Below are positions 1 through 64,000 of a stretch of 64,000 bases of DNA, piece after piece. Location: NCBI GenBank assembly GCA_964610335.1, contig CAZSVP010000002.1:14376-78375 (forward strand), in the 5' to 3' direction. A program made the translations under genes and the position numbers. The notes below the pieces were generated by a model. The model saw only the letters and a program-made list of their open reading frames with translations, searched no databases and was not told where the DNA came from. The DNA is from an uncultured Candidatus Saccharibacteria bacterium (lineage in GTDB: Bacteria; Patescibacteriota; Saccharimonadia; CAILAD01; BJGX01). How positions within the stretch are numbered: position 1 is the stretch's first letter; every line of letters begins with the position of its first letter.

Positions 1-1290
1 CAACACCACCGACATAAACGTTTGTAGCATGTGCTTGCGATCGAGATCGCGTAGATCCACACCATCGAGCGTTACACGCCCAATCGTGGGATCAAAAGCA
101 CGGCACAACATTTTGGCCAGAGTGGACTTACCACCACCGGATGGTCCGACGATAGCCACAAAGGAGCCTGCAGTGATCTTGGCGCTGATCTCGACCAAGG
201 CTGGATCGGTGCACCCTGGATATGTGAATCCGACCCCGTCGATGCAGATCTCGCCTCGTACTTCGCTCTGGTCGAGCTGGATACCTGGTGAGGCATCGAT
301 CTCCGACTTGGTTTCGAACAGCTCGATCAGGTCGTTGAGGCCCTCGATTCCCTCTTGAGCCTCGCGCTGGAAATCGGCATAGCGGTACATGTGAGCGTAC
401 AGCTTAGCCATCCAAGCATTCAACAAGGCGACGTCACCGATGGTAACACTACCGTCGCTATAGGCTTTGAGGGTAATGAGCCACATGCAGAGCAATGACA
501 GATTGAGCACGTTGTTCTGGACTATCCAGTGCCAAATCCTGGCCTTGCGTCGGTCGTCTTCTTGGTCGGCAAAGCCATCAATCATAGCTTGATAGCTGCC
601 CGATCGTGGCTGCTCCAGGCCTTCGTTCTTGATGGTCTCCCAGTCCTTGATCTGCTGACTGCCTTCCTTTTCTGATGCCTTCCACTGCTCATGGGAGGCG
701 CGGCGAACCTTGGCAAAGCGCTTCTCGAAGTGCCGGGTGACCACACAGTAGACCGTAATGGTCACCACCGACAACACTGTATAGCGCCAGTTGATGAGCA
801 AAAGCCCGGTCACGATGAAGCTGATCATCATACACATCGGCACGAAGTGATAAGCCACCGTGTCGATCAGACGATCCACCTTCCAGATAGCTTTGCTCAG
901 CACCGACTCTTTTTCACCAGTGCCGTGCTCGATCTGATAGGCTGGGTCCAAGTTGATCTGATGCTCATGCCCAGCCCCCAAGATATAGACAAGATTGTGC
1001 CAGACCGATGAGATCTGGAAGTACTCGGCTACCTCGGTTACTAGGGTGTGAGCCAAACGCAGGCCAATCATACCCGCCACGAAGACCAGCAAGCTGGTAG
1101 CTGGCTCGTTAGCCAACATACCGTCAAACAGGCCCCGCAGCGGGAAGGGCTCGGCCACGCTAAGAAGCTCACTCAACAACAGCAGGCTGATTGCCAGCAC
1201 GATGTGCCGGCGCAGCTTGCGGTACTTCTGAGCTACCTCAGGCTTGCTCAAGAGCAAGCGATATAGCTTGATCATGGGTTTGATTCCCAT
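1..1290 (-). CDS. ABC transporter, fused permease/ATP-binding protein (exporter type); C-terminal NBD truncated by window start
   Basis: Minus-strand frame open from position 1 to ATG at 1288-1290 with GGAGG 6 nt upstream; translation shows a multi-TM N-terminal domain followed by Walker A GPSGGGKST; absent from ORF track because no stop lies inside window; ~55% GC. Confidence 0.75.
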   Translation of the reverse strand, partial: MGIKPMIKLYRLLLSKPEVAQKYRKLRRHIVLAISLLLLSELLSVAEPFPLRGLFDGMLANEPATSLLVFVAGMIGLRLAHTLVTEVAEYFQISSVWHNLVYILGAGHEHQINLDPAYQIEHGTGEKESVLSKAIWKVDRLIDTVAYHFVPMCMMISFIVTGLLLINWRYTVLSVVTITVYCVVTRHFEKRFAKVRRASHEQWKASEKEGSQQIKDWETIKNEGLEQPRSGSYQAMIDGFADQEDDRRKARIWHWIVQNNVLNLSLLCMWLITLKAYSDGSVTIGDVALLNAWMAKLYAHMYRYADFQREAQEGIEGLNDLIELFETKSEIDASPGIQLDQSEVRGEICIDGVGFTYPGCTDPALVEISAKITAGSFVAIVGPSGGGKSTLAKMLCRAFDPTIGRVTLDGVDLRDLDRKHMLQTFMSVVL

Positions 1291-1364
1291 GTTCCTCCCT
1301 TGGTTGTAGGTATTTCTCTGTGAAAGATCGTGATGTGGTTGCTTTCTGTCAGGCTACTCGCCCA

Positions 1365-1393
1365 ACAAAAAACCCGGGAGATCTGCTCCCGGG
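1365..1393 (-). terminator. GC-rich hairpin CCCGGGAG-ATCTG-CTCCCGGG followed (on minus strand) by UUUUUUGUU; intrinsic terminator or attenuator ~80 nt upstream of ABC exporter start
   Basis: Perfect 8 bp GC stem, 5 nt loop, A-run on plus strand = U-run on minus strand. Confidence 0.5.
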
Positions 1394-1866
1394 AGGTTGA
1401 CTACGAATAATCGCTAGTTATTGGTCAAAATAATTAATTCCGGAAGCATAGTGTACACAAAACTCGCCAACAGCAAGTGCTGGTGTGACACGAAATTTGA
1501 ATTTGTTACTATTATTTGACATAGTGCTAATCAATATACGCGTAAGCATAAGCTATGTCAACACATTCTTGCAAACTTTTTTGTAAATTTGTAATAATTT
1601 GCCGACAAACTAAAAACAATAACTCAATCAGAAAGGTCCTACATGTGTTTGTGATGCGATAACTCGCTAAGTGTTGGCAGCACGCTCATATGTCGTACTC
1701 GCCAATGAAAAACTAGTAGTCGGACCCTTGTGACTGGGTTCTAGTGATAGTATTTAACTGCCATGCTCAAATAAGTTCGCGGAGTTCACTTGAAACATAG
1801 TGGTAACAGGAGTATAGCACAGTTTTAGCACTTTGTCAATAGTCTCTACAGATTAACTGGTGATTA

Positions 1867-3087
1867 TTATCCTATTTCCAGATATGTCTTCATATAATCA
1901 GCTGTCATAGTAGGTAGTAAGAACTTGCGACGTACAAGCTCGCGTGCCTGCATGCGTATCTGCAAGTAATCGTCTGGGCGACGTAGCACATTGACCATCT
2001 TCTCGGCACTTTCAAAAGCGTTTTCTTCTAGGTAAAATCCAGTACGGCCATCGACTACCTGTAGAGCTATACCACCAACAGGGCGGCTAAATACAAACTG
2101 TTTCTTCCATAATGCCTCAGTCACAGTTAGCCCAAAACCCTCACGATGTGAGTTTTGAACAATTGCACCGGCACCAGCCTGTAAAGCATTGATGCTGGTA
2201 TCATCCGCCTCAGTAATAAGCTGAATATGTTCATCAACCAATGCAACCTTACGCTTCACCTTGTCGTAGTATTCTCGTCCTTCAGGATCATCGCTAGCCA
2301 TGTTACCTACTAGCAAGAGCCTATACTGTGGCATAAAGGCCACCAAATCTCGATATATATCAACTACACCAAGTGGGTCCTTGAATCTATCGAAGCGACT
2401 AACCTGTAGTATATATGGATACCGTTCATCAAGCTCAAATTGGGCAAGCTGTTTCTTGATTTGTTCAGGATTCAATGGCTTGTTCTTGTCGCTCAATGGG
2501 TCAATACTAGGGTGTACTATTGCTACTTTATTGTGGTCCAATCCATGAGCATAGTTTTCAAGACTAAATATTACCTTTTGAAAGTATTTGTAATAGCCTT
2601 TGAGCCAATTTAAGCCGCCAGGATTCGCCTCAGTAAGATCAATGTGGCAACGCCAAATTAATCGATCTGGTGGTAAATATGCTGCCAGACCAAGTGTCTG
2701 AGGATCGTGCAGAACATATATATCACCATCGCGTGGTATGTCGCGCGCGGCTTCAGCAAGATAATCGCTATATTGTTTGAGTAACGATTTGTCTGGTAAT
2801 TCACTATGGCCTTGCAAGCAGTTATGTAGTGTCTTGGTGGTATGGAAAAACGCTTCATTGGGTGGTAACACGTGCCACTCAGCCTGCAACCCCATGCCTT
2901 GCAATAGGGCGATTTTGCCACGCAAAAGCTCCGCTACTCCACCACCATAAGAAGTGGCGTTTATCTCAACTATCTTCTTGCCCCTCAAGCTATGAGCCAA
3001 CTGTGCAAGTTCCAGCTGCTGAGATTCATCGATGTACCGTGTGTAGTCATCTATCGTACGTTTATCTAGGTTAGTAACTTGTGACAT
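1867..3087 (-). CDS. Glycosyltransferase family 4 (trehalose synthase TreT-like / GT1-fold retaining transferase)
   Basis: 406 aa; C-terminal EGFGLTVTEALW motif typical of GT4; N-terminal nucleotide-sugar binding half; ~43% GC. Confidence 0.65.
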   Translation of the reverse strand: MSQVTNLDKRTIDDYTRYIDESQQLELAQLAHSLRGKKIVEINATSYGGGVAELLRGKIALLQGMGLQAEWHVLPPNEAFFHTTKTLHNCLQGHSELPDKSLLKQYSDYLAEAARDIPRDGDIYVLHDPQTLGLAAYLPPDRLIWRCHIDLTEANPGGLNWLKGYYKYFQKVIFSLENYAHGLDHNKVAIVHPSIDPLSDKNKPLNPEQIKKQLAQFELDERYPYILQVSRFDRFKDPLGVVDIYRDLVAFMPQYRLLLVGNMASDDPEGREYYDKVKRKVALVDEHIQLITEADDTSINALQAGAGAIVQNSHREGFGLTVTEALWKKQFVFSRPVGGIALQVVDGRTGFYLEENAFESAEKMVNVLRRPDDYLQIRMQARELVRRKFLLPTMTADYMKTYLEIG

Positions 3088-3190
3088 ATAGTACTTATGC
3101 TACCATATTTTGGCTTGAAAGTGCTGGTGATCTAAGCTATACTTGCCCGGATCGATCTGATCAACGTACCTCGACCCATCGGAGGCACTC

Positions 3191-3439
3191 ATGCCACATA
3201 GCTCTACAGCTACACTGGATTGGGACGTTACCAATCCTGCTCGCCATGTCCTGTGGAAGGACGGCAAGTTGCAAGCCGAAGTCTGGCAACGAACTGTCAA
3301 CAACTTGCCAACCAGCTTCTGGCATGGCCGGATCTACTTCGCGGGTGGCAACCTCACGCTCACGGCCAACGAGAATGTCAACCGCGAAGAAGCCAAAGCA
3401 CGAGTCCACGCCGCGCTCGCTGGGCGCGGCCTGATATAG
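3191..3439 (+). CDS. Hypothetical small protein (82 aa), high-GC block
   Basis: ATG preceded by GGAGG at -5..-10; first of three same-strand small ORFs each with a strong SD. Confidence 0.4.
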   Translation: MPHSSTATLDWDVTNPARHVLWKDGKLQAEVWQRTVNNLPTSFWHGRIYFAGGNLTLTANENVNREEAKARVHAALAGRGLI

Positions 3440-3452
3440 GAGGCGGTCAATC

Positions 3453-3668
3453 ATGGCCAAGATGAAAACGTGCCCCAACTGTGGCGGATCCAAGAGTGTG
3501 TCACTACCTGGTGGCGGTAGTGCGGCTTGTAGCACCTGCAAGATCAACGGCCGGTCAACAGGACAAGTGCCCGAAGACGAGGCCAAGGCCTACAAGTCAG
3601 GTGGCAGCACACGCGCCAGCCGGCAGGCAGCCGCCAAAGCTGCCAAGCGCAAAAAGGGTCGGTGGTAA
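3453..3668 (+). CDS. Zinc-ribbon small protein (71 aa), Lys/Ala-rich tail
   Basis: CPNCGG...CSTC two CxxC pairs; GGAGG 9 nt upstream of ATG. Confidence 0.45.
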   Translation: MAKMKTCPNCGGSKSVSLPGGGSAACSTCKINGRSTGQVPEDEAKAYKSGGSTRASRQAAAKAAKRKKGRW

Positions 3669-3871
3669 CCATGGTTCTACTGTGGGAAGAACCACCGTAC
3701 ACAGGTGAGCCATGTTCTACCTGTGGCGGCCCGCATTCACACTGCCGAAGTGAGATCGATGGCCAACCCAACCCTCACCTGCCCACCTGTCCCTACCGAC
3801 CCTGGGCCGGAGCGCCGTACCTCGACGATCACTTCGTACCGCCAGCCTGTAACTGTCGTGACCGTCGCTAG
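3662..3871 (+). CDS. Cys-rich small protein (69 aa; alternative ATG at 3671)
   Basis: CSTCGG...C...C...CNC cysteine pattern; overlaps stop of previous ORF (translational coupling). Confidence 0.35.
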   Translation: MVTMVLLWEEPPYTGEPCSTCGGPHSHCRSEIDGQPNPHLPTCPYRPWAGAPYLDDHFVPPACNCRDRR

Positions 3872-3951
3872 TGCTGGAGACAGTCAACCCGGGCTCTTCA
3901 TCTATCAAAGGTGAGGAGCTCGGCTTTGTTATAATCATAAACTCAAATATA

Positions 3952-3980
3952 TTGACAAGTTCTTATGCTTGTTGTAGAAT
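3952..3980 (+). promoter_or_regulatory. Sigma70-like promoter TTGACA-17 nt-TAGAAT
   Basis: Consensus -35 TTGACA at 3952-3957, 17 nt spacer, -10 TAGAAT at 3975-3980. Confidence 0.55.
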
Positions 3981-3986
3981 CGTAAA

Positions 3987-4150
3987 TTGTATGAATCAAT
4001 ATAGCCTAACAACCATGAATATAGCTGACCAATCCTTTGTCACAGACAAAGGCCAGCTTGTGATTGCTTTTAGGCTCACTATTGATTTTTGATGATCTCC
4101 ACCAAGTTTATTTGAATGTCACAGTGAGCCTCCGAAACGGAGGCGTTTTT
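3987..4150 (+). ncRNA. Candidate ~165 nt small RNA (or leaderless 32-aa peptide transcript) bounded by promoter and intrinsic terminator GCCTCCG-AAA-CGGAGGC-GUUUUU
   Basis: Promoter at 3952-3980; terminator hairpin 4128-4144 + T-run 4145-4150; internal hairpin CCTTTG-TCACAGA-CAAAGG; no convincing RBS-led ORF. Confidence 0.3.
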
Positions 4151-4267
4151 GATTCAAACGAACTTAACCAAGGTTACAATATCCAATTCGGAGGCTTATT
4201 GGGCCACTCAAAGAAGCCCCTAGGTTTTGCATGCGGCAAAATTTAGCAACCTACAGGAGGATAGCCC

Positions 4268-4933
4268 ATGTTTGGGTTTCCGATGCGCATCACTCTCGAC
4301 GACGGTCGCATGATACTAATGCGCCCAATTGTTGAAGACGAGATGCCAGCAGTTGCAGAACAGATCTCACGCTATGAGATCTGTCGACACATCAGCTTAC
4401 GAGGCTCACAAAGCCCTGAGCAGGAGCTGGCTTGGCTCAAGAGCACCCAAGAACGCGACGATGCCTTCAACTGGGGTATTGCCCTGCCCGAGAGCAAAGA
4501 CGACACTCATGGTCGACTGATCGGCAACAGCGGCGTGTTCGATATCAGCTGCAATCGTGGCGAGAGTGGCGTGGTGTTGTGGGACAGCTCTGTCTGGGGC
4601 ACTGGCATAGCCAGCGCCATCCATCGAGCTCGCTGCCACTATGCTGTCAACGTTCATCACTTGGTAGCAATCGACAGTGGTGCCGACCAGGCTAACCACG
4701 GTAGCCGTAAGGCGCTGGAGCGCGTTGGTTACACCAAGGTGGGAGTTAGCTACAATCGAGGCTACGTCGACGGTGAGATCTGTCACCTAGACAAGCTGCT
4801 TTGGGTCAACCCCACTTCGCATGTCTGGAACTACTTCTGGGGAGGAGAACCTGCGCCCAAGAAGTTCCAGACAGCTCGCAAGCGAGCGATCGCTGCGCTT
4901 GATTGGGCAGCAGAGCGCATCGAGTACCTGTAG
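4268..4933 (+). CDS. GNAT family N-acetyltransferase (RimJ/RimL-like)
   Basis: 221 aa; RBS CAGGAGGA upstream; acetyltransferase fold signature; ~58% GC. Confidence 0.55.
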   Translation: MFGFPMRITLDDGRMILMRPIVEDEMPAVAEQISRYEICRHISLRGSQSPEQELAWLKSTQERDDAFNWGIALPESKDDTHGRLIGNSGVFDISCNRGESGVVLWDSSVWGTGIASAIHRARCHYAVNVHHLVAIDSGADQANHGSRKALERVGYTKVGVSYNRGYVDGEICHLDKLLWVNPTSHVWNYFWGGEPAPKKFQTARKRAIAALDWAAERIEYL

Positions 4934-4980
4934 GGATATGGGTAGTGTGCGAACGCGGCACACTACCCTACACCCTCCAA

Positions 4981-6378
4981 CTATTTGGCAGCTCGCCAAT
5001 AAAGTGTCTGGCTACCAATATCTTCTGTTTCTATACCTACCAGCATTAATTTATTACGGATGCTGTCGGCAGTACCATAATCCTTGTTTTCACGTGCCTT
5101 GTGGCGCTGTTCAAACAAATGTCTCTCATCTGCCGTAAAACTAACTTGTTTTTGCACCAAGTCGATACCAAATACCTGATCGGCCCAAGCGATAGCTTCT
5201 ACGGCGCCGGCCAACAACGGCACCGATTCTAGCTTGCTAAGAGCAGCCAGTGCTTGTGGAGAGCCAAAGTCATCGCGCAATGCTTGTGTGACTTGCAGTT
5301 TAAACTCTTCAACTACTAGTGCATCATGCTTTTGGGGAATGCCAAGCTGTTCAGCAGCTTGATTGCGAGCAACATAGTTACGCAAAGAATTCAATCTATT
5401 CTGGGCAGCAGCTAAATTATCCCAACTAAACTGTGCCTCTGTGCGGTAGTGTGACTCAAGTGCAAGTAGTCGGAACGCTAACAAATCAATCTTGCGCTCT
5501 TCTATGTTTTCTAGTGTGAAGAAGTTGCCAGCCGACTTAGCCATTTTCTTACCATCAACTAGTATAAAGTTGCTATGTAGCCAATAGTTTGCCAAAGGTT
5601 TGCCGGTAGCAGCTTCACTCTGCGCTATTTCATCATTGTGGTGAACAGCAATATGATCAATACCACCAGCGTGGATATCTAAGGTATCACCTAAGTACTT
5701 CATACTCATAGCGCTACACTCGAGATGCCAACCTGGGAACCCCTTGCCCCATGGGCTATCCCACTCCATGTCACGCTGTGAGTCTTGGGGGCTAAATTTC
5801 CAGAGTGCAAAATCTGTGTGACTACGCTTCTGTGGGTTGGCTTCCACCCTAGCTCCAGCTTTCAAGCCCTCAATGTCAATGTTACCGAGCTTGCCGTAGC
5901 CTTCAAATTTACTGGTATCAAAATATACTCCATCATCGATCACATAGGTAAACCCTTTAGACTCCAACTCCTCTACTAGTTTGATCTGCTCAGGAATATG
6001 GGCAGTAGCTCGAGGTAAGTGTTGAGGCTGTGAAATATTGAGCCTATCAAAGCCTGCCTCAAAGTAGTCGGTGTACTTCTGGGCAATCTCCCAGGCGGTA
6101 GCGCTCTCACGTTTGGCCCCTTTCTCAAGCTTGTCCTCGCCTGCATCCGCGTCAGAGGTGAGATGCCCTACATCGGTGATGTTCATAACCCACTCTACAT
6201 CATAGTCATTTGCTTTGAGCACACGATTGAAAAGGTCGTAGCGGATAAACGTAAACCAATTACCAATGTGGGGAAAGTCGTACACCGTCGGCCCGCAGCT
6301 ATAAAATGTAACTTTTGGAGGATTGATAGGTACAAAATCTTCTTTTTGGTGTGTAAGCGTATTGTATAGTTTTAACAT
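4981..6378 (-). CDS. cysS: Cysteinyl-tRNA synthetase
   Basis: HIGN (HIGH) and KMAKSAGN (KMSKS) class I motifs, Cys-binding CGPTVYD. Confidence 0.92.
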
Positions 6379-6381
6379 TGG

Positions 6382-6927
6382 CTAGTCCTTTGCAAAATAA
6401 ACTTTTCGTAATACCTCGGCTGTGACTCGACAGTCTTCTAGAGCATCATGATTGCCACGAGGTTTTAGCCCAAAATATTTGAGTGTTGGCTCTAGTCGAA
6501 CTGTGTCACCCTGTCCATGTCGACACAAATGGGTATAAACTATTGGCCAAACATCAAGATAATGATAGTCATAAATAAAAATGTCCTTTTCTATAGTCCA
6601 CAACATTTTATTAAGAAGCCCTCTATCTAGAATTGAGTTCCAAGATGCTGTAAAAATTTCTGTACCAAACTTTTCTAAGAACTCAGTAATAACTTGTTTT
6701 TGATTTGGCGCTCCTTCTAGATCCTGCTGTGTTACGCCAGAGACTCTCAGTGCCTCCTCGCTAGCCTTGCTTAAATCGGCCTCTATATAACTCGTAAACT
6801 GATCTTTTTCCTTCAGAGACGTTTTGTCGAGTAAAACTGCACCAAGTTGTGTTGGTTCTGCAAATCTAGCATCCAAGCCCGTGCTTTCAAAATCAAGTAT
6901 TAAAATATCTTTGGCAAATCCATTCAT
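6382..6927 (-). CDS. DEDDh 3'-5' exonuclease (DnaQ-like)
   Basis: Exo I DFESTGLD, Exo III HDALEDC motifs. Confidence 0.65.
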   Translation of the reverse strand: MNGFAKDILILDFESTGLDARFAEPTQLGAVLLDKTSLKEKDQFTSYIEADLSKASEEALRVSGVTQQDLEGAPNQKQVITEFLEKFGTEIFTASWNSILDRGLLNKMLWTIEKDIFIYDYHYLDVWPIVYTHLCRHGQGDTVRLEPTLKYFGLKPRGNHDALEDCRVTAEVLRKVYFAKD

Positions 6928-6983
6928 ACATTTAGTATATAGGATTTAGGTGCTTGATGTTAGCTAGCCTCAAAATTAAGGGC

Positions 6984-7583
6984 TTAGAAAGAGGTCCGGC
7001 CAGCCAACGCTCGCCCCAGTGTCAGTTGATCGGCGTACTCCAGATCCGCACCCATCGGCAAACCATGAGCTAGTTTGGTGATTTTGATATCACTACCCTC
7101 AAGTTTCTTAACAATAAAAAGCGCCGTAGTCTCACCCTCAAGGTTTGGGTTGGTAGCTATTATAAGTTCAGTTGGTGCTTCGCTCGCAATACGGCTAAGT
7201 AAACCATCTATCTCCAAGTCCTCTGGGCCCACGCCATCAATCGGGCTGATTGCGCCATGCAGTACATGATACACCCCACGAAATAACCCGGTTTTCTCAA
7301 CTGCCGCCACATCAAGCGGCTGGCTAACAACACATATCACATGTTGCTCTCGGCTTGTATCAGCACATACTGGGCAAATTGGCTCAGTAGTATAGTTACG
7401 ACAACGGTTGCAGAGCTGGATGCCTGTCTGTAAATCAGTAATTGCTCGACCCAACTCAGAATTGTCGCCCTTTTTTAGCATATAAAAAGCGAGTCGTTCG
7501 GCGCTCTTAGGGCCGATCGATGGTAGCTCGCTGAGAGCTTCTATCAGAACTTGAATATTCTTGGGTAGTACTGAGTACCCCAC
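6984..7583 (-). CDS. recR: Recombination protein RecR
   Basis: HhH motif, C4 zinc finger CNRCRN...CPVC, Toprim domain. Confidence 0.9.
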   Translation of the reverse strand: MGYSVLPKNIQVLIEALSELPSIGPKSAERLAFYMLKKGDNSELGRAITDLQTGIQLCNRCRNYTTEPICPVCADTSREQHVICVVSQPLDVAAVEKTGLFRGVYHVLHGAISPIDGVGPEDLEIDGLLSRIASEAPTELIIATNPNLEGETTALFIVKKLEGSDIKITKLAHGLPMGADLEYADQLTLGRALAGRTSF

Positions 7584-7601
7584 TCCCCCTCCTTTTCTAA
7601 T

Positions 7602-7904
7602 TTACATTCCTGGCAAGCCAAGACCACCTGCGACTTCTTGCATGCGACTAGTGGCTTCTTGCATGATCTCTTTGTTGGCTTTGTTGGCGGCCATAGCTAT
7701 CCAACGGCCCAGCTGATCAGCGTCTTCCATAGCTTCGTCACTAATGTGGATCCGTTCGATTTCCACACTCATGTTGGCTTGGCTAATACTCAAGCCAGCC
7801 TCTACCCGTACAGCACCATCACCTGCTTCAGTTTCTATCTTAAGACGTTTAAGTTCTTTTTGTAGTTTTAGGGCCTTAGCGGCCAATTTGGCTTTGTCTA
7901 GCAT
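7602..7904 (-). CDS. ybaB: Nucleoid-associated protein YbaB/EbfC
   Basis: 100 aa, characteristic VEAGDGAVRVEAGL core, upstream of recR as in most bacteria. Confidence 0.85.
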   Translation of the reverse strand: MLDKAKLAAKALKLQKELKRLKIETEAGDGAVRVEAGLSISQANMSVEIERIHISDEAMEDADQLGRWIAMAANKANKEIMQEATSRMQEVAGGLGLPGM

Positions 7905-7927
7905 TTGATTCTCCTAATTTGGTATGG

Positions 7928-9409
7928 TTATTGTACCTGATATAGCCGCGCCACACTATACCCATCAGCTTCGGTTTTAATTAACTGCCAGTTGCTAGGT
8001 ATGTTGGTAAAGTAACGTTGGTCACCAGTTTTACCGATTACCCAAACACGACCCTTGGGGACAGTTGCCCAATTATCAACATAAATGTTCTTGTCATAAA
8101 TCAGGCTGGATTCACCATAACCATTGGGCTGGCCAAAGCCCGTATACAGTTGTAGATTCTGCTCAGTATGGTTGTAATAGCTACTATCAAAAAACGTATA
8201 CAACTCACCGGCAATCAGTTTGTCACCTGGTATATAATCAGTATTTACCACTGAGAATACCTCTCTCATACGATGGCTAGACTGAGCATAGACATTGCGT
8301 ACACCTAGTAACAATAGTGCCACGGTGCCTACCACTGCCACAGTCTCCCAAGAACGCTTACGATGGAATAACTCGTTGATTGCTACTGCAACCAACCCAT
8401 AGAAGACCGGTGCCAAAAATACGAAGTAGCGCTCATGATATATGGGCTTAAATACCGAAACTGTCATAACCACAACCACTGGCAACACTGTGTAGAGTAC
8501 AAGCAACCGGTATAGGCGCTGCTTGGTAGTATCCTGCAGCCAAACATACACTAACACAGCAGCCGCAGCAATGCCGCCAAACCAGTATACTGCAGACAAG
8601 CTACGACCGTCTGTAAAACTTAGTAATTGCCAAACTAGATCAAATGGCGCACGAATAGTAGTTGCAGCAAGCCAGCCGAGGCCTTGCCCTCGAGTAACTT
8701 GACCCATGGCCGACGGCACCCAAGGTAAAAAACAAACCAAGGCAGCAATATTAGCAAACCACCACCATGGTTGTTCCAAGATAGACTGTGCCGATGGTTG
8801 ATGGCGATGACGCAGCCACTGCCATAGACCAAACAACCAAAAACTTCCTATCACAAGCACGGTAAAGTAATGGGTGTATAGCCCCAACATGATTGCAGCA
8901 AAATACAATATATACCCAAACTGTTTGCGAGGATTATCAATAATTACCACCACCGCATACAACGCCACTATCATCAGTAGAGCTTCTAGCGCGTACATAC
9001 GTGCTTCTTGGCTATATCGCACCAGCATAGGTCCTACTGCTGCAAAAAGCGCTGCAATCAGCGCAGTGTGGTAATTACGCACTTTTTTGAACAAGACATA
9101 AACCATGCCGACCGTAGCCACCCCAATAAATAGGCTCAATGAGCGAATAATAACTTCACTATGCCCAAACAGGCGCATCCATACGCCTAGTAGCTCGTAG
9201 TAAAACGGCGGATGAACATCGCGAGCGGTGCGTTGCCAAATTTCAATTGGGTTAAGACTTGATAGCATTATTGAAAAACCCTCATCGTGCCATATACTAG
9301 CCTTTGTCAAAAAAACTAATCGCACTATGAACGCTAGTAGTAGTATTGCAATCACATATACCCAATGCGGTGCAGGATGGTGCAATAATCTGGATCGTTT
9401 GGGAGACAT
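7928..9409 (-). CDS. GT39/GT83-like membrane glycosyltransferase (Pmt/ArnT family, PMT_2)
   Basis: 493 aa, >10 TM helices, N-terminal DE-containing loop (WHDEGFS) typical of GT-C polyprenol-phosphate-sugar dependent transferases. Confidence 0.6.
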   Translation of the reverse strand: MSPKRSRLLHHPAPHWVYVIAILLLAFIVRLVFLTKASIWHDEGFSIMLSSLNPIEIWQRTARDVHPPFYYELLGVWMRLFGHSEVIIRSLSLFIGVATVGMVYVLFKKVRNYHTALIAALFAAVGPMLVRYSQEARMYALEALLMIVALYAVVVIIDNPRKQFGYILYFAAIMLGLYTHYFTVLVIGSFWLFGLWQWLRHRHQPSAQSILEQPWWWFANIAALVCFLPWVPSAMGQVTRGQGLGWLAATTIRAPFDLVWQLLSFTDGRSLSAVYWFGGIAAAAVLVYVWLQDTTKQRLYRLLVLYTVLPVVVVMTVSVFKPIYHERYFVFLAPVFYGLVAVAINELFHRKRSWETVAVVGTVALLLLGVRNVYAQSSHRMREVFSVVNTDYIPGDKLIAGELYTFFDSSYYNHTEQNLQLYTGFGQPNGYGESSLIYDKNIYVDNWATVPKGRVWVIGKTGDQRYFTNIPSNWQLIKTEADGYSVARLYQVQ

Positions 9410-9411
9410 CG

Positions 9412-10173
9412 TTATTTAGCAGCTTTCTTGTACTTACCCCACATCAACCCCCACTTGATCTTGATAATGTCAGGAAATGTTTGAATTGCAGCTTTGAGTG
9501 GTGAGTTGCCGAACTTGCTGCCCGTATCAATATTATGCCAATCTGGTACGTGAATAAGCTCTATGGGATATCCAAGCTGTCGTGCTATGGCAAGCACTTC
9601 CATATCAAATCCCCAGCTATCAATGGTCTGTCGTGAGAAAACCGCGCGCGCTACATCGCTCTCAAAAACTTTAAAACCACATTGAGTGTCAGGGATGCCA
9701 GGCAATATCAGCAACTGTACCACAAAGTTTCCAAAGCCAGAGATAAGCTTGCGGATTCCGCGGTGGCTTTTGTCTAAGTTACGAACACAAATACCAACTG
9801 GACGATTCTGTTGCATTAGTTGTTTTACTGAGTCCAGATACTTAAGCGGTGTTGCCAAATCAGCGTCCATAAACATTATGTAACGACCATGGCCCTGAAG
9901 CATGCCCATCTTGACTTGCTTACCCTTCATAAACTTTTTCTTTGGTCTAGGGCCCGCATCAACTACTTCAAAATGTGAGAACTTATGAGCTGACTGCTTG
10001 GCAACTTCTGCAGTATGGTCAGGACTATGTAGATCTACTATCATCACCTCTACCTCCAACGACAGAGTTTTTAAGTACTCTGATAATTTGTCCAAAGTGT
10101 CGCCAATTTGTTTGGCTTCGTTGTAGGTCGGAATAACGATTGTCAGATCGATTGATTTAGGTTTGGACGGCAT
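9412..10173 (-). CDS. GT2 polyprenol-phosphate glycosyltransferase (Ppm1/DPM1/ArnC-like)
   Basis: IVIPTYNE start of GT-A fold, DAD (DxD) motif; ATG at 10173 (track start 10191 is GTG); 17 nt overlap with upstream gene. Confidence 0.7.
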   Translation of the reverse strand: MPSKPKSIDLTIVIPTYNEAKQIGDTLDKLSEYLKTLSLEVEVMIVDLHSPDHTAEVAKQSAHKFSHFEVVDAGPRPKKKFMKGKQVKMGMLQGHGRYIMFMDADLATPLKYLDSVKQLMQQNRPVGICVRNLDKSHRGIRKLISGFGNFVVQLLILPGIPDTQCGFKVFESDVARAVFSRQTIDSWGFDMEVLAIARQLGYPIELIHVPDWHNIDTGSKFGNSPLKAAIQTFPDIIKIKWGLMWGKYKKAAK

Positions 10174-11713
10174 AGAAAAGTATTTTACCACTAAAGCTAC
10201 TAGTTATTGGCACAACCGATGCGTTGGGGAACTTAGCCTTTAAGAGGTCCAATATCTCCTGTGATTGATCGCCTACCGGCACAATTATTAGTTTGGGAGC
10301 ACCACTTATTGGGAGGTCGCGAGCGCCTTCAAATGTTATCAGCTTATATTGGGACCTATTGTGTGTAAGATATTCGACTGGCATCGCACCATAGCCACCA
10401 GCCACTAGATAGCTATCGCCACCGCCTACATGGCTATTTAGGTATTTGGCTATAGCGGTGGTATCTTCGGAGTAAGCAGCATAGGTGTTAGGATCCTGGC
10501 CCCAAGCCCAGAAATAACCTTTTACCCCTTGAACAACAGTAAGGCCAAGTAAAAACAAGATTAACAACAACCCAATAACACGAGCCAAAGTATTGAGTGG
10601 AAAAGTTTGGTACCAGCGCTGCAACATATAGTTAATACCAACACCACTAAGCACAAATACGGGTACGGCTGTACCAATGCTACGCAGTGCATGAGGCATG
10701 CTTTCGGCCGATACAGCTGCTGGTAACATCATGACTGCCAATATAGCAAGTAGTGTACTATAACGCAGTTGTTTGAAGTAATAGCAAGCAAGCAGTACCC
10801 CAATAACAAATGCTATACCAACAAATACATTCAACAGCGGTTGTGAAGGAATATTGTGTCGTGAGTTTTGATCACCAACCAGATTGTATTGAATGATTGT
10901 CTTGTATGTATTAACCGCCAGGGTTTGCATTGGCTTACCCTGGTTGAGGCTGTTATTTAGAAAACTAGTCCCACCAGCTCGCGCCGTGGAGTCCGCCGGG
11001 TTTCTTACAATAGTAACAATCAACGGTAACAACACTACTAAGGTTGTAATAGCTGCAATTGCTACCCTCTTGTAATTTTCACTCCACCATTTACGACGCC
11101 AAATCAGCACAGCTACCAATAACCCTAACAAAGCTACCCAAATTGCACCAAACGCTGTATATGTGTACATACCAAGACCAGCTGATACTCCAGCAGCAAC
11201 AAACCAAGCGACTTTGCCGCTGCGATAAGCCCGGGCAGCAGTATAAAGTATTGTAGCTACAAAGAATGGCACCAAGCTAGCACGAAAACCATCACGAGAT
11301 ATTATAACTATCCATGGATTAACTGCCATTAGTAACGCTGCTAACAAACCAGCTCGGCGGCCAAATAGCTCCTTGGTGAGCAGATAGACCATCACAACCG
11401 CCAATACTCCAAATGTAGCTGGCGCAACACGTAGCGCCAAGATAGTATTGCCAAACAGCATTACACCTATGGCTTGGAGGTAGAAAAACAGTGCTTCTCG
11501 AGGCCCATTGGTACTATATATCACCCGAATATCATGATGTTCAAGTATGCGAAATATGTCCAATCCATTGGCGGCCTCATCAGGATGCAATCCAGGTGGT
11601 AGAACATTGAGCTTATAAAAACGCATCCCAATCGCGAGTACCAAAACCAGCCCCAGACACAGCCAAGGCAGATACGGCTTAATAGTACTATAGAACTTAC
11701 TTTGCTTCTTCAT
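10157..11713 (-). CDS. Second GT39-like membrane glycosyltransferase (Pmt/ArnT family)
   Basis: ~518 aa, multi-TM, LHPDEAANG loop motif; ATG at 11713 (track start 11725 is TTG). Confidence 0.6.
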   Translation of the reverse strand: MKKQSKFYSTIKPYLPWLCLGLVLVLAIGMRFYKLNVLPPGLHPDEAANGLDIFRILEHHDIRVIYSTNGPREALFFYLQAIGVMLFGNTILALRVAPATFGVLAVVMVYLLTKELFGRRAGLLAALLMAVNPWIVIISRDGFRASLVPFFVATILYTAARAYRSGKVAWFVAAGVSAGLGMYTYTAFGAIWVALLGLLVAVLIWRRKWWSENYKRVAIAAITTLVVLLPLIVTIVRNPADSTARAGGTSFLNNSLNQGKPMQTLAVNTYKTIIQYNLVGDQNSRHNIPSQPLLNVFVGIAFVIGVLLACYYFKQLRYSTLLAILAVMMLPAAVSAESMPHALRSIGTAVPVFVLSGVGINYMLQRWYQTFPLNTLARVIGLLLILFLLGLTVVQGVKGYFWAWGQDPNTYAAYSEDTTAIAKYLNSHVGGGDSYLVAGGYGAMPVEYLTHNRSQYKLITFEGARDLPISGAPKLIIVPVGDQSQEILDLLKAKFPNASVVPITSSFSGKILFYAVQT

Positions 11714-12224
11714 GAGTAAAAACAAATTTCTTATACATCAAGTAATTATACACAAGGACTACCGCAATCGCCGCAAATAGTGCAACATTTCGCTCGTCAA
11801 AATCACGGCTAAGTGGTAAATTTAGGCCGCTCGTGATCTGATAAGCAATTTGTGAAGGCCAAACCCAAACATCTGTTAATAGTTTTAGAATTATCGGTCT
11901 TATTACATATACTCCAAACATAGTGATTACAAAAAAGTAAACAATATGGCGAGTATCAACATGACGAGCTCTAAACGTAAACCTAGCATTGAATATATAG
12001 CTGTTTATCATAGCCAGTGTGCCTGAGATTATACCAGCAACCATCACTCCAGTTATTGTAATAACTGTTCCTGCTATAACAACTTGCCCCAACACTAAGC
12101 TCTTAGGGAGTATGGTAGCTGCCAGAACATTTAGTACAACAATATCAACAATAGTATTGAGCACACCTACAATACCAAATCGTCCGACTTGCAACGCTTC
12201 TGCCTGAGCCTTTGATTTTTTCAC
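11697..12224 (-). CDS. GtrA family membrane protein (polyprenol-P-sugar flippase-like)
   Basis: 175 aa, 4 TM, N-terminal GRFGIVGVLNTIVD GtrA signature. Confidence 0.65.
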   Translation of the reverse strand: MKKSKAQAEALQVGRFGIVGVLNTIVDIVVLNVLAATILPKSLVLGQVVIAGTVITITGVMVAGIISGTLAMINSYIFNARFTFRARHVDTRHIVYFFVITMFGVYVIRPIILKLLTDVWVWPSQIAYQITSGLNLPLSRDFDERNVALFAAIAVVLVYNYLMYKKFVFTHEEAK

Positions 12225-12277
12225 CGATCAAAACTCCTTATGTTTATAACTAGTATAACGACTTTGCATGCCGCTGA

Positions 12278-13651
12278 CTAGCCTGTATGAGTGCGATCGA
12301 TAGTGCGAAACAACATCTGATCAGCCTGGAAGAATAGCTCAATCTCGCCTGTTGGGCCGTTGCGATGTTTTCTAACGAGTATATCGGCAACGTTTTTGCG
12401 TTCACTGTCCTTTTCGTAGTAGTCCTCGCGATAAATAAACATAACTACGTCAGCATCTTGTTCGATACTACCTGACTCACGGAGGTCCGAAAGCTGCGGT
12501 ATTTTTGGAGATCTCATTTCTACAGATCGGCTTAACTGGCTCAATGCTATCACTGGTACATTGAGCTCACGTGCAAGCCCTTTGAGTCCGCGCGAAATCT
12601 CAGATATCTCTTGTACACGGTTTTCACCATAGTTCTGTCGACCACTCATCAGTTGAAGGTAGTCTATGACGATTAGGCCTAAATCATGTTCGGATTGCAA
12701 ACGACGAGCCTTAGTACGCATCTCCATTACATTTGCCATGGCTGAATCATCAATATAAAGCGGAGCTTCGGCCAGCGTGCCCATGGCCTTGTTAAGTTTT
12801 TCAAAGTCAGTATCTTCGAGATTACCAGTGCGCAACTTCCAACTATCGATCCCCGCTTCACTGGCAAGCATACGATCAATCAATTGTTCTTTGCTCATTT
12901 CTAAACTAAACACGCCTACCGGGATACCTTCGTTGACTGCCACATGTTGCGCGATGTTCATAGCAAAACTGGTTTTACCCATACTAGGACGGGCGGCCAA
13001 TATCAGCAGGTCAGACTTTTGCAGGCCAGCGAGCAAGTTGTCCAACCCAACAAATCCAGTGGGCACACCACGTAATTGTTTCTTATCCTTATGTAAACTA
13101 TCAAGTCGATCAAAACTCTCTGCCAATACTTCTTTGATGGCTGTAAAGCTCTGTTTATGGTGCTTTTGGCTTACAGCAAACAATGCCTGTTCTGCCTCGT
13201 CTAAGACTTTTTCAAGATCGGCCGCTTCATCAAATGCCATTTGACCAATCTGAGTTGCGGCCGACTGCAAACGACGCAAAGTAGCTTTTTGCGAAACTAT
13301 CTGAGCATATTGAGCTACATGGGTACTGGACGGTACACTATTGACCAACTCTGTCAGAAAACTAGAACCACCAATATCTTTGAGTTGCTTTTTCTCCTCA
13401 AGATAGTTAGATAGAGTAACTACATCAGCCGGCTGACGTTTTTCGTATAACGCCAAGATAGCCTCATAGACCAATCCATGTTTTTCAAAGTAAAAATCTT
13501 CGCTACTCACTACGTCAGCAACTTTGATAATTGAGTCTTTATCAAGCAGCAACGCACCAATCAAACTCTGCTCAGCTTGCGTATTCTGTGGCGGCAGCTT
13601 GGCAAGTTTGGGATCTACCATTTGGTTATTATTTTGTTTGGTCTTGGGCAT
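12278..13651 (-). CDS. dnaB: Replicative DNA helicase DnaB
   Basis: Walker A GARPSMGKT, DnaB N-terminal domain; start assigned to ATG (MPKTKQ) at 13651 with GGGGAGG 6 nt upstream; 22 nt overlap with dnaX end. Confidence 0.9.
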   Translation of the reverse strand: MPKTKQNNNQMVDPKLAKLPPQNTQAEQSLIGALLLDKDSIIKVADVVSSEDFYFEKHGLVYEAILALYEKRQPADVVTLSNYLEEKKQLKDIGGSSFLTELVNSVPSSTHVAQYAQIVSQKATLRRLQSAATQIGQMAFDEAADLEKVLDEAEQALFAVSQKHHKQSFTAIKEVLAESFDRLDSLHKDKKQLRGVPTGFVGLDNLLAGLQKSDLLILAARPSMGKTSFAMNIAQHVAVNEGIPVGVFSLEMSKEQLIDRMLASEAGIDSWKLRTGNLEDTDFEKLNKAMGTLAEAPLYIDDSAMANVMEMRTKARRLQSEHDLGLIVIDYLQLMSGRQNYGENRVQEISEISRGLKGLARELNVPVIALSQLSRSVEMRSPKIPQLSDLRESGSIEQDADVVMFIYREDYYEKDSERKNVADILVRKHRNGPTGEIELFFQADQMLFRTIDRTHTG

Positions 13652-15068
13652 CGATAACCTCCCCATTAAATATCGCCATAGCGGCACTCACCAACTCCCC
13701 ACTATTTTCTGCATGGTCAACCGGTTGTCCAGCCGGCTCTGGCGCCGATGTAATGGTTGATTTAATGGTAACAGAGTGTTCATACACTTTACTAAAGCAC
13801 TGTTCAATAAGCTGTCGATTACGCGGTTCTTCCATCCGCTCGCGATGAAAACTAAATCGAAATTCTGCCTGTAGCTCGTCGCCAACCATATTAAGTTGGG
13901 CCGATCGCAACACAGCGTAGAGTGAGTTATTGTGCTGTTTGACCAAACTCAATGCCTTTGCTAAAAGTTTGGGATCCTCAGCTTTGATGCTAGGAGTATC
14001 GGCTGTTGGTTTGTCATCTTTTGGTCGTTCTGACACGGCAGAAAACTTGGTGGTCTGCTTCGTCTCTTTCTGTATTATTGGGCTTGATTTGTCAGAATCC
14101 CGAGACTGTGACATTCGAACCAAGGCTAGCTCCAATGGCAAACTTGGGTGAGCGTGTAGTTTGAAGTCTTGCATAGCTTGTTGGAGCTCACTACCAGCCC
14201 GAGCCAAAAACTCCATTGAGTCGGGGTTGATGCCGAGTTGTGAATGCACATACTCGAGCAACTGGCTGGTCATGTCTACCGGCCTAAAACCCTTGTGTAT
14301 TAGCTGGTTTAAGGTTTCAAGTGCTTTAGACAAGTTATTTTGTTCTACCATTGTTAGCAGCTCTGCAATCGACTTGTCGTCAACCCGACCAAAGAATTCA
14401 CCAACCGTAGCAGCAGTTATCTCGTCGTCTAGTACCGACAGCTGGTCAAGCAAACCAATCGCGTCACGAAAACCACCAGCACTCAAGCCCGCTATGGAGC
14501 TTAGAGCATCATCGGTAATGGCTATTTCTTCGGCATCTGCAATTGTTCGTAAGTGTGTCACTAGATCGCTAATTGTTATAGCTCTGAAATCAAACCTTTG
14601 TGTTCTAGAGATAATTGTTTCAGGCAACTTGTGCGCCTCAGTAGTAGCCAGAACAAATACTACGTGCTCAGGTGGCTCTTCGAGGGTTTTGAGCAATGCA
14701 TTGAACGCCTCTCGCGTCAGCATATGTACCTCATCGATAATGTATACCTTGTATCGAAGTTGTGAGCTAGCTGAGCCTATCCCCTCACGCAGTGTACGGA
14801 TCTCGTCGATACCACGATTGCTAGCAGCATCAATTTCGACAATATCCATATAGCGACTCATATCTGTGTCGGTCGGCAACTCATTGATTCGCCGGGCCAG
14901 TATACGAGCCACACTGGTTTTGCCAGTACCACGCGGGCCGCAAAGTAAGTAAGCATGGGCAATACGCCCTTTTTTGATAGCAGCTTCAAGAGTGGTAGTG
15001 ATGTGCGGTTGCCCAACTACATCACTAAGATCCTGGCTACGATATTTGCGATACAATACCTGGCTCAA
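13629..15068 (-). CDS. dnaX: DNA polymerase III subunit gamma/tau (short form)
   Basis: GPRGTGKTS Walker A, clamp-loader box, zinc module; 479 aa. Confidence 0.9.
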   Translation of the reverse strand: MSQVLYRKYRSQDLSDVVGQPHITTTLEAAIKKGRIAHAYLLCGPRGTGKTSVARILARRINELPTDTDMSRYMDIVEIDAASNRGIDEIRTLREGIGSASSQLRYKVYIIDEVHMLTREAFNALLKTLEEPPEHVVFVLATTEAHKLPETIISRTQRFDFRAITISDLVTHLRTIADAEEIAITDDALSSIAGLSAGGFRDAIGLLDQLSVLDDEITAATVGEFFGRVDDKSIAELLTMVEQNNLSKALETLNQLIHKGFRPVDMTSQLLEYVHSQLGINPDSMEFLARAGSELQQAMQDFKLHAHPSLPLELALVRMSQSRDSDKSSPIIQKETKQTTKFSAVSERPKDDKPTADTPSIKAEDPKLLAKALSLVKQHNNSLYAVLRSAQLNMVGDELQAEFRFSFHRERMEEPRNRQLIEQCFSKVYEHSVTIKSTITSAPEPAGQPVDHAENSGELVSAAMAIFNGEVIDAQDQTK

Positions 15069-15254
15069 ACTTTTTCCCTCACTTAGTTCGTCTTTATTAT
15101 ATCAGATGATTTCGAGACTAAGGCAACATGAGTTTGCTATACACAAAGAAGTTCAAGGCGGGATTGAAGCGTGCAGTGAGACGTAGTAAACCTACGTCGA
15201 GCGAGCCCTGGATATTCCAACGAAGAAATTCAAAGTGTAAAGCAAACAGATCGA

Positions 15255-15794
15255 CTAGCGGGTAGTACCTATGACAGCCTCTATAGCAGCCCAAGTAGCT
15301 TCACCGTGTGCTGGCAACACAACAGTCACCTCGTCACCTGGTTGCGCTCGAAAATACGTAACACTTGCATAAAGCACTCGGTACTGTTGTGGACCAATTG
15401 TAGCAACATACTGGCCATTGTCGAGTGCTAGAGTTGCTATTAGCTTCTTGCGCTCTATCGGGCCAATTTGCTTGTATATGAAGCTGCCATCTTCAGCGAT
15501 AGTTAGCTTTAGCGTATCCCCCTCTACAAGCTTGGATTTACTGGCATAGTTGGCAGGCACTGGGTAAACCTTACCATCTGGCCCAATCATATTCTGACCA
15601 TCAAATTTGCCCTCTATAATCTTACCGCCGACTGGGGCAGCTGCTGCAGTCGGACTTACTTTCTTGGGCTCAGGTAGATCCTCGGGTTTTACACCAAGTT
15701 CGTCCAGTTCTTTTTGTACTTTTACTAGATTCTGCTGTGCGGCTGCCAACTGAGCCGACAGTGCTTCAAGTTGTTGTTTGTCTTGTGTTGCCAT
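15255..15794 (-). CDS. Hypothetical protein, N-terminal coiled coil + C-terminal beta-rich domain
   Basis: 179 aa ORF with no recognisable motif. Confidence 0.45.
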   Translation of the reverse strand: MATQDKQQLEALSAQLAAAQQNLVKVQKELDELGVKPEDLPEPKKVSPTAAAAPVGGKIIEGKFDGQNMIGPDGKVYPVPANYASKSKLVEGDTLKLTIAEDGSFIYKQIGPIERKKLIATLALDNGQYVATIGPQQYRVLYASVTYFRAQPGDEVTVVLPAHGEATWAAIEAVIGTTR

Positions 15795-15885
15795 TTATTT
15801 TGCTCTTCCAATTACTTGGCTATAGTGTAGCAAAAAAGAGAATAAATGCCAAACAAAGTGCAAAAGCTTTGATACGACACTTACT

Positions 15886-17916
15886 TTAGATAATATCCAC
15901 TACTGTTCGAATGCCAATTCTTTCATCTGCACCATTATTAAAAACCTCAAACTTAGCAGACCTTTCACGAGTACTCCAATAGGCTACTGGCGTTCGGCCG
16001 TCCGATAATTGCGTGCCAGCTAATCGACACATTTTACCTGTTCCACGCCAATTATCAATAACTTGATGATCAGCTTCTAACCTTGTCAGCGCAAGTATCA
16101 ACCACTCCTCAGGAGTAATCATGTTCTCCCATTCATACTCAGTAGTGTTCAAAGCAGACTTATACGAATCTAGCCTCTTTCCTGCCGGTAGCTGAGTGCG
16201 CCCATAAAGTGTACGTGCCGTAGCATCTGTTGGTATATCGACTAGGTCTTCAACCAATACAACACGCCATGGTCGAGCCACGCTTTCACTACGTTTTCCT
16301 ACAAGATGTGGTAGATATTGAAAAGTGAGATCCGCTTCAGTGGAGCCCAAGGCGGTCATGTTTACTCCAACTGGTCCCACCGACATTGGTGAGCCAGCTG
16401 AGTCTTTTAGCACAGCAGGAATCTGTGTCAGTCGATCACTATATTTGGATGCAATTCTTGCAAGTGGCATGCCAAATGGCACGATCAACATCTCAGTAAA
16501 ACCCTGGTTAATCTTGGTCTCAAACTCTGGCAGATTAGCTTCTATAGCTAAGGCAATCTCTTCTTTTGATGGCATTACTACGCGATTACCATTCACATCT
16601 TCAAAATCACGCATTAAACCAATTAGACCACTACTCTTTAGAAGAGCTAGCTGAGCTTCGTAGCTTTTCAGAAAATCAATTTTACGCAGTTGCTCTTGAG
16701 TTTCTGTTGAAACTGGCAACATTGAAATTTCTGGGTCCACTCCACCTATGGGCCGACGGCGTTTGTTGGGATCTGGTGTGTATTGTACTAGACTCAGCAG
16801 ATTCTCAAGTTTGGTACGATCCTCATCACTTTCTACCTTGCCTAAGTAATAATAGCGAAGCGCTCTTTGAGCGGTTTCAGTAATGTCGCCGTTATAGAAG
16901 CGGGCTATAAAATTGGTAAAACGCCGTTGTTCTTCATCATCATTATACTCGAAAGGCTGTGGCTGACCGCTTGCTATGTCGCGTTCCGATAGGAGCTTCT
17001 GAGCAGACTGGTGGAACTCTGTATACCGGCTTAGGATCTCCACAATTCCAGGAATTTCGGCCAACTGTTCGGGGGTAAGTACATCTTCACGACTCTCATG
17101 CTTAACAAGTTTAGGTATATCTAGCTCTGAGCCAATACCAAACCGAGCTTTGAGACGAATATCAAATGTTTCTTGGGGCAAGTTGGAGGGTCCCTTCATA
17201 TACACCCAGCGGCGCAATTGAGCAGGATCGAGCGGCTCTCGCCCAAAGAAACCAGCGCCAGGCGGATTGGTAAGGGCAATAAGTTTGGTTTTTGATTTAT
17301 CCGCCTCAACCATCTCACCGGCATCTTCTGAAAGTGTAACTGTCCCGCCATGCTCCAAGGCATCCAGAACTTCGTGCATACGAATATTCACCTCTGGACG
17401 AGCAGCGTTATATTCGTCAAGAATTATAACTTTGACCTTACCTTCTTCCTGCATAAGGCCTCGCGTGACTGGCCCAGGAACAAATACAAACTCTGGATCA
17501 GACTTAGTTCTTTTGTTTGGGTTTGGCAAATAACGTCCCATCATAGCCTCAGGATCCGAGAGACCATTGAGATTGACATAGTGTACTTCCCAGCCAAGCT
17601 CAGCACACATTTTTTTGATAGTGGTAGACTTACCAACACTTGTGCCAGCTTCTATTAACATCGGATCGCCAGATTGCAGACATACCGCAATATCACGCTG
17701 AAACTCCAGGCTAAACTCACTCTCTATAAAGTGTTCGTCGTATATCTGACGTCTTGGTGTAGCATCGCCAGGGTTGGCTTTGGGGAGTCGGACCCCCAAA
17801 TAGGTAACATCTTCTGCTGTTTCTACTATTGCAGCCTTAGGCGTCTTCAGCTCAGCTTTTTTGGCCCGCAATCGATCACCAAGGCCTACATCTGGTACGG
17901 GCTCAGCCATGAGCAA
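15886..17916 (-). CDS. AAA_5 (MoxR/dynein-related) ATPase with ~400 aa C-terminal extension of unknown function
   Basis: Walker A GTSVGKST, Walker B VIILDEYN, sensor LIALTNP; 676 aa, about twice the size of canonical MoxR. Confidence 0.7.
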   Translation of the reverse strand: MLMAEPVPDVGLGDRLRAKKAELKTPKAAIVETAEDVTYLGVRLPKANPGDATPRRQIYDEHFIESEFSLEFQRDIAVCLQSGDPMLIEAGTSVGKSTTIKKMCAELGWEVHYVNLNGLSDPEAMMGRYLPNPNKRTKSDPEFVFVPGPVTRGLMQEEGKVKVIILDEYNAARPEVNIRMHEVLDALEHGGTVTLSEDAGEMVEADKSKTKLIALTNPPGAGFFGREPLDPAQLRRWVYMKGPSNLPQETFDIRLKARFGIGSELDIPKLVKHESREDVLTPEQLAEIPGIVEILSRYTEFHQSAQKLLSERDIASGQPQPFEYNDDEEQRRFTNFIARFYNGDITETAQRALRYYYLGKVESDEDRTKLENLLSLVQYTPDPNKRRRPIGGVDPEISMLPVSTETQEQLRKIDFLKSYEAQLALLKSSGLIGLMRDFEDVNGNRVVMPSKEEIALAIEANLPEFETKINQGFTEMLIVPFGMPLARIASKYSDRLTQIPAVLKDSAGSPMSVGPVGVNMTALGSTEADLTFQYLPHLVGKRSESVARPWRVVLVEDLVDIPTDATARTLYGRTQLPAGKRLDSYKSALNTTEYEWENMITPEEWLILALTRLEADHQVIDNWRGTGKMCRLAGTQLSDGRTPVAYWSTRERSAKFEVFNNGADERIGIRTVVDII

Positions 17917-18343
17917 GCTCCTTTACTCCCAATCTAATTGTCATGCCTAGCTTGCTAAGCCAATCGTATTCACTCTGCCAGGTGTTGAGCTGATCAGTTG
18001 TAAGTATCATGATTAATCTATGTTCGCTCAGATCACGGGTGGTTTGTCTGGTTTGTAGTGTAAGCTGGTCCACCAACTCGATACTACCAGTCTGGTACTG
18101 GCATACGAAGTCGTAGAGCTGTTTGCGATCATTTTGCTCAAGTATACTTGGCTCTATAGTAATACGACGATGTACATCAAGCGTGTGCCAAAGTGATCCT
18201 ATCGAGCGAACTGTAGCAAAACGCTGGGTAGCTAGATAGCCAATAACTTCAAGGCGCTGGGCCTCAGTGCCACACACTATCAAACCTACCTCGGTACTAC
18301 CGCCCAAATATTCTACAAACTGGTCAACTTCTGGGATTTGCAT
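17903..18343 (-). CDS. Hypothetical protein (146 aa) between VWA and AAA genes, overlapping both
   Basis: ORF overlaps AAA gene start by 14 nt; no known motif. Confidence 0.45.
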   Translation of the reverse strand: MQIPEVDQFVEYLGGSTEVGLIVCGTEAQRLEVIGYLATQRFATVRSIGSLWHTLDVHRRITIEPSILEQNDRKQLYDFVCQYQTGSIELVDQLTLQTRQTTRDLSEHRLIMILTTDQLNTWQSEYDWLSKLGMTIRLGVKELAHG

Positions 18344-18365
18344 AAGAATTATTGCTCATTATACC

Positions 18366-20456
18366 TCAAAATGTTTGCGGACGCTCGATCACATCACGCA
18401 AGACATCGGCGATAGTCTCGGCCATTTGTTCAATTGATACATCAGCTAAGCTGTTTGGATAATACCTTGCAACATGTTCAGTATATGGCCCAATACCAAG
18501 TCCTAGTATTTTTTGATTAGTAGATGAAGTAATGGTCTGTACTACTGTTTTCAAATCGTATTCTGCTCCTCCATGAATAGTGGATGGTGCTGGCTCGCCG
18601 TCTGAAAGCACAATTAAGAATTTTTCGGATTGTCGCTGACGGTCCAACCGCTCTGAAGCTTGTTGGATTGCCCATCCATCGTCGTTCCAGCTTGCATGGT
18701 AGCTTCGCACTTCATCAAGCATCTCACCAAGTGACTCTTGTTGACTTTTTTCTATGCGTCGACCGAACGGCTTAAATTCATGAAGTACTTCATTGAATCC
18801 TAAGATCTCCATATTTATACCGAGTCGGTTTAGTACTTCGGCGAGTACTACCACCGCCTTAAAGGTTTCGTTAATTTTTGCACCATTCATTGAGCCTGAC
18901 AAATCAACGAGTAGTGAGATAGCGTAGTCCTTCTCACTTGGCAGCTCGCGACGTTCCCAAGAGCGTGATTCGACAGCACTGATACCCTGAGCTTTTTCTT
19001 GCATACGTTTGCTAATATTGATCCGCCGTCCGGTATTATACCCTGTTGTATAGCGGTGTTGGCTGCGTGCCACAAAGATAGCCCGCAAGTCTTGCTCTAA
19101 ACTGTTGATGATTGGAGCAAGATCATGACGAATCTCCTCGTAAGCATTCTGACCTTCATATATGCCCTCCAGAGCTGACTTGAAATCTGTCATTACCGGA
19201 GACGGTTCGGGCGGCCTTACAGGTGAAGTTGGCGGTTCATCTGGGGTATCATTGAGGGATGGTGTTGCTGCTACTGGTAGCTCGGGCGCATCTACTGGTT
19301 CTGGAAGATCTGGTAATGGCGTAGAATCATCTTGTGAATCACCCACCCAACTACCGAGCTTGTCGGCTAACTCGCCGGCTAAATCTTCGAGTTCCTTGGC
19401 AGCCTGTTCGCGAGCAGCTTGTTTTTGCTCATCAGTTAATTCTGGCGGCGACTCTGGAGATTTGGGCTGATTTGATCCTGGTGCAGGAGTAGGGGGTTGT
19501 TCAGGTTCATTTGGCTCGCCTGTGTCTGATGATCCCTCGGGGGGAGATGGCATGTCCAGTCCAGACCCACCAGCTTCCTCATCCATATTTTGCTGCATTT
19601 GTTCTTGTAGTTGTTCAGCCCGATCTTCTACATCAGCTTCGTAGAGCGGTAGCAGATGCGGCCAGATCTGTTCTTCCATGATTCTGAGACTCAGTTCCGA
19701 GTATTTCATAATCTCGTCTTCACCACTATCAGCCTCAGCGCGGGAAGGATAAGTCCACCAGGCCTCTTGCGCTGCATCCAAACAAGCGTCCACTGCCTCA
19801 CGTACATCGTCTGGCAAGCCTTCACTAAGCTCCATTTCCTTCTCAGCCTCATCGCGACTCCACTGCTTGATCAGCTCAAAACCCGCCTGTACAAACCGTG
19901 GGGTTTGACGATCACCACTCTTCTCCTTGGCCCACTGCTCGATCTGCATATCTTGCTGATAAGCATAAACCATATCACCACGCATGGCTGGATAACTATC
20001 AGCCAAAAAGTTGTTAACTCGAGGATCTTCAACACAATTGACCATAAACATAAAGCCTGGCTGTTGGATTGTCTCTTTCATAGACTCAGGGATCCGAGTA
20101 ATCCGCCGGTGTGAGCCTTCGTGTGCTATCACAAATTTGAGGTAAGAATCCTCCTTCTCAAGTAAGTCTACTGGATCAGCAAATATCTCATTATCGCGAA
20201 AATTCCAGTACCAGCCCGCGCCTGGTTTGCTAGCCTTTACTGGAATTTTAAAATCCTTACCAATAAACTTGGCAATGGCTGACAACTCGCGCAACTTACG
20301 TTTGACCTGTTTTCTCTGCTTTTTATCGAGTTCGATAGCCTTGGCTTCAGTCGCCTCGGCATCAATTGGCTCTGAAGTAGGCCCAACACTTTCAGTAGGA
20401 GCCGACTCCGGATCAGGATTATCAGCGACGTTATACAAACGCTCTTGTTCTGGCAT
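18366..20456 (-). CDS. VWA-domain protein with N-terminal HExxH metallopeptidase-like domain (DUF2201-like) and ~200 aa acidic Pro/Glu-rich linker
   Basis: VIAHEGSHRR (HExxH); MIDAS DLSGSM...; T ... SDGEP in C-terminal VWA; low-complexity PEPS-rich middle. Confidence 0.7.
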   Translation of the reverse strand: MPEQERLYNVADNPDPESAPTESVGPTSEPIDAEATEAKAIELDKKQRKQVKRKLRELSAIAKFIGKDFKIPVKASKPGAGWYWNFRDNEIFADPVDLLEKEDSYLKFVIAHEGSHRRITRIPESMKETIQQPGFMFMVNCVEDPRVNNFLADSYPAMRGDMVYAYQQDMQIEQWAKEKSGDRQTPRFVQAGFELIKQWSRDEAEKEMELSEGLPDDVREAVDACLDAAQEAWWTYPSRAEADSGEDEIMKYSELSLRIMEEQIWPHLLPLYEADVEDRAEQLQEQMQQNMDEEAGGSGLDMPSPPEGSSDTGEPNEPEQPPTPAPGSNQPKSPESPPELTDEQKQAAREQAAKELEDLAGELADKLGSWVGDSQDDSTPLPDLPEPVDAPELPVAATPSLNDTPDEPPTSPVRPPEPSPVMTDFKSALEGIYEGQNAYEEIRHDLAPIINSLEQDLRAIFVARSQHRYTTGYNTGRRINISKRMQEKAQGISAVESRSWERRELPSEKDYAISLLVDLSGSMNGAKINETFKAVVVLAEVLNRLGINMEILGFNEVLHEFKPFGRRIEKSQQESLGEMLDEVRSYHASWNDDGWAIQQASERLDRQRQSEKFLIVLSDGEPAPSTIHGGAEYDLKTVVQTITSSTNQKILGLGIGPYTEHVARYYPNSLADVSIEQMAETIADVLRDVIERPQTF

Positions 20457-20549
20457 AAAACTATCATACCAAACTCAGTATGGGAGACATAACTGGAATC
20501 AAAAATGACCCGCATAGCGGGCCATTTTTTGTACAAGCAAACTAGTTGC

Positions 20550-21014
20550 TTATTGGAGTTCTACAGTAGCACCAGCTTCTTCAAGCTTCTTCTGAGCTTC
20601 CTCGGCTTCTTCTTTCTTCACTTTTTCTTTTACCATCTTAGGAGCACCATCTACTAGGGCTTTGCTTTCAGCAAGTCCAAGCCCGGTGATCTCGCGTACG
20701 GCCTTGATCACGTCGATCTTCTTCTCACCAGCACCGGCTAGGAAGATGTTGTATTCACTCTTCTCTTCGGCGGCTTCGGCAGCTTCGCCGCCACCACCAA
20801 CTGCAGCCACAGCCACAGGAGCAGCAGCGCTTACACCAAAGTGATCTTCCAGTACTTTAACTAGCTCAGCAAGATCAAGTACGCTTAGTTTTTCAATCTC
20901 ACTTACCAAGTCTTTGAACTTGGCAGGAACTTCTTTTTTCTCTTCGGTCTTCTCGGCAGTAGCCTCAGCTACTTCTTCTTTTACTTCTTCTGGTTTTGTA
21001 GTTTCTTCAGCCAT
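20550..21014 (-). CDS. rplL: 50S ribosomal protein L7/L12 with ~30 aa acidic N-terminal extension
   Basis: Conserved CTD ...[27 protein letters not shown]... Confidence 0.9.
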
Positions 21015-21017
21015 GAT

Positions 21018-21548
21018 TTAAGCATCTCCTTTGGACTCACCGATGGCATTGAGCGCATACAGTAGTCCGGTTATATTTCCATTCAATACTCGTACAAATC
21101 CACTTAATGGTGCAGCAATTGTGCCGACCAGAGTAGCGGTAAGTTGCTCGCGACTTGGTAGCTTGGCGAGGGCGGCTACTTGCTCTGTGGTTAGTATGGT
21201 GCCAGCCTCATCAATAGCACCGACTATTTCTAGTGCGTCGTGAGATTTAGCAAACTCATATACCAACTTGGCAGTAGATGCCTCGTCATCACCAAAGGCG
21301 ATTGCCATAGGTCCTTCAAACAAGCTCATATCTAAGTCCTTGAGCTTGGTTTGGCTGAGCGCAACTCGTACGAGAGTGTTTTTTGCTACCTTGTAGCTAA
21401 CGCCTGCTTCACGCAATTTGGCACGTAACTCGGTGACGCTCGCGACATTGAGTCCACGATAGTCAGTAAGCACGGCAATCTTGCTAGTCGAAAAGGCATC
21501 GGCCAAAGCAGCTACATCTTGCTCTTTCTGAGAGCGTGATTTTGCCAT
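21018..21548 (-). CDS. rplJ: 50S ribosomal protein L10
   Basis: Start ATG 21548 (MAKSRSQ) with GGAGTG SD; track ORF extends further upstream in frame. Confidence 0.9.
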   Translation of the reverse strand: MAKSRSQKEQDVAALADAFSTSKIAVLTDYRGLNVASVTELRAKLREAGVSYKVAKNTLVRVALSQTKLKDLDMSLFEGPMAIAFGDDEASTAKLVYEFAKSHDALEIVGAIDEAGTILTTEQVAALAKLPSREQLTATLVGTIAAPLSGFVRVLNGNITGLLYALNAIGESKGDA

Positions 21549-21748
21549 ATACACTCCGTTATGGTTAGTTAATGTTCTGTAATTACCAAACAAAAAATCT
21601 TTGGAATTCTCCAAAGACCTCGTGTCCAACAATCATTTGATTGTCACCTCATGTAGCAAATTAAGTCGTTTGACTGCTACAGTCTTTGGTAATTGAGCAT
21701 ATTCTAACAGATTGCCACCTGGTTAGTCAATAGTTAGCATAACGAACT

Positions 21749-21780
21749 CGGGAGGAGACTACCGAAATAGTCTCCTCCCG
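21749..21780. promoter_or_regulatory. Perfect 13 bp-stem hairpin CGGGAGGAGACTA-CCGAAA-TAGTCTCCTCCCG in rplJ leader / 3' of inserted small gene
   Basis: Seen directly; lies between stop of small high-GC ORF and rplJ. Confidence 0.45.
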
Positions 21781-21808
21781 CATTGTCAGCCAGGCATCAT
21801 CTCAACGC

Positions 21809-22126
21809 CTAGCCGACTCGTTCCTTCCGCCGCCGAGGCCCATCGACATCCACCATCTCCCACTCGCCGTCTTCGAAGTTGAAGCGAACGATCTGGTTGT
21901 GGAGCGGTGCTGGCCCTCGATACGCGATCATTGGCCGGCTGCCCAACGGTCGTCCCACACCACCACAGCCCTTCTCAGGACAGAACAGATGGTGAACGAT
22001 CTCGCCGCCCTTGCGACCTGTCAGTGTCACTGGCGACCCCCACAGCTTTGTCTCATGGCCAGTCTGATCTGGGCACACGAGATATCGCAACATGTGAGTC
22101 TGCGGCACGTTCTTACGATGAGGCAT
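21809..22126 (-). CDS. Small high-GC protein (105 aa), possible zinc-binding (CP...H..., HH..CPEKGCGG)
   Basis: ATG 22126 with GGGAGGA SD; ~62% GC island. Confidence 0.45.
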   Translation of the reverse strand: MPHRKNVPQTHMLRYLVCPDQTGHETKLWGSPVTLTGRKGGEIVHHLFCPEKGCGGVGRPLGSRPMIAYRGPAPLHNQIVRFNFEDGEWEMVDVDGPRRRKERVG

Positions 22127-22261
22127 AGTCCTCCCTTGGACGCTATACTGATAGAAACAAAAAAGACCACAGTGAAGCCACTTGGTATTCACTTTTGGTC
22201 CCCGCCACCTAGTAGATGGATCTAGAGTATATCAATGATTATCAGATCGGTCAAGATAGGA

Positions 22262-22888
22262 TTAATACAATTCTACTGGCAATTCCCAGCCTGAAGTATC
22301 TAGCTGTGTTAGATCTATCTTAATATCTATCTCAGTAGGAAGCTCATTGTCCACACCCACTGCTTCTTCCAAATCTCCCTCAACATTTAGCAAATAATGG
22401 CGTCGAGCTCTCTCCAGTGATTGTATGGCTTGATCAGTACCCATTGGTAATACAAATGGTTTGCCATCCCTGTTTAATACTCGATGCTGGTAGTCATACA
22501 TACGAATTAGCTCTTCGGGGATAATCTTGCGCAATATGCGCATACTGTGGTCGTTGGCTATTGCAGCCACCATATCTGTTGCTCCTTGAGATTTTGCGAA
22601 AGCGATCCCTGCTTTGAGTAATCTCTCGCCTATACCACTGTTTCGCAAAGCAGGGTTGACCTTCAACATACCAGGATTGTATGCACGCCTACCATCTTTT
22701 TCGTGCTCGATCCACCCTTCAAGCGTGTTGCTTGCCGGTAGCCGTAGTGATACCAACTCAAAATATTTGGTCTTTTCAGTTTCAACCTGTGGACTTGCAG
22801 TCCTTACGAGCTCAAGTGTTTTGGGAACACTATCTATATCAGACTTGCTTGAATCACCTTTGGTTTCGGTTGGTTTAGGCTCGATCAT
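22262..22888 (-). CDS. GNAT family acetyltransferase with C-terminal extension
   Basis: NPALRNSGIGERLL acetyl-CoA binding motif; overlaps glyA stop. Confidence 0.55.
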   Translation of the reverse strand: MIEPKPTETKGDSSKSDIDSVPKTLELVRTASPQVETEKTKYFELVSLRLPASNTLEGWIEHEKDGRRAYNPGMLKVNPALRNSGIGERLLKAGIAFAKSQGATDMVAAIANDHSMRILRKIIPEELIRMYDYQHRVLNRDGKPFVLPMGTDQAIQSLERARRHYLLNVEGDLEEAVGVDNELPTEIDIKIDLTQLDTSGWELPVELY

Positions 22889-24125
22889 AATACCATTGGA
22901 GTGACTTGGCTATTTCGCTTAGCTGGGACGAAGAATTATAGTTAGAGCTCAGCACGATATTGGCCACAGCGTTTCCAAGCTGTTTGGATTGGTCTGCATC
23001 TAGGCCTCGGCTAGTAAGTGCAGCTGTGCCAAGCCGCAAACCGCCTGGCCTCCAGGGTGATTTAGTATCCTCAGGTATAGCATTGCGGTTAGTAATAACA
23101 CCAAGTGATTCAAGTTTGTTTTGCACTTCCAGGCTGTCTACTTCATCTGGTAGTTTGACGAGTGTAAGATGGGTTTCGGTTGACGACACTATGTCTAACC
23201 CACCCTCTACTAAGCCTTGTTCCAGTGCCCGACAGTTGGCTATTACTTGTTTTGAGTATTCTTGAAAAGATCGATTGTCGGGGTAAGTATCTTCACCCAA
23301 CACTTCTAGCAAGGCTTGGCCTGTAGCCGCGATTTGATTGAGATGTGGCCCACCCGAGGTACCTGGAAATACAGTTTGATTGAGCGACTTGAGATACTCT
23401 TGTTTGGCAAATACCATAGCAGCTCGCGGACCTCGCAAAGTTTTGTGGGTTGTAGTGGTAACAAAGTCTGCTCCTTGGGCGTGAGATTTAAAAGGACTGT
23501 CGTGTAACCCAGCTGCAATTAACCCCGCTATGTGAGCAATATCAGCCAGTACCAAGCAGCCATAGCTGTGAGCGATCTCACATAGTTTGGCAAATTCATA
23601 CTTGCGCGGATAAGCTGAAAAGCCAATTACTACCAAACGCGGCTGAGTAGTTTTTACCTTATCTTCAAAATCATCGTAGCCAATTTCATAGCCATTTGGC
23701 CCAGCTGCTACTGAGTAAGTATCGTGTTTGAAGAACTTCAAGTAACTACTAGTGGCATGCAAATGGCTCAAGTGCCCACCGCTACTCAGCTCTAGGCTTA
23801 ACACTGTGTCACCGGGCTCTAAGACCGTGAAGTACACCATGGCATTGGCCGGACTACCAGAAAGCACTTGCACATTGACGCCATACTCAGCCGTCTTATC
23901 AAATACTTCCAAAGCTTTTTGTTGCACAAACTCTTCGAGCTCATCGGTATGTACATTGCCAGCATAGTAGCGCTTGCCCGGGTAGCCCTCGGCATACTTG
24001 GTACTCCAAACCGAGCCAAGCAGACCGAGCACCTGTGGGCTAGGATAGTTTTCGGAAGCAATGAGATTGAGGCTGTCGCGCTGCCGAGCGAATTCTTTGG
24101 CAGTAAGATCTTCAATGAAATTCAT
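22875..24125 (-). CDS. glyA: Serine hydroxymethyltransferase
   Basis: PLP-Lys motif TTTTHKTLRGPR, 416 aa. Confidence 0.92.
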   Translation of the reverse strand: MNFIEDLTAKEFARQRDSLNLIASENYPSPQVLGLLGSVWSTKYAEGYPGKRYYAGNVHTDELEEFVQQKALEVFDKTAEYGVNVQVLSGSPANAMVYFTVLEPGDTVLSLELSSGGHLSHLHATSSYLKFFKHDTYSVAAGPNGYEIGYDDFEDKVKTTQPRLVVIGFSAYPRKYEFAKLCEIAHSYGCLVLADIAHIAGLIAAGLHDSPFKSHAQGADFVTTTTHKTLRGPRAAMVFAKQEYLKSLNQTVFPGTSGGPHLNQIAATGQALLEVLGEDTYPDNRSFQEYSKQVIANCRALEQGLVEGGLDIVSSTETHLTLVKLPDEVDSLEVQNKLESLGVITNRNAIPEDTKSPWRPGGLRLGTAALTSRGLDADQSKQLGNAVANIVLSSNYNSSSQLSEIAKSLQWYYDRA

Positions 24126-24150
24126 ATGGATAATTATACATCATAACGAG

Positions 24151-24186
24151 AGTGAGCCCGAGGGATGGTAGTCCCTCGGGCTCACT
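24151..24186 (-). terminator. 15 bp perfect GC-rich stem-loop AGTGAGCCCGAGGGA-TGGTAG-TCCCTCGGGCTCACT downstream of thyX
   Basis: Seen directly; weak U-run so could be stabiliser/processing hairpin rather than terminator. Confidence 0.4.
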
Positions 24187-24294
24187 TGAGACAGGCTGCG
24201 GCGAAAAGCCTATCTCGGGTCACACCCTCGAGTACTAGGACCCGAGGATGTGTCTGAGGTGGTCTGACAGGGCGAAGGCCAGTACACCTCAGGA

Positions 24295-26094
24295 TCAGGC
24301 CGTCAGTTCCGCCAACTTGGCCAACTTCTCGGCCGTGGCGGTCTCGCTGGCCATGCGTGTCAGCTCGCCGAGCGTGTCCTGCTGGTTCACGAAGCACATC
24401 GCCTTGGCACTGATCGGATAGACACTCTGCACCTCATCGAACATGAGGTTGCACAGCTTGCGGTAGCCAGGATGGCCTTGCGGTCCGGTGCGCAATTCCA
24501 GCAAGTGGAACAGCTCACGCAGACTGGTGATGAACCGGTAGCGCATGCGATAGCCCATGCACAAGGCGTACTGAGCCTCGTGCTTGTGACCGCCGCCGAA
24601 CATGTCGTTGTACAGCTCACTGGACAACTCGAAGGCTCGACGGTAGTTGGCCTCTTGCCCGGCCTCCGCCACCAACTCCGGTACCTCGTAGCCGAGATAC
24701 GGCGTGAGCGCCGGCCACTCCCACGCACTCACCATGCGATGTCGCTGCAGGTCGCGGAAGGTGCCGTAGTCGCCAACCAGCTCCCAGTCGAAGGTGGCCT
24801 CCTCGGCAGCTCGCCCCGGCCGATGGCGCCGGTTGAGGCGCTGGCCGAAGTAGAGCTGCATGAGCTGACGCTGCTTCTTGCGCGGCAGCTTGGCGACCAA
24901 CTTGCGCAGCTTGGTCATGGAGCGACCATCCACGGCGTAGAGCATGCCAGCGCACAGCTCGCGTTCGTCGCGCGGCTGGTAGTTCAGCAATGTCACCGCC
25001 GCTTCGCCCTTCTTGCTCGACTTGTCTGGCGGCAGCTCACGGAGAGCGAACTCACGCAGGCCAGCGCGGGTCTCGGCCAAGTAGTTGACGGTCATGAGCC
25101 CACGGTCCGGCTTGTCGGTCCGCTCCAGGAACTCTGGGATCACCTTGCGAGCCTCACGCAACAGCGCGGCACCCATGGCCCGGGCCTCGGGCAGCTCACG
25201 CGACAACAGCCGCATGATCAGCGCATCGAGTGCCTGAGCCGACATGGTGATGCCCACAGTCGAACGGGTTCCGACTGGCAGGATGGCGCGGGCGGCATCG
25301 CAGGCCTGAGCTCGCACCGCTCCCGGCCAGCCAGCATGCTTGGCCGGCTCCGTCGTCTTGTCCGGCCGCGGGTTGGTGAGCTTGACGTGCTCGGTGACCT
25401 CGCGCACTACCGTGGAGTAGAGATCGAAAATCTCGTCCATGGTGGACTCGTAGTACTTGAGCATGTCGGGGTCGAGCCCCGGCCGCAGGTACTTGTAGCG
25501 ACCATCAGTCTTGGTGTCGAAGTAGATGTAACGGGTGGACTGCTCGAGATACGCCGCAGCCACCCGACCCCACTCCAACTCCTTGGTCATGAGATTGCTC
25601 ACACCTTCGCAGACGAACATCACTGTGATGAGCTGCTGCACCGAATCGTCACCGAACTCGGTAACCACACGATTGATCAGCGCCGCCGCCTCTTCGGTTC
25701 GCATGCGCCCGGCGGTGAGGTCGGTGATGGCCTGGCGAAGCGTCTTCAACGCCTGTTCACACATCGGCGTGGCATCGAAGTCACCGTCGAAGAAGTTCTC
25801 CAGCGAACGAACAGCAGAAAGCAGCTCATGCTTGCGCAGTTTGGTGAGCACGGCAGCGTCCTGCACGCCAGCGAACTCCTCGAGGATGGTGACACGCAGA
25901 TCACCATCGCGTCGGCTGAGCCGAGCCATGGCAGCGGCCACCACCACGATGTTGGCCTGAGCGGTGAAGAAGTAGACCGGCCCAGTCGGATCGGTCACGA
26001 TCTCGCTCAGGTAGCGGATGCCGCGCTTTGTCGGCACCTTCTGTCCCTTGTAGATCCGGATGTACGGGTTTCTCTCTTGCAGTTTGGCGGGCAT
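24295..26094 (-). CDS. thyX: Flavin-dependent thymidylate synthase ThyX-like (Thy1 family), long ~600 aa form
   Basis: FVCEGVSNLMTKELEWGRVAAAYLEQSTRYI aligns to ThyX FxxEGVSRxxTHELVRHRxASYxxQSQRY core; second RHR (LQRHRMVS) later; ~63% GC. Confidence 0.6.
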   Translation of the reverse strand: MPAKLQERNPYIRIYKGQKVPTKRGIRYLSEIVTDPTGPVYFFTAQANIVVVAAAMARLSRRDGDLRVTILEEFAGVQDAAVLTKLRKHELLSAVRSLENFFDGDFDATPMCEQALKTLRQAITDLTAGRMRTEEAAALINRVVTEFGDDSVQQLITVMFVCEGVSNLMTKELEWGRVAAAYLEQSTRYIYFDTKTDGRYKYLRPGLDPDMLKYYESTMDEIFDLYSTVVREVTEHVKLTNPRPDKTTEPAKHAGWPGAVRAQACDAARAILPVGTRSTVGITMSAQALDALIMRLLSRELPEARAMGAALLREARKVIPEFLERTDKPDRGLMTVNYLAETRAGLREFALRELPPDKSSKKGEAAVTLLNYQPRDERELCAGMLYAVDGRSMTKLRKLVAKLPRKKQRQLMQLYFGQRLNRRHRPGRAAEEATFDWELVGDYGTFRDLQRHRMVSAWEWPALTPYLGYEVPELVAEAGQEANYRRAFELSSELYNDMFGGGHKHEAQYALCMGYRMRYRFITSLRELFHLLELRTGPQGHPGYRKLCNLMFDEVQSVYPISAKAMCFVNQQDTLGELTRMASETATAEKLAKLAELTA

Positions 26095-26117
26095 GCACCT
26101 CTCCTTTTGTTTTTGCC

Positions 26118-26387
26118 CTATTGGGGGCGCGGTTGGTCTCGATACACCGCATCGATTGCGGCATCGACTTCTGTTTGCACCTGCTCAAAGGCTGGTCGGA
26201 GCAAGTGATCGATCAGTTTCTCGCGAAACGTGGCCATATCACCTTCCTCCAACACTACCTCGACCTCAGGCTTGTGATGCGGGTGGCCGGTGTCGCGTGT
26301 AAGCATGCGTGTAGCACGCCGATACGCTTGCCACTTGCCACTCGCTTGGTCGTAACGGATATTCAGATCCAGAATAGGCGCACTCAC
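26118..26387 (-). CDS. Hypothetical protein (89 aa) between tmk and thyX
   Basis: High-GC ORF, same strand, fills gap in operon. Confidence 0.35.
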   Translation of the reverse strand: MSAPILDLNIRYDQASGKWQAYRRATRMLTRDTGHPHHKPEVEVVLEEGDMATFREKLIDHLLRPAFEQVQTEVDAAIDAVYRDQPRPQ

Positions 26388-26398
26388 GCTGCCCCCTT

Positions 26399-27034
26399 TC
26401 AGGCAAGCAAAGGCTCAATATGAGCCAAGATGGATCGTTCGACTTCTTCCACACTGCCGCGACCATCGATGAACACGAATTGGCCAGGCAACCCCTTGGT
26501 AGCCTCGACACGGAAGCCCTCGACGAGTCTAGTATGGAATTCTTCTTTCTCCTGCTCGAAACGGTCGAGCTCGCCGCCTCGTGCGCTGACACGAGCCATC
26601 GAATCAGCAAGGTCGACATCCAGCACAAAGATGCGATGAGGGAACAACTCGTTTACCACCAAGCTGCAGACTGAGCGCACATAGTCGGCGCCGAGCCCAC
26701 GGGCATGGCCTTGGTAGACACAGTTGCTGACATAGCTGCGATCGGAGACCACTGGTCGTCCTGATTGCAGCGCTGGCAACACCACCTCGTGCAGATGCTG
26801 AACGCGATCGGCATTGAACAACAGCACTTCGGCCATGGGCTCGAGTTCGCCGGTAGCTGGATCGAGCAAGATCTGTCGAACCATACCGCCAAGCGGTGTG
26901 CCACCTGGCTCACGAGTCAGCACAGCGCCAATTCGATCGGCGAGGAGTCGGGCTTGCGTGGACTTGCCACAACCCTCGACACCCTCGAATGCAATGTAGA
27001 GCGGTTGGGGCACAGCCCTCACCTCCTTTGTCAA
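26399..27034 (-). CDS. tmk: Thymidylate kinase
   Basis: LYIAFEGVEGCGKSTQ P-loop, DRY-like motif; ~63% GC. Confidence 0.85.
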   Translation of the reverse strand: MTKEVRAVPQPLYIAFEGVEGCGKSTQARLLADRIGAVLTREPGGTPLGGMVRQILLDPATGELEPMAEVLLFNADRVQHLHEVVLPALQSGRPVVSDRSYVSNCVYQGHARGLGADYVRSVCSLVVNELFPHRIFVLDVDLADSMARVSARGGELDRFEQEKEEFHTRLVEGFRVEATKGLPGQFVFIDGRGSVEEVERSILAHIEPLLA

Positions 27035-27118
27035 AGGTCGGAAACTTTCCGCCTCTAAGTCAGGATTAAGTATAGAGTACTAGACAACAAGTAAAAAGTG
27101 TAAGTAGTAATAAATACT

Positions 27119-27928
27119 CTAGAATATCTGTCGTTTGTCGCGCGACATTTTCTTGCGCAAGCTTGTATTGCCACTCGAGTACATACGAGGCAACATGCCA
27201 ACTGGACTCCAGGCTTTTTGTAGCTTGCGAATATCTACACCCGGTTGGTAATGACCGGTGGTACCATAATCGATAGTAGTGGCGGCCACCCAGAAGAATA
27301 TCATCTGCGCGATCGGCATACCCACCACAAGAGGAACCCAGACGTTGGTATTTTTGTTGCGAATCTCCATGGTCCAACGATTGATGTAGCCCACATCGCC
27401 CCAACCAGCGTCGTCGCAAGAGCTAATGTTGATGCGCCCCAGGCTACTGCGAGCTTTCATCATGGTGGTGATGCCATAGCTACCTCCTATGTACTCAAGT
27501 GTATGAGCCAGAATACATTCGCCTGGTGCCAGCACTATAATATATTCGTCCTTGTCGATGCCTGCAAATGATTGTCGACTATGTTGTTTGCACCATGTTT
27601 CATGAGTGACGGCCTTATGGGGGCCTGAATAATACAAATCTACCTCTTCTTTGCTATATGGCGAAAAGTCTACACGATGCCCGACTTGCTCAGCCATATA
27701 ATAGTTACCACCCAATCGCACATCGTAGCTGCTAGAGTTGAGAAGCTCGGGCTCAAATGGATCTATTACAACTTGTCCACTATTGAGACAAGCTGTAAGC
27801 TCAGCATCTCCAAGCACGCCAGAAAATGGTCTGTTGGATTTACGCTGATAAACTTCAACATCAGCTAGATCGAAATCTACAGCTGTTGTGCGTCCTTTTA
27901 ACCACTCTTCTGGACTTTGTTGTTTCAC
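27119..27928 (-). CDS. dcd: dCTP deaminase family protein (dUTPase fold), long form
   Basis: LNSSSYDVRLG motif; 269 aa; backbone-like GC. Confidence 0.65.
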   Translation of the reverse strand: MKQQSPEEWLKGRTTAVDFDLADVEVYQRKSNRPFSGVLGDAELTACLNSGQVVIDPFEPELLNSSSYDVRLGGNYYMAEQVGHRVDFSPYSKEEVDLYYSGPHKAVTHETWCKQHSRQSFAGIDKDEYIIVLAPGECILAHTLEYIGGSYGITTMMKARSSLGRINISSCDDAGWGDVGYINRWTMEIRNKNTNVWVPLVVGMPIAQMIFFWVAATTIDYGTTGHYQPGVDIRKLQKAWSPVGMLPRMYSSGNTSLRKKMSRDKRQIF

Positions 27929-27987
27929 ATTACCTCCAATTTATTTCCTAGACTAACAGACAATCTAGACAAACCCAAGCTTAACTA

Positions 27988-28015
27988 AAATGATCCACCT
28001 TGTGGCGGATCATTT
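27988..28015 (-). terminator. Hairpin AAATGATCCACC-TTGT-GGCGGATCATTT downstream of rplA
   Basis: 12 bp stem with one mismatch, U-rich tail on minus strand. Confidence 0.45.
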
Positions 28016-28034
28016 ACAGAAGAGTTAAGTGCAA

Positions 28035-29045
28035 TTACTCTTTGGCTTCTTTTTGAGCAGCGTTGACATCAAGTTTGATAGATGGGCTCATAGTAGCACT
28101 CACAAACATACTGCGTACAAATACACCCTTTACTCCAGCCGGCTTGGCTTGGTTGAGACCAGCTACTACTGCCTTGAGATTGCTTAGCAAGTCTGCCGGT
28201 TTGAAGCTGAGCTTACCAAATCCAACATGCACTATACCATTGGCATCGGCTCGTAGTTCAGCTTGACCCTTCTTGATTTCTTCGACGGCTGCTGCAGGAT
28301 TGGCAGTAACAGTATTGTTCTTGGGCGATGGCATAAGTCCCTTGGGACCCAAAACCTTAGCATATCGGCCTAGCTCAGCCATTTTAGCAGGTGTTGCTAC
28401 TAGTACATCAAAGTCAAACTTTTCTTTGCCAAGTGCAGCGAGCAAATCTTCTGAGTTGGTAATGTCAGCACCAGCCTTCTTGGCGGCTGCTGCATCTTTG
28501 TCGTCGGCAAGTACGGCTACACGAACAGATTTGCCGGTACCAGCTGGCAAGGCCACGCTACTACGGACTTGTTGATCGGCCTGTTTGGGATCGATATTGC
28601 ATGCCACATGTAGCTCGGCCGTGGCATCAAAATTGACCTTGGAAAGCTTGGGTAAGAGTTCTACTGCTTCAGCCAATGTATATAGCTTGTCTGGCTCTAT
28701 AAGTTCACGCACCTCTTTTTGATTCTTGGAATACTTCTTAACACGCGGTTTTTGGATAACCTTTGGTTTTTCGGTCTCTTCTACTGCCTTAGATTTGGTG
28801 TCAGCCTTGCGATTTTCCTTGGCTTCAGCTTCAGCTGCTTCTTCTTGGGCTTTCTTACTACGTTTGCCTGCCTTAGTAGTTGCAGCCTTGGTAGTTTTCT
28901 CTTCAGCAACTACTTCGTCAGCGACCTTCGCTGGTTTCTTAGTATTCTTTTCTTCAGCCACAACAGGCTCTTTAGCCTTTTTAGTAACTTTCTTATCATC
29001 GGTCTTCTTAGTATCTGTCATTTGATTTGCTCCTTTCGTGGTCAA
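28035..29045 (-). CDS. rplA: 50S ribosomal protein L1 with ~105 aa Lys/Glu/Ala-rich N-terminal extension
   Basis: Conserved L1 core from ...KLYTLAEAVELL onward. Confidence 0.9.
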   Translation of the reverse strand: MTTKGANQMTDTKKTDDKKVTKKAKEPVVAEEKNTKKPAKVADEVVAEEKTTKAATTKAGKRSKKAQEEAAEAEAKENRKADTKSKAVEETEKPKVIQKPRVKKYSKNQKEVRELIEPDKLYTLAEAVELLPKLSKVNFDATAELHVACNIDPKQADQQVRSSVALPAGTGKSVRVAVLADDKDAAAAKKAGADITNSEDLLAALGKEKFDFDVLVATPAKMAELGRYAKVLGPKGLMPSPKNNTVTANPAAAVEEIKKGQAELRADANGIVHVGFGKLSFKPADLLSNLKAVVAGLNQAKPAGVKGVFVRSMFVSATMSPSIKLDVNAAQKEAKE

Positions 29046-29087
29046 GCATGCGCTCTCAAGCGCACTCCCACAGCTAGGTTAATTGTG

Positions 29088-29540
29088 TTACGACTTCGCA
29101 GCGACTTTTTTTGGTTGCTCGGTTTCTACTCCCATACTGCGAGCAGTACCGGCTATGATTTTCTTAGCAGCCTCAATGTCATTGGCATTGAGGTCAGCCA
29201 TCTTGGCTTCAGCAATCTCAGTTAGCTGAGCATCTGTGAGTTTACCAACTTTGTCTTTGTTGGGCACACCGCTACCACTTTTGAGCTTGAGAGCTTCCTT
29301 GATCATGGTTTTTGCAGGAGTACCCTTAACTACAAAACTCATAGACTTGTCTTCGTAGATGGTTACCACTACTGGAGTGGGTTGTCCCTTACGATCTTGA
29401 GTTTGTTCATTGAAAGGATTAATGAAATCCATCATGTTCACACCATGCTGGCCAAGGTTGGACCCAACAGGAGGAGCTGGGGTAGCACCGCCACCCATCA
29501 ATATCATTTTCACTTTTCCGATAACTTTTTTTGCTGCCAT
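29088..29540 (-). CDS. rplK: 50S ribosomal protein L11
   Basis: MAAKKVIGKVKM...PPVGSNLGQHGVN. Confidence 0.92.
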   Translation of the reverse strand: MAAKKVIGKVKMILMGGGATPAPPVGSNLGQHGVNMMDFINPFNEQTQDRKGQPTPVVVTIYEDKSMSFVVKGTPAKTMIKEALKLKSGSGVPNKDKVGKLTDAQLTEIAEAKMADLNANDIEAAKKIIAGTARSMGVETEQPKKVAAKS

Positions 29541-29550
29541 AATATACTCC

Positions 29551-30090
29551 TTAAACTTTCTTCACCTGAAGACCATCGAGCTCCACTGGTGTTTCACGAC
29601 CAAACATACTGACAAGTACCTTGATCTTACCTTTTTGCTCATCTACTTCAGATATAGTGCCATCAAAGCCTTTAAACGGACCGTCGGTAATATTGACAAG
29701 CTCGCCCACAGAATAGTCAATCTTAAACTTAGGCTCTTCTACACCCATACGTTTTTGAATGGCTTTGACCTCGTTTTCACTGAGCGGTGATGGCGTAGTG
29801 CCAGAACCTACAAAGCCAGTGACATTGGGAGTGTTCCGGACCATAAACCAGCTGTCTTCGGTAATCGACATATGCACCATGATATAGCCAGGGAAGATCT
29901 TGCGTTCAACAGTACGACGTCGGCCATTCTTGATCTCAATTTGTTTTTCTTTTGGCACGATCACATCAAATACTTTGTCGGCCATATCCATTGACTCAGT
30001 TCGTTGACGGATTGCCTCTGCTACTTGGTCTTCGTAGCCGGAATAGGTATGGATTACATACCACGCTTGTTCTCCAGTTTGTTTGTTCAT
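29551..30090 (-). CDS. nusG: Transcription antitermination factor NusG
   Basis: [14 protein letters not shown] domain, KOW domain. Confidence 0.9.
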
Positions 30091-30096
30091 GTGGCT

Positions 30097-30288
30097 CTAT
30101 TGCCCTTTTTTAATTAACGCTTGTAAACCTGCGCGCAAAATAGCGTCGAGACCTGATAGATATATACCAATCACGATTGAAACTACTACCACAACAATCG
30201 CCAAGGTTATGGCCTGTCGCCTAGTCGGCCATATTACCTTTTTGAGCTCAGCAATTGAGCCTTGTATGTAAGTGGTAACGCGTTGCAT
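30097..30288 (-). CDS. secE: Preprotein translocase SecE (minimal 1-TM form)
   Basis: 63 aa, single TM, position upstream of nusG. Confidence 0.8.
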   Translation of the reverse strand: MQRVTTYIQGSIAELKKVIWPTRRQAITLAIVVVVVSIVIGIYLSGLDAILRAGLQALIKKGQ

Positions 30289-30305
30289 GTTCTTGGTTGT
30301 AATCT

Positions 30306-30327
30306 AAAAAAGCCTCCGCACGGCTTT
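30306..30327 (-). terminator. Short hairpin + U-run upstream of secE
   Basis: AAGCC-TCCGCAC-GGCTT with A/T run. Confidence 0.4.
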
Positions 30328-30338
30328 ATGGAATAATT

Positions 30339-31484
30339 CTACTTGTTTTTGGTGTTATTGTCAAATGGTTTGACCTGTTTGGCCGACGGAATTTCTAGGT
30401 TGGATTGTTCGACTAGCTTTTTGAGACGAATGGATTGGCTGTGAGCATAATCAAATGCTTTCGGAAGAGCTACTTGTACTATTATTCCTACCAACACGCA
30501 AGCTAGCAAGAAACTATCAATACCAAGAATTAACAGTGCTGTTGACGGATATCGGCGCAACTTAGTAAAACTTTCCAAACCAGGCAGCCAATACTTATGT
30601 TTTTGTAAGTGATCAAAGCTCAAAACAGCTATAGACAAGCAAATACCCATCACTAATCCAAGTACTTGCCAACCGCTAGAAAGACCCGATAATAGCAAAA
30701 GCGTTTCAAAACTAACAATAAAAACCAATATTGCTAGTGTAATAGTAGCAGGTAACAGCCTGTTGGCTATTTGGGACAGGGTGCTCAGTGGACTAGTGGC
30801 TGGGATTATTGGTACAAGTAAGAGTTTGCCTACTTTGGCACTGCGAGCAAAGCGCAAAACATTTCGATTACGACAAGCCCAGCACCACAATATACCAATA
30901 ATCGTAATAGCCCAAAGACAAATTACAACAAATACAGCTAGCACTGGCAAGAAGCTATACAGCTTGTTGATTACCAATGTGGAAAGACCAGTGGCTATAA
31001 TCAAAGCTAATGCCATCAACAACACAAAGTAAGTGGTGCCTACGATCAAGCCACCTACTAACTGCCAATATGGTGGACGATTGGCACTCGATAACTTGAG
31101 CAACCACGGTTCTAACAACCAACCTATTAAGACAAATATTCCTGTACTTGCAGCAATAAATCTTAGGTTGTTGAGGTTGCTAGAAGAGAACCAGTTGGAT
31201 ACAGTTTGAGCAAGTTCGTAGCTATTGAGCTGCATTGTTTTTACTACTATCAGCAAAATAATTGGGGTAGACAGAACTATTAGGAATCTAAGAGAAAAAA
31301 GCATGCGTAGAATTACAACTACTACAACAGGCGTTGATATAACAATAGAATGTTTTGCAGGGGTTTTTGAATGCGGCTTTTTCTTTTTTACAGCTGGCGG
31401 ACTCTTGGAGATTTTACGTGCTCCCTGCTCGGTAATATCATAAGAAATACCGTCAATAGTCATACGAGTTGGTTTGTTTGCCAT
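30339..31484 (-). CDS. Hypothetical polytopic membrane protein
   Basis: 381 aa, multiple TM helices, Lys-rich N-terminus. Confidence 0.5.
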   Translation of the reverse strand: MANKPTRMTIDGISYDITEQGARKISKSPPAVKKKKPHSKTPAKHSIVISTPVVVVVILRMLFSLRFLIVLSTPIILLIVVKTMQLNSYELAQTVSNWFSSSNLNNLRFIAASTGIFVLIGWLLEPWLLKLSSANRPPYWQLVGGLIVGTTYFVLLMALALIIATGLSTLVINKLYSFLPVLAVFVVICLWAITIIGILWCWACRNRNVLRFARSAKVGKLLLVPIIPATSPLSTLSQIANRLLPATITLAILVFIVSFETLLLLSGLSSGWQVLGLVMGICLSIAVLSFDHLQKHKYWLPGLESFTKLRRYPSTALLILGIDSFLLACVLVGIIVQVALPKAFDYAHSQSIRLKKLVEQSNLEIPSAKQVKPFDNNTKNK

Positions 31485-31496
31485 AACTCTAGTGTC

Positions 31497-32345
31497 TCAC
31501 CTTCCGAATAGTTTTGCTAGATGACAGCCAAGCAATATCCAGGCTTTTTCAGGCCCGCTCAAACTCACCCTAGACTTGGAAATTTGCTGCGGTGTTAACT
31601 GAGCCAGTTTGGCTAGTAATCTCATATAGGCACGCATGGCCAAAAGAACACCGTAACGAACACTTTTGGGTAGTTGATCTACCCCGAGCCTAGCCTGCTC
31701 AAAATCTACCTCAATCTCGTTGATTATTGCCATATAACCACCTTGGCTAAGATCTGTAAAATCTATGTTTGGGAAATATTGTCGAGACAATTCTTGCTGA
31801 TCACTACCAAGATCACGCAAGAAATTCACTTTTTGAAACGCTGCGCCTAATGCCTCAGCTGCTGATATAAGCTTCTGGTATTGGCTAGCTTTGCCGTCAC
31901 AGAAAACCGACAAGCACATCAAACCAACTGCCTGGGCTGAGCCATATATATAGTTGTCATATTCTGCTTTTGAGTAACTATGCTTTGAAATATCCATCCG
32001 CATACTGGCAAAAAAAGCCTCAATTGGCTCAATTTCAAGGTTGTACTTACGTGCAGTTGTCGAAAAGGCATGGACTATCAAGTTCTCGCTATATCCCGAC
32101 TTTATAGATTGCAGCGTCTCGGCTTCTAAGGTAGCAAGCCGTTTGGTCATCTTATCTGGCCGCCAACTATCAACCAGCTCATCGGCAATACGAACTAACC
32201 CATAGATGTTATATATATGGTTTCGGTATGGTTGATCTATCAATGTCGTAGCCCGGTAAAAAGAGCTCGAGAATTGACGAGTCACTAGCTCCGCTGCTGC
32301 GAAGCTCGTGTCAGTATATAACTGTTGGTTATAGCGAGTTTGCAT
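31497..32345 (-). CDS. crtB: Phytoene synthase
   Basis: YIYGSAQAVGLM and FQKVNFLRDLGSD squalene/phytoene synthase signatures. Confidence 0.8.
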   Translation of the reverse strand: MQTRYNQQLYTDTSFAAAELVTRQFSSSFYRATTLIDQPYRNHIYNIYGLVRIADELVDSWRPDKMTKRLATLEAETLQSIKSGYSENLIVHAFSTTARKYNLEIEPIEAFFASMRMDISKHSYSKAEYDNYIYGSAQAVGLMCLSVFCDGKASQYQKLISAAEALGAAFQKVNFLRDLGSDQQELSRQYFPNIDFTDLSQGGYMAIINEIEVDFEQARLGVDQLPKSVRYGVLLAMRAYMRLLAKLAQLTPQQISKSRVSLSGPEKAWILLGCHLAKLFGR

Positions 32346-33403
32346 TAGTGATCTCTTCGTACACAGCGACTAGCAAACTCTTGTAGCAATGCCTCGTATT
32401 GTGCAGATACTTCTAATTCCTGGATTTCATAAAGTGTTTTCTGATACATATTATCTGCCAAAGCCTGTACTTGCCTCTTCGCACCGGTGTCATCAAACAG
32501 TTGACGGATCTTTTGCAAGTCTGCAAAACTTGCTTCTGTATTACCCCAATACTTCTGTAGTATTTGTTTTTGTTTTAAGTTGGCATTCTTTAAAGCAAAG
32601 TACACTAAGAATGTTTTCTTACCTTCCTGCATATCTGAAATATTAGGTTTCCCAAGTTTTTTACTGTCACCATATACGCCCAGAATATCATCAGAGAGTT
32701 GGAATCCAGTACCCAGTAGATAGCCTAATCTTTCCAATTTTTCTAGTTGATCATATTTCTTGGCCAAAATGTGCCCAAACTGCAACGGCAATATGAACGA
32801 ATAATAGGCCGTCTTATATGATGCAATCTTCTCGAGCGTAGTCTTTGTTATATGATCTTCTACCGAGGCTAAGATGTCATATTGTTGGCCTATCGCAGTG
32901 ATGGTACTTTTGGTACTCACCAAATTAACTAGACGCATGGCCGTGGCACTATCAACCTTCAGATTACTTATCTGCTCATATACTAGCGCATGCGCAATGT
33001 CGCCAGCGTTAATAGCAGCGCTCAAAGCCACATGATCCCTCTGTTTTTCGGGTAGCTTGTCGAGCCGCTTGCGAAAACGTGCCTCTATAGTTGGTCCACC
33101 ATGCCGTACAAAATCACTATCCTCGATATCGTCATGTATCAGCATAAAGGAGTGTAATAGCTCCAATACAATACTGGATTGAGCTACAATTTGTTGACCA
33201 CGACCACCATACATTTGAAAGCTCATACTCATTAAGAGTGGACGTAATCGCTTACCACCACTCATGGTGTATTTCTCTATATCACTAAAGACAGTTTTGG
33301 TAATTCTATCATTAGCATAAATTCCTTTTGTCCTTGCGAAGTAGCTCACTAGCGATGCATCGATTCTTTTTTTGTTAGCTACAATATAATTGTCTAGGCT
33401 CAT
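32345..33403 (-). CDS. crtE: Polyprenyl (geranylgeranyl) diphosphate synthase
   Basis: LIHDDIEDSD and FQLSDDILGVYGD (two DDxxD). Confidence 0.8.
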   Translation of the reverse strand: MSLDNYIVANKKRIDASLVSYFARTKGIYANDRITKTVFSDIEKYTMSGGKRLRPLLMSMSFQMYGGRGQQIVAQSSIVLELLHSFMLIHDDIEDSDFVRHGGPTIEARFRKRLDKLPEKQRDHVALSAAINAGDIAHALVYEQISNLKVDSATAMRLVNLVSTKSTITAIGQQYDILASVEDHITKTTLEKIASYKTAYYSFILPLQFGHILAKKYDQLEKLERLGYLLGTGFQLSDDILGVYGDSKKLGKPNISDMQEGKKTFLVYFALKNANLKQKQILQKYWGNTEASFADLQKIRQLFDDTGAKRQVQALADNMYQKTLYEIQELEVSAQYEALLQEFASRCVRRDH

Positions 33404-34887
33404 GGTTGTTCCTCAAGTATTCTCTCCACGACCAATTTGGCACTCAATGTAACCATCGGTATACCCCCTCCTGGGTAAGTGCTAGCACCTACAAAGTACA
33501 AGCCCGCTACATCACGGCTTTTGTTGGATGGCCGAAAGTATCCAGACTGAAATAGATTGTGGCTCAAACCAAAAGCGGATCCCTGATGGAGGTTAAATGT
33601 AGATGCAAAATCATTTGGCCCAAAGATTCTTTCTGATCTGATAGAATTCTTTAGTGACACTCCAAATTCTTTCTCAAACCGTTTTAATACCTTGGCCTTA
33701 ATACCTGGGGCTGCTTCTTGCCAATCTATATTGGCCTCTAAGTTTGGCACCGGCACCAACACGTACATCACATGTCTGCCCTTGGGCGCCAGAGTCGGGT
33801 CTGTTTTGGTCGGTACGTAAACATAAAAACTGGGGTCTGTTGGCAGCTTGCCTTCTTTGAAAATCTGCTCGAGATTTTGCTTGAATTGTTTGCTAAGTAT
33901 CACGTTGTGATGGAGCAATCCATCAAGCTCAGCATCTAATCCCCAATAAAACAACAGCGCGGAGCTGGCTTGTTTGTATCCAGTAAGCTTTTGTTCTGGC
34001 ATACTAGGTCTGTGCTTCGCATCTACTAAATCTAGATACGTATACACCAAATCAGAATTGGCCAATACCATATCAAATTGTTTCGCATTTCCAGGCTTAA
34101 GTGTAATCCCCTGAGCAACTCCGTTTTCGATGTTTATCTTTTCTACCTGTGAGTTAAGATGAATTTTGACACCCATATCAATGCATAGTTTTTTGAGTGC
34201 TTGGCTCAACTTATACATTCCGCCTTTGGGATACCATATGCCCAAGCCAGTCTCCATATAACTAACAGTCGAATATATGGCCGGCGCATCATAGGGACTT
34301 ACTCCCAAATACATACTCTGAAAGCTAAATAATTGGCGTAAGCGTTCGTCACGAAAGTAGTGACCTGTAAAATTATATAGGCTACTTAAGCCACGTTTGG
34401 TGAGTAGCTGCACACCATGCTTTGGACTCAAGAAGTCAGTTGGCTTGTCAAAGTTCTTATCTATGTAGTGTTTCCTGGCAAGTCGATAGAACTCAGCTAC
34501 TCTACCGAAATAGTGATAGAACTGTTCTGGCGCTTTAGAATCAAATTTGGCCAGTTGGTTGCAAAACCTAGGCAAGTTACTGCTAACTTCGATGCGACTA
34601 TGATCACCAAAAACTACTTGATAGTTCGGCTCAAGCTGAATTAGCTCAATGTAATCATCGAAGTTTTTACCACAATACTTAAATGTGTCGTACAGGACAT
34701 CAGTCATCATAAGTAGCGTTGGGCCCATATCAAAGCTAAATCCGTCCTGGCTGAATTTGTATGCTCTACCACCCACTTGTGGGTTCTGTTCGTAGACGTC
34801 TACACTATAACCATGTTTTGCGAGTCTTGCAGCTGCACACATCCCACCTATCCCAGCCCCAATTATTGCAACTGACTTCTGTTTCAT
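33400..34887 (-). CDS. crtI: Phytoene desaturase
   Basis: VAIIGAGIGGMCAAARL FAD dinucleotide fold, 495 aa. Confidence 0.85.
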   Translation of the reverse strand: MKQKSVAIIGAGIGGMCAAARLAKHGYSVDVYEQNPQVGGRAYKFSQDGFSFDMGPTLLMMTDVLYDTFKYCGKNFDDYIELIQLEPNYQVVFGDHSRIEVSSNLPRFCNQLAKFDSKAPEQFYHYFGRVAEFYRLARKHYIDKNFDKPTDFLSPKHGVQLLTKRGLSSLYNFTGHYFRDERLRQLFSFQSMYLGVSPYDAPAIYSTVSYMETGLGIWYPKGGMYKLSQALKKLCIDMGVKIHLNSQVEKINIENGVAQGITLKPGNAKQFDMVLANSDLVYTYLDLVDAKHRPSMPEQKLTGYKQASSALLFYWGLDAELDGLLHHNVILSKQFKQNLEQIFKEGKLPTDPSFYVYVPTKTDPTLAPKGRHVMYVLVPVPNLEANIDWQEAAPGIKAKVLKRFEKEFGVSLKNSIRSERIFGPNDFASTFNLHQGSAFGLSHNLFQSGYFRPSNKSRDVAGLYFVGASTYPGGGIPMVTLSAKLVVERILEEQP

Positions 34888-34926
34888 ATTGCACTAATCA
34901 TATCAGATCGTTTAGTGTAGGGGTAG

Positions 34927-35247
34927 ATGAAGATTACTAACCTGATATATATTACTACTCTGGGTACAAGCTTAGTGTGCCTAGTACTAATTGATAAACG
35001 TTGGCGGCTAGCTATGTTTTACGATGCCAAAGCTAGCTTGTTTGCTATTGGAACTGTGGCACTACTACTACTAGGATTTGATGTTGCTGGAATTAGTTGG
35101 GGAATATTCTTCACAAATCAAGCTTACGTGAGCGGAATACACTTATTCTCAAAAAACTTACCTGTTGAAGAGATATTGCTGCTAGCCTTGATATGCTACA
35201 CCACACTTGTACTATATCAGTCGTTCAAGAGAGTATGGCATGAGTAA
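34927..35247 (+). CDS. Lycopene cyclase domain protein (heterodimeric cyclase subunit, CrtYc/CrtYe-like)
   Basis: 106 aa, 3 TM, LPVEEILL (PxEE) motif. Confidence 0.6.
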   Translation: MKITNLIYITTLGTSLVCLVLIDKRWRLAMFYDAKASLFAIGTVALLLLGFDVAGISWGIFFTNQAYVSGIHLFSKNLPVEEILLLALICYTTLVLYQSFKRVWHE

Positions 35248-35578
35248 ATACACTATTCTTTTCGTATTTGAGATCATACTAGTATTAATAGTTCTACTGT
35301 TCTCAAGGCGCCAGCTCAGGTTTAAACCAATACTGCTGACATTAGTTTGTTTGACTATTATTACTTGCATATTTGATAGCTGGCTCACAGCTTGGCCAAT
35401 CGTGCAGTATAATAGTGTAGCGATCAGTGGTATTCGTCTGGGAACTATCCCATTCGAAGATTTTGGCTATACGATACTGGCAGGTATATTGATACCAATC
35501 GTATTTGAGATTATCCATGGACATCAAAAAAACCATCCAAGCAATTCGAGAAATAATCCAGACCAGCCGTCCGGTTAG
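35240..35578 (+). CDS. Lycopene cyclase domain protein (second subunit, CrtYd/CrtYf-like)
   Basis: ~110 aa, 3 TM, IPFEDFGY (PxED) motif; 3' end overlaps next gene across an A7 run. Confidence 0.55.
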   Translation: MSKYTILFVFEIILVLIVLLFSRRQLRFKPILLTLVCLTIITCIFDSWLTAWPIVQYNSVAISGIRLGTIPFEDFGYTILAGILIPIVFEIIHGHQKNHPSNSRNNPDQPSG

Positions 35579-37535
35579 TTGGGTCAATACCGCAGCACCG
35601 TTTGCTGCAGGGTACTTAATAGTAGCTGGCCAAATGGGTCCAAGCTTTTGGATTGGGTTGATATACTTCTTGTTCCCATACAACTTACTGATGTACGGTG
35701 TGAACGACATTTACGACTATGAAAGCGATCTCAAAAACCCGCGTAAAAATTCAATAGAAGGCGCATTACTTAATAAGAGCCGCCATAAAATGATTTGGTA
35801 CGCAATAGCCGCGGCCAACATACCCTTTATAATTGCTATGCTAATTTTGGCTCCTACAATCGCAGCCAAGTTATTCTTCTTGTTATTAGTGGGGTTTTGT
35901 TTTAGCTACAGTATGCCTCCAATGAGATTCAAAGAAATACCGGTAGTAGACTCAGTAAACTCTAGTTTGCATTTTGTTAGCCCGCTCCTATTTGGGCTGT
36001 TATTGGCCGGAGCCGCAAATATTGTGCCCTACTTGATGGCCCTGGGAGCATTCCTATTGTGGGGTATGGCATCACAAGCTCTAGGTGCTATACAAGATAT
36101 CAAACCCGACCGAGCAGCTGGTATTGCTTCAATTGCCACCGTACTGGGAGCACGCAGAACCAATCGGTTTGTGATGGTGTTATATACACTGTCCGCGGTT
36201 TTGGTAGCTGTAGGTTATTTTCCCGTTGGTATTGTGGGAGCAGCATTGCTAAGTTTGTATGTGCTTAATGCTAGTTTTTTTGTCAAATACATATCCGATG
36301 CCCGCAGTGGACAGTTTCATCGAGCATGGCAAAATTTCATATGGCTAAACCAGCTCGTTGGATTTGGACTAACCTTGTTACTACTCTGGTCATATAATGT
36401 TCTGGGCTTTCAAACAAACTGGCTAATGCTACTTAGCTATGGATTAATTGGGCTCAGCATAATCGGGCTGTTGACTATGGCAAGCAACACTTGGCTAATG
36501 CGTGTTAAACGCCAACAGTCCCATCCCCACCACTGGCCAAGAGTGAGTATTTTGCTTAGCTGTTACAACCAGTCAGCCACTATCACCTCAACTCTCTTAG
36601 CTGCTCTGGGACAAGATTACCCTGACTACGAGCTTTTGGTGTCAGACTTGGGTTCAACTGATGCAACTGCTTCTCGTTTGCAAGCCCAGCAAGACAAACG
36701 ATTACGTGTAATTGATCTAGATACCATGCCACCTGGCTGGCAAATACAAAACTGGGCCCTAGAGCAACTGCGTCTAAAAGCGCACGGCGAAATACTAGTG
36801 ATATTACACCAAGATGTTTTACTTTATCCAGCAGCACTGTCTACTTTGGTTGCACAACTTAGTACAAACAGTGTTGACTTTGTAAGTGTCCAAGTTGGTG
36901 ATCCTACCAAGCAGTTGAACCACCAATTAAGTCTTGCTCAGACATGCGCCCTGCAACTTGGTTGGTACCCAGAGTTAATACGCAAACTCTTGCGTCGAGA
37001 CGTTAATATCTGGCTTGGCCAGATTACAGTATGCCAAGCGGGGCAACTTGATAAAATACATGGTTTTAAGAATTTCAAAGCCAGCCCTATTGGCAATTTA
37101 GAAATACAGCGTGCAGCAACAAAACGAGGATTAAAATCAATACAAATACTTGGGAACAATATATCCAGTAGCCATTTTCACCAGGAAGTTATCGCCAGCA
37201 CTCAATACCTAAGTCAGCAAGCATATCCTCAGTATTACCAGTCCCTACCATTAGTGGTATTAATATGCTTCATTATATTGGTAGTTGGGCTATTGCCAAT
37301 ATTGCTGTTTGCATGGCAATTTATAGTGCTCGGTGGTATGGAAGCATGGCTTCTATTGGGAGCGGTCAGCATATACTACCTACAAAGACTAATTAGTGCC
37401 ATTACACTTAAACAGCATCTTATTGGCGTGGCACTGTTCCCAATTGCCGACTTAATCGTTGTATGGTGCATTGTACGTTCTATGTTGGAGACAGAGTTCT
37501 CCACACCTCGATGGCATAACTCACTGAACAGATAA
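35517..37535 (+). CDS. Fusion protein: UbiA-family prenyltransferase (lycopene elongase CrtEb/Lye-like) + GT2 glycosyltransferase (CrtX-like) with flanking TM segments
   Basis: N-terminal NDIYDYESD (NDxxDxxxD) in 8-9 TM UbiA fold; C-terminal VSILLSCYNQ...DLGSTDAT GT-A fold; 672 aa. Confidence 0.65.
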   Translation: MDIKKTIQAIREIIQTSRPVSWVNTAAPFAAGYLIVAGQMGPSFWIGLIYFLFPYNLLMYGVNDIYDYESDLKNPRKNSIEGALLNKSRHKMIWYAIAAANIPFIIAMLILAPTIAAKLFFLLLVGFCFSYSMPPMRFKEIPVVDSVNSSLHFVSPLLFGLLLAGAANIVPYLMALGAFLLWGMASQALGAIQDIKPDRAAGIASIATVLGARRTNRFVMVLYTLSAVLVAVGYFPVGIVGAALLSLYVLNASFFVKYISDARSGQFHRAWQNFIWLNQLVGFGLTLLLLWSYNVLGFQTNWLMLLSYGLIGLSIIGLLTMASNTWLMRVKRQQSHPHHWPRVSILLSCYNQSATITSTLLAALGQDYPDYELLVSDLGSTDATASRLQAQQDKRLRVIDLDTMPPGWQIQNWALEQLRLKAHGEILVILHQDVLLYPAALSTLVAQLSTNSVDFVSVQVGDPTKQLNHQLSLAQTCALQLGWYPELIRKLLRRDVNIWLGQITVCQAGQLDKIHGFKNFKASPIGNLEIQRAATKRGLKSIQILGNNISSSHFHQEVIASTQYLSQQAYPQYYQSLPLVVLICFIILVVGLLPILLFAWQFIVLGGMEAWLLLGAVSIYYLQRLISAITLKQHLIGVALFPIADLIVVWCIVRSMLETEFSTPRWHNSLNR

Positions 37536-38393
37536 TCGCTTATCAGCACGTTTTTGCTTATTGCGTCGTAAGAACCAGAAGAGCAAACCTATACTCATAG
37601 TGACGCCGCCGATTACAGCAAGGCCTGCGATGTAGCCGCCATAGAGTTTTGTTGCTGCCAAAGCTACACGCAAACTTACTAACCACGCGTTGCCTGGTTT
37701 GCCAACAACTTGCATTACTTGTGGCGATGCTATTGTCGCAATAAATAGCATTAGTGCGGCGATAAGAGAGCTTAAACCTAAACCAATAAAGATACTTTTC
37801 TTGGCAAGGATACTAGCGATAGTAGTTAGTACTAGTGCAACCCCAATTATTATCATTAGCATCAGCTGCATTTGCGGCAATTTTATTACTACTGTTTTGA
37901 GACTAGTTAGACCAGACAAGATGTCAACTGAACCTGTGCGTGGATTGACCTCGATTTCGTCTGGTACTGTTTTTTTTACAAAAAACTGATATTCACTTAC
38001 TTTACTTGAGCTCAACCCACTTGGCGGCTGGTTAATAAGAGCATCTCGTAATGGAGTTAGTGTTAAGCTAAGTCTGGGTTCAACCTCAAACGGCTCACGA
38101 AGCCAGCCCACCAAGCCACTAACAACTGGTGTAAACATTGTTTTTATTAATGGCGGCTGCAAAGCACTATCGAGCTGGCTAGAAAGCAAGGTAGCATAGG
38201 GGCTATCTAAGCTAATATTACTAGTTACTTCATCATTAATCTGTGGTTTGATTAGCTCATAAATCTGAGCATCGTCCAACAACATATTTACAGTTTGTGG
38301 CTGTTGAATTATTTGACTCAAAACACTGATCACCACAAACAAACTAATCAACGTCGCCGACAAGAATATTAGTATGTATCTAATTACACGCAT
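37521..38393 (-). CDS. Hypothetical membrane protein
   Basis: 290 aa, N-terminal TM and C-terminal TM cluster. Confidence 0.45.
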   Translation of the reverse strand: MRVIRYILIFLSATLISLFVVISVLSQIIQQPQTVNMLLDDAQIYELIKPQINDEVTSNISLDSPYATLLSSQLDSALQPPLIKTMFTPVVSGLVGWLREPFEVEPRLSLTLTPLRDALINQPPSGLSSSKVSEYQFFVKKTVPDEIEVNPRTGSVDILSGLTSLKTVVIKLPQMQLMLMIIIGVALVLTTIASILAKKSIFIGLGLSSLIAALMLFIATIASPQVMQVVGKPGNAWLVSLRVALAATKLYGGYIAGLAVIGGVTMSIGLLFWFLRRNKQKRADKRLSVQ

Positions 38394-38479
38394 ACGTCTC
38401 TCTATTAGTATCGGCGCTATTATATCACCTACTCGAAAGACATTTATATTGATTTAGTACTAAAATCTACGATTTTAAC

Positions 38480-39244
38480 CTACTGCAAAAAGCTACCGAC
38501 TGTACTAACTAACTGTTGCTTAGCCTGCTCCATCGATTCACTAAACTGTGTAAAAGCCCCTATGATCTGCAGCTTACTTTCTTCATGCGACAGTCTTATA
38601 CTCTTGGCAGCATTAGCCAATAGCCCGCGATCCGCTAATGCTGTTTGCTGAGCAAAATCTATCGCCCTGGTTAAATCTTGTCGTGACGCCGCAGCATTAT
38701 TACCATCAGCGCAGTCAGACTTAGCTTGCTCAAGTGCATTATTGACTTGATCAACAAATTGCTGGCGATTGGCTTTACGAGAATCTTGCACAGATTTGAG
38801 CTCACTATCAACCTGGCTTCGATAGTTACGAACTGCATTATCTACTGCTAAATGTCTTACATCGAGAGCTTGTTTAACCGCTGCTGAATACTGTTCCACC
38901 GCCTGGCTCTGGGCCTCTGATTTGGCGCGTGCCAGCATGGCCTCAACGTGTCGCCTCCGGTCTTCTTCAGCTTTACTGCGCAAGCCAGCAAGTTTTTTAT
39001 CAAACGCTGCACGGCGCTTGGCTAGCTGTTCATCATGGTCGAACTTTACAGGAGAAACTGACTTATAGTACTCGTTTGTTTTTTCTAGTAGCCGACTGGT
39101 TATATTGTCTACTCTCTGACAAAACTGAGGTGTTGGTTCAGCCGAAAGTGGGCTATCTTCAGCCTGTGATACGCCAACCATACCAAAGATTGCAGTTACC
39201 GCAAACAAGATTGCAATAAATCTTATACTACTGCGCCACAGCAT
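38480..39244 (-). CDS. Secreted alpha-helical/coiled-coil protein
   Basis: Signal peptide ...GVSQA-ED, Ala/Gln-rich helical repeats. Confidence 0.45.
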   Translation of the reverse strand: MLWRSSIRFIAILFAVTAIFGMVGVSQAEDSPLSAEPTPQFCQRVDNITSRLLEKTNEYYKSVSPVKFDHDEQLAKRRAAFDKKLAGLRSKAEEDRRRHVEAMLARAKSEAQSQAVEQYSAAVKQALDVRHLAVDNAVRNYRSQVDSELKSVQDSRKANRQQFVDQVNNALEQAKSDCADGNNAAASRQDLTRAIDFAQQTALADRGLLANAAKSIRLSHEESKLQIIGAFTQFSESMEQAKQQLVSTVGSFLQ

Positions 39245-39773
39245 TATATATATCTCCTAAGCTAGTTTGATATTGACTAGCCAGATTAATTTGATTGTCC
39301 AGTAAACTGGTCGGCTGCTCATCCAACGTTGCCTGAGCTTGCTCAGCTTGGGTATTGGCATTAATTTGCGAAACCGTATTGGTAATGGTACCATTTGCCA
39401 CCACAGTAGCTGAGGTAGTTTGATCATTGGCAGGCCGCATTTGTAAAACTAGAACACTACCAAAAACCATCACAAATACAGCTACTCCACCAAAGGCTAG
39501 CGACCATGGTTGTAGCCTTGACCAGTTATGGGAGCTACCATTAATAATTTTTTCTGATTGCTGTTTCTGATTATTCAACTGGTTTAGCACTGCTTGCAAC
39601 TGTGTCTTACTAGCTTCACTAGTAGTTGCGATAGCTTCCATCTGCTCAATCACAGTAGTATCGGCGCTTAAATCAGCCGCAAATTTTGGGTAGCGTTTTA
39701 CTATCGCTCGACGATTTGCCTTTGTCGAACCGATGTATTCTTCTAGTACCAAATCATAATTCGGATTTTTCAT
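39228..39773 (-). CDS. Putative anti-sigma factor (single-pass membrane protein)
   Basis: Overlaps ECF sigma gene stop; one central TM helix. Confidence 0.45.
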   Translation of the reverse strand: MKNPNYDLVLEEYIGSTKANRRAIVKRYPKFAADLSADTTVIEQMEAIATTSEASKTQLQAVLNQLNNQKQQSEKIINGSSHNWSRLQPWSLAFGGVAVFVMVFGSVLVLQMRPANDQTTSATVVANGTITNTVSQINANTQAEQAQATLDEQPTSLLDNQINLASQYQTSLGDIYNAVAQ

Positions 39774-40333
39774 GACCTTTCCTCATCTTTTATTAGTAGA
39801 CGTAGCTTTGCAATCGCCCTTGATTGTAGTTTTCGCGTGGCAACTGGAGTTTTACCAATTATCTCAGCAATTTGCTCAGAGCTCAGCCCTACAAAGAACC
39901 TCAATCGCAACACTTCCTGGTCAAGTTCACTAAGTTTGTGGAGTTGGTTCAACAAATGCTGCTTTTGTTCGTTTATTAAAACGTCCTGGTGTTGATCTTG
40001 TGACGTATCAGCGATTGCAAGTAACACATCTTCAGAATCTCCTATAGGTCGATTACTCGTAGCACGATAGTAATCAATAACTACACTTGATGCAATCTTA
40101 TACAAATATGCTGTCGGGCTATAACCACGATCTTGCCACCTTGATAGATTCTTGTAAAACTTCAAAAACGATTGCTGGGTAAGATCTTCAGCATCTTCCG
40201 TTGTTCTAACCTTGGCTGCGATATAACGGAAAAGTGGCTGATACAATTGCTCGTACAGTTCGTCAAAAGCAGTTTGATCACCGTCTTGTGCACGTGTTAC
40301 CAGCTCGATGAGCGATTGTTTGTTGTGTTGCAT
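39770..40333 (-). CDS. ECF RNA polymerase sigma-70 factor
   Basis: Region 2 (LYEQLYQPLFRYI) and region 4 HTH (LSSEQIAEIIGKTPVATRKLQSRA). Confidence 0.85.
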   Translation of the reverse strand: MQHNKQSLIELVTRAQDGDQTAFDELYEQLYQPLFRYIAAKVRTTEDAEDLTQQSFLKFYKNLSRWQDRGYSPTAYLYKIASSVVIDYYRATSNRPIGDSEDVLLAIADTSQDQHQDVLINEQKQHLLNQLHKLSELDQEVLRLRFFVGLSSEQIAEIIGKTPVATRKLQSRAIAKLRLLIKDEERS

Positions 40334-40357
40334 AATAAAACTATGGCACCAAGCCTA

Positions 40358-41569
40358 TCACGTTCCCCAAATTGCTTCAACTATACGGATGCGAACTGCT
40401 CGCCAGCTAGGCACAAATGCCGATAGCATACTGACCAACAACAGTATTAAAGCATTTAGTAACAAGAAGCCGTAATTGACCGCCAAGTACACATCACCTA
40501 GTGGAAAATGAAACGGATAACGTTTTTCAACTGGTACCGCCACAAATATAAACAACAACACACCTAAAACTGATCCAAACAATGTATACAGAAAAGCCCT
40601 GATCACATAGCTCAGCACAATAGCTGAGCTACTAATACCTATAGCACGTTCTATACCAATCTGGCGACGTTTGTTGACTACATCGACATAAGTAATGATA
40701 AAGATTGTTAGCGCACCAACAACTAGTGCTACGAGACGAAGTATTTGGTTGATTATCTGAATCGAATCTGTGTAACTTTGTACAAACCCGGCTCGTTGCT
40801 GCCAAGTCCTAAACTGCAAGTCTGATTGCAAGTTATTAATTCGATCTATCACAACTTGCTCATTGGCGCCTGGGCTGGTACGCACATTGATGGCATTAGC
40901 TTTACCTACAGTGTCAGGTCTGATAGCATCGAAGTCTTCGTTGGTTACGAAAGTTTTCAGATCTGCTTGCACAAACTCAGTCTGGAAGATGCCTTTGACA
41001 GTATATTTTTTGGTTAAACCACCTGGTAGGTTTACGGTGACTACATCACCCACATGCGCATTCTTCAAACTATCATTGTAAAGCTCGAGTTTGGCCTTAC
41101 CGGCTCCGGCTACCTGTGCTCCTAACACAATTTGGTCACGATCGCCCGGACTCAAGAAGCTCCCTTCAACCATGTTCTGTGGCGCCGAATACACCGCATC
41201 ATAGCTCTTTGGATCAATACCCAAAAGCTCTGAAGTGCCCCGCTCGTTGCCGAGTATCAGTTGAGCACTGGTGTTACGAGATGCAGTAGATGCTTCAACT
41301 CCTGTAGTTTCATCGATCATCTTGACTAGGTCATTTGCGCCAGGTATAAGCGTGCCTGATGGTTTGTTCTCTACTGTAATATTACTAGTCAGCGTATTGA
41401 TTAATTTGGAATTCATTGTGCTTATTACACCTTCTAACAAGGCCGGTGTGAATACCAAGTTCATAAACACCAATATCATCATGAAAGTAGGCATGATACT
41501 TAGCCAACTATTGCCGCGGAATATCGAGCGAACCGTCAGAAAGAAAGCAACTGATATCTTATTTAGCAC
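40358..41569 (-). CDS. ABC transporter permease, FtsX/MacB-like
   Basis: N-terminal TM, large periplasmic domain, C-terminal 3 TM FtsX fold. Confidence 0.8.
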   Translation of the reverse strand: MLNKISVAFFLTVRSIFRGNSWLSIMPTFMMILVFMNLVFTPALLEGVISTMNSKLINTLTSNITVENKPSGTLIPGANDLVKMIDETTGVEASTASRNTSAQLILGNERGTSELLGIDPKSYDAVYSAPQNMVEGSFLSPGDRDQIVLGAQVAGAGKAKLELYNDSLKNAHVGDVVTVNLPGGLTKKYTVKGIFQTEFVQADLKTFVTNEDFDAIRPDTVGKANAINVRTSPGANEQVVIDRINNLQSDLQFRTWQQRAGFVQSYTDSIQIINQILRLVALVVGALTIFIITYVDVVNKRRQIGIERAIGISSSAIVLSYVIRAFLYTLFGSVLGVLLFIFVAVPVEKRYPFHFPLGDVYLAVNYGFLLLNALILLLVSMLSAFVPSWRAVRIRIVEAIWGT

Positions 41570-42242
41570 GACGATCCACCCTCATGATTTGACCATCATG
41601 CATACGAATTACTCTAGTAGCGTAAAAAACGTCATCTGGATCATGGCTCACAAATACCACTGTGGTGCCATACTCATGGTTTAGCCAGAATAGTGCCTGC
41701 ATCACCTTATAGCTACTGGCTGAGTCGAGGTTGGCAGTTGGCTCATCGGCAAAAACAATTTCTGGTTTGTTCATAAGTGCCCGCGCAATCGCCACACGTT
41801 GTTGCTCGCCGCCCGACATTTGTTTAGGCCGATGATCCTTACGACTCAACAAGTCTACTGAATCCAGAAGCGTAATAGCACGATCCCGAAAATCTCCCGA
41901 AAAGCGTCGGAGCATTTTGGCTGGTAAATACACATTTTCCAAAGCCGTAAGCTCGGGCAGCAAAGCATACTCTTGAAATACATAGCCAAACTGACTTAAG
42001 CGTATTCGTGAGCGCTGTGACTCAGGTAGCTTGCTTACATCTATGCCATCAAGCATTACCTTACCGCTTGTAGGTACATCAATAAGACCCATCATGCGCA
42101 GCAGTGTGCTTTTGCCTGAGCCGGACTTGCCCATAATTGCGACAATTTCACCAGCTTGGATAGTTAAATCTACCCCGCGTAGTGCAGGGACGTTAACTTC
42201 ACCTAACTGGTAAATCTTACTGACATTTTTGAGCGTCAGCAT
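41559..42242 (-). CDS. ABC transporter ATP-binding protein (MacB/LolD type)
   Basis: GKSGSGKST, LSGGEQQRVAIARAL, IVFADEPT. Confidence 0.9.
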   Translation of the reverse strand: MLTLKNVSKIYQLGEVNVPALRGVDLTIQAGEIVAIMGKSGSGKSTLLRMMGLIDVPTSGKVMLDGIDVSKLPESQRSRIRLSQFGYVFQEYALLPELTALENVYLPAKMLRRFSGDFRDRAITLLDSVDLLSRKDHRPKQMSGGEQQRVAIARALMNKPEIVFADEPTANLDSASSYKVMQALFWLNHEYGTTVVFVSHDPDDVFYATRVIRMHDGQIMRVDRRAK

Positions 42243-42316
42243 ACCTAATAGTTTAACAGAAAAACGCTTATGTTTGCATGAAACTGCCGGCTAGATCGCG
42301 CGGCATCTTATTGCTA

Positions 42317-43615
42317 TTAGCTAGAAGCTGCAGGTGCTGTCGGATCAACTGCTGGGCTAATTGGCAAAGGTTGGTTGCAACTATTTGGCGCTGGTAAATT
42401 CTCAAAACGATCTTGCAGCCAGGCTACAACTGATGGACCGGCCACAATCGCTACTTGTGTATGCGAGATATTCCCTAACCAATTTGTGGTTAGCTTAACA
42501 CCACTCGCACAGCTTTTCTGCGCAAGTAGTGCTGTGGTATTAGGAAGAACTACAGTGTCACTAAGGCCTTGGGCAACATAAACAGGCACTTTCAACGAGC
42601 TCACTTGCGGTGTTTGTTGTTGAGCAGCTTGGTACCATTGTGAATTTTGAGTTGGATTAGATTGGAAAAACTTCTCTTGTAATGCTGCCCTAACCTCTAA
42701 TCCTGCTACTTCTTGTTGTACGCAGCCATAAGCTAGGCGCTGATAATTATCATGGGCGGCTTTTGTAAGCACTGGTTGCAACGGTAAATTGGGATAAATA
42801 AGTGGCCACGACACGGCTGCATCTGGTCCGATTGCCCAAGCTACCACTTGATTGTACTGTTGCGAGAACAATGCGTTTAGCTCTGCCGCTGGCGCCGCAG
42901 CGCTCGCTGCCACCAGCCGAAGCTCAGGAGCGTAGCTACTCGCATACTGTGCTGCAAATAACGCTGAGTTGCCTCCTTGTGAGTGGCCCCACACTGCAAA
43001 GTCAACTCCAGCACCGGCTGGCGCAAACTGCCTGGCAGCACGGACAGAGTTGAGAACATCATGTGCCTCACTCTGGCCGATTAGATAATATGGGTTACCT
43101 GGCGTGCCAACACCGGTATAGTCGGTAGTTGCGACCACCCAACCGCGTTGCATCATCCCATCGAGCCAATTTTGCATATCATTCATAGGGTTTGAGCTAC
43201 GTGATGGTGTGCAACTATCACCAAAGCCAAGCGTACCATGTGCCCAGGCTACAACTTTGCGGCCACCTTCCGGGACAACACCGCTTGGTACAAAAATCAT
43301 GCCTGACGATACTGCCTCACTACCATCAGCTAGTTGGGTTGTGTAAAGCATGCGATATGCACTACCACCGTTTGGTACACTGATATTCATAGGTTCTGTT
43401 CGAATTAGTGTGCCTGGCTTGCCAGCAGGCAGTGGGTTTGGTGGCGTATAAAAAGGCTCTAGACTCGCTTGATATTGCTTGGCCTGATAGCTTTGATACC
43501 ACTGCAATCCAAGAAGAACGACAATCACAACTAATACCACGGTCAAACTTACCCAAAAGACCATATGCCAAGGTCTGTTTGATAAATACGATAACTTCTT
43601 TTTATGATTAAGCAT
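42317..43615 (-). CDS. Secreted alpha/beta hydrolase, secretory-lipase family
   Basis: N-terminal TM/signal, nucleophile elbow GHSQGG; ~50% GC. Confidence 0.55.
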   Translation of the reverse strand: MLNHKKKLSYLSNRPWHMVFWVSLTVVLVVIVVLLGLQWYQSYQAKQYQASLEPFYTPPNPLPAGKPGTLIRTEPMNISVPNGGSAYRMLYTTQLADGSEAVSSGMIFVPSGVVPEGGRKVVAWAHGTLGFGDSCTPSRSSNPMNDMQNWLDGMMQRGWVVATTDYTGVGTPGNPYYLIGQSEAHDVLNSVRAARQFAPAGAGVDFAVWGHSQGGNSALFAAQYASSYAPELRLVAASAAAPAAELNALFSQQYNQVVAWAIGPDAAVSWPLIYPNLPLQPVLTKAAHDNYQRLAYGCVQQEVAGLEVRAALQEKFFQSNPTQNSQWYQAAQQQTPQVSSLKVPVYVAQGLSDTVVLPNTTALLAQKSCASGVKLTTNWLGNISHTQVAIVAGPSVVAWLQDRFENLPAPNSCNQPLPISPAVDPTAPAASS

Positions 43616-43620
43616 AAGTA

Positions 43621-44247
43621 TTAACTACATTGTAAGTTGTGCTGTGAAATCTGACAAACTGCCTGCTGAGCCACACCAAAAACTAATCCGCCAAGACCTA
43701 CTATCACTACTATCCCCAATACACCTATAATAATTCCCAAGGCCACAACCACCAGATCGTCAAGGACCATTCCAATGCTTAGTATTACTACACCTAGAGC
43801 AGGTAAAGTATCTAGTCCAGAAAAAGGTGGCGCCAAAAACGCAGCGGAAGCAAATATTATCACAAGTATACCAATTAGCCGAACAAACAGATGATGATTG
43901 GCAATAAAGTGTCCGCGAGTTCTAGAAAACTTTTCAAAAAAACGTACAAAGCCGACTAGTCTACCCATACCCTTGCCGGGCTTGGGAGAGTGAATACTGC
44001 GTTTCTCCCATCGTTTGGGTATCCAGATAGCTCGACGACCAGCCACCAACTCCAATGCCAGTAGAACTGTAATAATTTCAAAAAAATGAGTTATACCTCC
44101 TGTTGGCAGTGGCAAAGCCGCAGTCATCATAAGCAAAATAAATGCTAGTGCAAAACTTTTCTCACCAAACATTTCTTCTAAATCCATCAGCTTGATAGAT
44201 TTATGATTGGTGAAAAGCCTTTCCAGGCGAGTGCTGAGATTGATCAT
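43621..44247 (-). CDS. ExoD-like membrane protein (tentative)
   Basis: 208 aa, ALPLPTGG motif region and C-terminal TM bundle. Confidence 0.4.
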   Translation of the reverse strand: MINLSTRLERLFTNHKSIKLMDLEEMFGEKSFALAFILLMMTAALPLPTGGITHFFEIITVLLALELVAGRRAIWIPKRWEKRSIHSPKPGKGMGRLVGFVRFFEKFSRTRGHFIANHHLFVRLIGILVIIFASAAFLAPPFSGLDTLPALGVVILSIGMVLDDLVVVALGIIIGVLGIVVIVGLGGLVFGVAQQAVCQISQHNLQCS

Positions 44248-44338
44248 AATACTATTATACTTTAGTTTGATTTGTTGGTAATCAAATACAACGGCTACTT
44301 TATGCCGGAGATCGGATTGTAATTTTTGCTACACTTTG

Positions 44339-45130
44339 TTACTGATAATATTGGATAGTATTGACTATCTCCCACAACTTGCTTAGCTCAGCCGGATCAC
44401 TACCACCGGGAACTGAGATTCCAAAAAAATATGTATAGTGATTGACAGTATCATCGAGCGAGCCGGCTATACCATTGCCGTTTTGATAGGCATTGAGTAG
44501 GAGTCCAGCCTTGGTAGTGGCATTCTGATAAAGAACCTTATTGCCCTTGGAAGCAGCCAACTGGGCTGTTTTGTCATGCACTTGCCGCGCGAATGCATCG
44601 CTTTTGGTAGCGCCTTGATCCCCAACTGGTATAAGTACCAATGTTGGTAAGCTGGTTTGCTGTACTGAGCTAGCATCTCCATTCGGGCTTTCACTTGGCA
44701 AATTGCTAACAGGCGCAGTTGACAGCAACATCGTTCCAGGATTTGTGGTCTGCATACGACCGAAATAACCAACGGGTACTTCAACCGAATAGTGACCCGC
44801 AGAGTTAGTCACAGTACCGGGCGTAATGGCCACAAATATCATTCCGAAGAAGATTGAGAAACCTAACAACAACAGAAATACAGGTATGGTAAGTATTAGT
44901 GCCGACTTAGCCAAGCGCTGCTGGCGCTTAATTGCAAAAATATTTACTACTAGTGCACTTAGCGCAAGAACGGCGGGCACAAATACTACAAATGGCTGAG
45001 TGGAGTATATAAACAAGCCGATTGTAAAAAGCGCAATTAGGGAGATAACAGCGGACACCAATGTCAACAAAAATGGAGTTTTTGAGCTATTTTGAGAGCT
45101 ATATGCTGCCGAAGAATTATATGAGTTCAT
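44339..45130 (-). CDS. Hypothetical membrane protein
   Basis: 263 aa, 4 N-terminal TM + extracytoplasmic domain. Confidence 0.45.
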   Translation of the reverse strand: MNSYNSSAAYSSQNSSKTPFLLTLVSAVISLIALFTIGLFIYSTQPFVVFVPAVLALSALVVNIFAIKRQQRLAKSALILTIPVFLLLLGFSIFFGMIFVAITPGTVTNSAGHYSVEVPVGYFGRMQTTNPGTMLLSTAPVSNLPSESPNGDASSVQQTSLPTLVLIPVGDQGATKSDAFARQVHDKTAQLAASKGNKVLYQNATTKAGLLLNAYQNGNGIAGSLDDTVNHYTYFFGISVPGGSDPAELSKLWEIVNTIQYYQ

Positions 45131-45176
45131 ACTGGTTATTTACATAACCAGTATATCAGCACTGTGCTACTTGTTG

Positions 45177-45440
45177 CTATAGCCCTAGTATTTGCTTCTT
45201 TTTGGCGTCGAATTCTTCTTGTGTAAGTATACCTTGGTCTTTGAGTTGGCCGAGTTTTTCAAGTTGAGCCATTTGGTCATCTGCTCCCGACGAAGCAGCT
45301 GGTTGTGCAGTTGGCGCGGCCTGAGCTTGCTCCTCAGCACCCCAACGCCTAGCCTGGCGCCTACTCACATTGTTTGAAACCGCAGTAGCGGTACCTGCAA
45401 TCACTGCTGTTCGTGCTACTCCACGTAGTAATCCTGGCAT
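45177..45440 (-). CDS. SHOCT domain protein
   Basis: C-terminal GILTQEEFDAKKKQILGL SHOCT signature. Confidence 0.65.
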   Translation of the reverse strand: MPGLLRGVARTAVIAGTATAVSNNVSRRQARRWGAEEQAQAAPTAQPAASSGADDQMAQLEKLGQLKDQGILTQEEFDAKKKQILGL

Positions 45441-45441
45441 A

Positions 45442-45861
45442 TTACTCTCCTTTTCCGTTGTTTAATTCTGCTTCTGCGTCTGGGTGAATTCGGCCCTCGG
45501 CCAACAGTTCTCCGCCTGCGTTTAGAATAGCTTTTTTAAGATCCTTGGCCCAAAGTTGTTCGATTACTAGCAATCCAGCTGAGCAATCGTTGTCCAGCAA
45601 TTCTGCTACCTCAGCAACATCATCGTCACTTACTAAGCCGGAATCTATCCCTTTGGCCTTAGCAAACTCTGCTATCAGCTCATCTTCTATCTCACTCAGC
45701 TCAAGTGATGTTACTTCACCACTAGCATCTTTTGAGACAAGTGCGATATCCAAAACAGCGATAATACCATCGTTGGTTGCTTTCTCTAGTGCTTTTAGTA
45801 TTTCGCCATTAAACTTATTTTGTTTAAACTCTACTATTATGTAATCGATTGGTCCCCGCAT
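45442..45861 (-). CDS. Hypothetical acidic protein
   Basis: 139 aa ORF adjacent to SHOCT gene. Confidence 0.45.
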   Translation of the reverse strand: MRGPIDYIIVEFKQNKFNGEILKALEKATNDGIIAVLDIALVSKDASGEVTSLELSEIEDELIAEFAKAKGIDSGLVSDDDVAEVAELLDNDCSAGLLVIEQLWAKDLKKAILNAGGELLAEGRIHPDAEAELNNGKGE

Positions 45862-46010
45862 AAGTTCTCCTTAGTTACATTCCTATCATACCAAATTACA
45901 CGTTACAGCGTATTATTTCTACTAACCAAAAAGTGGCTTAAGCGATTGAAAGATGCCGCTAAATCTGCTAGACTGTAATCTGTTTTTGATCTGATTCTTG
46001 TTTTCTTTTA

Positions 46011-46041
46011 CATTTTGCTAAACCAAGCTTCTGTTTAGCAA
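46011..46041. repeat. Hairpin TTTTGCTAAAC-CAAGCTTCT-GTTTAGCAAAA (copy 1 of tRNA-upstream conserved stem-loop)
   Basis: 11 bp perfect stem; loop CAAGCTTCT; second copy at 48676-48705. Confidence 0.6.
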
Positions 46042-46119
46042 AATGAGAGGAAAATTGTTGTGGCAATTGAAGCAATCAGACTTGTCTGATTGTGAAAATT
46101 ACAGTCAACAGTTTGACGA

Positions 46120-46206
46120 GCAGGGGTAGCGAAGCGGCCAAACGCGGCAGACTGTAAATCTGCTGGCTTTATGCCTTCGGGGGTTCGAATCCCTCCCCCT
46201 GCACCA
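46120..46206 (+). tRNA. tRNA-Tyr (GTA), long variable arm, CCA encoded
   Basis: Acceptor GCAGGGG/CCCCTGC, anticodon loop CTGTAAA, 87 nt. Confidence 0.85.
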
Positions 46207-46282
46207 GCCGATGTAGCTCAGTGGCTAGAGCAACTGTTTTGTAAACAGTAGGTCGTGGGTTCGAATCCCTCCATCGGCTCCA
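46207..46282 (+). tRNA. tRNA-Thr (TGT), CCA encoded
   Basis: Acceptor GCCGATG/CATCGGC, anticodon stem ACTGT/ACAGT loop TTTGTAA; abuts tRNA-Tyr with 0 nt spacer. Confidence 0.85.
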
Positions 46283-46306
46283 TGTTATTATCAGCAGCTA
46301 AAACAC

Positions 46307-46382
46307 GCCGCCCTAGCTCAGTTGGTAGAGCGCTTCCATGGTAAGGAAGAGGTCGCGGGTTCGAATCCCACGGGTGGCTCCA
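46307..46382 (+). tRNA. tRNA-Thr (GGT), CCA encoded
   Basis: Acceptor GCCGCCC/GGGTGGC (one G-U), anticodon loop ATGGTAA. Confidence 0.85.
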
Positions 46383-46409
46383 GAAATTATAACAATAAGG
46401 CTAAAAACT

Positions 46410-46634
46410 ATGGCGACCAAGAAAAAAGATACTACTCGTAAGTCCCTATACTTGTCAGACGACAAGAAGCTGCTTGGCGTAGCTGGTGGGATTGCCGAAT
46501 ATTTTGATATCGATCCTGCAATTGTACGAATTATTGCCCTCATACTAATAGTATGCTCAGGATTCGTGCCGGGTATGATTATATACTTCATAATTGGGCT
46601 GTTTATCATGCCTGAAAAAAATGCCAAAAAGTAA
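46410..46634 (+). CDS. PspC-domain small membrane protein
   Basis: LYLSDDKKLLGVAGGIAEYFDIDPAIVRII; start moved to ATG 46410 because track ORF overlaps tRNA. Confidence 0.65.
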   Translation: MATKKKDTTRKSLYLSDDKKLLGVAGGIAEYFDIDPAIVRIIALILIVCSGFVPGMIIYFIIGLFIMPEKNAKK

Positions 46635-46842
46635 CCATAAATCCGACAAGGAACTCACCCTTGCTGCTGATGACAAAAAAGTCGCGGGTATTGCCGGAGG
46701 TATTGCTGAGTATTACAACCTCAGCCCAGTATGGGTGCGTATAGTAGGCATTGTATTTATAGTACTGTCGGGCATCATCCCCGGTCTGCTTATTTATTTC
46801 ATCATTGCTACGGCCATTCGTCGTGGCGAATCAAAAAACTAG
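46621..46842 (+). CDS. Second PspC-domain small membrane protein
   Basis: LTLAADDKKVAGIAGGIAEYYNLSPVWVRIV; tandem paralogue. Confidence 0.6.
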   Translation: MPKSNHKSDKELTLAADDKKVAGIAGGIAEYYNLSPVWVRIVGIVFIVLSGIIPGLLIYFIIATAIRRGESKN

Positions 46843-47273
46843 TTTCTAAGTGTGCCTATCTTATAATCTTGCAACATTTGGCCTGCAGTTGTGGAATGTC
46901 CACGACCACCACTGCGCCCTTGTGTATCGAACGCCTTTGTAGCTTCCTTACCACAGTACGGTATAATCTCAGCTTCACCACCGGGATGCTGACTAAGAAA
47001 CTTCGATACATCATAAACATTACCATTTACTACCAACCAGCAATTTGATGCAGTATTGTGACTCGAGACCTCAGAAATTGTAAAAACTTGAGTGGCTTGG
47101 CTTGGTTGAGTCTGGGTTGGATTGTTGGAGTTTGTATTCGATGGTGAAGGTGTTGTCACTGGCTGAGTAGGTGTAGCAGCTTCTCTTTGTTGTTTTTGTA
47201 AAAAACCCAGTACAAAGATACCGCACATTATCACTGCACAAACACCAGTGATTATCGCAAGTAGATACTTCAT
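46839..47273 (-). CDS. Membrane-anchored cytochrome b5-like heme-binding domain protein
   Basis: N-terminal TM, STP-rich linker, HPGG heme-binding motif. Confidence 0.6.
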   Translation of the reverse strand: MKYLLAIITGVCAVIMCGIFVLGFLQKQQREAATPTQPVTTPSPSNTNSNNPTQTQPSQATQVFTISEVSSHNTASNCWLVVNGNVYDVSKFLSQHPGGEAEIIPYCGKEATKAFDTQGRSGGRGHSTTAGQMLQDYKIGTLRN

Positions 47274-48550
47274 GACAAGCTAAACTCCTCGGTTATGATA
47301 TGGGTTTTGCTTACACCATCATTCACCAAACTTCTTTTAAATGCCTTCATCATGGGTGGTGGGCCACATATCCATATAGCGGTGTTGATATCATAAATCT
47401 TAGTAATGTCATGGCTAGTAAGCTGAGTTTGATGCTCTGTATCGATGAAGTGTATGTGAAAGTTTGGCTTGAGCTTGGCAATAGCTTGCAACTCTCTTAA
47501 GAAATAAGCCTGGGATTTAGAACGCACGCTATAGAACAAGTCGACTTGCTGCTTGTCCAGTGATTTGGCCATTGCCACAAATGGAGTGATGCCTATTCCA
47601 CCAGCTATCCAAATCTGTTTCTGATAGTTAGTAAGCTCACTACCAAATTCACCATATGCCCCCTCAACTATTACGTCGTCACCAACCTTCAGCTCAGTTA
47701 GGCTGTTGGTAAAGTCACCAAGCTGCTTGATGCCCACGCTTATAGTACTACCACCTGGCACAGACGTAAGACTAAAGGGGTGAAATTGCTTTTTGACTGC
47801 ACTATTGATGGGTTTGACAAAAACAAACTGCCCCGGCGTATATCCACCTATGCCGTTATTTGAACTGAGGCTCAGCTCCAGCACTTCAGCTTGCTTAGAA
47901 ATATCAGTTACTTGGTAACTATAGCGTCTGCGAAAACTACCATGAAAAAGTGAACGATATAGCATAACTATGAGCGCCAATCCCACCAGAACACTTCCAT
48001 AAATTATGAGCGGCCACGATTGCAAGACATCACTACCAGTCATATATATAGCGTGGTATGCGCCCAGGAAGAATACTAGTCCCAGTGTGATCTGCAGCTT
48101 TACAAACAGTTCGTGCTTGATTACCAAATAAGTAGTAGCAAAGATCGCCACAAACATAATACCGAGTGTTGCTTCCGCGGCTAGCTGTGGATAGTTCAGG
48201 CTCGGTTTTAGGAACTCATACGCACTAGTAAACGAAATCATGGCATAGCGAATAGCTATAAGCGTCGGGTGGATTATCAACAGCATGAATGCGATACAAC
48301 CTGTACGGTGGTGCCAACGATATAGATTGGGTAATCCTCCATAAAGCCTCTCAAACATCTCTAGCCTTGTGCTGAGTAAGATATTCCAACCAAATAGTGA
48401 GAACCCCGCCAGTGCAAAAAGCTTAACAGCGGTATTAACACTGCTGGATAGTGTATCAAGCAAGATTGGCTGGCTGACAACCCACAATAGTACTGGGAAA
48501 AGTGCCACTACTGCAGTTGTTATAGTTGCTCGAATGTTGGCTTTTTGCAT
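47270..48550 (-). CDS. Ferric-reductase/NOX-family flavocytochrome (6-TM heme domain + FAD + NAD(P)H binding)
   Basis: TM domain with His pairs, HPFS FAD motif, GGIGITPF NAD(P)-binding motif. Confidence 0.65.
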   Translation of the reverse strand: MQKANIRATITTAVVALFPVLLWVVSQPILLDTLSSSVNTAVKLFALAGFSLFGWNILLSTRLEMFERLYGGLPNLYRWHHRTGCIAFMLLIIHPTLIAIRYAMISFTSAYEFLKPSLNYPQLAAEATLGIMFVAIFATTYLVIKHELFVKLQITLGLVFFLGAYHAIYMTGSDVLQSWPLIIYGSVLVGLALIVMLYRSLFHGSFRRRYSYQVTDISKQAEVLELSLSSNNGIGGYTPGQFVFVKPINSAVKKQFHPFSLTSVPGGSTISVGIKQLGDFTNSLTELKVGDDVIVEGAYGEFGSELTNYQKQIWIAGGIGITPFVAMAKSLDKQQVDLFYSVRSKSQAYFLRELQAIAKLKPNFHIHFIDTEHQTQLTSHDITKIYDINTAIWICGPPPMMKAFKRSLVNDGVSKTHIITEEFSLS

Positions 48551-48675
48551 TGTCTTATCATAACCTCTTATATGCCCCCCTCAAGCACTTACCACAAGGC
48601 TATAAATCTACCTGGTTATTTGGTAAAATGATCGAGTTACTATTGTAACTTTCCTAGCCGTTTCAGGATAAACGC

Positions 48676-48705
48676 TTTTGTAAACCAAGTTTCTGTTTGC
48701 AAAAG
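48676..48705. repeat. Hairpin CTTTTGTAAAC-CAAGTTTCT-GTTTGCAAAAG (copy 2 of tRNA-upstream conserved stem-loop)
   Basis: Same stem/loop architecture and near-identical loop as 46011-46041. Confidence 0.6.
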
Positions 48706-48782
48706 CGAAAGGAAGAACACGATGTATGCTGACAGAGATTTCCTTGAAATCGCGAGAAGCAGAAATGCGTGTTCTGACGCAG

Positions 48783-48859
48783 AGGGGTGTAGCTCAGTTG
48801 GCTAGAGCGTCGGTCTCCAAAACCGAAGGTCGCGGGTTCGACTCCTGCCACCCCTGCCA
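48783..48859 (+). tRNA. tRNA-Trp (CCA), CCA encoded
   Basis: Acceptor AGGGGTG/CACCCCT, anticodon loop CTCCAAA. Confidence 0.85.
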
Positions 48860-48873
48860 AAGCACTTATGCTT

Positions 48874-48897
48874 AAAAGACCATTTGGTCTTTTTTTT
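48874..48897 (+). terminator. Intrinsic terminator AAAGACCA-TTT-GGTCTTT + T7
   Basis: Hairpin followed by TTTTTTT immediately 3' of tRNA-Trp. Confidence 0.7.
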
Positions 48898-48949
48898 GTT
48901 ATCATAGGGTTGTATTAAGTTAATTCAATAACCACTTTTAAGGAGCTGC

Positions 48950-49411
48950 ATGAAAAAAGATGAAGTAATGAAGCAATCAATATTGTATGGAATAATAGGA
49001 TTACTGGTAGGCATACTACTGACAGTATTTGTAGCTACGATTTCAGTAAATAACAACAATCAAACTATGATGCGGGTAATGGGTATGAAAACTAACCAAA
49101 ATAGCCCTAGTGTTATGCGTGACTCATCTATGAGCATGGATGACATGACGAATGAGCTTAAAAGCAAAACAGGAGATGAATTCGACAAAGCTTTCTTGGC
49201 TGAGATGATAGTACACCATCAAGGAGCAATAGATATGGCAAATTTGGTACTACAAAAATCTACAAAACCAGAACTCCGTAGCTTAGCAAATGACATCATT
49301 GCAGCACAAACCAAAGAGATTAACCAAATGAAGATATGGCAACAACAGTGGGGTTATCCAGTGAGCTCAAGCTCAGATGATAGTATGGGCGGCATGCATA
49401 TGATGCATTAG
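48950..49411 (+). CDS. DUF305 family protein (copper-resistance associated), secreted/membrane-anchored
   Basis: HHQGAIDMA and ...QTKEINQMKIWQ motifs, N-terminal TM. Confidence 0.65.
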   Translation: MKKDEVMKQSILYGIIGLLVGILLTVFVATISVNNNNQTMMRVMGMKTNQNSPSVMRDSSMSMDDMTNELKSKTGDEFDKAFLAEMIVHHQGAIDMANLVLQKSTKPELRSLANDIIAAQTKEINQMKIWQQQWGYPVSSSSDDSMGGMHMMH

Positions 49412-49414
49412 TGT

Positions 49415-51418
49415 ATGAATCACCAGCAGCACAACCATAGCGAAGAACAAGACTACGACAAGCACGCTGGTCACTCGGTAGCGATGTTTCGTAGTAAGTT
49501 TTGGGTTTGTCTCGTTTTAACAGTTCCCGTTCTTTTGTATTCAGACAATGTTGCACGCTGGCTTCATGTAAGCCCACCGAGTTTCCCTGGCTCAATGTAT
49601 GTACCATTTGTACTGAGCAGCGTCATATTCTTTTATGGCGGCTGGGTATTTATAAAAGGAGCTATTGGCGAACTTAAGAGTCGATTACCGGGTATGATGA
49701 CCCTCATAAGTCTGGCAATCATTACTTCGTATATATACAGTTTAGCAACGGTATTTGGGTTGCCAGGCGAAGGCTTCTTTTGGGAGTTAGCAACGCTTGT
49801 GACTATTATGCTACTTGGCCACTGGCTAGAAATGGCCTCGGTTGCCCGAGCAGAAAGTGCTATTGATGCAATTGCCAAACTTTTACCTGACAAAGCTGAA
49901 AAGCTCGTAAATGGTAAGCCTCAGGCCGTAATGGTTTCTGAGCTAAAGATTGGTGATTTGGTTTTGGTACGACCAGGTACCAATATCCCAGTTGACGGCA
50001 TTGTAACAGACGGTACATCTGCCGTAGATGAAGCAGCCTTTTCTGGCGAATCAAAGCCTGTAACTAAAGCTATTCATGATGAAATTGTGGCTGGCACAGT
50101 CAATCAAGATGGGGCTTTAACGGTCAAAGTAACTAAGCTCGGTGACGATACTGCTTTGGCTGGCATAATGCGGCTAGTCAAAGAAGCCCAAGCCTCAAAG
50201 TCTAATGTTCAAGTGTTGGCAGACAAAGCAGCTTTTTGGCTGACTATTATTGCCCTCTCAGCTAGCTTATTAACGTTTGGATATTGGCTATTTGCCAAAG
50301 ACAGCCTATTCGCCCTAGAACGAGCCGTGACGGTGCTTATAATCGCTTGTCCTCACGCTTTAGGCTTAGCAATCCCTCTTGTAGTATCAATCTCTACGGC
50401 AATCTCTGCCCGCAACGGATTACTCGTGCGAAAACGGTTAGCCCTGGAATCAGCTCGTAAACTAGACATAGTGTTGTTTGATAAAACCGGCACACTAACT
50501 AAGGGTAAGCATGGCGTGACCAATATCTTTACCACTGATGGATATACCAATGATCAAATTCTTAGTCTTACAGCAAGCCTAGAGCAACAAAGCGAGCATA
50601 TCGTTGGTCAGGGCATCGTGAACAAAGCCACCGAACAGAAACTCGAACTGTCGAAAGTGTCGTCTTTTTCGGCAATCCCGGGTATAGGTGTACAGGCAAC
50701 AATAAATAAACAGAAATACTTAGCCGTGAGTTATCGCTATATCGAAGATAATAAGATTGAATTGCCAAGTGTTCTCGGCAAGCAACTCAAACAGGCTGCC
50801 AAAGAAGGAAAAACAGAAGTTTACTTAGTAACAAATAAGAAGGTAGTCGGCGCATTAGCATTGACCGATATAATCAGGACTGAATCAAAAGAAGCTATTG
50901 CGGCCTTGCAGGCCATGAATATTCGTACCGCTATGATTACAGGCGACTCAGAAGATGTTGCAAAGTATGTGGCTAAACAACTTAAATTAGATGTGTATTT
51001 TGCGGAAGTACGGCCAGAGAATAAGGCTGATAAGGTCAAAGAGCTACAAGCACAAGGCGAGCAGGTGGCAATGGTTGGTGATGGTATCAACGATGCCCCA
51101 GCATTAACGGCAGCCACTATTGGGATTGCTATCGGAGCTGGCACTGACGTAGCTATTAAGTCAGCCGATATTATCCTTGTTAAGAGTAATCCACTTGATG
51201 TTGTAAAAGTAATACATTTATCTAAAGCGACATATAAGAAGATGAGGCAAAACTTAATTTGGGCAACTGGTTATAATGTTGTGGCTATCCCGCTGGCCGC
51301 AGGTGTGTTGTATAGCTTCGGAATCTTGTTAGCCCCAGCAATAGGTGCGGTGCTAATGTCAGTGTCTACGATTGTGGTGGCTGCCAATGCCCAACTTCTT
51401 AGAAGGACAAGACTATGA
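49415..51418 (+). CDS. Heavy-metal P1B-type ATPase, CopB-like (His-rich N-terminus, CPH motif)
   Basis: MNHQQHNHSEE...H-rich; CPHALGLA; DKTGTLT; GDGINDAPAL. Confidence 0.85.
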   Translation: MNHQQHNHSEEQDYDKHAGHSVAMFRSKFWVCLVLTVPVLLYSDNVARWLHVSPPSFPGSMYVPFVLSSVIFFYGGWVFIKGAIGELKSRLPGMMTLISLAIITSYIYSLATVFGLPGEGFFWELATLVTIMLLGHWLEMASVARAESAIDAIAKLLPDKAEKLVNGKPQAVMVSELKIGDLVLVRPGTNIPVDGIVTDGTSAVDEAAFSGESKPVTKAIHDEIVAGTVNQDGALTVKVTKLGDDTALAGIMRLVKEAQASKSNVQVLADKAAFWLTIIALSASLLTFGYWLFAKDSLFALERAVTVLIIACPHALGLAIPLVVSISTAISARNGLLVRKRLALESARKLDIVLFDKTGTLTKGKHGVTNIFTTDGYTNDQILSLTASLEQQSEHIVGQGIVNKATEQKLELSKVSSFSAIPGIGVQATINKQKYLAVSYRYIEDNKIELPSVLGKQLKQAAKEGKTEVYLVTNKKVVGALALTDIIRTESKEAIAALQAMNIRTAMITGDSEDVAKYVAKQLKLDVYFAEVRPENKADKVKELQAQGEQVAMVGDGINDAPALTAATIGIAIGAGTDVAIKSADIILVKSNPLDVVKVIHLSKATYKKMRQNLIWATGYNVVAIPLAAGVLYSFGILLAPAIGAVLMSVSTIVVAANAQLLRRTRL

Positions 51419-52038
51419 ATAAAAAAAGCAGTAAAGGTACCCCTCGGTTTGACCTGCTGGTTGCACTTTCATCAGGAATTTTTGCAGGAGCGGCAATATT
51501 TGAAATTATTCCAGAATCAGCGAAACAGTTGGGGTGGATCAATGCCTTTTTATTAACAGTTACTGGGTTTGTGATATGGTATGTGCTTAAATTAGTAACT
51601 AACAAGTTTTCAAAGAACGCTTTTGCCATATCTGCAAGTTTAGCATTTTGGTTTCATTCCCTGCTCGAAGGTGCCATAACCGCCGTAGGATTGAGTATTG
51701 GTGGAATAGTTGGTTTCGGCATAGTAACTGGTATGATACTGCACTTACTCCCTGAATTTTTTGCTGTGGTGGCAATTTTGCGTTCTGAGGGCTTTTCTTT
51801 AAAAAAGTCTGTAATGGTCGATGTAATAACCATCATTGTATTACTTGTAAGCTTTGGTATCACTTATTACTTTCTGCGACAGTTCAGCCAAACTACACTC
51901 GTTGCTCTTGAAGCCGTTAGCGCGGGGGCGTTCTTGTATATTGCCGGACATAGCCTACTAACACGAGTTCGTATGTCAACTTTGGTTGCTGCCACAGCTG
52001 GGTTGGCTATTATGTTATTAATTCGTGTGGTCGTATAA
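51415..52038 (+). CDS. ZIP-family metal permease (ZupT-like)
   Basis: 207 aa, 6-7 TM, FHSLLEGA and AGHSL metal-binding motifs; ATGA overlap with ATPase stop. Confidence 0.6.
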   Translation: MNKKSSKGTPRFDLLVALSSGIFAGAAIFEIIPESAKQLGWINAFLLTVTGFVIWYVLKLVTNKFSKNAFAISASLAFWFHSLLEGAITAVGLSIGGIVGFGIVTGMILHLLPEFFAVVAILRSEGFSLKKSVMVDVITIIVLLVSFGITYYFLRQFSQTTLVALEAVSAGAFLYIAGHSLLTRVRMSTLVAATAGLAIMLLIRVVV

Positions 52039-52058
52039 TTAAAGCAGTCCTAAGCTGG

Positions 52059-52110
52059 TTCACAACGTCCTGCCAGAGTACTTATGCTTAAAGAAGCCCA
52101 CGGGGTTTCT
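52059..52110 (+). repeat. Boundary repeat B: CCTGCCAGAGTACTTATGCTTAAA + hairpin + CTTTTTGATATAATA (tRNA-Trp-3'-end-like core; extended -10 TGATATAAT)
   Basis: Matches 48853-48876 at 22/24 positions; shares ends with copy C. Confidence 0.6.
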
Positions 52111-52152
52111 TTTTGATATAATAAGTTTATTAGAAAAATTATCACTACAACA

Positions 52153-52737
52153 ATGATTACCCTAGACGGCGTTATGCAAGCGCCCGGTGCCTCCAAAGAA
52201 GATACTGCGCAAGGGTTTGAATACGGAGGTTGGCAGACTGGCTATTGGGACGAAGATGCAGACAAAATAATAGACACAAAGGTACAGGCTGCACCTTTTG
52301 ACCTGCTCTTAGGAAGACTCACGTATGAAATCTTTGCGGCTTACTGGCCTAATTACACAGATGAACAGCGTTGGGGCAAGCCATTCAATAGCGCGAAAAA
52401 GTATGTTGTCTCACCCAAGCCCTTCAAACTCTCTTGGAATAATTCTGAACTTATTACGGGTGATGTGCTGGCAGAAATAAAAAAGCTTAAAAAATCAGAC
52501 GGTCCTGACCTATTAGTGTACGGTAGTGGCAACCTTATACAAACGCTTCTTAGTAACAACCTAATAGACAGAATGCACATCTGGACATTTCCTGTTACTA
52601 TTGGTACCGGCAAAAGATTATTCGCAGAAGGCACACAGCCAGAGCGCTTTAACCCGGTAGACTCCAAAATTACCAAGACAGGCATAATATTTGCCACCTA
52701 CGAGCCAAAGGGACCGCTCAAAAAAACCCAGAGCTAG
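52153..52737 (+). CDS. Dihydrofolate reductase family protein (RibD C-terminal domain, YwjB-like)
   Basis: 194 aa; LLLGRLTYE...LLVYGSGNL DHFR-like fold motifs. Confidence 0.6.
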   Translation: MITLDGVMQAPGASKEDTAQGFEYGGWQTGYWDEDADKIIDTKVQAAPFDLLLGRLTYEIFAAYWPNYTDEQRWGKPFNSAKKYVVSPKPFKLSWNNSELITGDVLAEIKKLKKSDGPDLLVYGSGNLIQTLLSNNLIDRMHIWTFPVTIGTGKRLFAEGTQPERFNPVDSKITKTGIIFATYEPKGPLKKTQS

Positions 52738-52779
52738 ACTCGATTATCATTAATAAAGTACTAATCTCGCTTACTACGC

Positions 52780-52831
52780 CCTGCCAAAGTACTAATTGGT
52801 GCCAAGACAATCGAACAGCTTTTTGATATGA
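52780..52831 (+). repeat. Boundary repeat C: CCTGCCAAAGTACT...CTTTTTGATATGATA
   Basis: Shares 14 nt 5' core and 15 nt 3' end with repeat B; middle differs. Confidence 0.55.
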
Positions 52832-52838
52832 TAGTCAC

Positions 52839-54452
52839 ATGAATCGAGCAGAAAAAACTGTTTTAATACTGCTGTGTATGGCGCAGCTTATACTTACCCT
52901 AGACTCTACGGTCATGAATGTATCAATCAGTACACTGGTAGTAGACCTCAACACAACAGTCTCGGCAGTCCAAAGCGCCATAGCCTTCTACACCCTAGTA
53001 ATGGCCGCATTTATGATCGCGGGTGCCAAGATCGGCGATGTGATTGGTCGCAAAAAAGCCTTCATAATCGGACTTATCATATACGGCACCGGTTCACTCA
53101 TCACATCGCTAGCACCCAACATCAATGTACTCAAATTCGGCTGGTCACTTCTAGAAGGCTTAGGCGCAGCCTTGATAGTACCAGCGATGATATCACTAAT
53201 AGCGAGCAACTTTGGAGCTGGACCAAGGCGCGTGCGAGCTTATGGAATGTTGGCCGCTATGGCAGCGATTGGAGCGGCAATTGGACCGATCGTAGGTGGT
53301 CTTCTGACCACCTATGCTAGCTGGCGACTGGTATTTGCCGGCGAGGTGCTAATAGTTCTATATATACTGTTCAATCACACCAAGATAAAAGACGCACCCG
53401 CCACTGCCAATCCACCTCGTCTCGATTGGCTCGGTGTAGGGCTAACTGCTGCTGGTATGTTTACAATTGTACAGGGCATACTACTAGCTAGTACTTATGG
53501 ATTCTTCCGTGCCCGCCAAGCTTTTGAAATCAATGGCAATGTAGTGATTGAGCCTGGTCAGGTATCTCCTACTGTGTACTTTGTGATTGGTGGTGTAGTG
53601 ATACTGGCACTATTTGTGCTGTGGGAGCTTTGGCGGACCAAGAAAAACAAGGACGTCTTGGTGCATCTGCGATTGTTTGCCAACTCTGTTGTGCAATCGG
53701 GTTTAGGTACTATCCTAACACTATACTTCCTGCTTGGTGGTACTATGTATACCCTGGCACTATTTACACAGATTCAACTAGGATACAACGCTCTCCTATC
53801 TGGACTTACCATGCTGCCGCTTTCGGTAATGATATTGCTACTAGCTAGTCGTGGACCAGCCATGGCAGAAAAGTTTGCTCCACGCTACATAGTCCGTGCC
53901 GGATTCCTAGCAATATTTGTGGGTGTAATACTGGTAGGATTGACGTCGTCTAGTGCAACTTCTGGCTGGAAGTTAGTTCCTGGAATTGCCTTTGTAGGTA
54001 TGGGTGTAGGTATTATCATGTCGCAGTTGCAAAACTTGGTACAAAGCTCAGTAGAGTTGAAAGACTCATCGGAGACATCTGGCCTTATGGCTACGTTCCA
54101 AAACCTCGGAATGAGCTTGGGGACAGCTATCGGTGGTGTATTACTAATTATCTCACTACTCAATGTAAGCAGTCAGCTAATCGCTCAAAACACTACTCTC
54201 AGTGATAGTCAAAAAGCTCAGCTCAACACCGCTTACGAACAAAACGCTCAAATCGCCAGCAATGCTCAAGTTGAGGCGGCCACAGCCAGCTTGCCACCTG
54301 ACGTTTCCGCACAAGTGGTAGATATCAACGCTCAAGCACGTAGTGCCGCCCTAAGTAGGGTGTTTATACTGCTTGGAGTTATGAGCCTACTTGGTCTGGT
54401 AGCTACTATCAAGCTGCCACAAAACAAACCTGGTCCAAAAGCGCTCGGCTAG
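52839..54452 (+). CDS. MFS transporter, DHA2 (EmrB/QacA) 14-TMS drug:H+ antiporter family
   Basis: 537 aa, 14 predicted TM, MFS motif A region GDVIGRKKAF. Confidence 0.75.
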   Translation: MNRAEKTVLILLCMAQLILTLDSTVMNVSISTLVVDLNTTVSAVQSAIAFYTLVMAAFMIAGAKIGDVIGRKKAFIIGLIIYGTGSLITSLAPNINVLKFGWSLLEGLGAALIVPAMISLIASNFGAGPRRVRAYGMLAAMAAIGAAIGPIVGGLLTTYASWRLVFAGEVLIVLYILFNHTKIKDAPATANPPRLDWLGVGLTAAGMFTIVQGILLASTYGFFRARQAFEINGNVVIEPGQVSPTVYFVIGGVVILALFVLWELWRTKKNKDVLVHLRLFANSVVQSGLGTILTLYFLLGGTMYTLALFTQIQLGYNALLSGLTMLPLSVMILLLASRGPAMAEKFAPRYIVRAGFLAIFVGVILVGLTSSSATSGWKLVPGIAFVGMGVGIIMSQLQNLVQSSVELKDSSETSGLMATFQNLGMSLGTAIGGVLLIISLLNVSSQLIAQNTTLSDSQKAQLNTAYEQNAQIASNAQVEAATASLPPDVSAQVVDINAQARSAALSRVFILLGVMSLLGLVATIKLPQNKPGPKALG

Positions 54453-55145
54453 CTACTGGCGGATCTTGCGTGGTTGCTTGGGCGGTTGTAGAGCAGCCTT
54501 GGCTCGCTGATTGTCAGGATCAATCTTGAGTATGGCGCGGAATACCTTCTTGGCACCGGCATCGTCTTTTTCATGTACATAGGCTTCGGCCTCGAGTTGC
54601 ATAATATCAATGTTCTTAGGCTCGAGCTTTAGAGCTTCGTGGAGCACCTCTAGCTGCTTATCAAACTTATGCAGTATGCGGTATATACGTGCCAGAGTAA
54701 TAAAACGATTTACATTGGGTTCCATATGGACTGACTTCTCAAGTGCCTCGGCCGACTGGCTGTAGTCATGGTTTTTAAAATACATCATGGCGAGATTATG
54801 ATAACTTGCTGCATTGGGATACATTTGTGCCACTATACGAAAACACTCGATAGCATCGTCGGTATTACCCAGGTGTGAATACACAAAGCCAAGCCGACTG
54901 TAGGCTAGGCTGTTTTTGTGATCGATCTTGAGTACCTTAAGATAAGCCTTCTCCGCTGCCAAGAAGTTGCGTTCTTGGTAGTATCTACCTGCCACTTCTA
55001 ACAAGGCCTCAAGCTGGTCATCGTGTGATATGGCATTGCTATTTGTGGAGTCTATAAGGCTCGCAGCCAAGCGACTGCGACGGGTAACAATCACGCTATA
55101 AGCTGCGATTGCAAAGGCTATAACAATAATGGTTTCGAGTATCAT
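54453..55145 (-). CDS. Membrane-anchored TPR-repeat protein
   Basis: N-terminal TM then >=5 TPR units; ATGA start/stop overlap with holB (start moved to ATG 55145). Confidence 0.6.
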   Translation of the reverse strand: MILETIIVIAFAIAAYSVIVTRRSRLAASLIDSTNSNAISHDDQLEALLEVAGRYYQERNFLAAEKAYLKVLKIDHKNSLAYSRLGFVYSHLGNTDDAIECFRIVAQMYPNAASYHNLAMMYFKNHDYSQSAEALEKSVHMEPNVNRFITLARIYRILHKFDKQLEVLHEALKLEPKNIDIMQLEAEAYVHEKDDAGAKKVFRAILKIDPDNQRAKAALQPPKQPRKIRQ

Positions 55146-55972
55146 GATAGTTTTAGAGCCAGCCACTCGAGGGCTAGTTTGGGTTGTACGTGTGCACGGA
55201 TCGCACGCAAACACCACAGTGTCACCTCAACATCTGCTGACCGCTCTAGTATAGAGAACTTTTTGCCAAATGTGTAGAGCAAACCCAACACGAACTGTTC
55301 TGGTGAGCCGGATTTGGCAATCTCTGCAATAGCCACAAAACGATCGCTAACAGTGCCAGCTAAGAAGCTATCAACTTGTTGTTGCCTGAGCCGTTGCAGC
55401 TCCAGTGCTTCGCTAGAATTGGCTAGTTCTAGAGCTTGTAATGGTAATCCCTGCGCTAAGCCCACAACCTCAGACGCTACCCCTCCATAAGCTTGCATAA
55501 AATTCTCGATCTGCTGATCGTCTAGCGGTAACAACGGGATGGTTAGTACCCGTGAGCGTACAGTGGATGGTAGCTGCTCGGCACTACTTGCCACCAACAC
55601 CAGTACAACATGTGGTGGTGGCTCTTCTAGTACCTTGAGCAATGCATTGGCAGCCTCAGTACTCATGCGATCAGCTTGCATAACCACGCCAGCACGTATG
55701 CCATCCAGCCGTGCCGAAGTGCGCCATAAGTGCTCTATCAACTCACGAACTTGAGCGATCGATACTGTACTAGTCGCTGGCACTACCTTGGCAACCTCAG
55801 CGTCAGTGAGATTAGGGTCTTGTTGTCGTAACAACCACATAGCAGCTTGCTCAGTGCCCAACCCACTATCACCCTCCAACAAGTATGCATGGTGTTGCAA
55901 ACGCGCTGCTTTATGTAGGCGCTGCATACTTGCCGGGTGCAATAGCTGTTCCACCGCTACAGTTGGTTTCAT
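55142..55972 (-). CDS. holB: DNA polymerase III delta' subunit
   Basis: AHAYLLEGDSGLG degenerate P-loop, clamp-loader fold. Confidence 0.7.
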   Translation of the reverse strand: MKPTVAVEQLLHPASMQRLHKAARLQHHAYLLEGDSGLGTEQAAMWLLRQQDPNLTDAEVAKVVPATSTVSIAQVRELIEHLWRTSARLDGIRAGVVMQADRMSTEAANALLKVLEEPPPHVVLVLVASSAEQLPSTVRSRVLTIPLLPLDDQQIENFMQAYGGVASEVVGLAQGLPLQALELANSSEALELQRLRQQQVDSFLAGTVSDRFVAIAEIAKSGSPEQFVLGLLYTFGKKFSILERSADVEVTLWCLRAIRAHVQPKLALEWLALKLS

Positions 55973-56850
55973 AGGCTTTGTAAGAATCCCTCTAGCTCAG
56001 TTGGTAATGCCGCTTCAAACTGCTGGCTAACGCCTGGCGCTATCTCACACTTCAGGCTAGCTGCGTGCAAGAACATCCGCTCGAGCCCATCTGGTCGAGG
56101 CTTACGACTATATAGAGGATCACCCACTACAGCATGTCCTAGGTGTGCAAAGTGCACCCGGATCTGATGCATCCGACCAGTTAATATTTGAATCTCTACC
56201 AGGCTATAGTCGTGATATTGCTGCCGCAGCCGATACTCTGTCACTGCCATACGCCCAGATTGCTCAACCGACATCAATGCCGGCGACTTGGTACTGCGGC
56301 CAATCGGCAGCTCCAGCCTAGCCAATTGGTGCTCGAGCTTACCCCACACCAGTGCCAGATATGTCTTCTCAACAGTGTGAGCCTTGAACTGTGATTGTAA
56401 AAGCTTCTTGGTAGCGGCATTGCGTGCCAAGATCATCACCCCACTAGTATCACGATCTAGCCGGTGCACTATGCCTGGCCTTACCAGATCACTGTCTTCC
56501 ACCTGATCGGCAAATGCAGTAGCTACAGAAAAAGCATTGGACTTAGCAGGTGTTGGATGACTTAGCACGCCCGCTGGTTTGTTGATAACAATCACGTTGT
56601 CATCTTGATGGATTACCGGTATATCGACTGTTTTCTCTGATTCCTCCTGAGAGACTGGTGTGATCTGGATCGCATCACCATCTGACACATGATAAGACGG
56701 CTTAACTGACTGTTTGTTCACTAACACCAAGCCAGATGTGATCTGGCGCTGCCAGCCACTGCGAGTGTTTTCTGGGCGCAACTCACAAAGTAATTGGTCC
56801 AGCCGCTGTCCCGCATATTTGTCACTCACCACTATCTGAGATTTGCTCAT
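55969..56850 (-). CDS. rluD: RluA-family 23S rRNA pseudouridine synthase (RluD-like) with S4 domain
   Basis: S4 N-terminal domain, HRLDRDTSGV catalytic Asp motif. Confidence 0.85.
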   Translation of the reverse strand: MSKSQIVVSDKYAGQRLDQLLCELRPENTRSGWQRQITSGLVLVNKQSVKPSYHVSDGDAIQITPVSQEESEKTVDIPVIHQDDNVIVINKPAGVLSHPTPAKSNAFSVATAFADQVEDSDLVRPGIVHRLDRDTSGVMILARNAATKKLLQSQFKAHTVEKTYLALVWGKLEHQLARLELPIGRSTKSPALMSVEQSGRMAVTEYRLRQQYHDYSLVEIQILTGRMHQIRVHFAHLGHAVVGDPLYSRKPRPDGLERMFLHAASLKCEIAPGVSQQFEAALPTELEGFLQSL

Positions 56851-56902
56851 GCACCTATTATCTCCTATGTTCTGGTATTAAAGCAATCAATAACGAAAGA
56901 AC

Positions 56903-57026
56903 TTGAAAACAACTGTAAGAGATGAAGTGCAAGGCGATAGTGAGTAGCACACTAAGCTGTAGTAGACCTACAGCGAGGAGCAACGCAGCTATCAACGAAG
57001 TAATTCGCTCTTACAGTTGTTTTCAA
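56903..57026. repeat. 124 bp element bounded by perfect 19 bp inverted repeats TTGAAAACAACTGTAAGAG / CTCTTACAGTTGTTTTCAA; internal hairpin CTGTAG-TAGAC-CTACAG
   Basis: Seen directly; right arm overlaps stop codon of upstream gene; lies in rluD 5' region. Confidence 0.6.
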
Positions 57027-58006
57027 ATATGGGTATTTAATGATTCCAGTTGAGTCTTAGTCCCCATCACCACCAGCTTATCACCAGGGTAAAGTATCTC
57101 TCGTCCAGATGGGTTGACCTTGCTATGGCCATCACGATTGTTGATAGCCAAAAATGTCGTTCCTGTACCGTGCTCAATTAGTTGGCTGAGCCGCCCACCT
57201 ACAGCCTTGGAATACTTCGGCACCTCTATCTCTTCGATCTGAAGCTCGGCACTGCGGTTGGTGCTTAGTACATCCAAGAAATCCACCACATTGGGTCGGA
57301 GTACCATGCTAGCCATGTGGAATGCTCCGATCTGTGCTGGCTGAGCTACCTTGTCGGCACCGGCTTGGATCATGCGTTGCATATTACTTTCACGATTGAC
57401 TCGAGCCACTATGAACAAACTAGGGTTCATCTGGCGGGCTGCCAGGGTCACGAACAGATTGTGATAGTCTTCACCTAACGCACTAACTAGTCCTTTGGCC
57501 TTCTCGATATGAGCCTTTTGCAGTACACCTTCGTCACTACTATCACCTATAAAAGCATTGTAGCCCATCTTGATGGCTTCTTTGACCTTATCTTCGTCGC
57601 GGTCTATGGCCACAAATGGCACGTTTTCATCTGCCAATTCACGAGCTACCTGGGAGCCGACTCGGCCCAGGCCACAGACTATGTAATGATCTTTGATTTT
57701 GGTAAGTTGTGCGCGCACTTTTTGCCTCTTTAAACTATCGCCTAGATTAATGATATATTCTCCAAAGCTCTTAAGCAAATATGCCAGGATAACTAAGCTG
57801 GAGATAATCAATATTATTATAGATGCACGAGCTATTGGGCTCTCCATATGGAAGTTGTCGTGATGGCTGAGAAGTATATAAACCGATCTGTACAGACCCT
57901 CGTCGAGCCCTACTCCCTCTGAAAATGAGAACAACAAAGTGCCAAGTATTACCACACCTAGCACGAGTGCTATAAGTTTATAGATGGTTTTGCGCTCTAT
58001 AATCAT
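57023..58006 (-). CDS. Membrane protein with TrkA-N/TrkA-C (RCK) domains; putative K+ transport/channel-related
   Basis: Rossmann CGLGRVG, TrkA-C at C-terminus, 2 N-terminal TM; no TVGYG filter seen; start set to ATG 58006 (track ORF runs into rpsI). Confidence 0.55.
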   Translation of the reverse strand: MIIERKTIYKLIALVLGVVILGTLLFSFSEGVGLDEGLYRSVYILLSHHDNFHMESPIARASIIILIISSLVILAYLLKSFGEYIINLGDSLKRQKVRAQLTKIKDHYIVCGLGRVGSQVARELADENVPFVAIDRDEDKVKEAIKMGYNAFIGDSSDEGVLQKAHIEKAKGLVSALGEDYHNLFVTLAARQMNPSLFIVARVNRESNMQRMIQAGADKVAQPAQIGAFHMASMVLRPNVVDFLDVLSTNRSAELQIEEIEVPKYSKAVGGRLSQLIEHGTGTTFLAINNRDGHSKVNPSGREILYPGDKLVVMGTKTQLESLNTHI

Positions 58007-58097
58007 AAGCAATATTATAGCGTATCTGATTTGATTGGAGAAATACTCGACTTCAGTAACTAAAAAGATCCGCCTGAGGCGGATCTTTTTAGGTTGT

Positions 58098-58523
58098 TTA
58101 ACGCTTACTAAACTGTGGTGCTTTACGGGCCTTCTTAAGACCAGGCTTCTTACGCTCTTTTTCGCGAGGATCACGGGTTAGGAAACCACCTTTTTTGAGT
58201 GACGGACGAAAGTCGGGTGCCATCTCTATAAGTGCACGTGCAATTGCAAGCATGGCTGCATCGGCTTGGCCACTAAGACCACCACCGTGAGGTTGGATAT
58301 TTACATCCACGGCATCGAGCTTGCCAACCAGCTTGAGGGGCTGTTTGATGCGGGCTACGACAGTTTGATTGCCAAAGTAGTCCTCGAGTGTCTGAGTACC
58401 GTTGACGGTGTAGACGCCCTTGCCGGTGGTTAGACGTACTGTTGCTATAGATTGTTTGCGTCGCCCTGTAGCTCCATAATAATTACTTTTCTTGGTCTTG
58501 GGGGTTGTGGTTGTTTCTGTCAT
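58098..58523 (-). CDS. rpsI: 30S ribosomal protein S9
   Basis: GRRKQSIATVRL...C-terminal KKARKAPQFSKR. Confidence 0.92.
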   Translation of the reverse strand: MTETTTTPKTKKSNYYGATGRRKQSIATVRLTTGKGVYTVNGTQTLEDYFGNQTVVARIKQPLKLVGKLDAVDVNIQPHGGGLSGQADAAMLAIARALIEMAPDFRPSLKKGGFLTRDPREKERKKPGLKKARKAPQFSKR

Positions 58524-58525
58524 AG

Positions 58526-58966
58526 TTATACCTCTAATTTCTCTGGTTTTTGACCTTCATGCGTGTGTTCTGCACCAGCGAATACCTTCAAGTTGCGCAA
58601 CATCACAGCTTGCAACTTATTCTTAGGTAGCATACCAGCCACCGCATGCTCTATTACCCGCTCTGGATGTTTGGTAAGCTGATCTTCGAGATTAATCTCT
58701 TTGATACCACCTGGATAACCACTGTGACGATAGTACATCTTGTCATTGAGCTTGTTACCAGTCACCTTGATCTTAGCAGCATTGATTACTACTACGGCGT
58801 CACCGCCTACAACATGAGGTGTGTAGGTAGGTTTGTGCTTACCACTTAGCAGTGTAGCAATCTTGGTAGAGAGACGGCCAAGGGTCTGGCCTGAAGCGTC
58901 TACCAGGTACCACTTGGTTTCTGCATCGGCAGGTTTCTGACTATAAGTTTTAGTAAGTGTTTTCAT
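58526..58966 (-). CDS. rplM: 50S ribosomal protein L13
   Basis: [16 protein letters not shown]... conserved L13 core. Confidence 0.92.
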
Positions 58967-59526
58967 TATTTATCACCTCGACGATTGCGGCCAGTTATAC
59001 TTCGTACTGAAGTAGCCTTGGTGGCTGTAGATTTGGCAGTGGTTTTGCGCACCACAGTTGCTTCTTCTTTCTTCGATTTCTTGTCGGCCTTTTTGTCCTC
59101 AGGTTTAGCTGCTTTGGCGGCCTTGTCTTGCTCGGCCTTAGTATCGGCGGCTTTTTTGATATAGTCTTCGTCAAGCAACAGCTCAATCACTACCATCGGC
59201 GCATTATCACCCCGGCGAGCACCGGTCTTGATAACTCGGGTATAGCCACTGTTACGGCTTTGAAAACCATTGACGAGATCAAAGTACAGCTTCTGGCCAG
59301 CCACAGGGTTGATCACTTCGCTTAGTATCTGACGATAGCCATGCAAAGTTTGAGTCTTGGCCTTAGTAACGAGCTTGTCAAAAAGAGGTTTGATAGCTCG
59401 GGCCTTGGCTTCGGTAGTCTCGATGCGCTCGTACAGAATCAACGAATCAAGCAAACCACGCACTAGAGCCCGACGAGGCCCGGCAGTGCGAGAGAGCTTA
59501 TTTTGTTTGATTCCGTGAGCGTGCAT
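58966..59526 (-). CDS. rplQ: 50S ribosomal protein L17 with ~60 aa Lys/Ala-rich C-terminal tail
   Basis: [15 protein letters not shown]...core then [17 protein letters not shown] tail. Confidence 0.9.
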
Positions 59527-59545
59527 AATAGTATCCTTTTGGACC

Positions 59546-60481
59546 TTAGTCCTTCTTAATCCCCAACTCGTTCATCTTAGCGATTACTTCTTCAAGTGCT
59601 TTGGCGCCAAAGCCTTTGAGCTCTTTTAGATCAGCCCCACTAAGCTCCATCAATTCTTTGATGGTACGAATGTCGTTGTTAAGAAGTGCATTGGTAGTAC
59701 GGGGGCTAAAGTTAACTTCCTCAACTCCAATACTTGCCATGTCAGCTTCTTGCTTCTCGGCTGCAGTTACAATTCCACCAGTACCGACCGATACTACATC
59801 GTGACCAGCGATTACCTGGAAGTGACCTACCAAGATCTCAGCTGACTGCATAATAGCATCGCTTGGGCTGATACTACCATCGGTCTCGACTTCAATAATT
59901 AGCTTGTCTAAGTCGGTCATCTGCCCAACACGAGTGTTCTCGACTTGATAACGAACTCGGCGAATAGGAGTATAAATAGCATCAACAGCTATCATACCGA
60001 CTGGCAGCTTCTCACCTTGTCGGCTCTCGACTGGTGCATAACCACGACCTCGCTCGATGCGAAGCTCAATTTCAATCTTGCTGCGTGCACCATCTAGGTT
60101 AGCAATCTCTAGATCTTTGTTGACTACTTCTAGCCCTGCTGGACACTCTATATCAGCCGCTGTAACTACACCAGCTCCGCTTTTCTTGAGCGTAGCAGTG
60201 GCGCTATCTTCGCTTTCGAGGTTGAAGCGTACTTGTTTAAGATTGAGCAAAATCTCAATCACATCTTCACGCACGCCAGCCACTGTTGAGAACTCATGGC
60301 TTACACCATCAATCTTAACTGCTGTAATGGCGCTGCCAGCAAGGCTGCTCAATAGTACTCGACGCATCGAGTTACCAAGCGTCATGCCGTAGCCTGGGTA
60401 GAGAGGCTCTACTGTAAATGTAGAACGGTTCTCGTCCTGTTTGTCTTCTTTTAGTTCTGGTAGATTGATATCGTACAACAC
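59546..60481 (-). CDS. rpoA: DNA-directed RNA polymerase alpha subunit
   Basis: NTD dimerisation + CTD; 311 aa. Confidence 0.9.
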   Translation of the reverse strand: MLYDINLPELKEDKQDENRSTFTVEPLYPGYGMTLGNSMRRVLLSSLAGSAITAVKIDGVSHEFSTVAGVREDVIEILLNLKQVRFNLESEDSATATLKKSGAGVVTAADIECPAGLEVVNKDLEIANLDGARSKIEIELRIERGRGYAPVESRQGEKLPVGMIAVDAIYTPIRRVRYQVENTRVGQMTDLDKLIIEVETDGSISPSDAIMQSAEILVGHFQVIAGHDVVSVGTGGIVTAAEKQEADMASIGVEEVNFSPRTTNALLNNDIRTIKELMELSGADLKELKGFGAKALEEVIAKMNELGIKKD

Positions 60482-60506
60482 CGCTTTGACTCCTTATTTC
60501 TTATTA

Positions 60507-61118
60507 TTAACGTGAGTAAAACTCAATAATTAATTGCTCTTCGATCGGATCGGTAATCTCTTCGCGCAACGGCAGACTGGTAACAGTAGCAGAAAACTTC
60601 TTGGGCTCGAGCTTGAGCCAGCTTGGTGGGGTGGTAGTGCTAAAAGCTTCGGCACCAGCAGCAAAATATGGTTTTTGCTGACTAGACTCTTTTATCGCGA
60701 TCACATCACCAGGCTTCACACAGATCGACGGAACGTCTACTTTCTTGCCATTGAGCGTCAGGTGAGCATGGCTCACAAGCTGGCGCGCAGATTGGCGAGA
60801 AGGTGCTAGGCCCATGCGATAAACTGTGTTGTCTAAGCGTCTTTCTAGCAACTGCAACAAGATCTCGCCACTTACACCCTCTTGACGCTCTGCCTCTGTC
60901 ACATAGCGTCGGAATTGTTTTTCAAGCACGCCGTACAAACGCTTGACCTTTTGCTTCTCTCGAAGCTGTACAGCATAGTCGCTAGGCTTGGCGCGACGAG
61001 CTTGACCATGAAGACCAGGCACATAGTTACGCTTTTCCAGCGCTTTGACGGCCTTGGGATGCAAGGCAATCCCTTCTCGACGTGAGATCTTAGCGATAGC
61101 TCCTGTGTAACGTGCCAT
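60507..61118 (-). CDS. rpsD: 30S ribosomal protein S4
   Basis: MARYTG...S4 domain. Confidence 0.92.
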   Translation of the reverse strand: MARYTGAIAKISRREGIALHPKAVKALEKRNYVPGLHGQARRAKPSDYAVQLREKQKVKRLYGVLEKQFRRYVTEAERQEGVSGEILLQLLERRLDNTVYRMGLAPSRQSARQLVSHAHLTLNGKKVDVPSICVKPGDVIAIKESSQQKPYFAAGAEAFSTTTPPSWLKLEPKKFSATVTSLPLREEITDPIEEQLIIEFYSR

Positions 61119-61519
61119 TAGACTCTCCTCGGCTTTCTTGGTCGGCAGCCATTGTGTGGTATACCTGTCATGTCACGAATGGAACCAATCTCAATGCCGG
61201 CAGCCATCAATGCGCGTACGGCTGACTCGCGACCACCACCAATGCCTTTAACAATTACATCGGCTTTCTTGAGACCCAAATCCTTGGCCTGACTCAAAAC
61301 TTTTTCAGTCGCGATTTGAGCGGCATAAGGAGTAGATTTGCGAGACCCTTTGAATCCAGCAGCCCCAGCGCTAGACCAGACTGCAACGGCACCTTTTTCG
61401 TCTGTAATCGACACAATTGTGTTGTTGAATGAAGACTGAATATGAACCATACCCTTGGTGAGAGTGATTTTCTTCTTCTTGCGTTTTGCTTTAACTGGTG
61501 TAGGGGTTGCTTCTGCCAT
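61118..61519 (-). CDS. rpsK: 30S ribosomal protein S11
   Basis: [18 protein letters not shown]-type core. Confidence 0.92.
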
Positions 61520-61528
61520 AGTATTACC

Positions 61529-61915
61529 TTAAGTTTTAGCTGCTGCCTTAATACGTCCGCTACCAACTGTTACGCGCTTACCACGTTTAGTACGAGCATT
61601 TGTCTTGGTGCGTTGTCCTCGAACGGGCAATTTGGCACTGTGACGCAAGCCTCGGTAGGCCTTGATCTCTTTGAGACGCTTGATATTGCCTGTTACCTCG
61701 CGTGAGAGGTCAGCCTCTACTACGTAATTGGTATCGACATACTCACGAATCTTGCTCAATTGATCTTCGGTAAGATCTTTGACTCGAGTGTTTGGATCAA
61801 CACTTATTGCTTGCAATATCTGTTTGGCTCGGACTTCACCAATGCCATAGATATAAGTCAAGGCTACTTCAACGCGCTTTTCGTTCGGTATGTTGGTACC
61901 AGCTACACGTGCCAT
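61529..61915 (-). CDS. rpsM: 30S ribosomal protein S13
   Basis: [26 protein letters not shown]. Confidence 0.92.
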
Positions 61916-61918
61916 GGC

Positions 61919-62032
61919 CTAACCTTGCCTCTGCTTATGTTTGGGGTTTTCACAAATAACGGCGACCTGACCGCGACGACGAACGATCTTACAGCGGGCA
62001 CACATTTTTTTTACTCCGGCACGAACCTTCAT
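61919..62032 (-). CDS. rpmJ: 50S ribosomal protein L36
   Basis: Manual translation [37 protein letters not shown] (38 aa; below ORF-track size cut-off). Confidence 0.9.
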
Positions 62033-62049
62033 TTGCTTGAATACTCCAA

Positions 62050-62268
62050 TTACTTACGATAGGTGATACGGCCCTTGCTGAGATCATATGGAGTCATCTC
62101 TAGCACAACCGTGTCACCTGGTAGTATTTTTATATAATGCATGCGCATCTTGCCTGCCACATGCGCCAATATCTCATGACCATTTTCTAGTTTTACTTTA
62201 AAAGTCGTATTGGGCAAGGCCTCCAAAACGGTACCTTCAACTTCTAGTAATTCCTTTTTATTGCTCAT
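62050..62268 (-). CDS. infA: Translation initiation factor IF-1
   Basis: 72 aa S1-like fold, [14 protein letters not shown]. Confidence 0.92.
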
Positions 62269-62325
62269 GAGTACTTAGTTACAATCATTGATTATACCCC
62301 ATCTGGTCTAATCTGTAAACCCCTT

Positions 62326-63645
62326 TTAATACTTTTCATAGGTTGCCATCAATGCTTTAGATTCGACCTGCTTCATGGTTTCGATGACTACAGCTACAAT
62401 GATCAACAACCCAGTACCACCTATACTTACCAATGCTGACGAATTGGACATAAACCGCTGCAGTACAAATGGGAAAAGCGCCAATATACCAAGCGAGAAC
62501 GCTCCTACCAAGGTTATGCGGTTGATGATAGTTTTGAGGTATTTTACAGTTTCAGTACCTGGACGCACACCTGGTATAAAACCACCTTGTTTTTGTAGAT
62601 TTTCGGCTATTTCACTGGGTCTGAATATGATACCAGTGTAGAAGAATGTAAAGCTAAATACTAACAGGAAGTACGTAATTGCATATATCCAGCTGGTTGG
62701 CTGGAACCAACGGCTCAGAGTAGTGGCCATATTGGCTACCCAGGAGGAGCTAGCATTGGAGAATAATTGTCCTAAGAACGCCGGTACACTTAAAAACGCT
62801 AATGCAAAGATTATTGGCACCACACCAGCTGATATTACCCTAAGAGGCAAATGTGTATCGACACTACTACCAGCAGCAATTGCCGTGGTACGACGAGCAT
62901 ATGAGATAGGAATGTTACGCTGACCTTCATTGAGATAGACTACAAATACGATCGCCACAAAAGCGATGGCAGCAAGGGCGATTAATCCAATTAACTTGGT
63001 ACTGTCAGCTTGAGCCAAGCCGAACTGTTGGATAACCGTACCTGGCAGACTCGCTACAATACCGGCTAAGATAAGTATCGATATACCATTACCAATACCA
63101 TATTCGGTAATCAATTCACCAAGCCAAGTAAGCAATAAGCTACCTGCAACTATACTACTAATCATCAGTACCCACTGAGCTATAGTCGGGCTACCTATCA
63201 CATCGACGCCACCTACTTGGACAGACAATGTACGCACAAATGCCACCATGGCAATGGATTGGATTATGGCCAATGGTACAGTAAGCAAGCGAGTATAATG
63301 GTTGATCTTGGCGCGGCCAGACTCACCCTCCTTCTGCAGCTCATTGAGCTTGGGGACTACCTGAGTCAACAACTGGATAATAATGGAAGCATTGATGTAG
63401 GGCCCAAGTCCCATCAAGATAATTGAGAAACGAGACATTGCTCCACCAGTAAACAGGTTGGCAAAGCCGAGCAGTGGACTACTCTGGAACAATTTAAGTA
63501 AGAAATTTTGTAGCTTGTTGGTGTCCGGGACTGGCACTGGCACATTTGTTAGAACAGCGTATATAGCCAAAATACCCAATACTATAAGAATTCGTTTGCG
63601 TAAATCTTTGTTGGTATACAGCTGCCGCAAAAGCGCTTTGTTCAC
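62326..63645 (-). CDS. secY: Preprotein translocase SecY
   Basis: 439 aa, 10 TM, position between rplO and infA. Confidence 0.92.
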   Translation of the reverse strand: MNKALLRQLYTNKDLRKRILIVLGILAIYAVLTNVPVPVPDTNKLQNFLLKLFQSSPLLGFANLFTGGAMSRFSIILMGLGPYINASIIIQLLTQVVPKLNELQKEGESGRAKINHYTRLLTVPLAIIQSIAMVAFVRTLSVQVGGVDVIGSPTIAQWVLMISSIVAGSLLLTWLGELITEYGIGNGISILILAGIVASLPGTVIQQFGLAQADSTKLIGLIALAAIAFVAIVFVVYLNEGQRNIPISYARRTTAIAAGSSVDTHLPLRVISAGVVPIIFALAFLSVPAFLGQLFSNASSSWVANMATTLSRWFQPTSWIYAITYFLLVFSFTFFYTGIIFRPSEIAENLQKQGGFIPGVRPGTETVKYLKTIINRITLVGAFSLGILALFPFVLQRFMSNSSALVSIGGTGLLIIVAVVIETMKQVESKALMATYEKY

Positions 63646-63652
63646 GTTCCTC

Positions 63653-64000
63653 CTATGACTTACTTGGTTTATCGGATAGTTCTGATTTAGCTGAGACTGT
63701 TGGCTTACTATCTGTTAATTGAACACTGCCACCGGCTGCTTCAATCTTCTTAACTGCTTGCTTTGACGCTGCCGCAACAGAAACTGTCAGTTTGGTAGAA
63801 ACATCGCCCATGCTCAGTAGCTTTATAGTACTCTGTTTGCCTTTGACAATACCAGCCTCGGCCAAAACTTCTGAGTTAATAACGGCTTTTTTCAATTTTG
63901 TAAGATCACTAATATTGACGATTTCAAACACTACCTTGGGGTTGGCATTGAAACCGCGTTTCTTAGGTAATCGTCGGCTTAATTTGGTTTGCCCACCTTC
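63653..64000 (-). CDS. rplO: 50S ribosomal protein L15 (N-terminal part lies beyond window end)
   Basis: Reverse translation of 63932-64000 gives GGQTKLSRRLPKKRGFNANPKVV, continuous with track ORF. Confidence 0.85.
   Translation of the reverse strand, partial: EGGQTKLSRRLPKKRGFNANPKVVFEIVNISDLTKLKKAVINSEVLAEAGIVKGKQSTIKLLSMGDVSTKLTVSVAAASKQAVKKIEAAGGSVQLTDSKPTVSAKSELSDKPSKS

Follow-up and report, generated by a model that had tools for sequence, protein, structure and literature searches.

A probable cyclic C50 carotenoid gene cluster in a Saccharibacterium, with a lycopene-elongase-family protein fused to a remodelled GT2-like domain

Background

The closest described counterparts of the locus considered here are crtE-crtB-crtI-crtYe-crtYf-crtEb of Corynebacterium glutamicum, which serves decaprenoxanthin synthesis, and crtE2-crtYg-crtYh of Micrococcus luteus, which serves that of sarcinaxanthin (PMC6393565). 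The C.p.450 pathway of Dietzia sp. CQ4 offers a precedent for gene fusion, since its LbtBC protein joins a cyclase subunit to the elongase (PMC6393565).

We analysed a stretch of 64,000 nucleotides (64 kb, hereafter the window) from an uncultured Candidatus Saccharibacteria bacterium; by RpoA its closest named relatives are Ca. Saccharibacteria, at 74-77% identity. The window carries the same enzyme set as C. glutamicum and M. luteus, with a similar elongase, cyclase subunits that pair one to one with theirs, and translational coupling. Unlike in those two species, the genes are split into two divergent units (crtBEI and cycAB-elongase), the elongase bears a C-terminal TM-GT2-TM module, and the host is a CPR bacterium with no C5 pathway visible in the window.

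In our opinion, the cluster is a chromosomal pair of operons for a C50-type cyclic carotenoid, with a fused tailoring GT2 module. We put the probability of this reading, in which the product is predicted from sequence, at about 0.72. A Saccharibacterium with a tiny genome would then possess a complete gene set for a cyclic C50 carotenoid, and the novel part would be the fusion of the elongase to a remodelled GT2-like domain. The first-pass annotation of this DNA regarded a C50 pathway as unexpected in a minimal genome. The six-gene set is confirmed. C50 genes were already reported in Patescibacteria in 2023, including one Saccharibacteria MAG, and interpreted as bacterioruberin genes (PMC9948471).

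The locus

The features are as follows (coordinates are those of the window).

30339..31484, minus: hypothetical polytopic membrane protein, 381 aa, in a conserved slot between secE and crtB
31497..32345, minus: crtB, phytoene synthase, 282 aa (PF00494 SQS_PSY, 4e-42)
32345..33403, minus: crtE-like short-chain prenyl-diphosphate synthase, probably GGPP synthase, 352 aa (PF00348 polyprenyl_synt, 3e-53)
33400..34887, minus: crtI, phytoene desaturase, 495 aa (TIGR02734 crtI_fam, 493 bits, cut-off 238)
34888..34926, no strand: divergent crtI/cycA intergenic gap of 39 bp, read from the sequence
34927..35247, plus: cycA, cyclase subunit of the CrtYe/CrtYg/LbtA type, 106 aa (TIGR03462, 40.5 bits, cut-off 39.4)
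35240..35578, plus: cycB, cyclase subunit of the CrtYf/CrtYh/LbtB type, 112 aa from the ATG at 35240 (PF18916, 2e-13; TIGR03462, 48.1 bits, cut-off 39.4)
35517..37535, plus: fusion ORF, 672 aa from the ATG at 35517 (UbiA at aa 31-279, 4e-23; NF009608, 344 bits, cut-off 217; Glycos_transf_2 at aa 348-469, 4e-12)
35517..36401, plus: fusion aa 1-295, UbiA-fold lycopene-elongase-family half, 9 TM helices (NF009608; 47.5% to CrtEb; AF2 helices)
36402..36521, plus: fusion aa 296-335, tenth TM helix and linker (AF2 helix 298-327; alignment with stand-alone GT2s)
36522..37232, plus: fusion aa 336-572, GT-A (GT2) domain with remodelled active site (PF00535, 4e-12; PF13641, 1e-8; Foldseek)
37233..37535, plus: fusion aa 573-672 and stop, three C-terminal TM helices and PRW tail (AF2 helices 577-604, 609-630, 641-662; alignment)

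ORF calls together with Pfam and NCBIfam profiles place all six pathway ORFs at these coordinates, each with a match to its expected family, and the profile search proposed for the two fusion halves thus recovered both. Neighbouring genes overlap by 1 nt (crtE/crtB), 4 nt (crtI/crtE), 8 nt (cycA/cycB, ATGAGTAA) and 62 nt (cycB/fusion). The gap between crtI and cycA is so short that putative promoters must sit largely within the flanking genes. The translations contain YIYGSAQAVGLM, FQKVNFLRDLGSD, GAGIGG, LPVEEIL, IPFEDF, NDIYDYESD, ILLSCYNQ and DLGSTDAT, so the motifs quoted at first pass for crtB, crtI, the cyclase subunits and the fusion are all present. The two DDxxD motifs attributed to crtE are in fact one, DDIED; the second, DDILGVYGD, is not a strict DDxxD. 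The crtE product scores 154 bits against the NCBIfam model GGPP_syn, under the equivalog cut-off, and it is from the first Asp motif (FARM DDIED with Phe at -5, which we take to mark a type-I GGPP synthase) and from gene context that we infer chain length and regard this enzyme as probably a GGPP synthase. CrtB is 46% identical to the syntenic gene of locus L086, and CrtI is 61-64% identical to those of loci L086 and L087.

Elongase and cyclase subunits

Over about 280 aa the first half of the fusion is 47.5% identical to C. glutamicum CrtEb, 44.7% to C. efficiens CrtEb, and 43.9% to both Dietzia LbtC and M. luteus CrtE2 (reference sequences from the supplement of PMC6393565). The four compared elongase sequences have 86 invariant columns, both Asp motifs included, and NDxxDxxxD and DxxxD are kept in 56-57 of the 58 members of the fusion family. 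With 344 bits against NF009608, where CrtEb, CrtE2 and LbtBC score 418-490, this half is by sequence a member of the lycopene elongase family. By this match, and by the identity to characterised lycopene elongases, it is not a MenA, UbiA or CyoE protein; a grouping with such enzymes had been named beforehand as what would refute the C50 assignment.

The two small proteins had been proposed as lycopene-cyclase subunits, and both exceed the TIGR03462 cut-off. CycA is 36% identical to C. glutamicum CrtYe (E 4e-16), and the BLASTP matches of CycB are CrtYh, LbtB and CrtYf (E 5e-8 to 3e-7). They sort one each into the two known subunit classes, CrtYe/Yg/LbtA and CrtYf/Yh/LbtB, the reference sequences for this assignment being C50-type subunits. 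The 112 aa call for CycB is identical in loci L003 and L005. The overlapping start/stop order of cycA, cycB and the fusion resembles that of characterised C50 operons (PMC6393565).

Reality, spread and inheritance of the fusion

The elongase::GT2 fusion is genuine and conserved, not an artefact. Gene calls on 9 contigs give an identical product of 672 aa (the 4 places displayed stem from 4 different samples), and the ORF is unbroken in every assembly examined. The UbiA+GT2 architecture occurs in 92 of the 120 best clusters (about 90 sequence clusters), which are labelled, where an organism label is present, as Saccharibacteria, Saccharimonadales or 'bacterium'. The AF2 model is continuous and confident (pLDDT 89.2, pTM 0.87) and shows, in order, 9+1 TM helices, the GT-A domain and 3 further TM helices.

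The gene order rplA-rplK-nusG-secE-[hypothetical]-crtB-crtE-crtI <> cycA-cycB-fusion is held even where fusion identity is only 40-45%. This constant position on the secE-nusG-rplKA side, shared by distant Saccharibacteria, shows the cluster to be old and passed on vertically in this group. The 381 aa protein in the slot between secE and crtB has no Pfam or NCBIfam match. In L086 and L087 the slot holds a hypothetical protein of 450-453 aa; by BLASTP the two are not significantly similar, and all that they visibly share is a short stretch of the form 'TxDGIxYxI' near the N-terminus; a role of the slot protein in the pathway is unproven.

It had been suggested that such a fusion has no described example. 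Our literature search found no published description of an elongase::GT2 fusion, but fusions within this pathway are not unprecedented. In LbtBC the partner of the elongase is an N-terminal cyclase subunit, whereas here it is a C-terminal GT2 and both cyclase subunits are separate. The nearest relatives without a fused GT are LbtBC-like proteins of about 390 aa; this type is also present in one MAG labelled Saccharibacteria. Further, cyclase::UbiA::GT2 triple fusions (about 742 aa) and the protein P0092 (UbiA::GT2, 711 aa) combine an elongase with a membrane GT2 as the window protein does. Their contigs are not CPR-like, by 68% GC in the two triple-fusion contigs with DNA or by their neighbours; crtI, crtB and a MerR/B12-binding regulator pair lie beside the triple fusions, and two cyclase genes lie upstream of P0092. 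The UbiA halves of these proteins fall on the actinobacterial side of the tree, and their GT halves cluster with stand-alone GT2s, not with those of Saccharibacteria.

The GT2 half

The GT half aligns end to end with stand-alone TM-GT2-TM proteins of about 385 aa, labelled in their sources as chlorobactene glucosyltransferase or HpnB. The fusion's tenth TM helix matches the TM helix with which stand-alone CruC/HpnB-like GT2s begin, and its PRW tail corresponds to WKGR in these relatives. Membrane GT2s of the CruC/CruG/HpnB/HpnI type are the best stand-alone matches, and the alignment covers the full length, from the N-terminal TM through the GT-A domain and the C-terminal TM bundle to the W-x-x-R tail, but identity is just 22-28% and the curated NCBIfam cut-offs are missed widely (CruG 47 bits against 600, HpnB 59 bits against 379). 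CrtQ also belongs to the CruC/CruG/HpnB type. Foldseek on the GT domain returns the GT2 structures 6yv7, WrtF, BcsA and SpsA with E about 1e-7. Judged by sequence, the GT half is a divergent offshoot of these lipid GT2s. It is unrelated to the short soluble CrtX-type GT2 that neighbours the Micrococcus C50 cluster (not significant, with a best local E of 0.25), and the surroundings of 80 actinobacterial elongase genes, up to a distance of 8 kb, contain no relative of it.

The glycosylated product claimed at first pass fares less well than the fold. Donor- and metal-binding residues of the CruC/CruG/HpnB/HpnI type are substituted. Across the Saccharibacteria family RNE has become YNQ, DD has become DL, GK is lost and DAD reads S/A/G-x-D; the first Asp of DxD is Asp in 0 of 58 fusions, and the 'DD', 'GK' and 'NE' positions are substituted likewise. 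The window copy has moved furthest from the canonical state: its DxD is HQD, its ED is GN, and its ADQNK is GDPTK.

These changes permit a different reading, which we consider possible but unlikely: a cyclic C50 carotenoid is made, but in Saccharibacteria, above all in this lineage, the GT2 half has ceased to act as a nucleotide-sugar glycosyltransferase. Its function would be that of a non-catalytic membrane scaffold or carotenoid-binding module which stabilises the complex of elongase and cyclase, or that of an enzyme using another donor or another chemistry. Such a change of function is suggested by the family-wide replacement of canonical residues (RNE, DD, GK, DAD), all of which are kept in the triple fusions and the stand-alone relatives, and by new family-specific invariants (D462 within ADQNK, W408 and S523). 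The triple fusions and P0092 retain the whole canonical set (RNE, DDGSTD, GK, DAD, ED). The window copy has further lost the ED acid pair, and its GT domain is 32% identical to other members against a family mean of 52%, while its UbiA half stands at the family mean of 55%. This GT type is moreover known solely in fused form (9 of 1.84 billion representatives at E<=1e-30, all C-terminal halves of longer proteins). On the other side, the structure prediction gives a GT-A fold with high confidence, all members keep D433, which is the third, metal-binding residue of DxD, residue 529 is acidic in 57 of 58 members, and no assembly examined breaks the ORF. The mean pairwise identities of the two halves also indicate that, beyond the window lineage, the GT half is constrained as strongly as the elongase half. 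Degenerate DxD motifs do occur among GT-A enzymes. For the window's own protein, glycosyltransferase activity is doubtful, with about even odds in our estimate.

Proposed pathway

According to the cyclic C50 reading, CrtE would supply GGPP, CrtB would condense two GGPP to phytoene, and CrtI would desaturate this to lycopene. The UbiA half would add one C5 unit (DMAPP) to each lycopene end, giving a flavuxanthin-like acyclic C50 diol. A CycA/CycB heterodimer would then close the two ends of this diol into rings, yielding a carotenoid like decaprenoxanthin, sarcinaxanthin or C.p.450. The GT half would most likely serve to modify the terminal hydroxyls of this product, in the simplest case by glycosylation. 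The fusion appears to be a plain end-to-end join of a 9-TM UbiA protein and a membrane-anchored GT-A (GT2) module. Judging from general UbiA topology, the UbiA part would finish on the outer side of the membrane, from where the first TM helix of the GT2 would lead the chain back in, so that both catalytic sites would face the cytoplasmic leaflet in one membrane patch. The fusion would also keep elongation, cyclisation and tailoring together in a single complex in the membrane.

It is very improbable, in our view, that the product is instead an acyclic bacterioruberin-type C50 carotenoid, as proposed for Lake Baikal Patescibacteria. Homologues of lyeJ, crtD and cruF were reported in Patescibacteria, including a Saccharibacteria MAG (PMC9948471), and CrtI-family proteins score on CrtD models too. 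However, the UbiA half passes NF009608 and falls under the cut-off of two sister prenyltransferase models (NF009516, 149 bits against 205; NF010119, 155 bits against 248), the cluster holds just one CrtI-family gene, and, in the manner of cyclic C50 operons, translational coupling links the elongase to two cyclase-domain subunits. Nor is there a CruF-type match among the scanned window proteins, that is, ORFs of at least 150 aa, with the exception of a few that were clearly spurious or were not scanned, and the small ORFs of the cluster (flank Pfam limit E 1e-5).

We give hardly any credence to CycA/CycB being a CrtYc/CrtYd-type C40 lycopene beta-cyclase that makes chiefly beta-carotene, possibly retinal for Saccharibacteria rhodopsins, with UbiA::GT2 acting on another lipid: the lycopene-cyclase domain family (TIGR03462, PF18916) covers C40 and C50 heterodimeric cyclases alike, and Saccharibacteria have rhodopsins with no known retinal source (PMC9296517), but the subunits are co-oriented with, and overlap, an elongase 44-48% identical to proven lycopene elongases, the scanned window proteins include no rhodopsin or blh-like gene, and Jaffe et al. 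report that their search of rhodopsin-bearing Saccharibacteria turned up no blh.

Returning to the cyclic C50 reading, the C5 supply speaks against it: the 64 kb window contains no idi, MEP or mevalonate gene, and of isoprenoid synthesis solely the C10-C20 step is reported for freshwater Saccharimonadia (PMC9166423). The idea that the fusion channels C50 carotenoid directly into glycosylation needs correction, as it skips the cyclase step: the elongase product needs cyclisation before CrtX-like glycosylation, hence the fusion links non-consecutive steps. This counts against its proposed role. The same cyclase/elongase/GT2 pairing is, however, also fused outside Saccharibacteria, there with canonical GT motifs, which lends the pairing independent support.

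The carotenoid gene cluster

The six ORFs that the first-pass annotation had listed for this cluster were all returned by our ORF calling, and they are arranged as two divergent groups.

Genes of the carotenoid cluster (coordinates; strand; product; best match)
31497-32345; minus; crtB; SQS_PSY, 4e-42
32345-33403; minus; crtE-like prenyl-diphosphate synthase; PF00348, 3e-53
33400-34887; minus; crtI; TIGR02734, 493 bits (cut-off 238)
34927-35247; plus; cycA, small lycopene-cyclase-domain gene; TIGR03462, 40.5 bits (cut-off 39.4)
35240-35578; plus; cycB, small lycopene-cyclase-domain gene; TIGR03462, 48.1 bits (cut-off 39.4)
35517-37535; plus; UbiA::GT2 fusion, 672 aa; UbiA at aa 31-279, 4e-23, and GT2 at aa 348-469, 4e-12

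Within the crt group on the minus strand, neighbouring genes share 1 and 4 nt, and crtI and cycA lie 39 bp apart. cycA and cycB overlap via ATGAGTAA, and the start codon of the fusion lies 62 nt within cycB. Every peptide motif quoted in the annotation is indeed there, but the claim of two DDxxD motifs in crtE has to be amended: one is a strict DDxxD, while the second reads DDILGVYGD.

Between secE and crtB lies a gene for a polytopic hypothetical membrane protein (30339-31484, minus), for which a family search gave no match. Two MAG contigs from distant Saccharibacteria, L086 and L087, encode a hypothetical protein of 450-453 aa at the same position. BLASTP between the window protein and these two found no significant similarity, and what the proteins share is only their position and a short N-terminal resemblance, 'T(I/V)DGI(S/R)Y(D/N)I'. 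The window protein could belong to the pigment cluster as an accessory that evolves fast, or it could have nothing to do with it.

Directly downstream of the cluster the minus strand encodes three proteins, a trio that is also found near the cluster of L086: one of 254 aa is coiled-coil-like (38480-39244), one is anti-sigma-like (39228-39773), and the third is an ECF sigma factor (39770-40333). In some bacteria carotenogenesis is controlled by ECF sigma/anti-sigma pairs.

Reality and inheritance of the fusion

An assembly artefact or a frameshift can be ruled out as the source of the fusion. The 672 aa product is called identically on 9 contigs, the four places shown for it represent four samples (3 SRA runs and 1 JGI metagenome), and neither a stop nor a frameshift splits the ORF; the fusion is thus genuine. 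Nor is it confined to this organism: the UbiA+GT2 architecture is present in 92 of the 120 best 90%-identity clusters, at 35-57% identity, and where NCBI gives these clusters a name it is 'prenyltransferase' of Candidatus Saccharibacteria, Saccharimonadales or an unnamed 'bacterium'. The closest named relatives of the window RpoA are from Ca. Saccharibacteria and Patescibacteria (74-77% identity), and the remainder of the window consists of the usual CPR housekeeping genes.

The fusion proteins of L086 and L087 are 45% and 40% identical, respectively, to that of the window. All three genomes have a common gene order, rplA-rplK-nusG-secE-[hypothetical membrane protein]-crtB-crtE-crtI <> cycA-cycB-fusion; identity among them is 32-64% for the carotenoid proteins and 69-89% for L11 and NusG. 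That the neighbourhood is shared despite only 40-45% identity of the fusions points to a cluster passed down vertically since these lineages had a common ancestor, and not to a recent acquisition; the cluster is thus old in Saccharibacteria. It is carried, among others, by the MAGs GCA_964570715.1 and GCA_964600985.1. An attempt at dN/dS on the GT2 half between sister strains met merely 4-5 synonymous and 5 non-synonymous codon differences gene-wide, too few for the purpose.

A Saccharibacteria-labelled MAG (GCA_002742895.1, 4342-9146 of locus L090) carries a different arrangement, an actinobacterial-style crtE-crtB-crtI-cycA-cycB::UbiA operon with no glycosyltransferase, and its UbiA half clusters with Actinobacteria in the tree. 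This operon stems either from an acquisition that happened separately, for a second time, or from contamination during binning.

The UbiA half and the cyclase subunits

DNA of experimentally characterised elongases and cyclases was taken as reference from the supplement of PMC6393565. Residues 1-290 of the window protein are 47.5% identical to CrtEb of C. glutamicum, 44.7% to CrtEb of C. efficiens, and 43.9% to both LbtC of Dietzia and CrtE2 of M. luteus, over matches of about 280 aa (E from 9e-87 to 5e-61). The model NF009608 ('PRK13105 prenyltransferase') gives the window protein 344 bits against a cut-off of 217, and gives 490 bits to CrtEb, 449 to CrtE2 and 418 to LbtBC. With the sister prenyltransferase models NF009516 and NF010119 the protein stays below the cut-off, and the other matching models of the UbiA superfamily (geranylgeranylglycerol-phosphate transferase models and ubiA_other) do not exceed 48 bits. 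No MenA, CyoE, 4-hydroxybenzoate, quinone or heme prenyltransferase model matched the fusion at E<0.01 in the NCBIfam scan. The first-pass annotation had named a grouping with MenA, UbiA or CyoE as the result that would speak against a lycopene elongase; these scores, together with the membership in NF009608, rule out that type of prenyltransferase and decide in favour of the elongase.

Both Asp-rich motifs are complete, NDxxDxxxD as N63, D64, D67 and D71 and DxxxD as D194 and D198. They are invariant in comparison with three references and are kept in 56-57 of the 58 aligned Saccharibacteria fusions. By family, then, the N-terminal half is a lycopene elongase, and a C50-forming activity is predicted for it.

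Two small lycopene-cyclase-domain proteins, one for each subunit class, adjoin the elongase, as a cyclase requires: by similarity, CycA goes with CrtYe, CrtYg and LbtA, and CycB with CrtYf, CrtYh and LbtB. The PF18916 match of CycA is below threshold (19 bits vs 27). Given the operon context, the pair would be a C50 cyclase rather than one of the C40 CrtYc/CrtYd type.

The glycosyltransferase half: origin and structure

One idea is that the C-terminal half is an orthologue of the Micrococcus-type CrtX, or that neighbouring actinobacterial genes were joined. In M. lacusdianchii the gene after crtYh (about 10230-10993 of locus L006) encodes a short soluble GT2 (PF00535, 5e-22), which corresponds to CrtX by position but is not itself the protein that was characterised. 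The best local alignment between it and the window GT half has an E value of 0.25 and is not significant, and no relative turned up when 80 actinobacterial elongase loci, with 8 kb on either side, were searched by tblastn with the GT half. Both origins are excluded by these results.

The GT half does align end to end with stand-alone proteins of about 385 aa, at 22-28% identity, which their sources name chlorobactene glucosyltransferase (CruC) or HpnB. The alignment runs from the N-terminal TM helix through the GT-A domain and the C-terminal TM bundle to a W-x-x-R tail, so that the TM-GT-A-TM architecture of the CruC/CruG/HpnB-type membrane GT2 is present. The GT half misses the NCBIfam equivalog cut-offs by far (CruG, 47.5 bits vs 600; HpnB, 58.9 vs 379; HpnI, 29 vs 310). 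An exhaustive HMMER search of 1.84 billion representatives, which replaced the result of a k-mer-prefiltered search that had missed the fusions themselves, returned 9 proteins at E<=1e-30, all of them C-terminal halves of proteins of 494-683 aa; below these the score falls from 138 to 104 bits, chiefly to generic stand-alone GT2s. Since all nine are fused, this type of glycosyltransferase exists only in the fused form.

The AF2 model of the fusion (pLDDT 89.2, pTM 0.87) has nine UbiA helices, a tenth helix at aa 298-327, the GT-A domain at aa 343-560 and three further TM helices. Foldseek matches it to GT2 structures, namely PcManGT (6yv7), WrtF, BcsA, hyaluronan synthase and SpsA. If the protein is oriented by the usual topology of UbiA proteins, the Asp-rich loops and the GT-A domain would both be on the cytoplasmic side, and the fusion would be a simple join of a protein ending outside the cell to one starting outside.

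The active site of the glycosyltransferase half

We compared the motifs of stand-alone relatives and 13 non-Saccharibacteria fusions, which define the canonical state, with those of the 58 Saccharibacteria fusions and of the window protein.

GT-A motifs (canonical; Saccharibacteria fusions; window)
RNE; YNQ; YNQ
DDGSTD; xDLGSxD; SDLGSTD
GWxGK; no Lys; no Lys
DAD; S/A/G-x-D, first Asp never; HQD
ED; E in 48/58, D in 43/58 (E in 10 more); GN

The Saccharibacteria family has acquired new invariant residues: D433, which is the Asp at the third position of DxD, D462 within ADQNK, W408 and S523. The window has GDPTK in place of ADQNK. An acidic residue at position 529 is found in 57 of the 58 members, including the window. 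Mean pairwise identity within the family is about as high in the GT domain (52%) as in the UbiA half (55%), whereas the GT domain of the window is only 32% identical to the rest, its UbiA half being at the family mean of 55%.

Given the replaced motifs and the divergence of the window protein, glycosyl transfer is a reasonable inference from sequence for the elongase::GT2 architecture in general; the case is weaker for Saccharibacteria, and for the window protein such an activity is uncertain. This bears on the earlier description of the product as an apparently C50-type, glycosylated carotenoid. That interpretation is partly supported: the C50 elongase, the cyclase pair and the real fusion hold, but with GT-A residues replaced (HQD and GN in the window) the glycosylation is uncertain.

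Related fusions and known C50 pathways

Twelve proteins of 683-742 aa (most of 737-742) are triple fusions of a cyclase subunit, UbiA and GT2. A further protein of 711 aa, P0092, from a contig that does not look like CPR, joins UbiA and GT2 and has two separate cyclase genes upstream. The two triple-fusion contigs that we examined have 68% GC and encode crtI, crtB, a MerR/B12-binding regulator pair and MMPL, with TetR on one of them; in having MMPL transporters, these clusters are like the crt locus of C. glutamicum. The MerR-family regulator and the B12-binding-domain protein flank the triple-fusion clusters at 9893-11232 of L088 and 8815-10154 of L089, and such a gene pair is typical of light-induced carotenogenesis.

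Our trees are neighbour-joining, midpoint-rooted and without outgroup, and they speak to groupings, not to which way genes were transferred or how often a fusion arose. In them the non-Saccharibacteria fusions have UbiA halves that fall on the actinobacterial side and GT halves that group with stand-alone GT2s, while the Saccharibacteria fusions form a separate clade in the UbiA tree and in the GT tree.

The cluster also bears on another reading of such genes. Homologues of lyeJ, crtD and cruF in Patescibacteria from Baikal, including a Saccharibacteria MAG, were read as a bacterioruberin pathway, with no mention of cyclase subunits or of the fusion (PMC9948471). Among the scanned proteins of the window there is no CruF-type match. 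There is only one CrtI-family gene, and the bacterioruberin set of Lye, CrtD and CruF is incomplete, where we take NF009516 or NF010119 to stand for Lye. The cluster resembles a cyclic C50 pathway instead, and the bacterioruberin reading does not fit it.

LbtBC of Dietzia is a known cyclase::elongase fusion (PMC6393565, PMC6669644), hence fusion is a recurrent theme in the C50 pathway. As to an elongase::GT fusion, of which the first-pass annotation knew no described example, we likewise found no description in the literature that we searched, mostly outside subscription journals.

Proposed mechanism and precursor supply

CrtE, CrtB and CrtI would lead from GGPP through phytoene to lycopene, the UbiA half would add one C5 unit onto each lycopene end, and CycA/B would cyclise the product of the elongase. 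The GT2-derived half might modify the terminal hydroxyls after cyclisation. All steps could take place within one membrane patch, with translationally coupled subunits. It had been proposed that the fusion channels the C50 carotenoid directly to glycosylation; in our opinion this is unlikely as stated, because the elongase and the glycosyltransferase would act at non-consecutive steps, and the fusion is better viewed as the nucleator of a complex. That one polypeptide physically holds both a C50 elongase and a membrane GT2-type module speaks for a functional connection between them.

A bolder reading, to which we give roughly one chance in four, is that an obligately fused, Saccharibacteria-specific GT2-derived module with a rebuilt active site forms with the elongase and the cyclase a single membrane machine. 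It would make a C50 derivative not seen before, with a new sugar, with another head group, or as a carotenoid held by a pseudo-enzyme, and would be fed by C5 units of an actinobacterial host, since the epibionts seem to be without an IPP pathway of their own. In that case the pigment would serve an ultra-small episymbiont as a membrane or photoprotective lipid fuelled by its host. Comparison of the canonical GT domains of the triple fusions with the remodelled ones of Saccharibacteria is a route to learning the function of the module.

Since CPR bacteria are generally regarded as synthesising hardly any lipids themselves, a conserved and syntenic six-gene pigment pathway in Saccharibacteria represents a rare case of dedicated membrane-lipid biosynthesis in this group. 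Each molecule needs ten C5 units, which raises the question of their origin. No idi, MEP or mevalonate genes were found among the scanned proteins of the 64 kb window. Freshwater Saccharimonadia reportedly possess only the C10-C20 isoprenoid step (PMC9166423). Two candidates for idi were dismissed: the ORF at 26399-27034 is dTMP kinase, and a NUDIX gene of the sister strains L002 and L003 is not Idi, whereas the Lysinibacter control did score as Idi. This NUDIX gene (168 aa, L002:987-1493) lies between tmk and dcd in both sister strains and is missing from the window at ~27006 (tmk 26399-27034, dcd 27119-27928), a strain-level indel of ~0.5 kb.

Neither rhodopsin nor blh was found among the scanned proteins of the window; rhodopsins of Saccharibacteria and their missing blh gene are discussed in PMC9296517. 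At 7928-12224 (minus) the genome, in which no C5 pathway is visible, encodes another consumer of polyprenyl lipid, a polyprenyl-phosphate-sugar glycosylation module. It comprises a DPMS-like GT2 (9412-10191), a GtrA-like protein and a pair of glycosyltransferases of the PMT_2 family.

Other features of the window

A 599 aa ThyX-like ORF (24295-26094, minus; TIGR02170, 76 bits in two matched stretches) is located inside a segment of 61.6% GC (~24000-26000) in a genome of 42-49% GC, and a long ORF is also open opposite to it. The edge of this island (~26027-27007) is 85-90% identical to L002 and L003, the flanks 96-99%. The island may be a foreign or fast-evolving insert.

Ribosomal protein L1 (28035-29045, minus) has an N-terminal extension of ~100 aa rich in Lys, Ala and Glu; it is 336 aa long from a TTG start in the window and is called as 328 aa in L002. 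At 15886-20456 (minus) a 676 aa AAA_5 (MoxR/dynein-like) ATPase adjoins a 696 aa VWA/CobT_C protein.

Follow-up and report, generated by a model that had tools for sequence, protein, structure and literature searches.

Our analysis of a 64-kb stretch of Saccharimonadia DNA (hereafter the window) indicates that the 3' end of its tRNA-Trp gene probably serves as the chromosomal attB, or attachment site, for integrative elements of a family that encodes a large serine recombinase (LSR). In this reading the first of three related repeats at this locus, A, would be an intact attB, and the other two, B and C, would be attR-type scars bounding gene modules that lack a recombinase. The direct observations behind it are the repeats themselves, a module polymorphism within the species, variable cargo, LSR elements that sit at the same core, and module ends that resemble the P arm of those elements.

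Repeats and gene modules behind tRNA-Trp

The tRNA-Trp gene (48783..48859, forward strand, as are all features below; anticodon CCA, 3' CCA encoded) was detected by ARAGORN and matches the Rfam tRNA model with 70.8 bits. Its last 8 nt, CCCTGCCA, are the core common to all junctions that we compared, and its 3' part probably constitutes the left (B) arm of an attachment site. Repeat A (CCTGCCAAAGCACTTATGCTTAAA, 48853..48876) comprises the core CCTGCCA and a 17-nt trailer, AAGCACTTATGCTTAAA (the B' arm), which is identical at 16 of 17 positions to the sequence 3' of the right end of an LSR element in a related genome (L045, see below). Although the initial annotation had taken A for a border scar of an island, it is best read as a predicted intact or regenerated attB (B-B'). 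A terminator-like hairpin with a T run (48874..48893) lies directly 3' of A.

Site B (52043..52092) is of the attR type, with a P-arm-like stretch AGCAGTCCTAAGCTGGTTCACAACGT, the core CCTGCCA (52069-52075) and a B' arm GAGTACTTATGCTTAAA, and is slightly decayed, carrying a T at -8 and a G at +1. Site C (52754..52793), likewise of the attR type, combines the P-arm-like TAAAGTACTAATCTCGCTTACTACGC and the core (52780-52786) with a truncated B' arm, AAGTACT. The corresponding repeats are CCTGCCAGAGTACTTATGCTTAAA (52069-52092) and CCTGCCAAAGTACT (52780-52793); the positions first given for A and C were right, and the sequence quoted for B was exact but had been placed 10 nt off, at 52059-52082. The flanks ACGTCCTGCCA and ACGCCCTGCCA are present as originally quoted. 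A search of the 64 kb on both strands with the 24-mer, allowing up to 3 mismatches, returned only two matches, A and B (0 expected from 100 shuffles), and the 14-mer with at most one mismatch returned only A, B and C (0.10 expected). Scanning the window with a position weight matrix (PWM), of which B (35.8 bits) and C (39.7 bits) are themselves training sites, retrieved no site beyond those known. The motif occurs only in tRNA-Trp-linked arrays, and the sister species keeps the sites; hence the combination that would have spoken against integration, a generic intergenic motif together with relatives carrying the genes without repeats, was not seen.

The duplicated tRNA 3' ends noted initially are real but short, spanning just the terminal 7-9 nt of the tRNA (CCTGCCA to CCCCTGCCA), and at E <= 1 Rfam detected no partial tRNA at either B or C. 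The similarity of A and B past the CCA is evidently that of the predicted attB right arm. G+C content across the region is flat (0.40-0.46), and thus there is no compositional island signal.

Pfam and NCBIfam searches bore out the gene assignments made at first sight. The first cargo module (48860..52075, 3.2 kb) is recombinase-less and encodes a DUF305 protein (48950-49411) that is CopM-like but falls under the curated cut-off, a copper P-type ATPase (49415-51418; TIGR01511, 584 bits against a cut-off of 397) and a ZIP permease (51415-52038). The second (52076..52786, 0.71 kb) carries a RibD_C/dihydrofolate-reductase-family gene (52153-52737; Pfam RibD_C, 60.9 bits). The first gene past site C encodes an MFS (DHA2-like) transporter (52839..54452) and is either part of the original surroundings or the oldest module; behind it there is no further site. 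The 3' module that B and C had been said to share is indeed present, but as a separate promoter-like element: CTTTTTGATATAATA, with a TG-extended -10, lies 5' of the RibD_C gene (52109..52123), and a second copy, CTTTTTGATATGATA, 5' of the MFS gene (52819..52833). The pattern CTTTTTGATAT[A/G]ATA has three matches in the window with up to 2 mismatches, as against 0.37 expected.

Serine recombinase elements at the same site in relatives

The ~20 kb to each side of the site yielded no recombinase, the Pfam scan covering only part of the ORFs at 1-28 kb, and a tblastn search of the entire window for an LSR gene or fragment returned only antisense-tRNA artefacts, in agreement with the earlier statement that the window has no integrase. 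Nor was an LSR gene or fragment present in the contigs of this species that we examined. No tyrosine recombinase was detected in the window near the site or among the Pfam-annotated called genes of related loci. Hence, the window would hold an attachment site and its cargo rather than an LSR element.

The suggestion that the recombinase might lie outside the window gains support from relatives in which LSR-bearing elements occupy this exact position. L045, L049 and L050 each have an LSR gene that runs convergently with tRNA-Trp and overlaps the 3' end of the tRNA, with the junction reading CCCCTGCCA followed directly by TT... in all three. The LSRs of these loci and of L051 contain the Pfam domains Resolvase, Recombinase and Zn_ribbon_recom, all above cut-offs, and an invariant R-K-S-T-E catalytic motif. 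The L045 element is ~7 kb long; its right end, 7047 nt downstream, joins GTGCCCTGCCA to AAGTACTAAAGTACTTATGCTTAAAT, i.e. the element ends in ...GCCCTGCCA and is followed by AAGTACT..TATGCTTAAA, the trailer motif of the window. L051 presents an uninterrupted attP, in which ...TTATTAACCCCTGCCA adjoins TTCCGAAATTAC.... The core CCCTGCCA is common to the tRNA-P' junctions of L045, L049 and L050, the L045 attR, the L051 attP and sites B and C, and on the opposite strand it encodes a conserved W-Q-G of the LSR C-terminus. As an LSR is the recombinase at the site in 3/3 integrated cases, the enzyme associated with it is, judging from these sequences, a large serine recombinase and not a classical tyrosine integrase.

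The ~25 nt 5' of CCTGCCA at B and C also resemble the P arm of the LSR elements. With a PWM built from five cassette right ends, core excluded, the P arm of the L051 attP scored 13.6 bits, a value reached by 1.6e-5 of window positions, and that of the L045 attR 7.5 bits, reached by 5e-4 of positions. When the core was included, a decayed site behind a DUF2199 gene in L045 and a candidate attR in L050, 10.9 kb from the tRNA, each scored above every shuffle. The expected 5-bp register shift between attP and attB was not found in these comparisons. Given the few independent sites, support for the module right ends being P arms of an LSR attP is moderate, and B and C would then have been made by this LSR family.

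Variation among genomes and its possible explanations

Comparison within the species uncovered a further module of 295 bp with a single 83-aa ORF, which is carried by L026, L027, L029, L032 and L034-L038 and lies precisely between the CCA end of the tRNA and repeat A. It is bounded by CCCCTGCCAAAGYACTTATG, with a left junction of the form tRNA-...CCCCTGCCAAAGTACTTATG and a right junction ...CTAACCCCTGCCAAAGCACTTATGCTTAAAAG, the latter equal to A. The window and L031 are without it, precisely, and the flanks of the polymorphism are 99.6-99.96% identical. The phylogenetic distribution suggests that its absence from the window is a secondary loss, and among the events considered this one is the least indicative of a recombinase. 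L026 and L034 display four sites. Other Saccharimonadia have different cargo bounded by the same core: a 229-aa ORF followed by GCCCCTGCCAAAGTACTTATGCTTAAAT in L016, a 323-aa ORF followed by AAGCCCTGCCAAG in L002, and, in L040 and L041, the same RibD_C module as in the window (87% nucleotide identity), then the full motif and a different gene. Compared with L009, to which it is syntenic, L014 contains an additional 4.45 kb of glycosyltransferase genes at this site, and this island has no clean right-hand site. In the sister species the ZIP gene is missing with both of its flanks retained, and the L040 site orthologous to B is more decayed than B itself. The conservation and decay of this metal/RibD_C junction imply that B is old and possibly inactive. 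Both the polymorphism at the tRNA/A junction and the shared core around differing cargo favour the original proposal of site-specific, tandem or array-like integration at the tRNA 3' end.

We considered whether a dedicated recombinase is needed at all. The conserved tRNA and its trailer could instead act as the anchoring homology in natural transformation or homology-facilitated illegitimate recombination, with repeats gained and lost by slippage. Diverged genomes share an identical tRNA-Trp, the breaking of contigs at the tRNA points to a heterogeneous population, and the sole polarisable event in the species, a precise loss between 20-nt repeats, could have been produced by slippage. Nevertheless, this account appears improbable, since it explains neither why the same ~30-nt P-arm-like end and CCCTGCCA recur with unrelated cargo in different genomes nor why module ends match the attP of LSR elements that are inserted at this very nucleotide.

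Similarly unlikely, and ranked just behind it, is a tyrosine-integrase island of the phage, ICE or tycheposon-like kind that later lost its integrase and most of the element, the repeats being the attL/attR identity segment. Direct repeats of 12-24 nt that include a tRNA 3' end are the usual footprint of such islands, the cassette junction (P arm, core and trailer) is attB-like on both sides of the core, as is typical of tyrosine systems, and tycheposons are known for tandem insertions with older elements pushed inwards (10.1101/2020.12.28.424599). Against this, no tyrosine recombinase was seen in the ~15 tRNA-Trp loci of this clade (the ORFs of L002, L009, L014 and L016 being partly scanned), LSRs are the only recombinases found at the site, the tRNA duplication is just 7-9 nt with no Rfam partial tRNA at B or C, and independent decay would hardly account for modules down to 295 bp in several genomes.

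That the repeats are kept in place by selection as functional RNA or as transcription signals, for instance a mimic of the tRNA 3' end serving RNase processing or a module of terminator and promoter, is very improbable: AAGCAcuuaUGCUU can form a 5-bp hairpin whose pairing survives both substitutions of B through G-U, a terminator lies 3' of A and B and C share the extended -10-like module, but the six sites folded as RNA gave z-scores of -0.83 to +0.51 with no common structure and no Rfam match, the motif is missing from all other intergenic regions of the window, and both the presence/absence polymorphism and the LSR association would be left unexplained.

Under the favoured reading, the core CCCTGCCA with its 17-nt trailer AAGYACTTATGCTTAAA would form the chromosomal attB (B-B') of the LSR-encoding element family, and an element would integrate between the CCA end and the trailer, generating an attL (tRNA-P', the LSR gene running into the tRNA) and an attR (P arm-trailer). 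The window, having no LSR element, would preserve the remains of earlier rounds: B and C, each consisting of a ~25-nt P-arm-like stretch, CCTGCCA and trailer, would be attR-type sites closing two recombinase-less modules, for copper homeostasis and RibD_C respectively, which were left by LSR elements or may be mobilisable with them. An LSR element, having acquired modules from its neighbourhood, would have integrated at the site; excision via the nearest attR would restore attB and leave the cargo behind, and excision via a more distal attR would remove modules. The modules may thus travel by such drop-off or cis-mobilisation, and A may still be a usable attB. In LSR reactions a 2-nt identical crossover suffices; hence direct repeats of 20-24 nt are not required by the chemistry, and their long identity could also permit recombinase-independent deletion between repeats.

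A more tentative possibility, and a rather doubtful one, is that the locus is an active gene-capture platform of Saccharimonadia, in which the LSR, encoded by a gene spanning its own attP, would shuttle modules, recombinase-less and often of a single gene, into a self-regenerating attB at the tRNA-Trp CCA end, with the first module expressed by read-through from the tRNA promoter. The first-unit ORFs begin 6-13 nt past the tRNA, which makes read-through conceivable. If true, an integron- or SCC-like function would have been assembled from different parts in ultra-small episymbiotic bacteria, supplying a mechanism for strain-level gene flux in their phylum. To our knowledge, mobile elements have barely been described in this phylum.

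Relationship to known integrative systems

Prochlorococcus tycheposons also integrate repeatedly at tRNAs of a streamlined genome, where newly arriving elements displace earlier ones inward and partial tRNA copies and remnants are left scattered, and their cargo includes metal and nutrient genes (10.1101/2020.12.28.424599). However, they use tyrosine recombinases and ~40-nt partial tRNAs, whereas the locus studied here is associated with an LSR, duplicates 7-9 nt of tRNA and has units of single-gene size; as neither a tyrosine recombinase (near the site or among the Pfam-annotated genes of related loci) nor a partial tRNA of tens of nucleotides was found, membership in this or any other tyrosine-integrase island class was rejected. 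Integron arrays resemble it in their small, mostly single-gene, recombinase-less units of one orientation and in having the polymorphic unit adjoin the primary site. In contrast to integrons, no IntI tyrosine recombinase was found, the unit ends do not fold as attC hairpins (six unit ends have no significant or shared fold), and the larger units come with terminator and promoter-like signals of their own; accordingly the array was not classed as an integron.

In the ICE/CIME system of Streptococcus thermophilus (ICESt1/ICESt3), att-flanked recombinase-less elements reportedly stand beside an integrative element, in a tandem arrangement at a conserved gene's 3' end, and can be excised alone or along with that element. 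Unlike the tRNA-Trp array, these are said to be conjugative elements with tyrosine integrases and modules of tens of kb.

Staphylococcal-type SCC/SCCmec elements are inserted by the large serine recombinases CcrAB/CcrC at the 3' end of a conserved housekeeping gene and are flanked by ~18-nt direct repeats containing the integration site; their composite islands have tandem modules with variant repeats between them, some recombinase-less and some conferring metal resistance (PMC8772726, PMC7029136). The tandem recombinase-less modules described here recall those composite islands with ccr-less modules (ACME, psiSCC, the ars module), and they too are flanked by direct repeats with the integration site (A, B and C; four in L026 and L034). 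The differences are that the target is the tRNA-Trp CCA end rather than rlmH/orfX, the host is a candidate-phyla-radiation bacterium, the modules are far smaller (0.3-3.2 kb), the window is without a recombinase, and the LSR of the relatives, whose gene spans attP, is only distantly related to Ccr. The best NCBIfam matches of the L045 LSR are CcrC, CcrB, XisF and CcrA, all far under cut-offs, with 56-74 bits against Ccr-model cut-offs of 700-900 (74 bits where the cut-off is 900). With this target and these sub-cut-off matches, the relationship of the tRNA-Trp array to SCC is one of analogy and not of membership.

Repeats and genes beside tRNA-Trp

Three related repeats lie on the 3' side of the tRNA-Trp gene, which ARAGORN places at 48783-48859 with its CCA encoded. 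Inspection of the sequence and pattern searches locate them as A (CCTGCCAAAGCACTTATGCTTAAA, 48853-48876), B (CCTGCCAGAGTACTTATGCTTAAA, 52069-52092) and C (CCTGCCAAAGTACT, 52780-52793); all three had been recognized in the initial annotation, which set B 10 nt too low. A pattern search of both strands of the 64 kb recovered no further copies, the number expected by shuffling being 0 for the 24-mer and 0.10 for the 14-mer. The second module that B and C had been said to share, CTTTTTGATAT[A/G]ATA, is present at 52109-52123 and 52819-52833, and the gene content was also correctly described: a DUF305/CopM-like protein, a copper P-type ATPase (TIGR01511, 584 bits) and a ZIP permease form a first module closed by B, a RibD_C protein forms a second closed by C, and an MFS transporter lies beyond. 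By composition, B and C are junctions between a P arm and the trailer, i.e. the 17 nt that follow the core CCTGCCA in A, and are thus of the attR type, while A joins the tRNA to the trailer and is of the attB type; no attL is present in the window. G+C content is flat across the region, with no compositional signal of an island.

The ZIP gene (51415-52038), which overlaps the ATPase stop codon by 4 nt, is cleanly missing from the sister species L040, where both flanks are conserved; this difference is an ordinary gene indel within the first module, without att-like borders. At 46014-46052 and 48676-48714, a 39-nt motif that contains a 10-bp inverted repeat precedes each of the two tRNA transcription units by about 70-100 nt. 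Its arms (TTTGCTAAAC...GTTTAGCAAA versus TTTTGTAAAC...GTTTGCAAAA) show compensating differences, and it may be an operator or a leader hairpin.

Variable cargo at the site

Comparisons within the species and with other genomes showed the site to be a hotspot whose borders are precise. In strains L026, L027, L029, L032 and L034-L038 the tRNA and A are separated by an additional module of 295 bp, whose 83-aa ORF matches no Pfam family, with the junctions ...ACCCCTGCCAAAGTACTTATGTTTATGAAT on the left and ...CGCTCACTAACCCCTGCCAAAGCACTTATGCTTAAAAG on the right. The window and strain L031 are without it and have the tRNA joined straight to A, the flanks being 99.6-99.96% identical between strains with and without the module. 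Given that L034, a strain of 94-97% identity, carries the module, the window has probably lost it secondarily, in a precise manner. This loss, the only event that can be polarized, could also have occurred by slippage between 20-nt repeats.

Other genomes have different cargo at the same place. In the relative L016 the tRNA CCA end is joined to AAGGAATTATTTATG, with a 229-aa orphan ORF and then ...TTGCCCCTGCCAAAGTACTTATGCTTAAAT, and in the relative L002 a 323-aa orphan ORF is followed by ...AAGCCCTGCCAAGCATAAC. The sister species (L040/L041) shares the ATPase and RibD_C genes with the window at 80% and 87% nucleotide identity, respectively, but is without ZIP and has a decayed B; its RibD_C gene is followed by ...ACTTACTACGCCCTGCCAAAGCACTTATGCTTATAT and then by a gene different from that of the window. 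As the sister species also has B, in a decaying state, this site is old. A locus from the samples of L040/L041 (L044) has a zinc-ribbon protein as the tRNA-adjacent cargo. A 4.45 kb island of methyltransferase, glycosyltransferase and sulfotransferase genes occupies the site in L014 as compared to the syntenic L009, with a doubtful decayed match in place of a clean right border. The RibD_C homolog of the Saccharimonadales genome L039 was set aside, as its context is unrelated and the motif absent; with 75-93% identity across phyla this gene is thus widely exchanged, which is uninformative about the site.

A second polymorphism affects the 5' side of tRNA-Trp, where a 120-130-nt insert is found at tRNA position 21/22 in three diverged genomes (L034, 9412-9538; L016, ~372-494; L045, ~9713-9840 on the minus strand), and is missing at window position 48783 and in L014. 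It comprises, in order, a displaced 5' fragment (AGGGGTGTAGCTCAGTTGGCT), a conserved GTCGAGCRYCAGYGAGC...AGTCGGnnCCGACGCTCRA, A/T-rich DNA and the complete tRNA, includes a 21-nt direct repeat and has no Rfam match. It may represent a mini-element, or else a scar left by a different integration system.

Logan contigs of SRR14932608/9 match the window at 100% identity, and the species of the window is present in many samples, roughly 15 of them. The 3' 32-mer of its tRNA-Trp was found in one GTDB species genome, the Candidatus Saccharimonadia MAG L002, and the 25-mer in 20 metagenome contigs. Contigs of the assemblies L001, L043 and L048 end inside or exactly at the tRNA-Trp end, consistent with samples in which strains differ downstream of the tRNA. 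Compared to L045/L048, the stretch from the tRNA-Tyr/Thr cluster to tRNA-Trp and the array (window ~46100-54450) is inverted relative to its flanks; a ribosomal-protein/TPR block comes after the array in the window and before the tRNA-Tyr cluster in L045.

Large serine recombinases and their attachment sites

By tracing homologs of the upstream ferric-reductase gene we reached a relative (L045, GCA_029778565.1) in which a 570-aa large serine recombinase (LSR) abuts the tRNA-Trp CCA end, convergent with the tRNA. Its Resolvase, Recombinase and Zn_ribbon_recom domains each score above the Pfam cut-offs. The right end of the element, 7047 nt further on, reads ...TTCTATAGTGCCCTGCCA followed by AAGTACTAAAGTACTTATGCTTAAAT, which is the trailer motif of the window with an 8-nt duplication. 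Homologs of this LSR are positioned alike relative to tRNA-Trp in L049 and L050 (52-53% identity), and a further one (L051, 59% identity) has an uninterrupted attP, ...TTATTAACCCCTGCCA followed by TTCCGAAATTACTGCC, immediately preceded by the end of a cargo ORF. The core common to attL, attR and attP is CCCTGCCA; the attP reconstructed for L045 is TAATTGCGTTTCTAACTTCTTCTATAGTGCCCTGCCATTGTGAAATTACAGCCGAAATAGCGGC, and the attP predicted for an LSR of the L045 family is ...CCCCTGCCA followed by TTnnGAAAT.... Elements of this kind also contain tRNA genes, namely tRNA-Ile(TAT) in L045 (5948-6023) and tRNA-Ser(TGA) in L051 (1084-1158).

The LSR ORFs run across their own attachment core (L045, 7989-9701; L049, 3122-4810; L050, 9323-10990; L051, 2226-3836), whose antisense encodes a conserved W-Q-G near the LSR C-terminus. 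Integration therefore alters the recombinase tail: the last 10-30 residues differ between the free form, encoded by attP, and the integrated form, encoded by the antisense of the tRNA. This may have consequences for directionality or expression, and an LSR whose coding sequence is changed by integration is interesting with regard to the control of directionality. Neither the window nor the readable contigs of its species yielded an LSR; exact-protein look-ups for a recombinase in this species returned short contigs or the same locus only.

The sites of the window resemble these elements in their P arms. Alignment by the core shows that B, C, L002, L016 and the 83-aa module have a common pattern, roughly AGTTCTAAnnTCGnTnACTAnnC, in the 25-30 nt that precede CCTGCCA. 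A PWM trained on these five sites without the core gave 13.6 bits on the P arm of L051 and 7.5 bits on that of L045, scores reached by fractions of 1.6e-5 and 5e-4 of window positions, respectively, these statistics being drawn from few independent sites; the tRNA itself scored -18.7. With the core included, 411 kb of related loci yielded two new sites scoring above every shuffle, a decayed one behind the DUF2199 gene of L045 and a candidate attR in L050, 10.9 kb from the tRNA.

A dif/Xer-like site, suggested by the resemblance of TTATGCTTAAA to the XerD arm, is rejected because its left and right arms are unrelated as inverted repeats and the junctions place the crossover in CCCTGCCA. The idea that a GGTTC-like motif is shifted outward by 5 bp between attB and attP, following the half-site geometry of LSRs, was unsupported by a shifted-PWM test. 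A phage source of attP found no backing, as the 21-mer motif matched nothing in viral-contig scans and alignment of the LSR gave no relatives. Scanning viral contigs with the tRNA 25-mer gave a sole match (IMGVR_UViG_3300017991_000064, 106,874 bp), which carries its own tRNA-Trp, the last 25 nt being identical to those of the Saccharimonadia tRNA-Trp. An RNA structure or tRNA mimic is dismissed, the fold being neither significant nor shared and without an Rfam match.

A docking-site model and its precedents

We propose that the tRNA-Trp end with its trailer would serve as attB, at which LSR elements dock, with modules bearing attR-type borders piling up distally. An element leaving via the nearest attR would restore attB and leave behind the modules it brought, while one leaving via a distal attR would take modules away. 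Such a scheme would account for modules that are devoid of a recombinase and each have the trailer at their left end, for the attB-like A beside the tRNA, and for the polymorphism of the 83-aa module.

Candidate-phyla-radiation bacteria have tiny genomes, and the mechanism by which they exchange accessory genes is, to our knowledge, largely unknown. The locus offers a concrete site, formed by the tRNA-Trp CCA end and the 17-nt trailer, together with a family of candidate enzymes by which single genes could be gained and lost; copper-homeostasis genes are part of the cargo. If the recombinase and att pair works as proposed, it would explain the assembly-breaking strain heterogeneity at tRNA-Trp, and the genetic manipulation of Saccharibacteria could draw on a natural landing pad and integrase.

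Full-text literature searches turned up no account of tRNA-Trp in Saccharibacteria or Patescibacteria as a site of serine-recombinase elements or cassette arrays. The accretion model of ICEs and CIMEs is a related precedent that uses tyrosine recombinases. Of the systems described, the SCC composite islands of staphylococci come closest (PMC8772726, PMC7029136); tycheposons (10.1101/2020.12.28.424599) are also related, but depend on tyrosine recombinases. Accretion through att sites at a conserved gene is a known principle; what is new is the pairing of enzyme and target, the size of the modules and the host clade.
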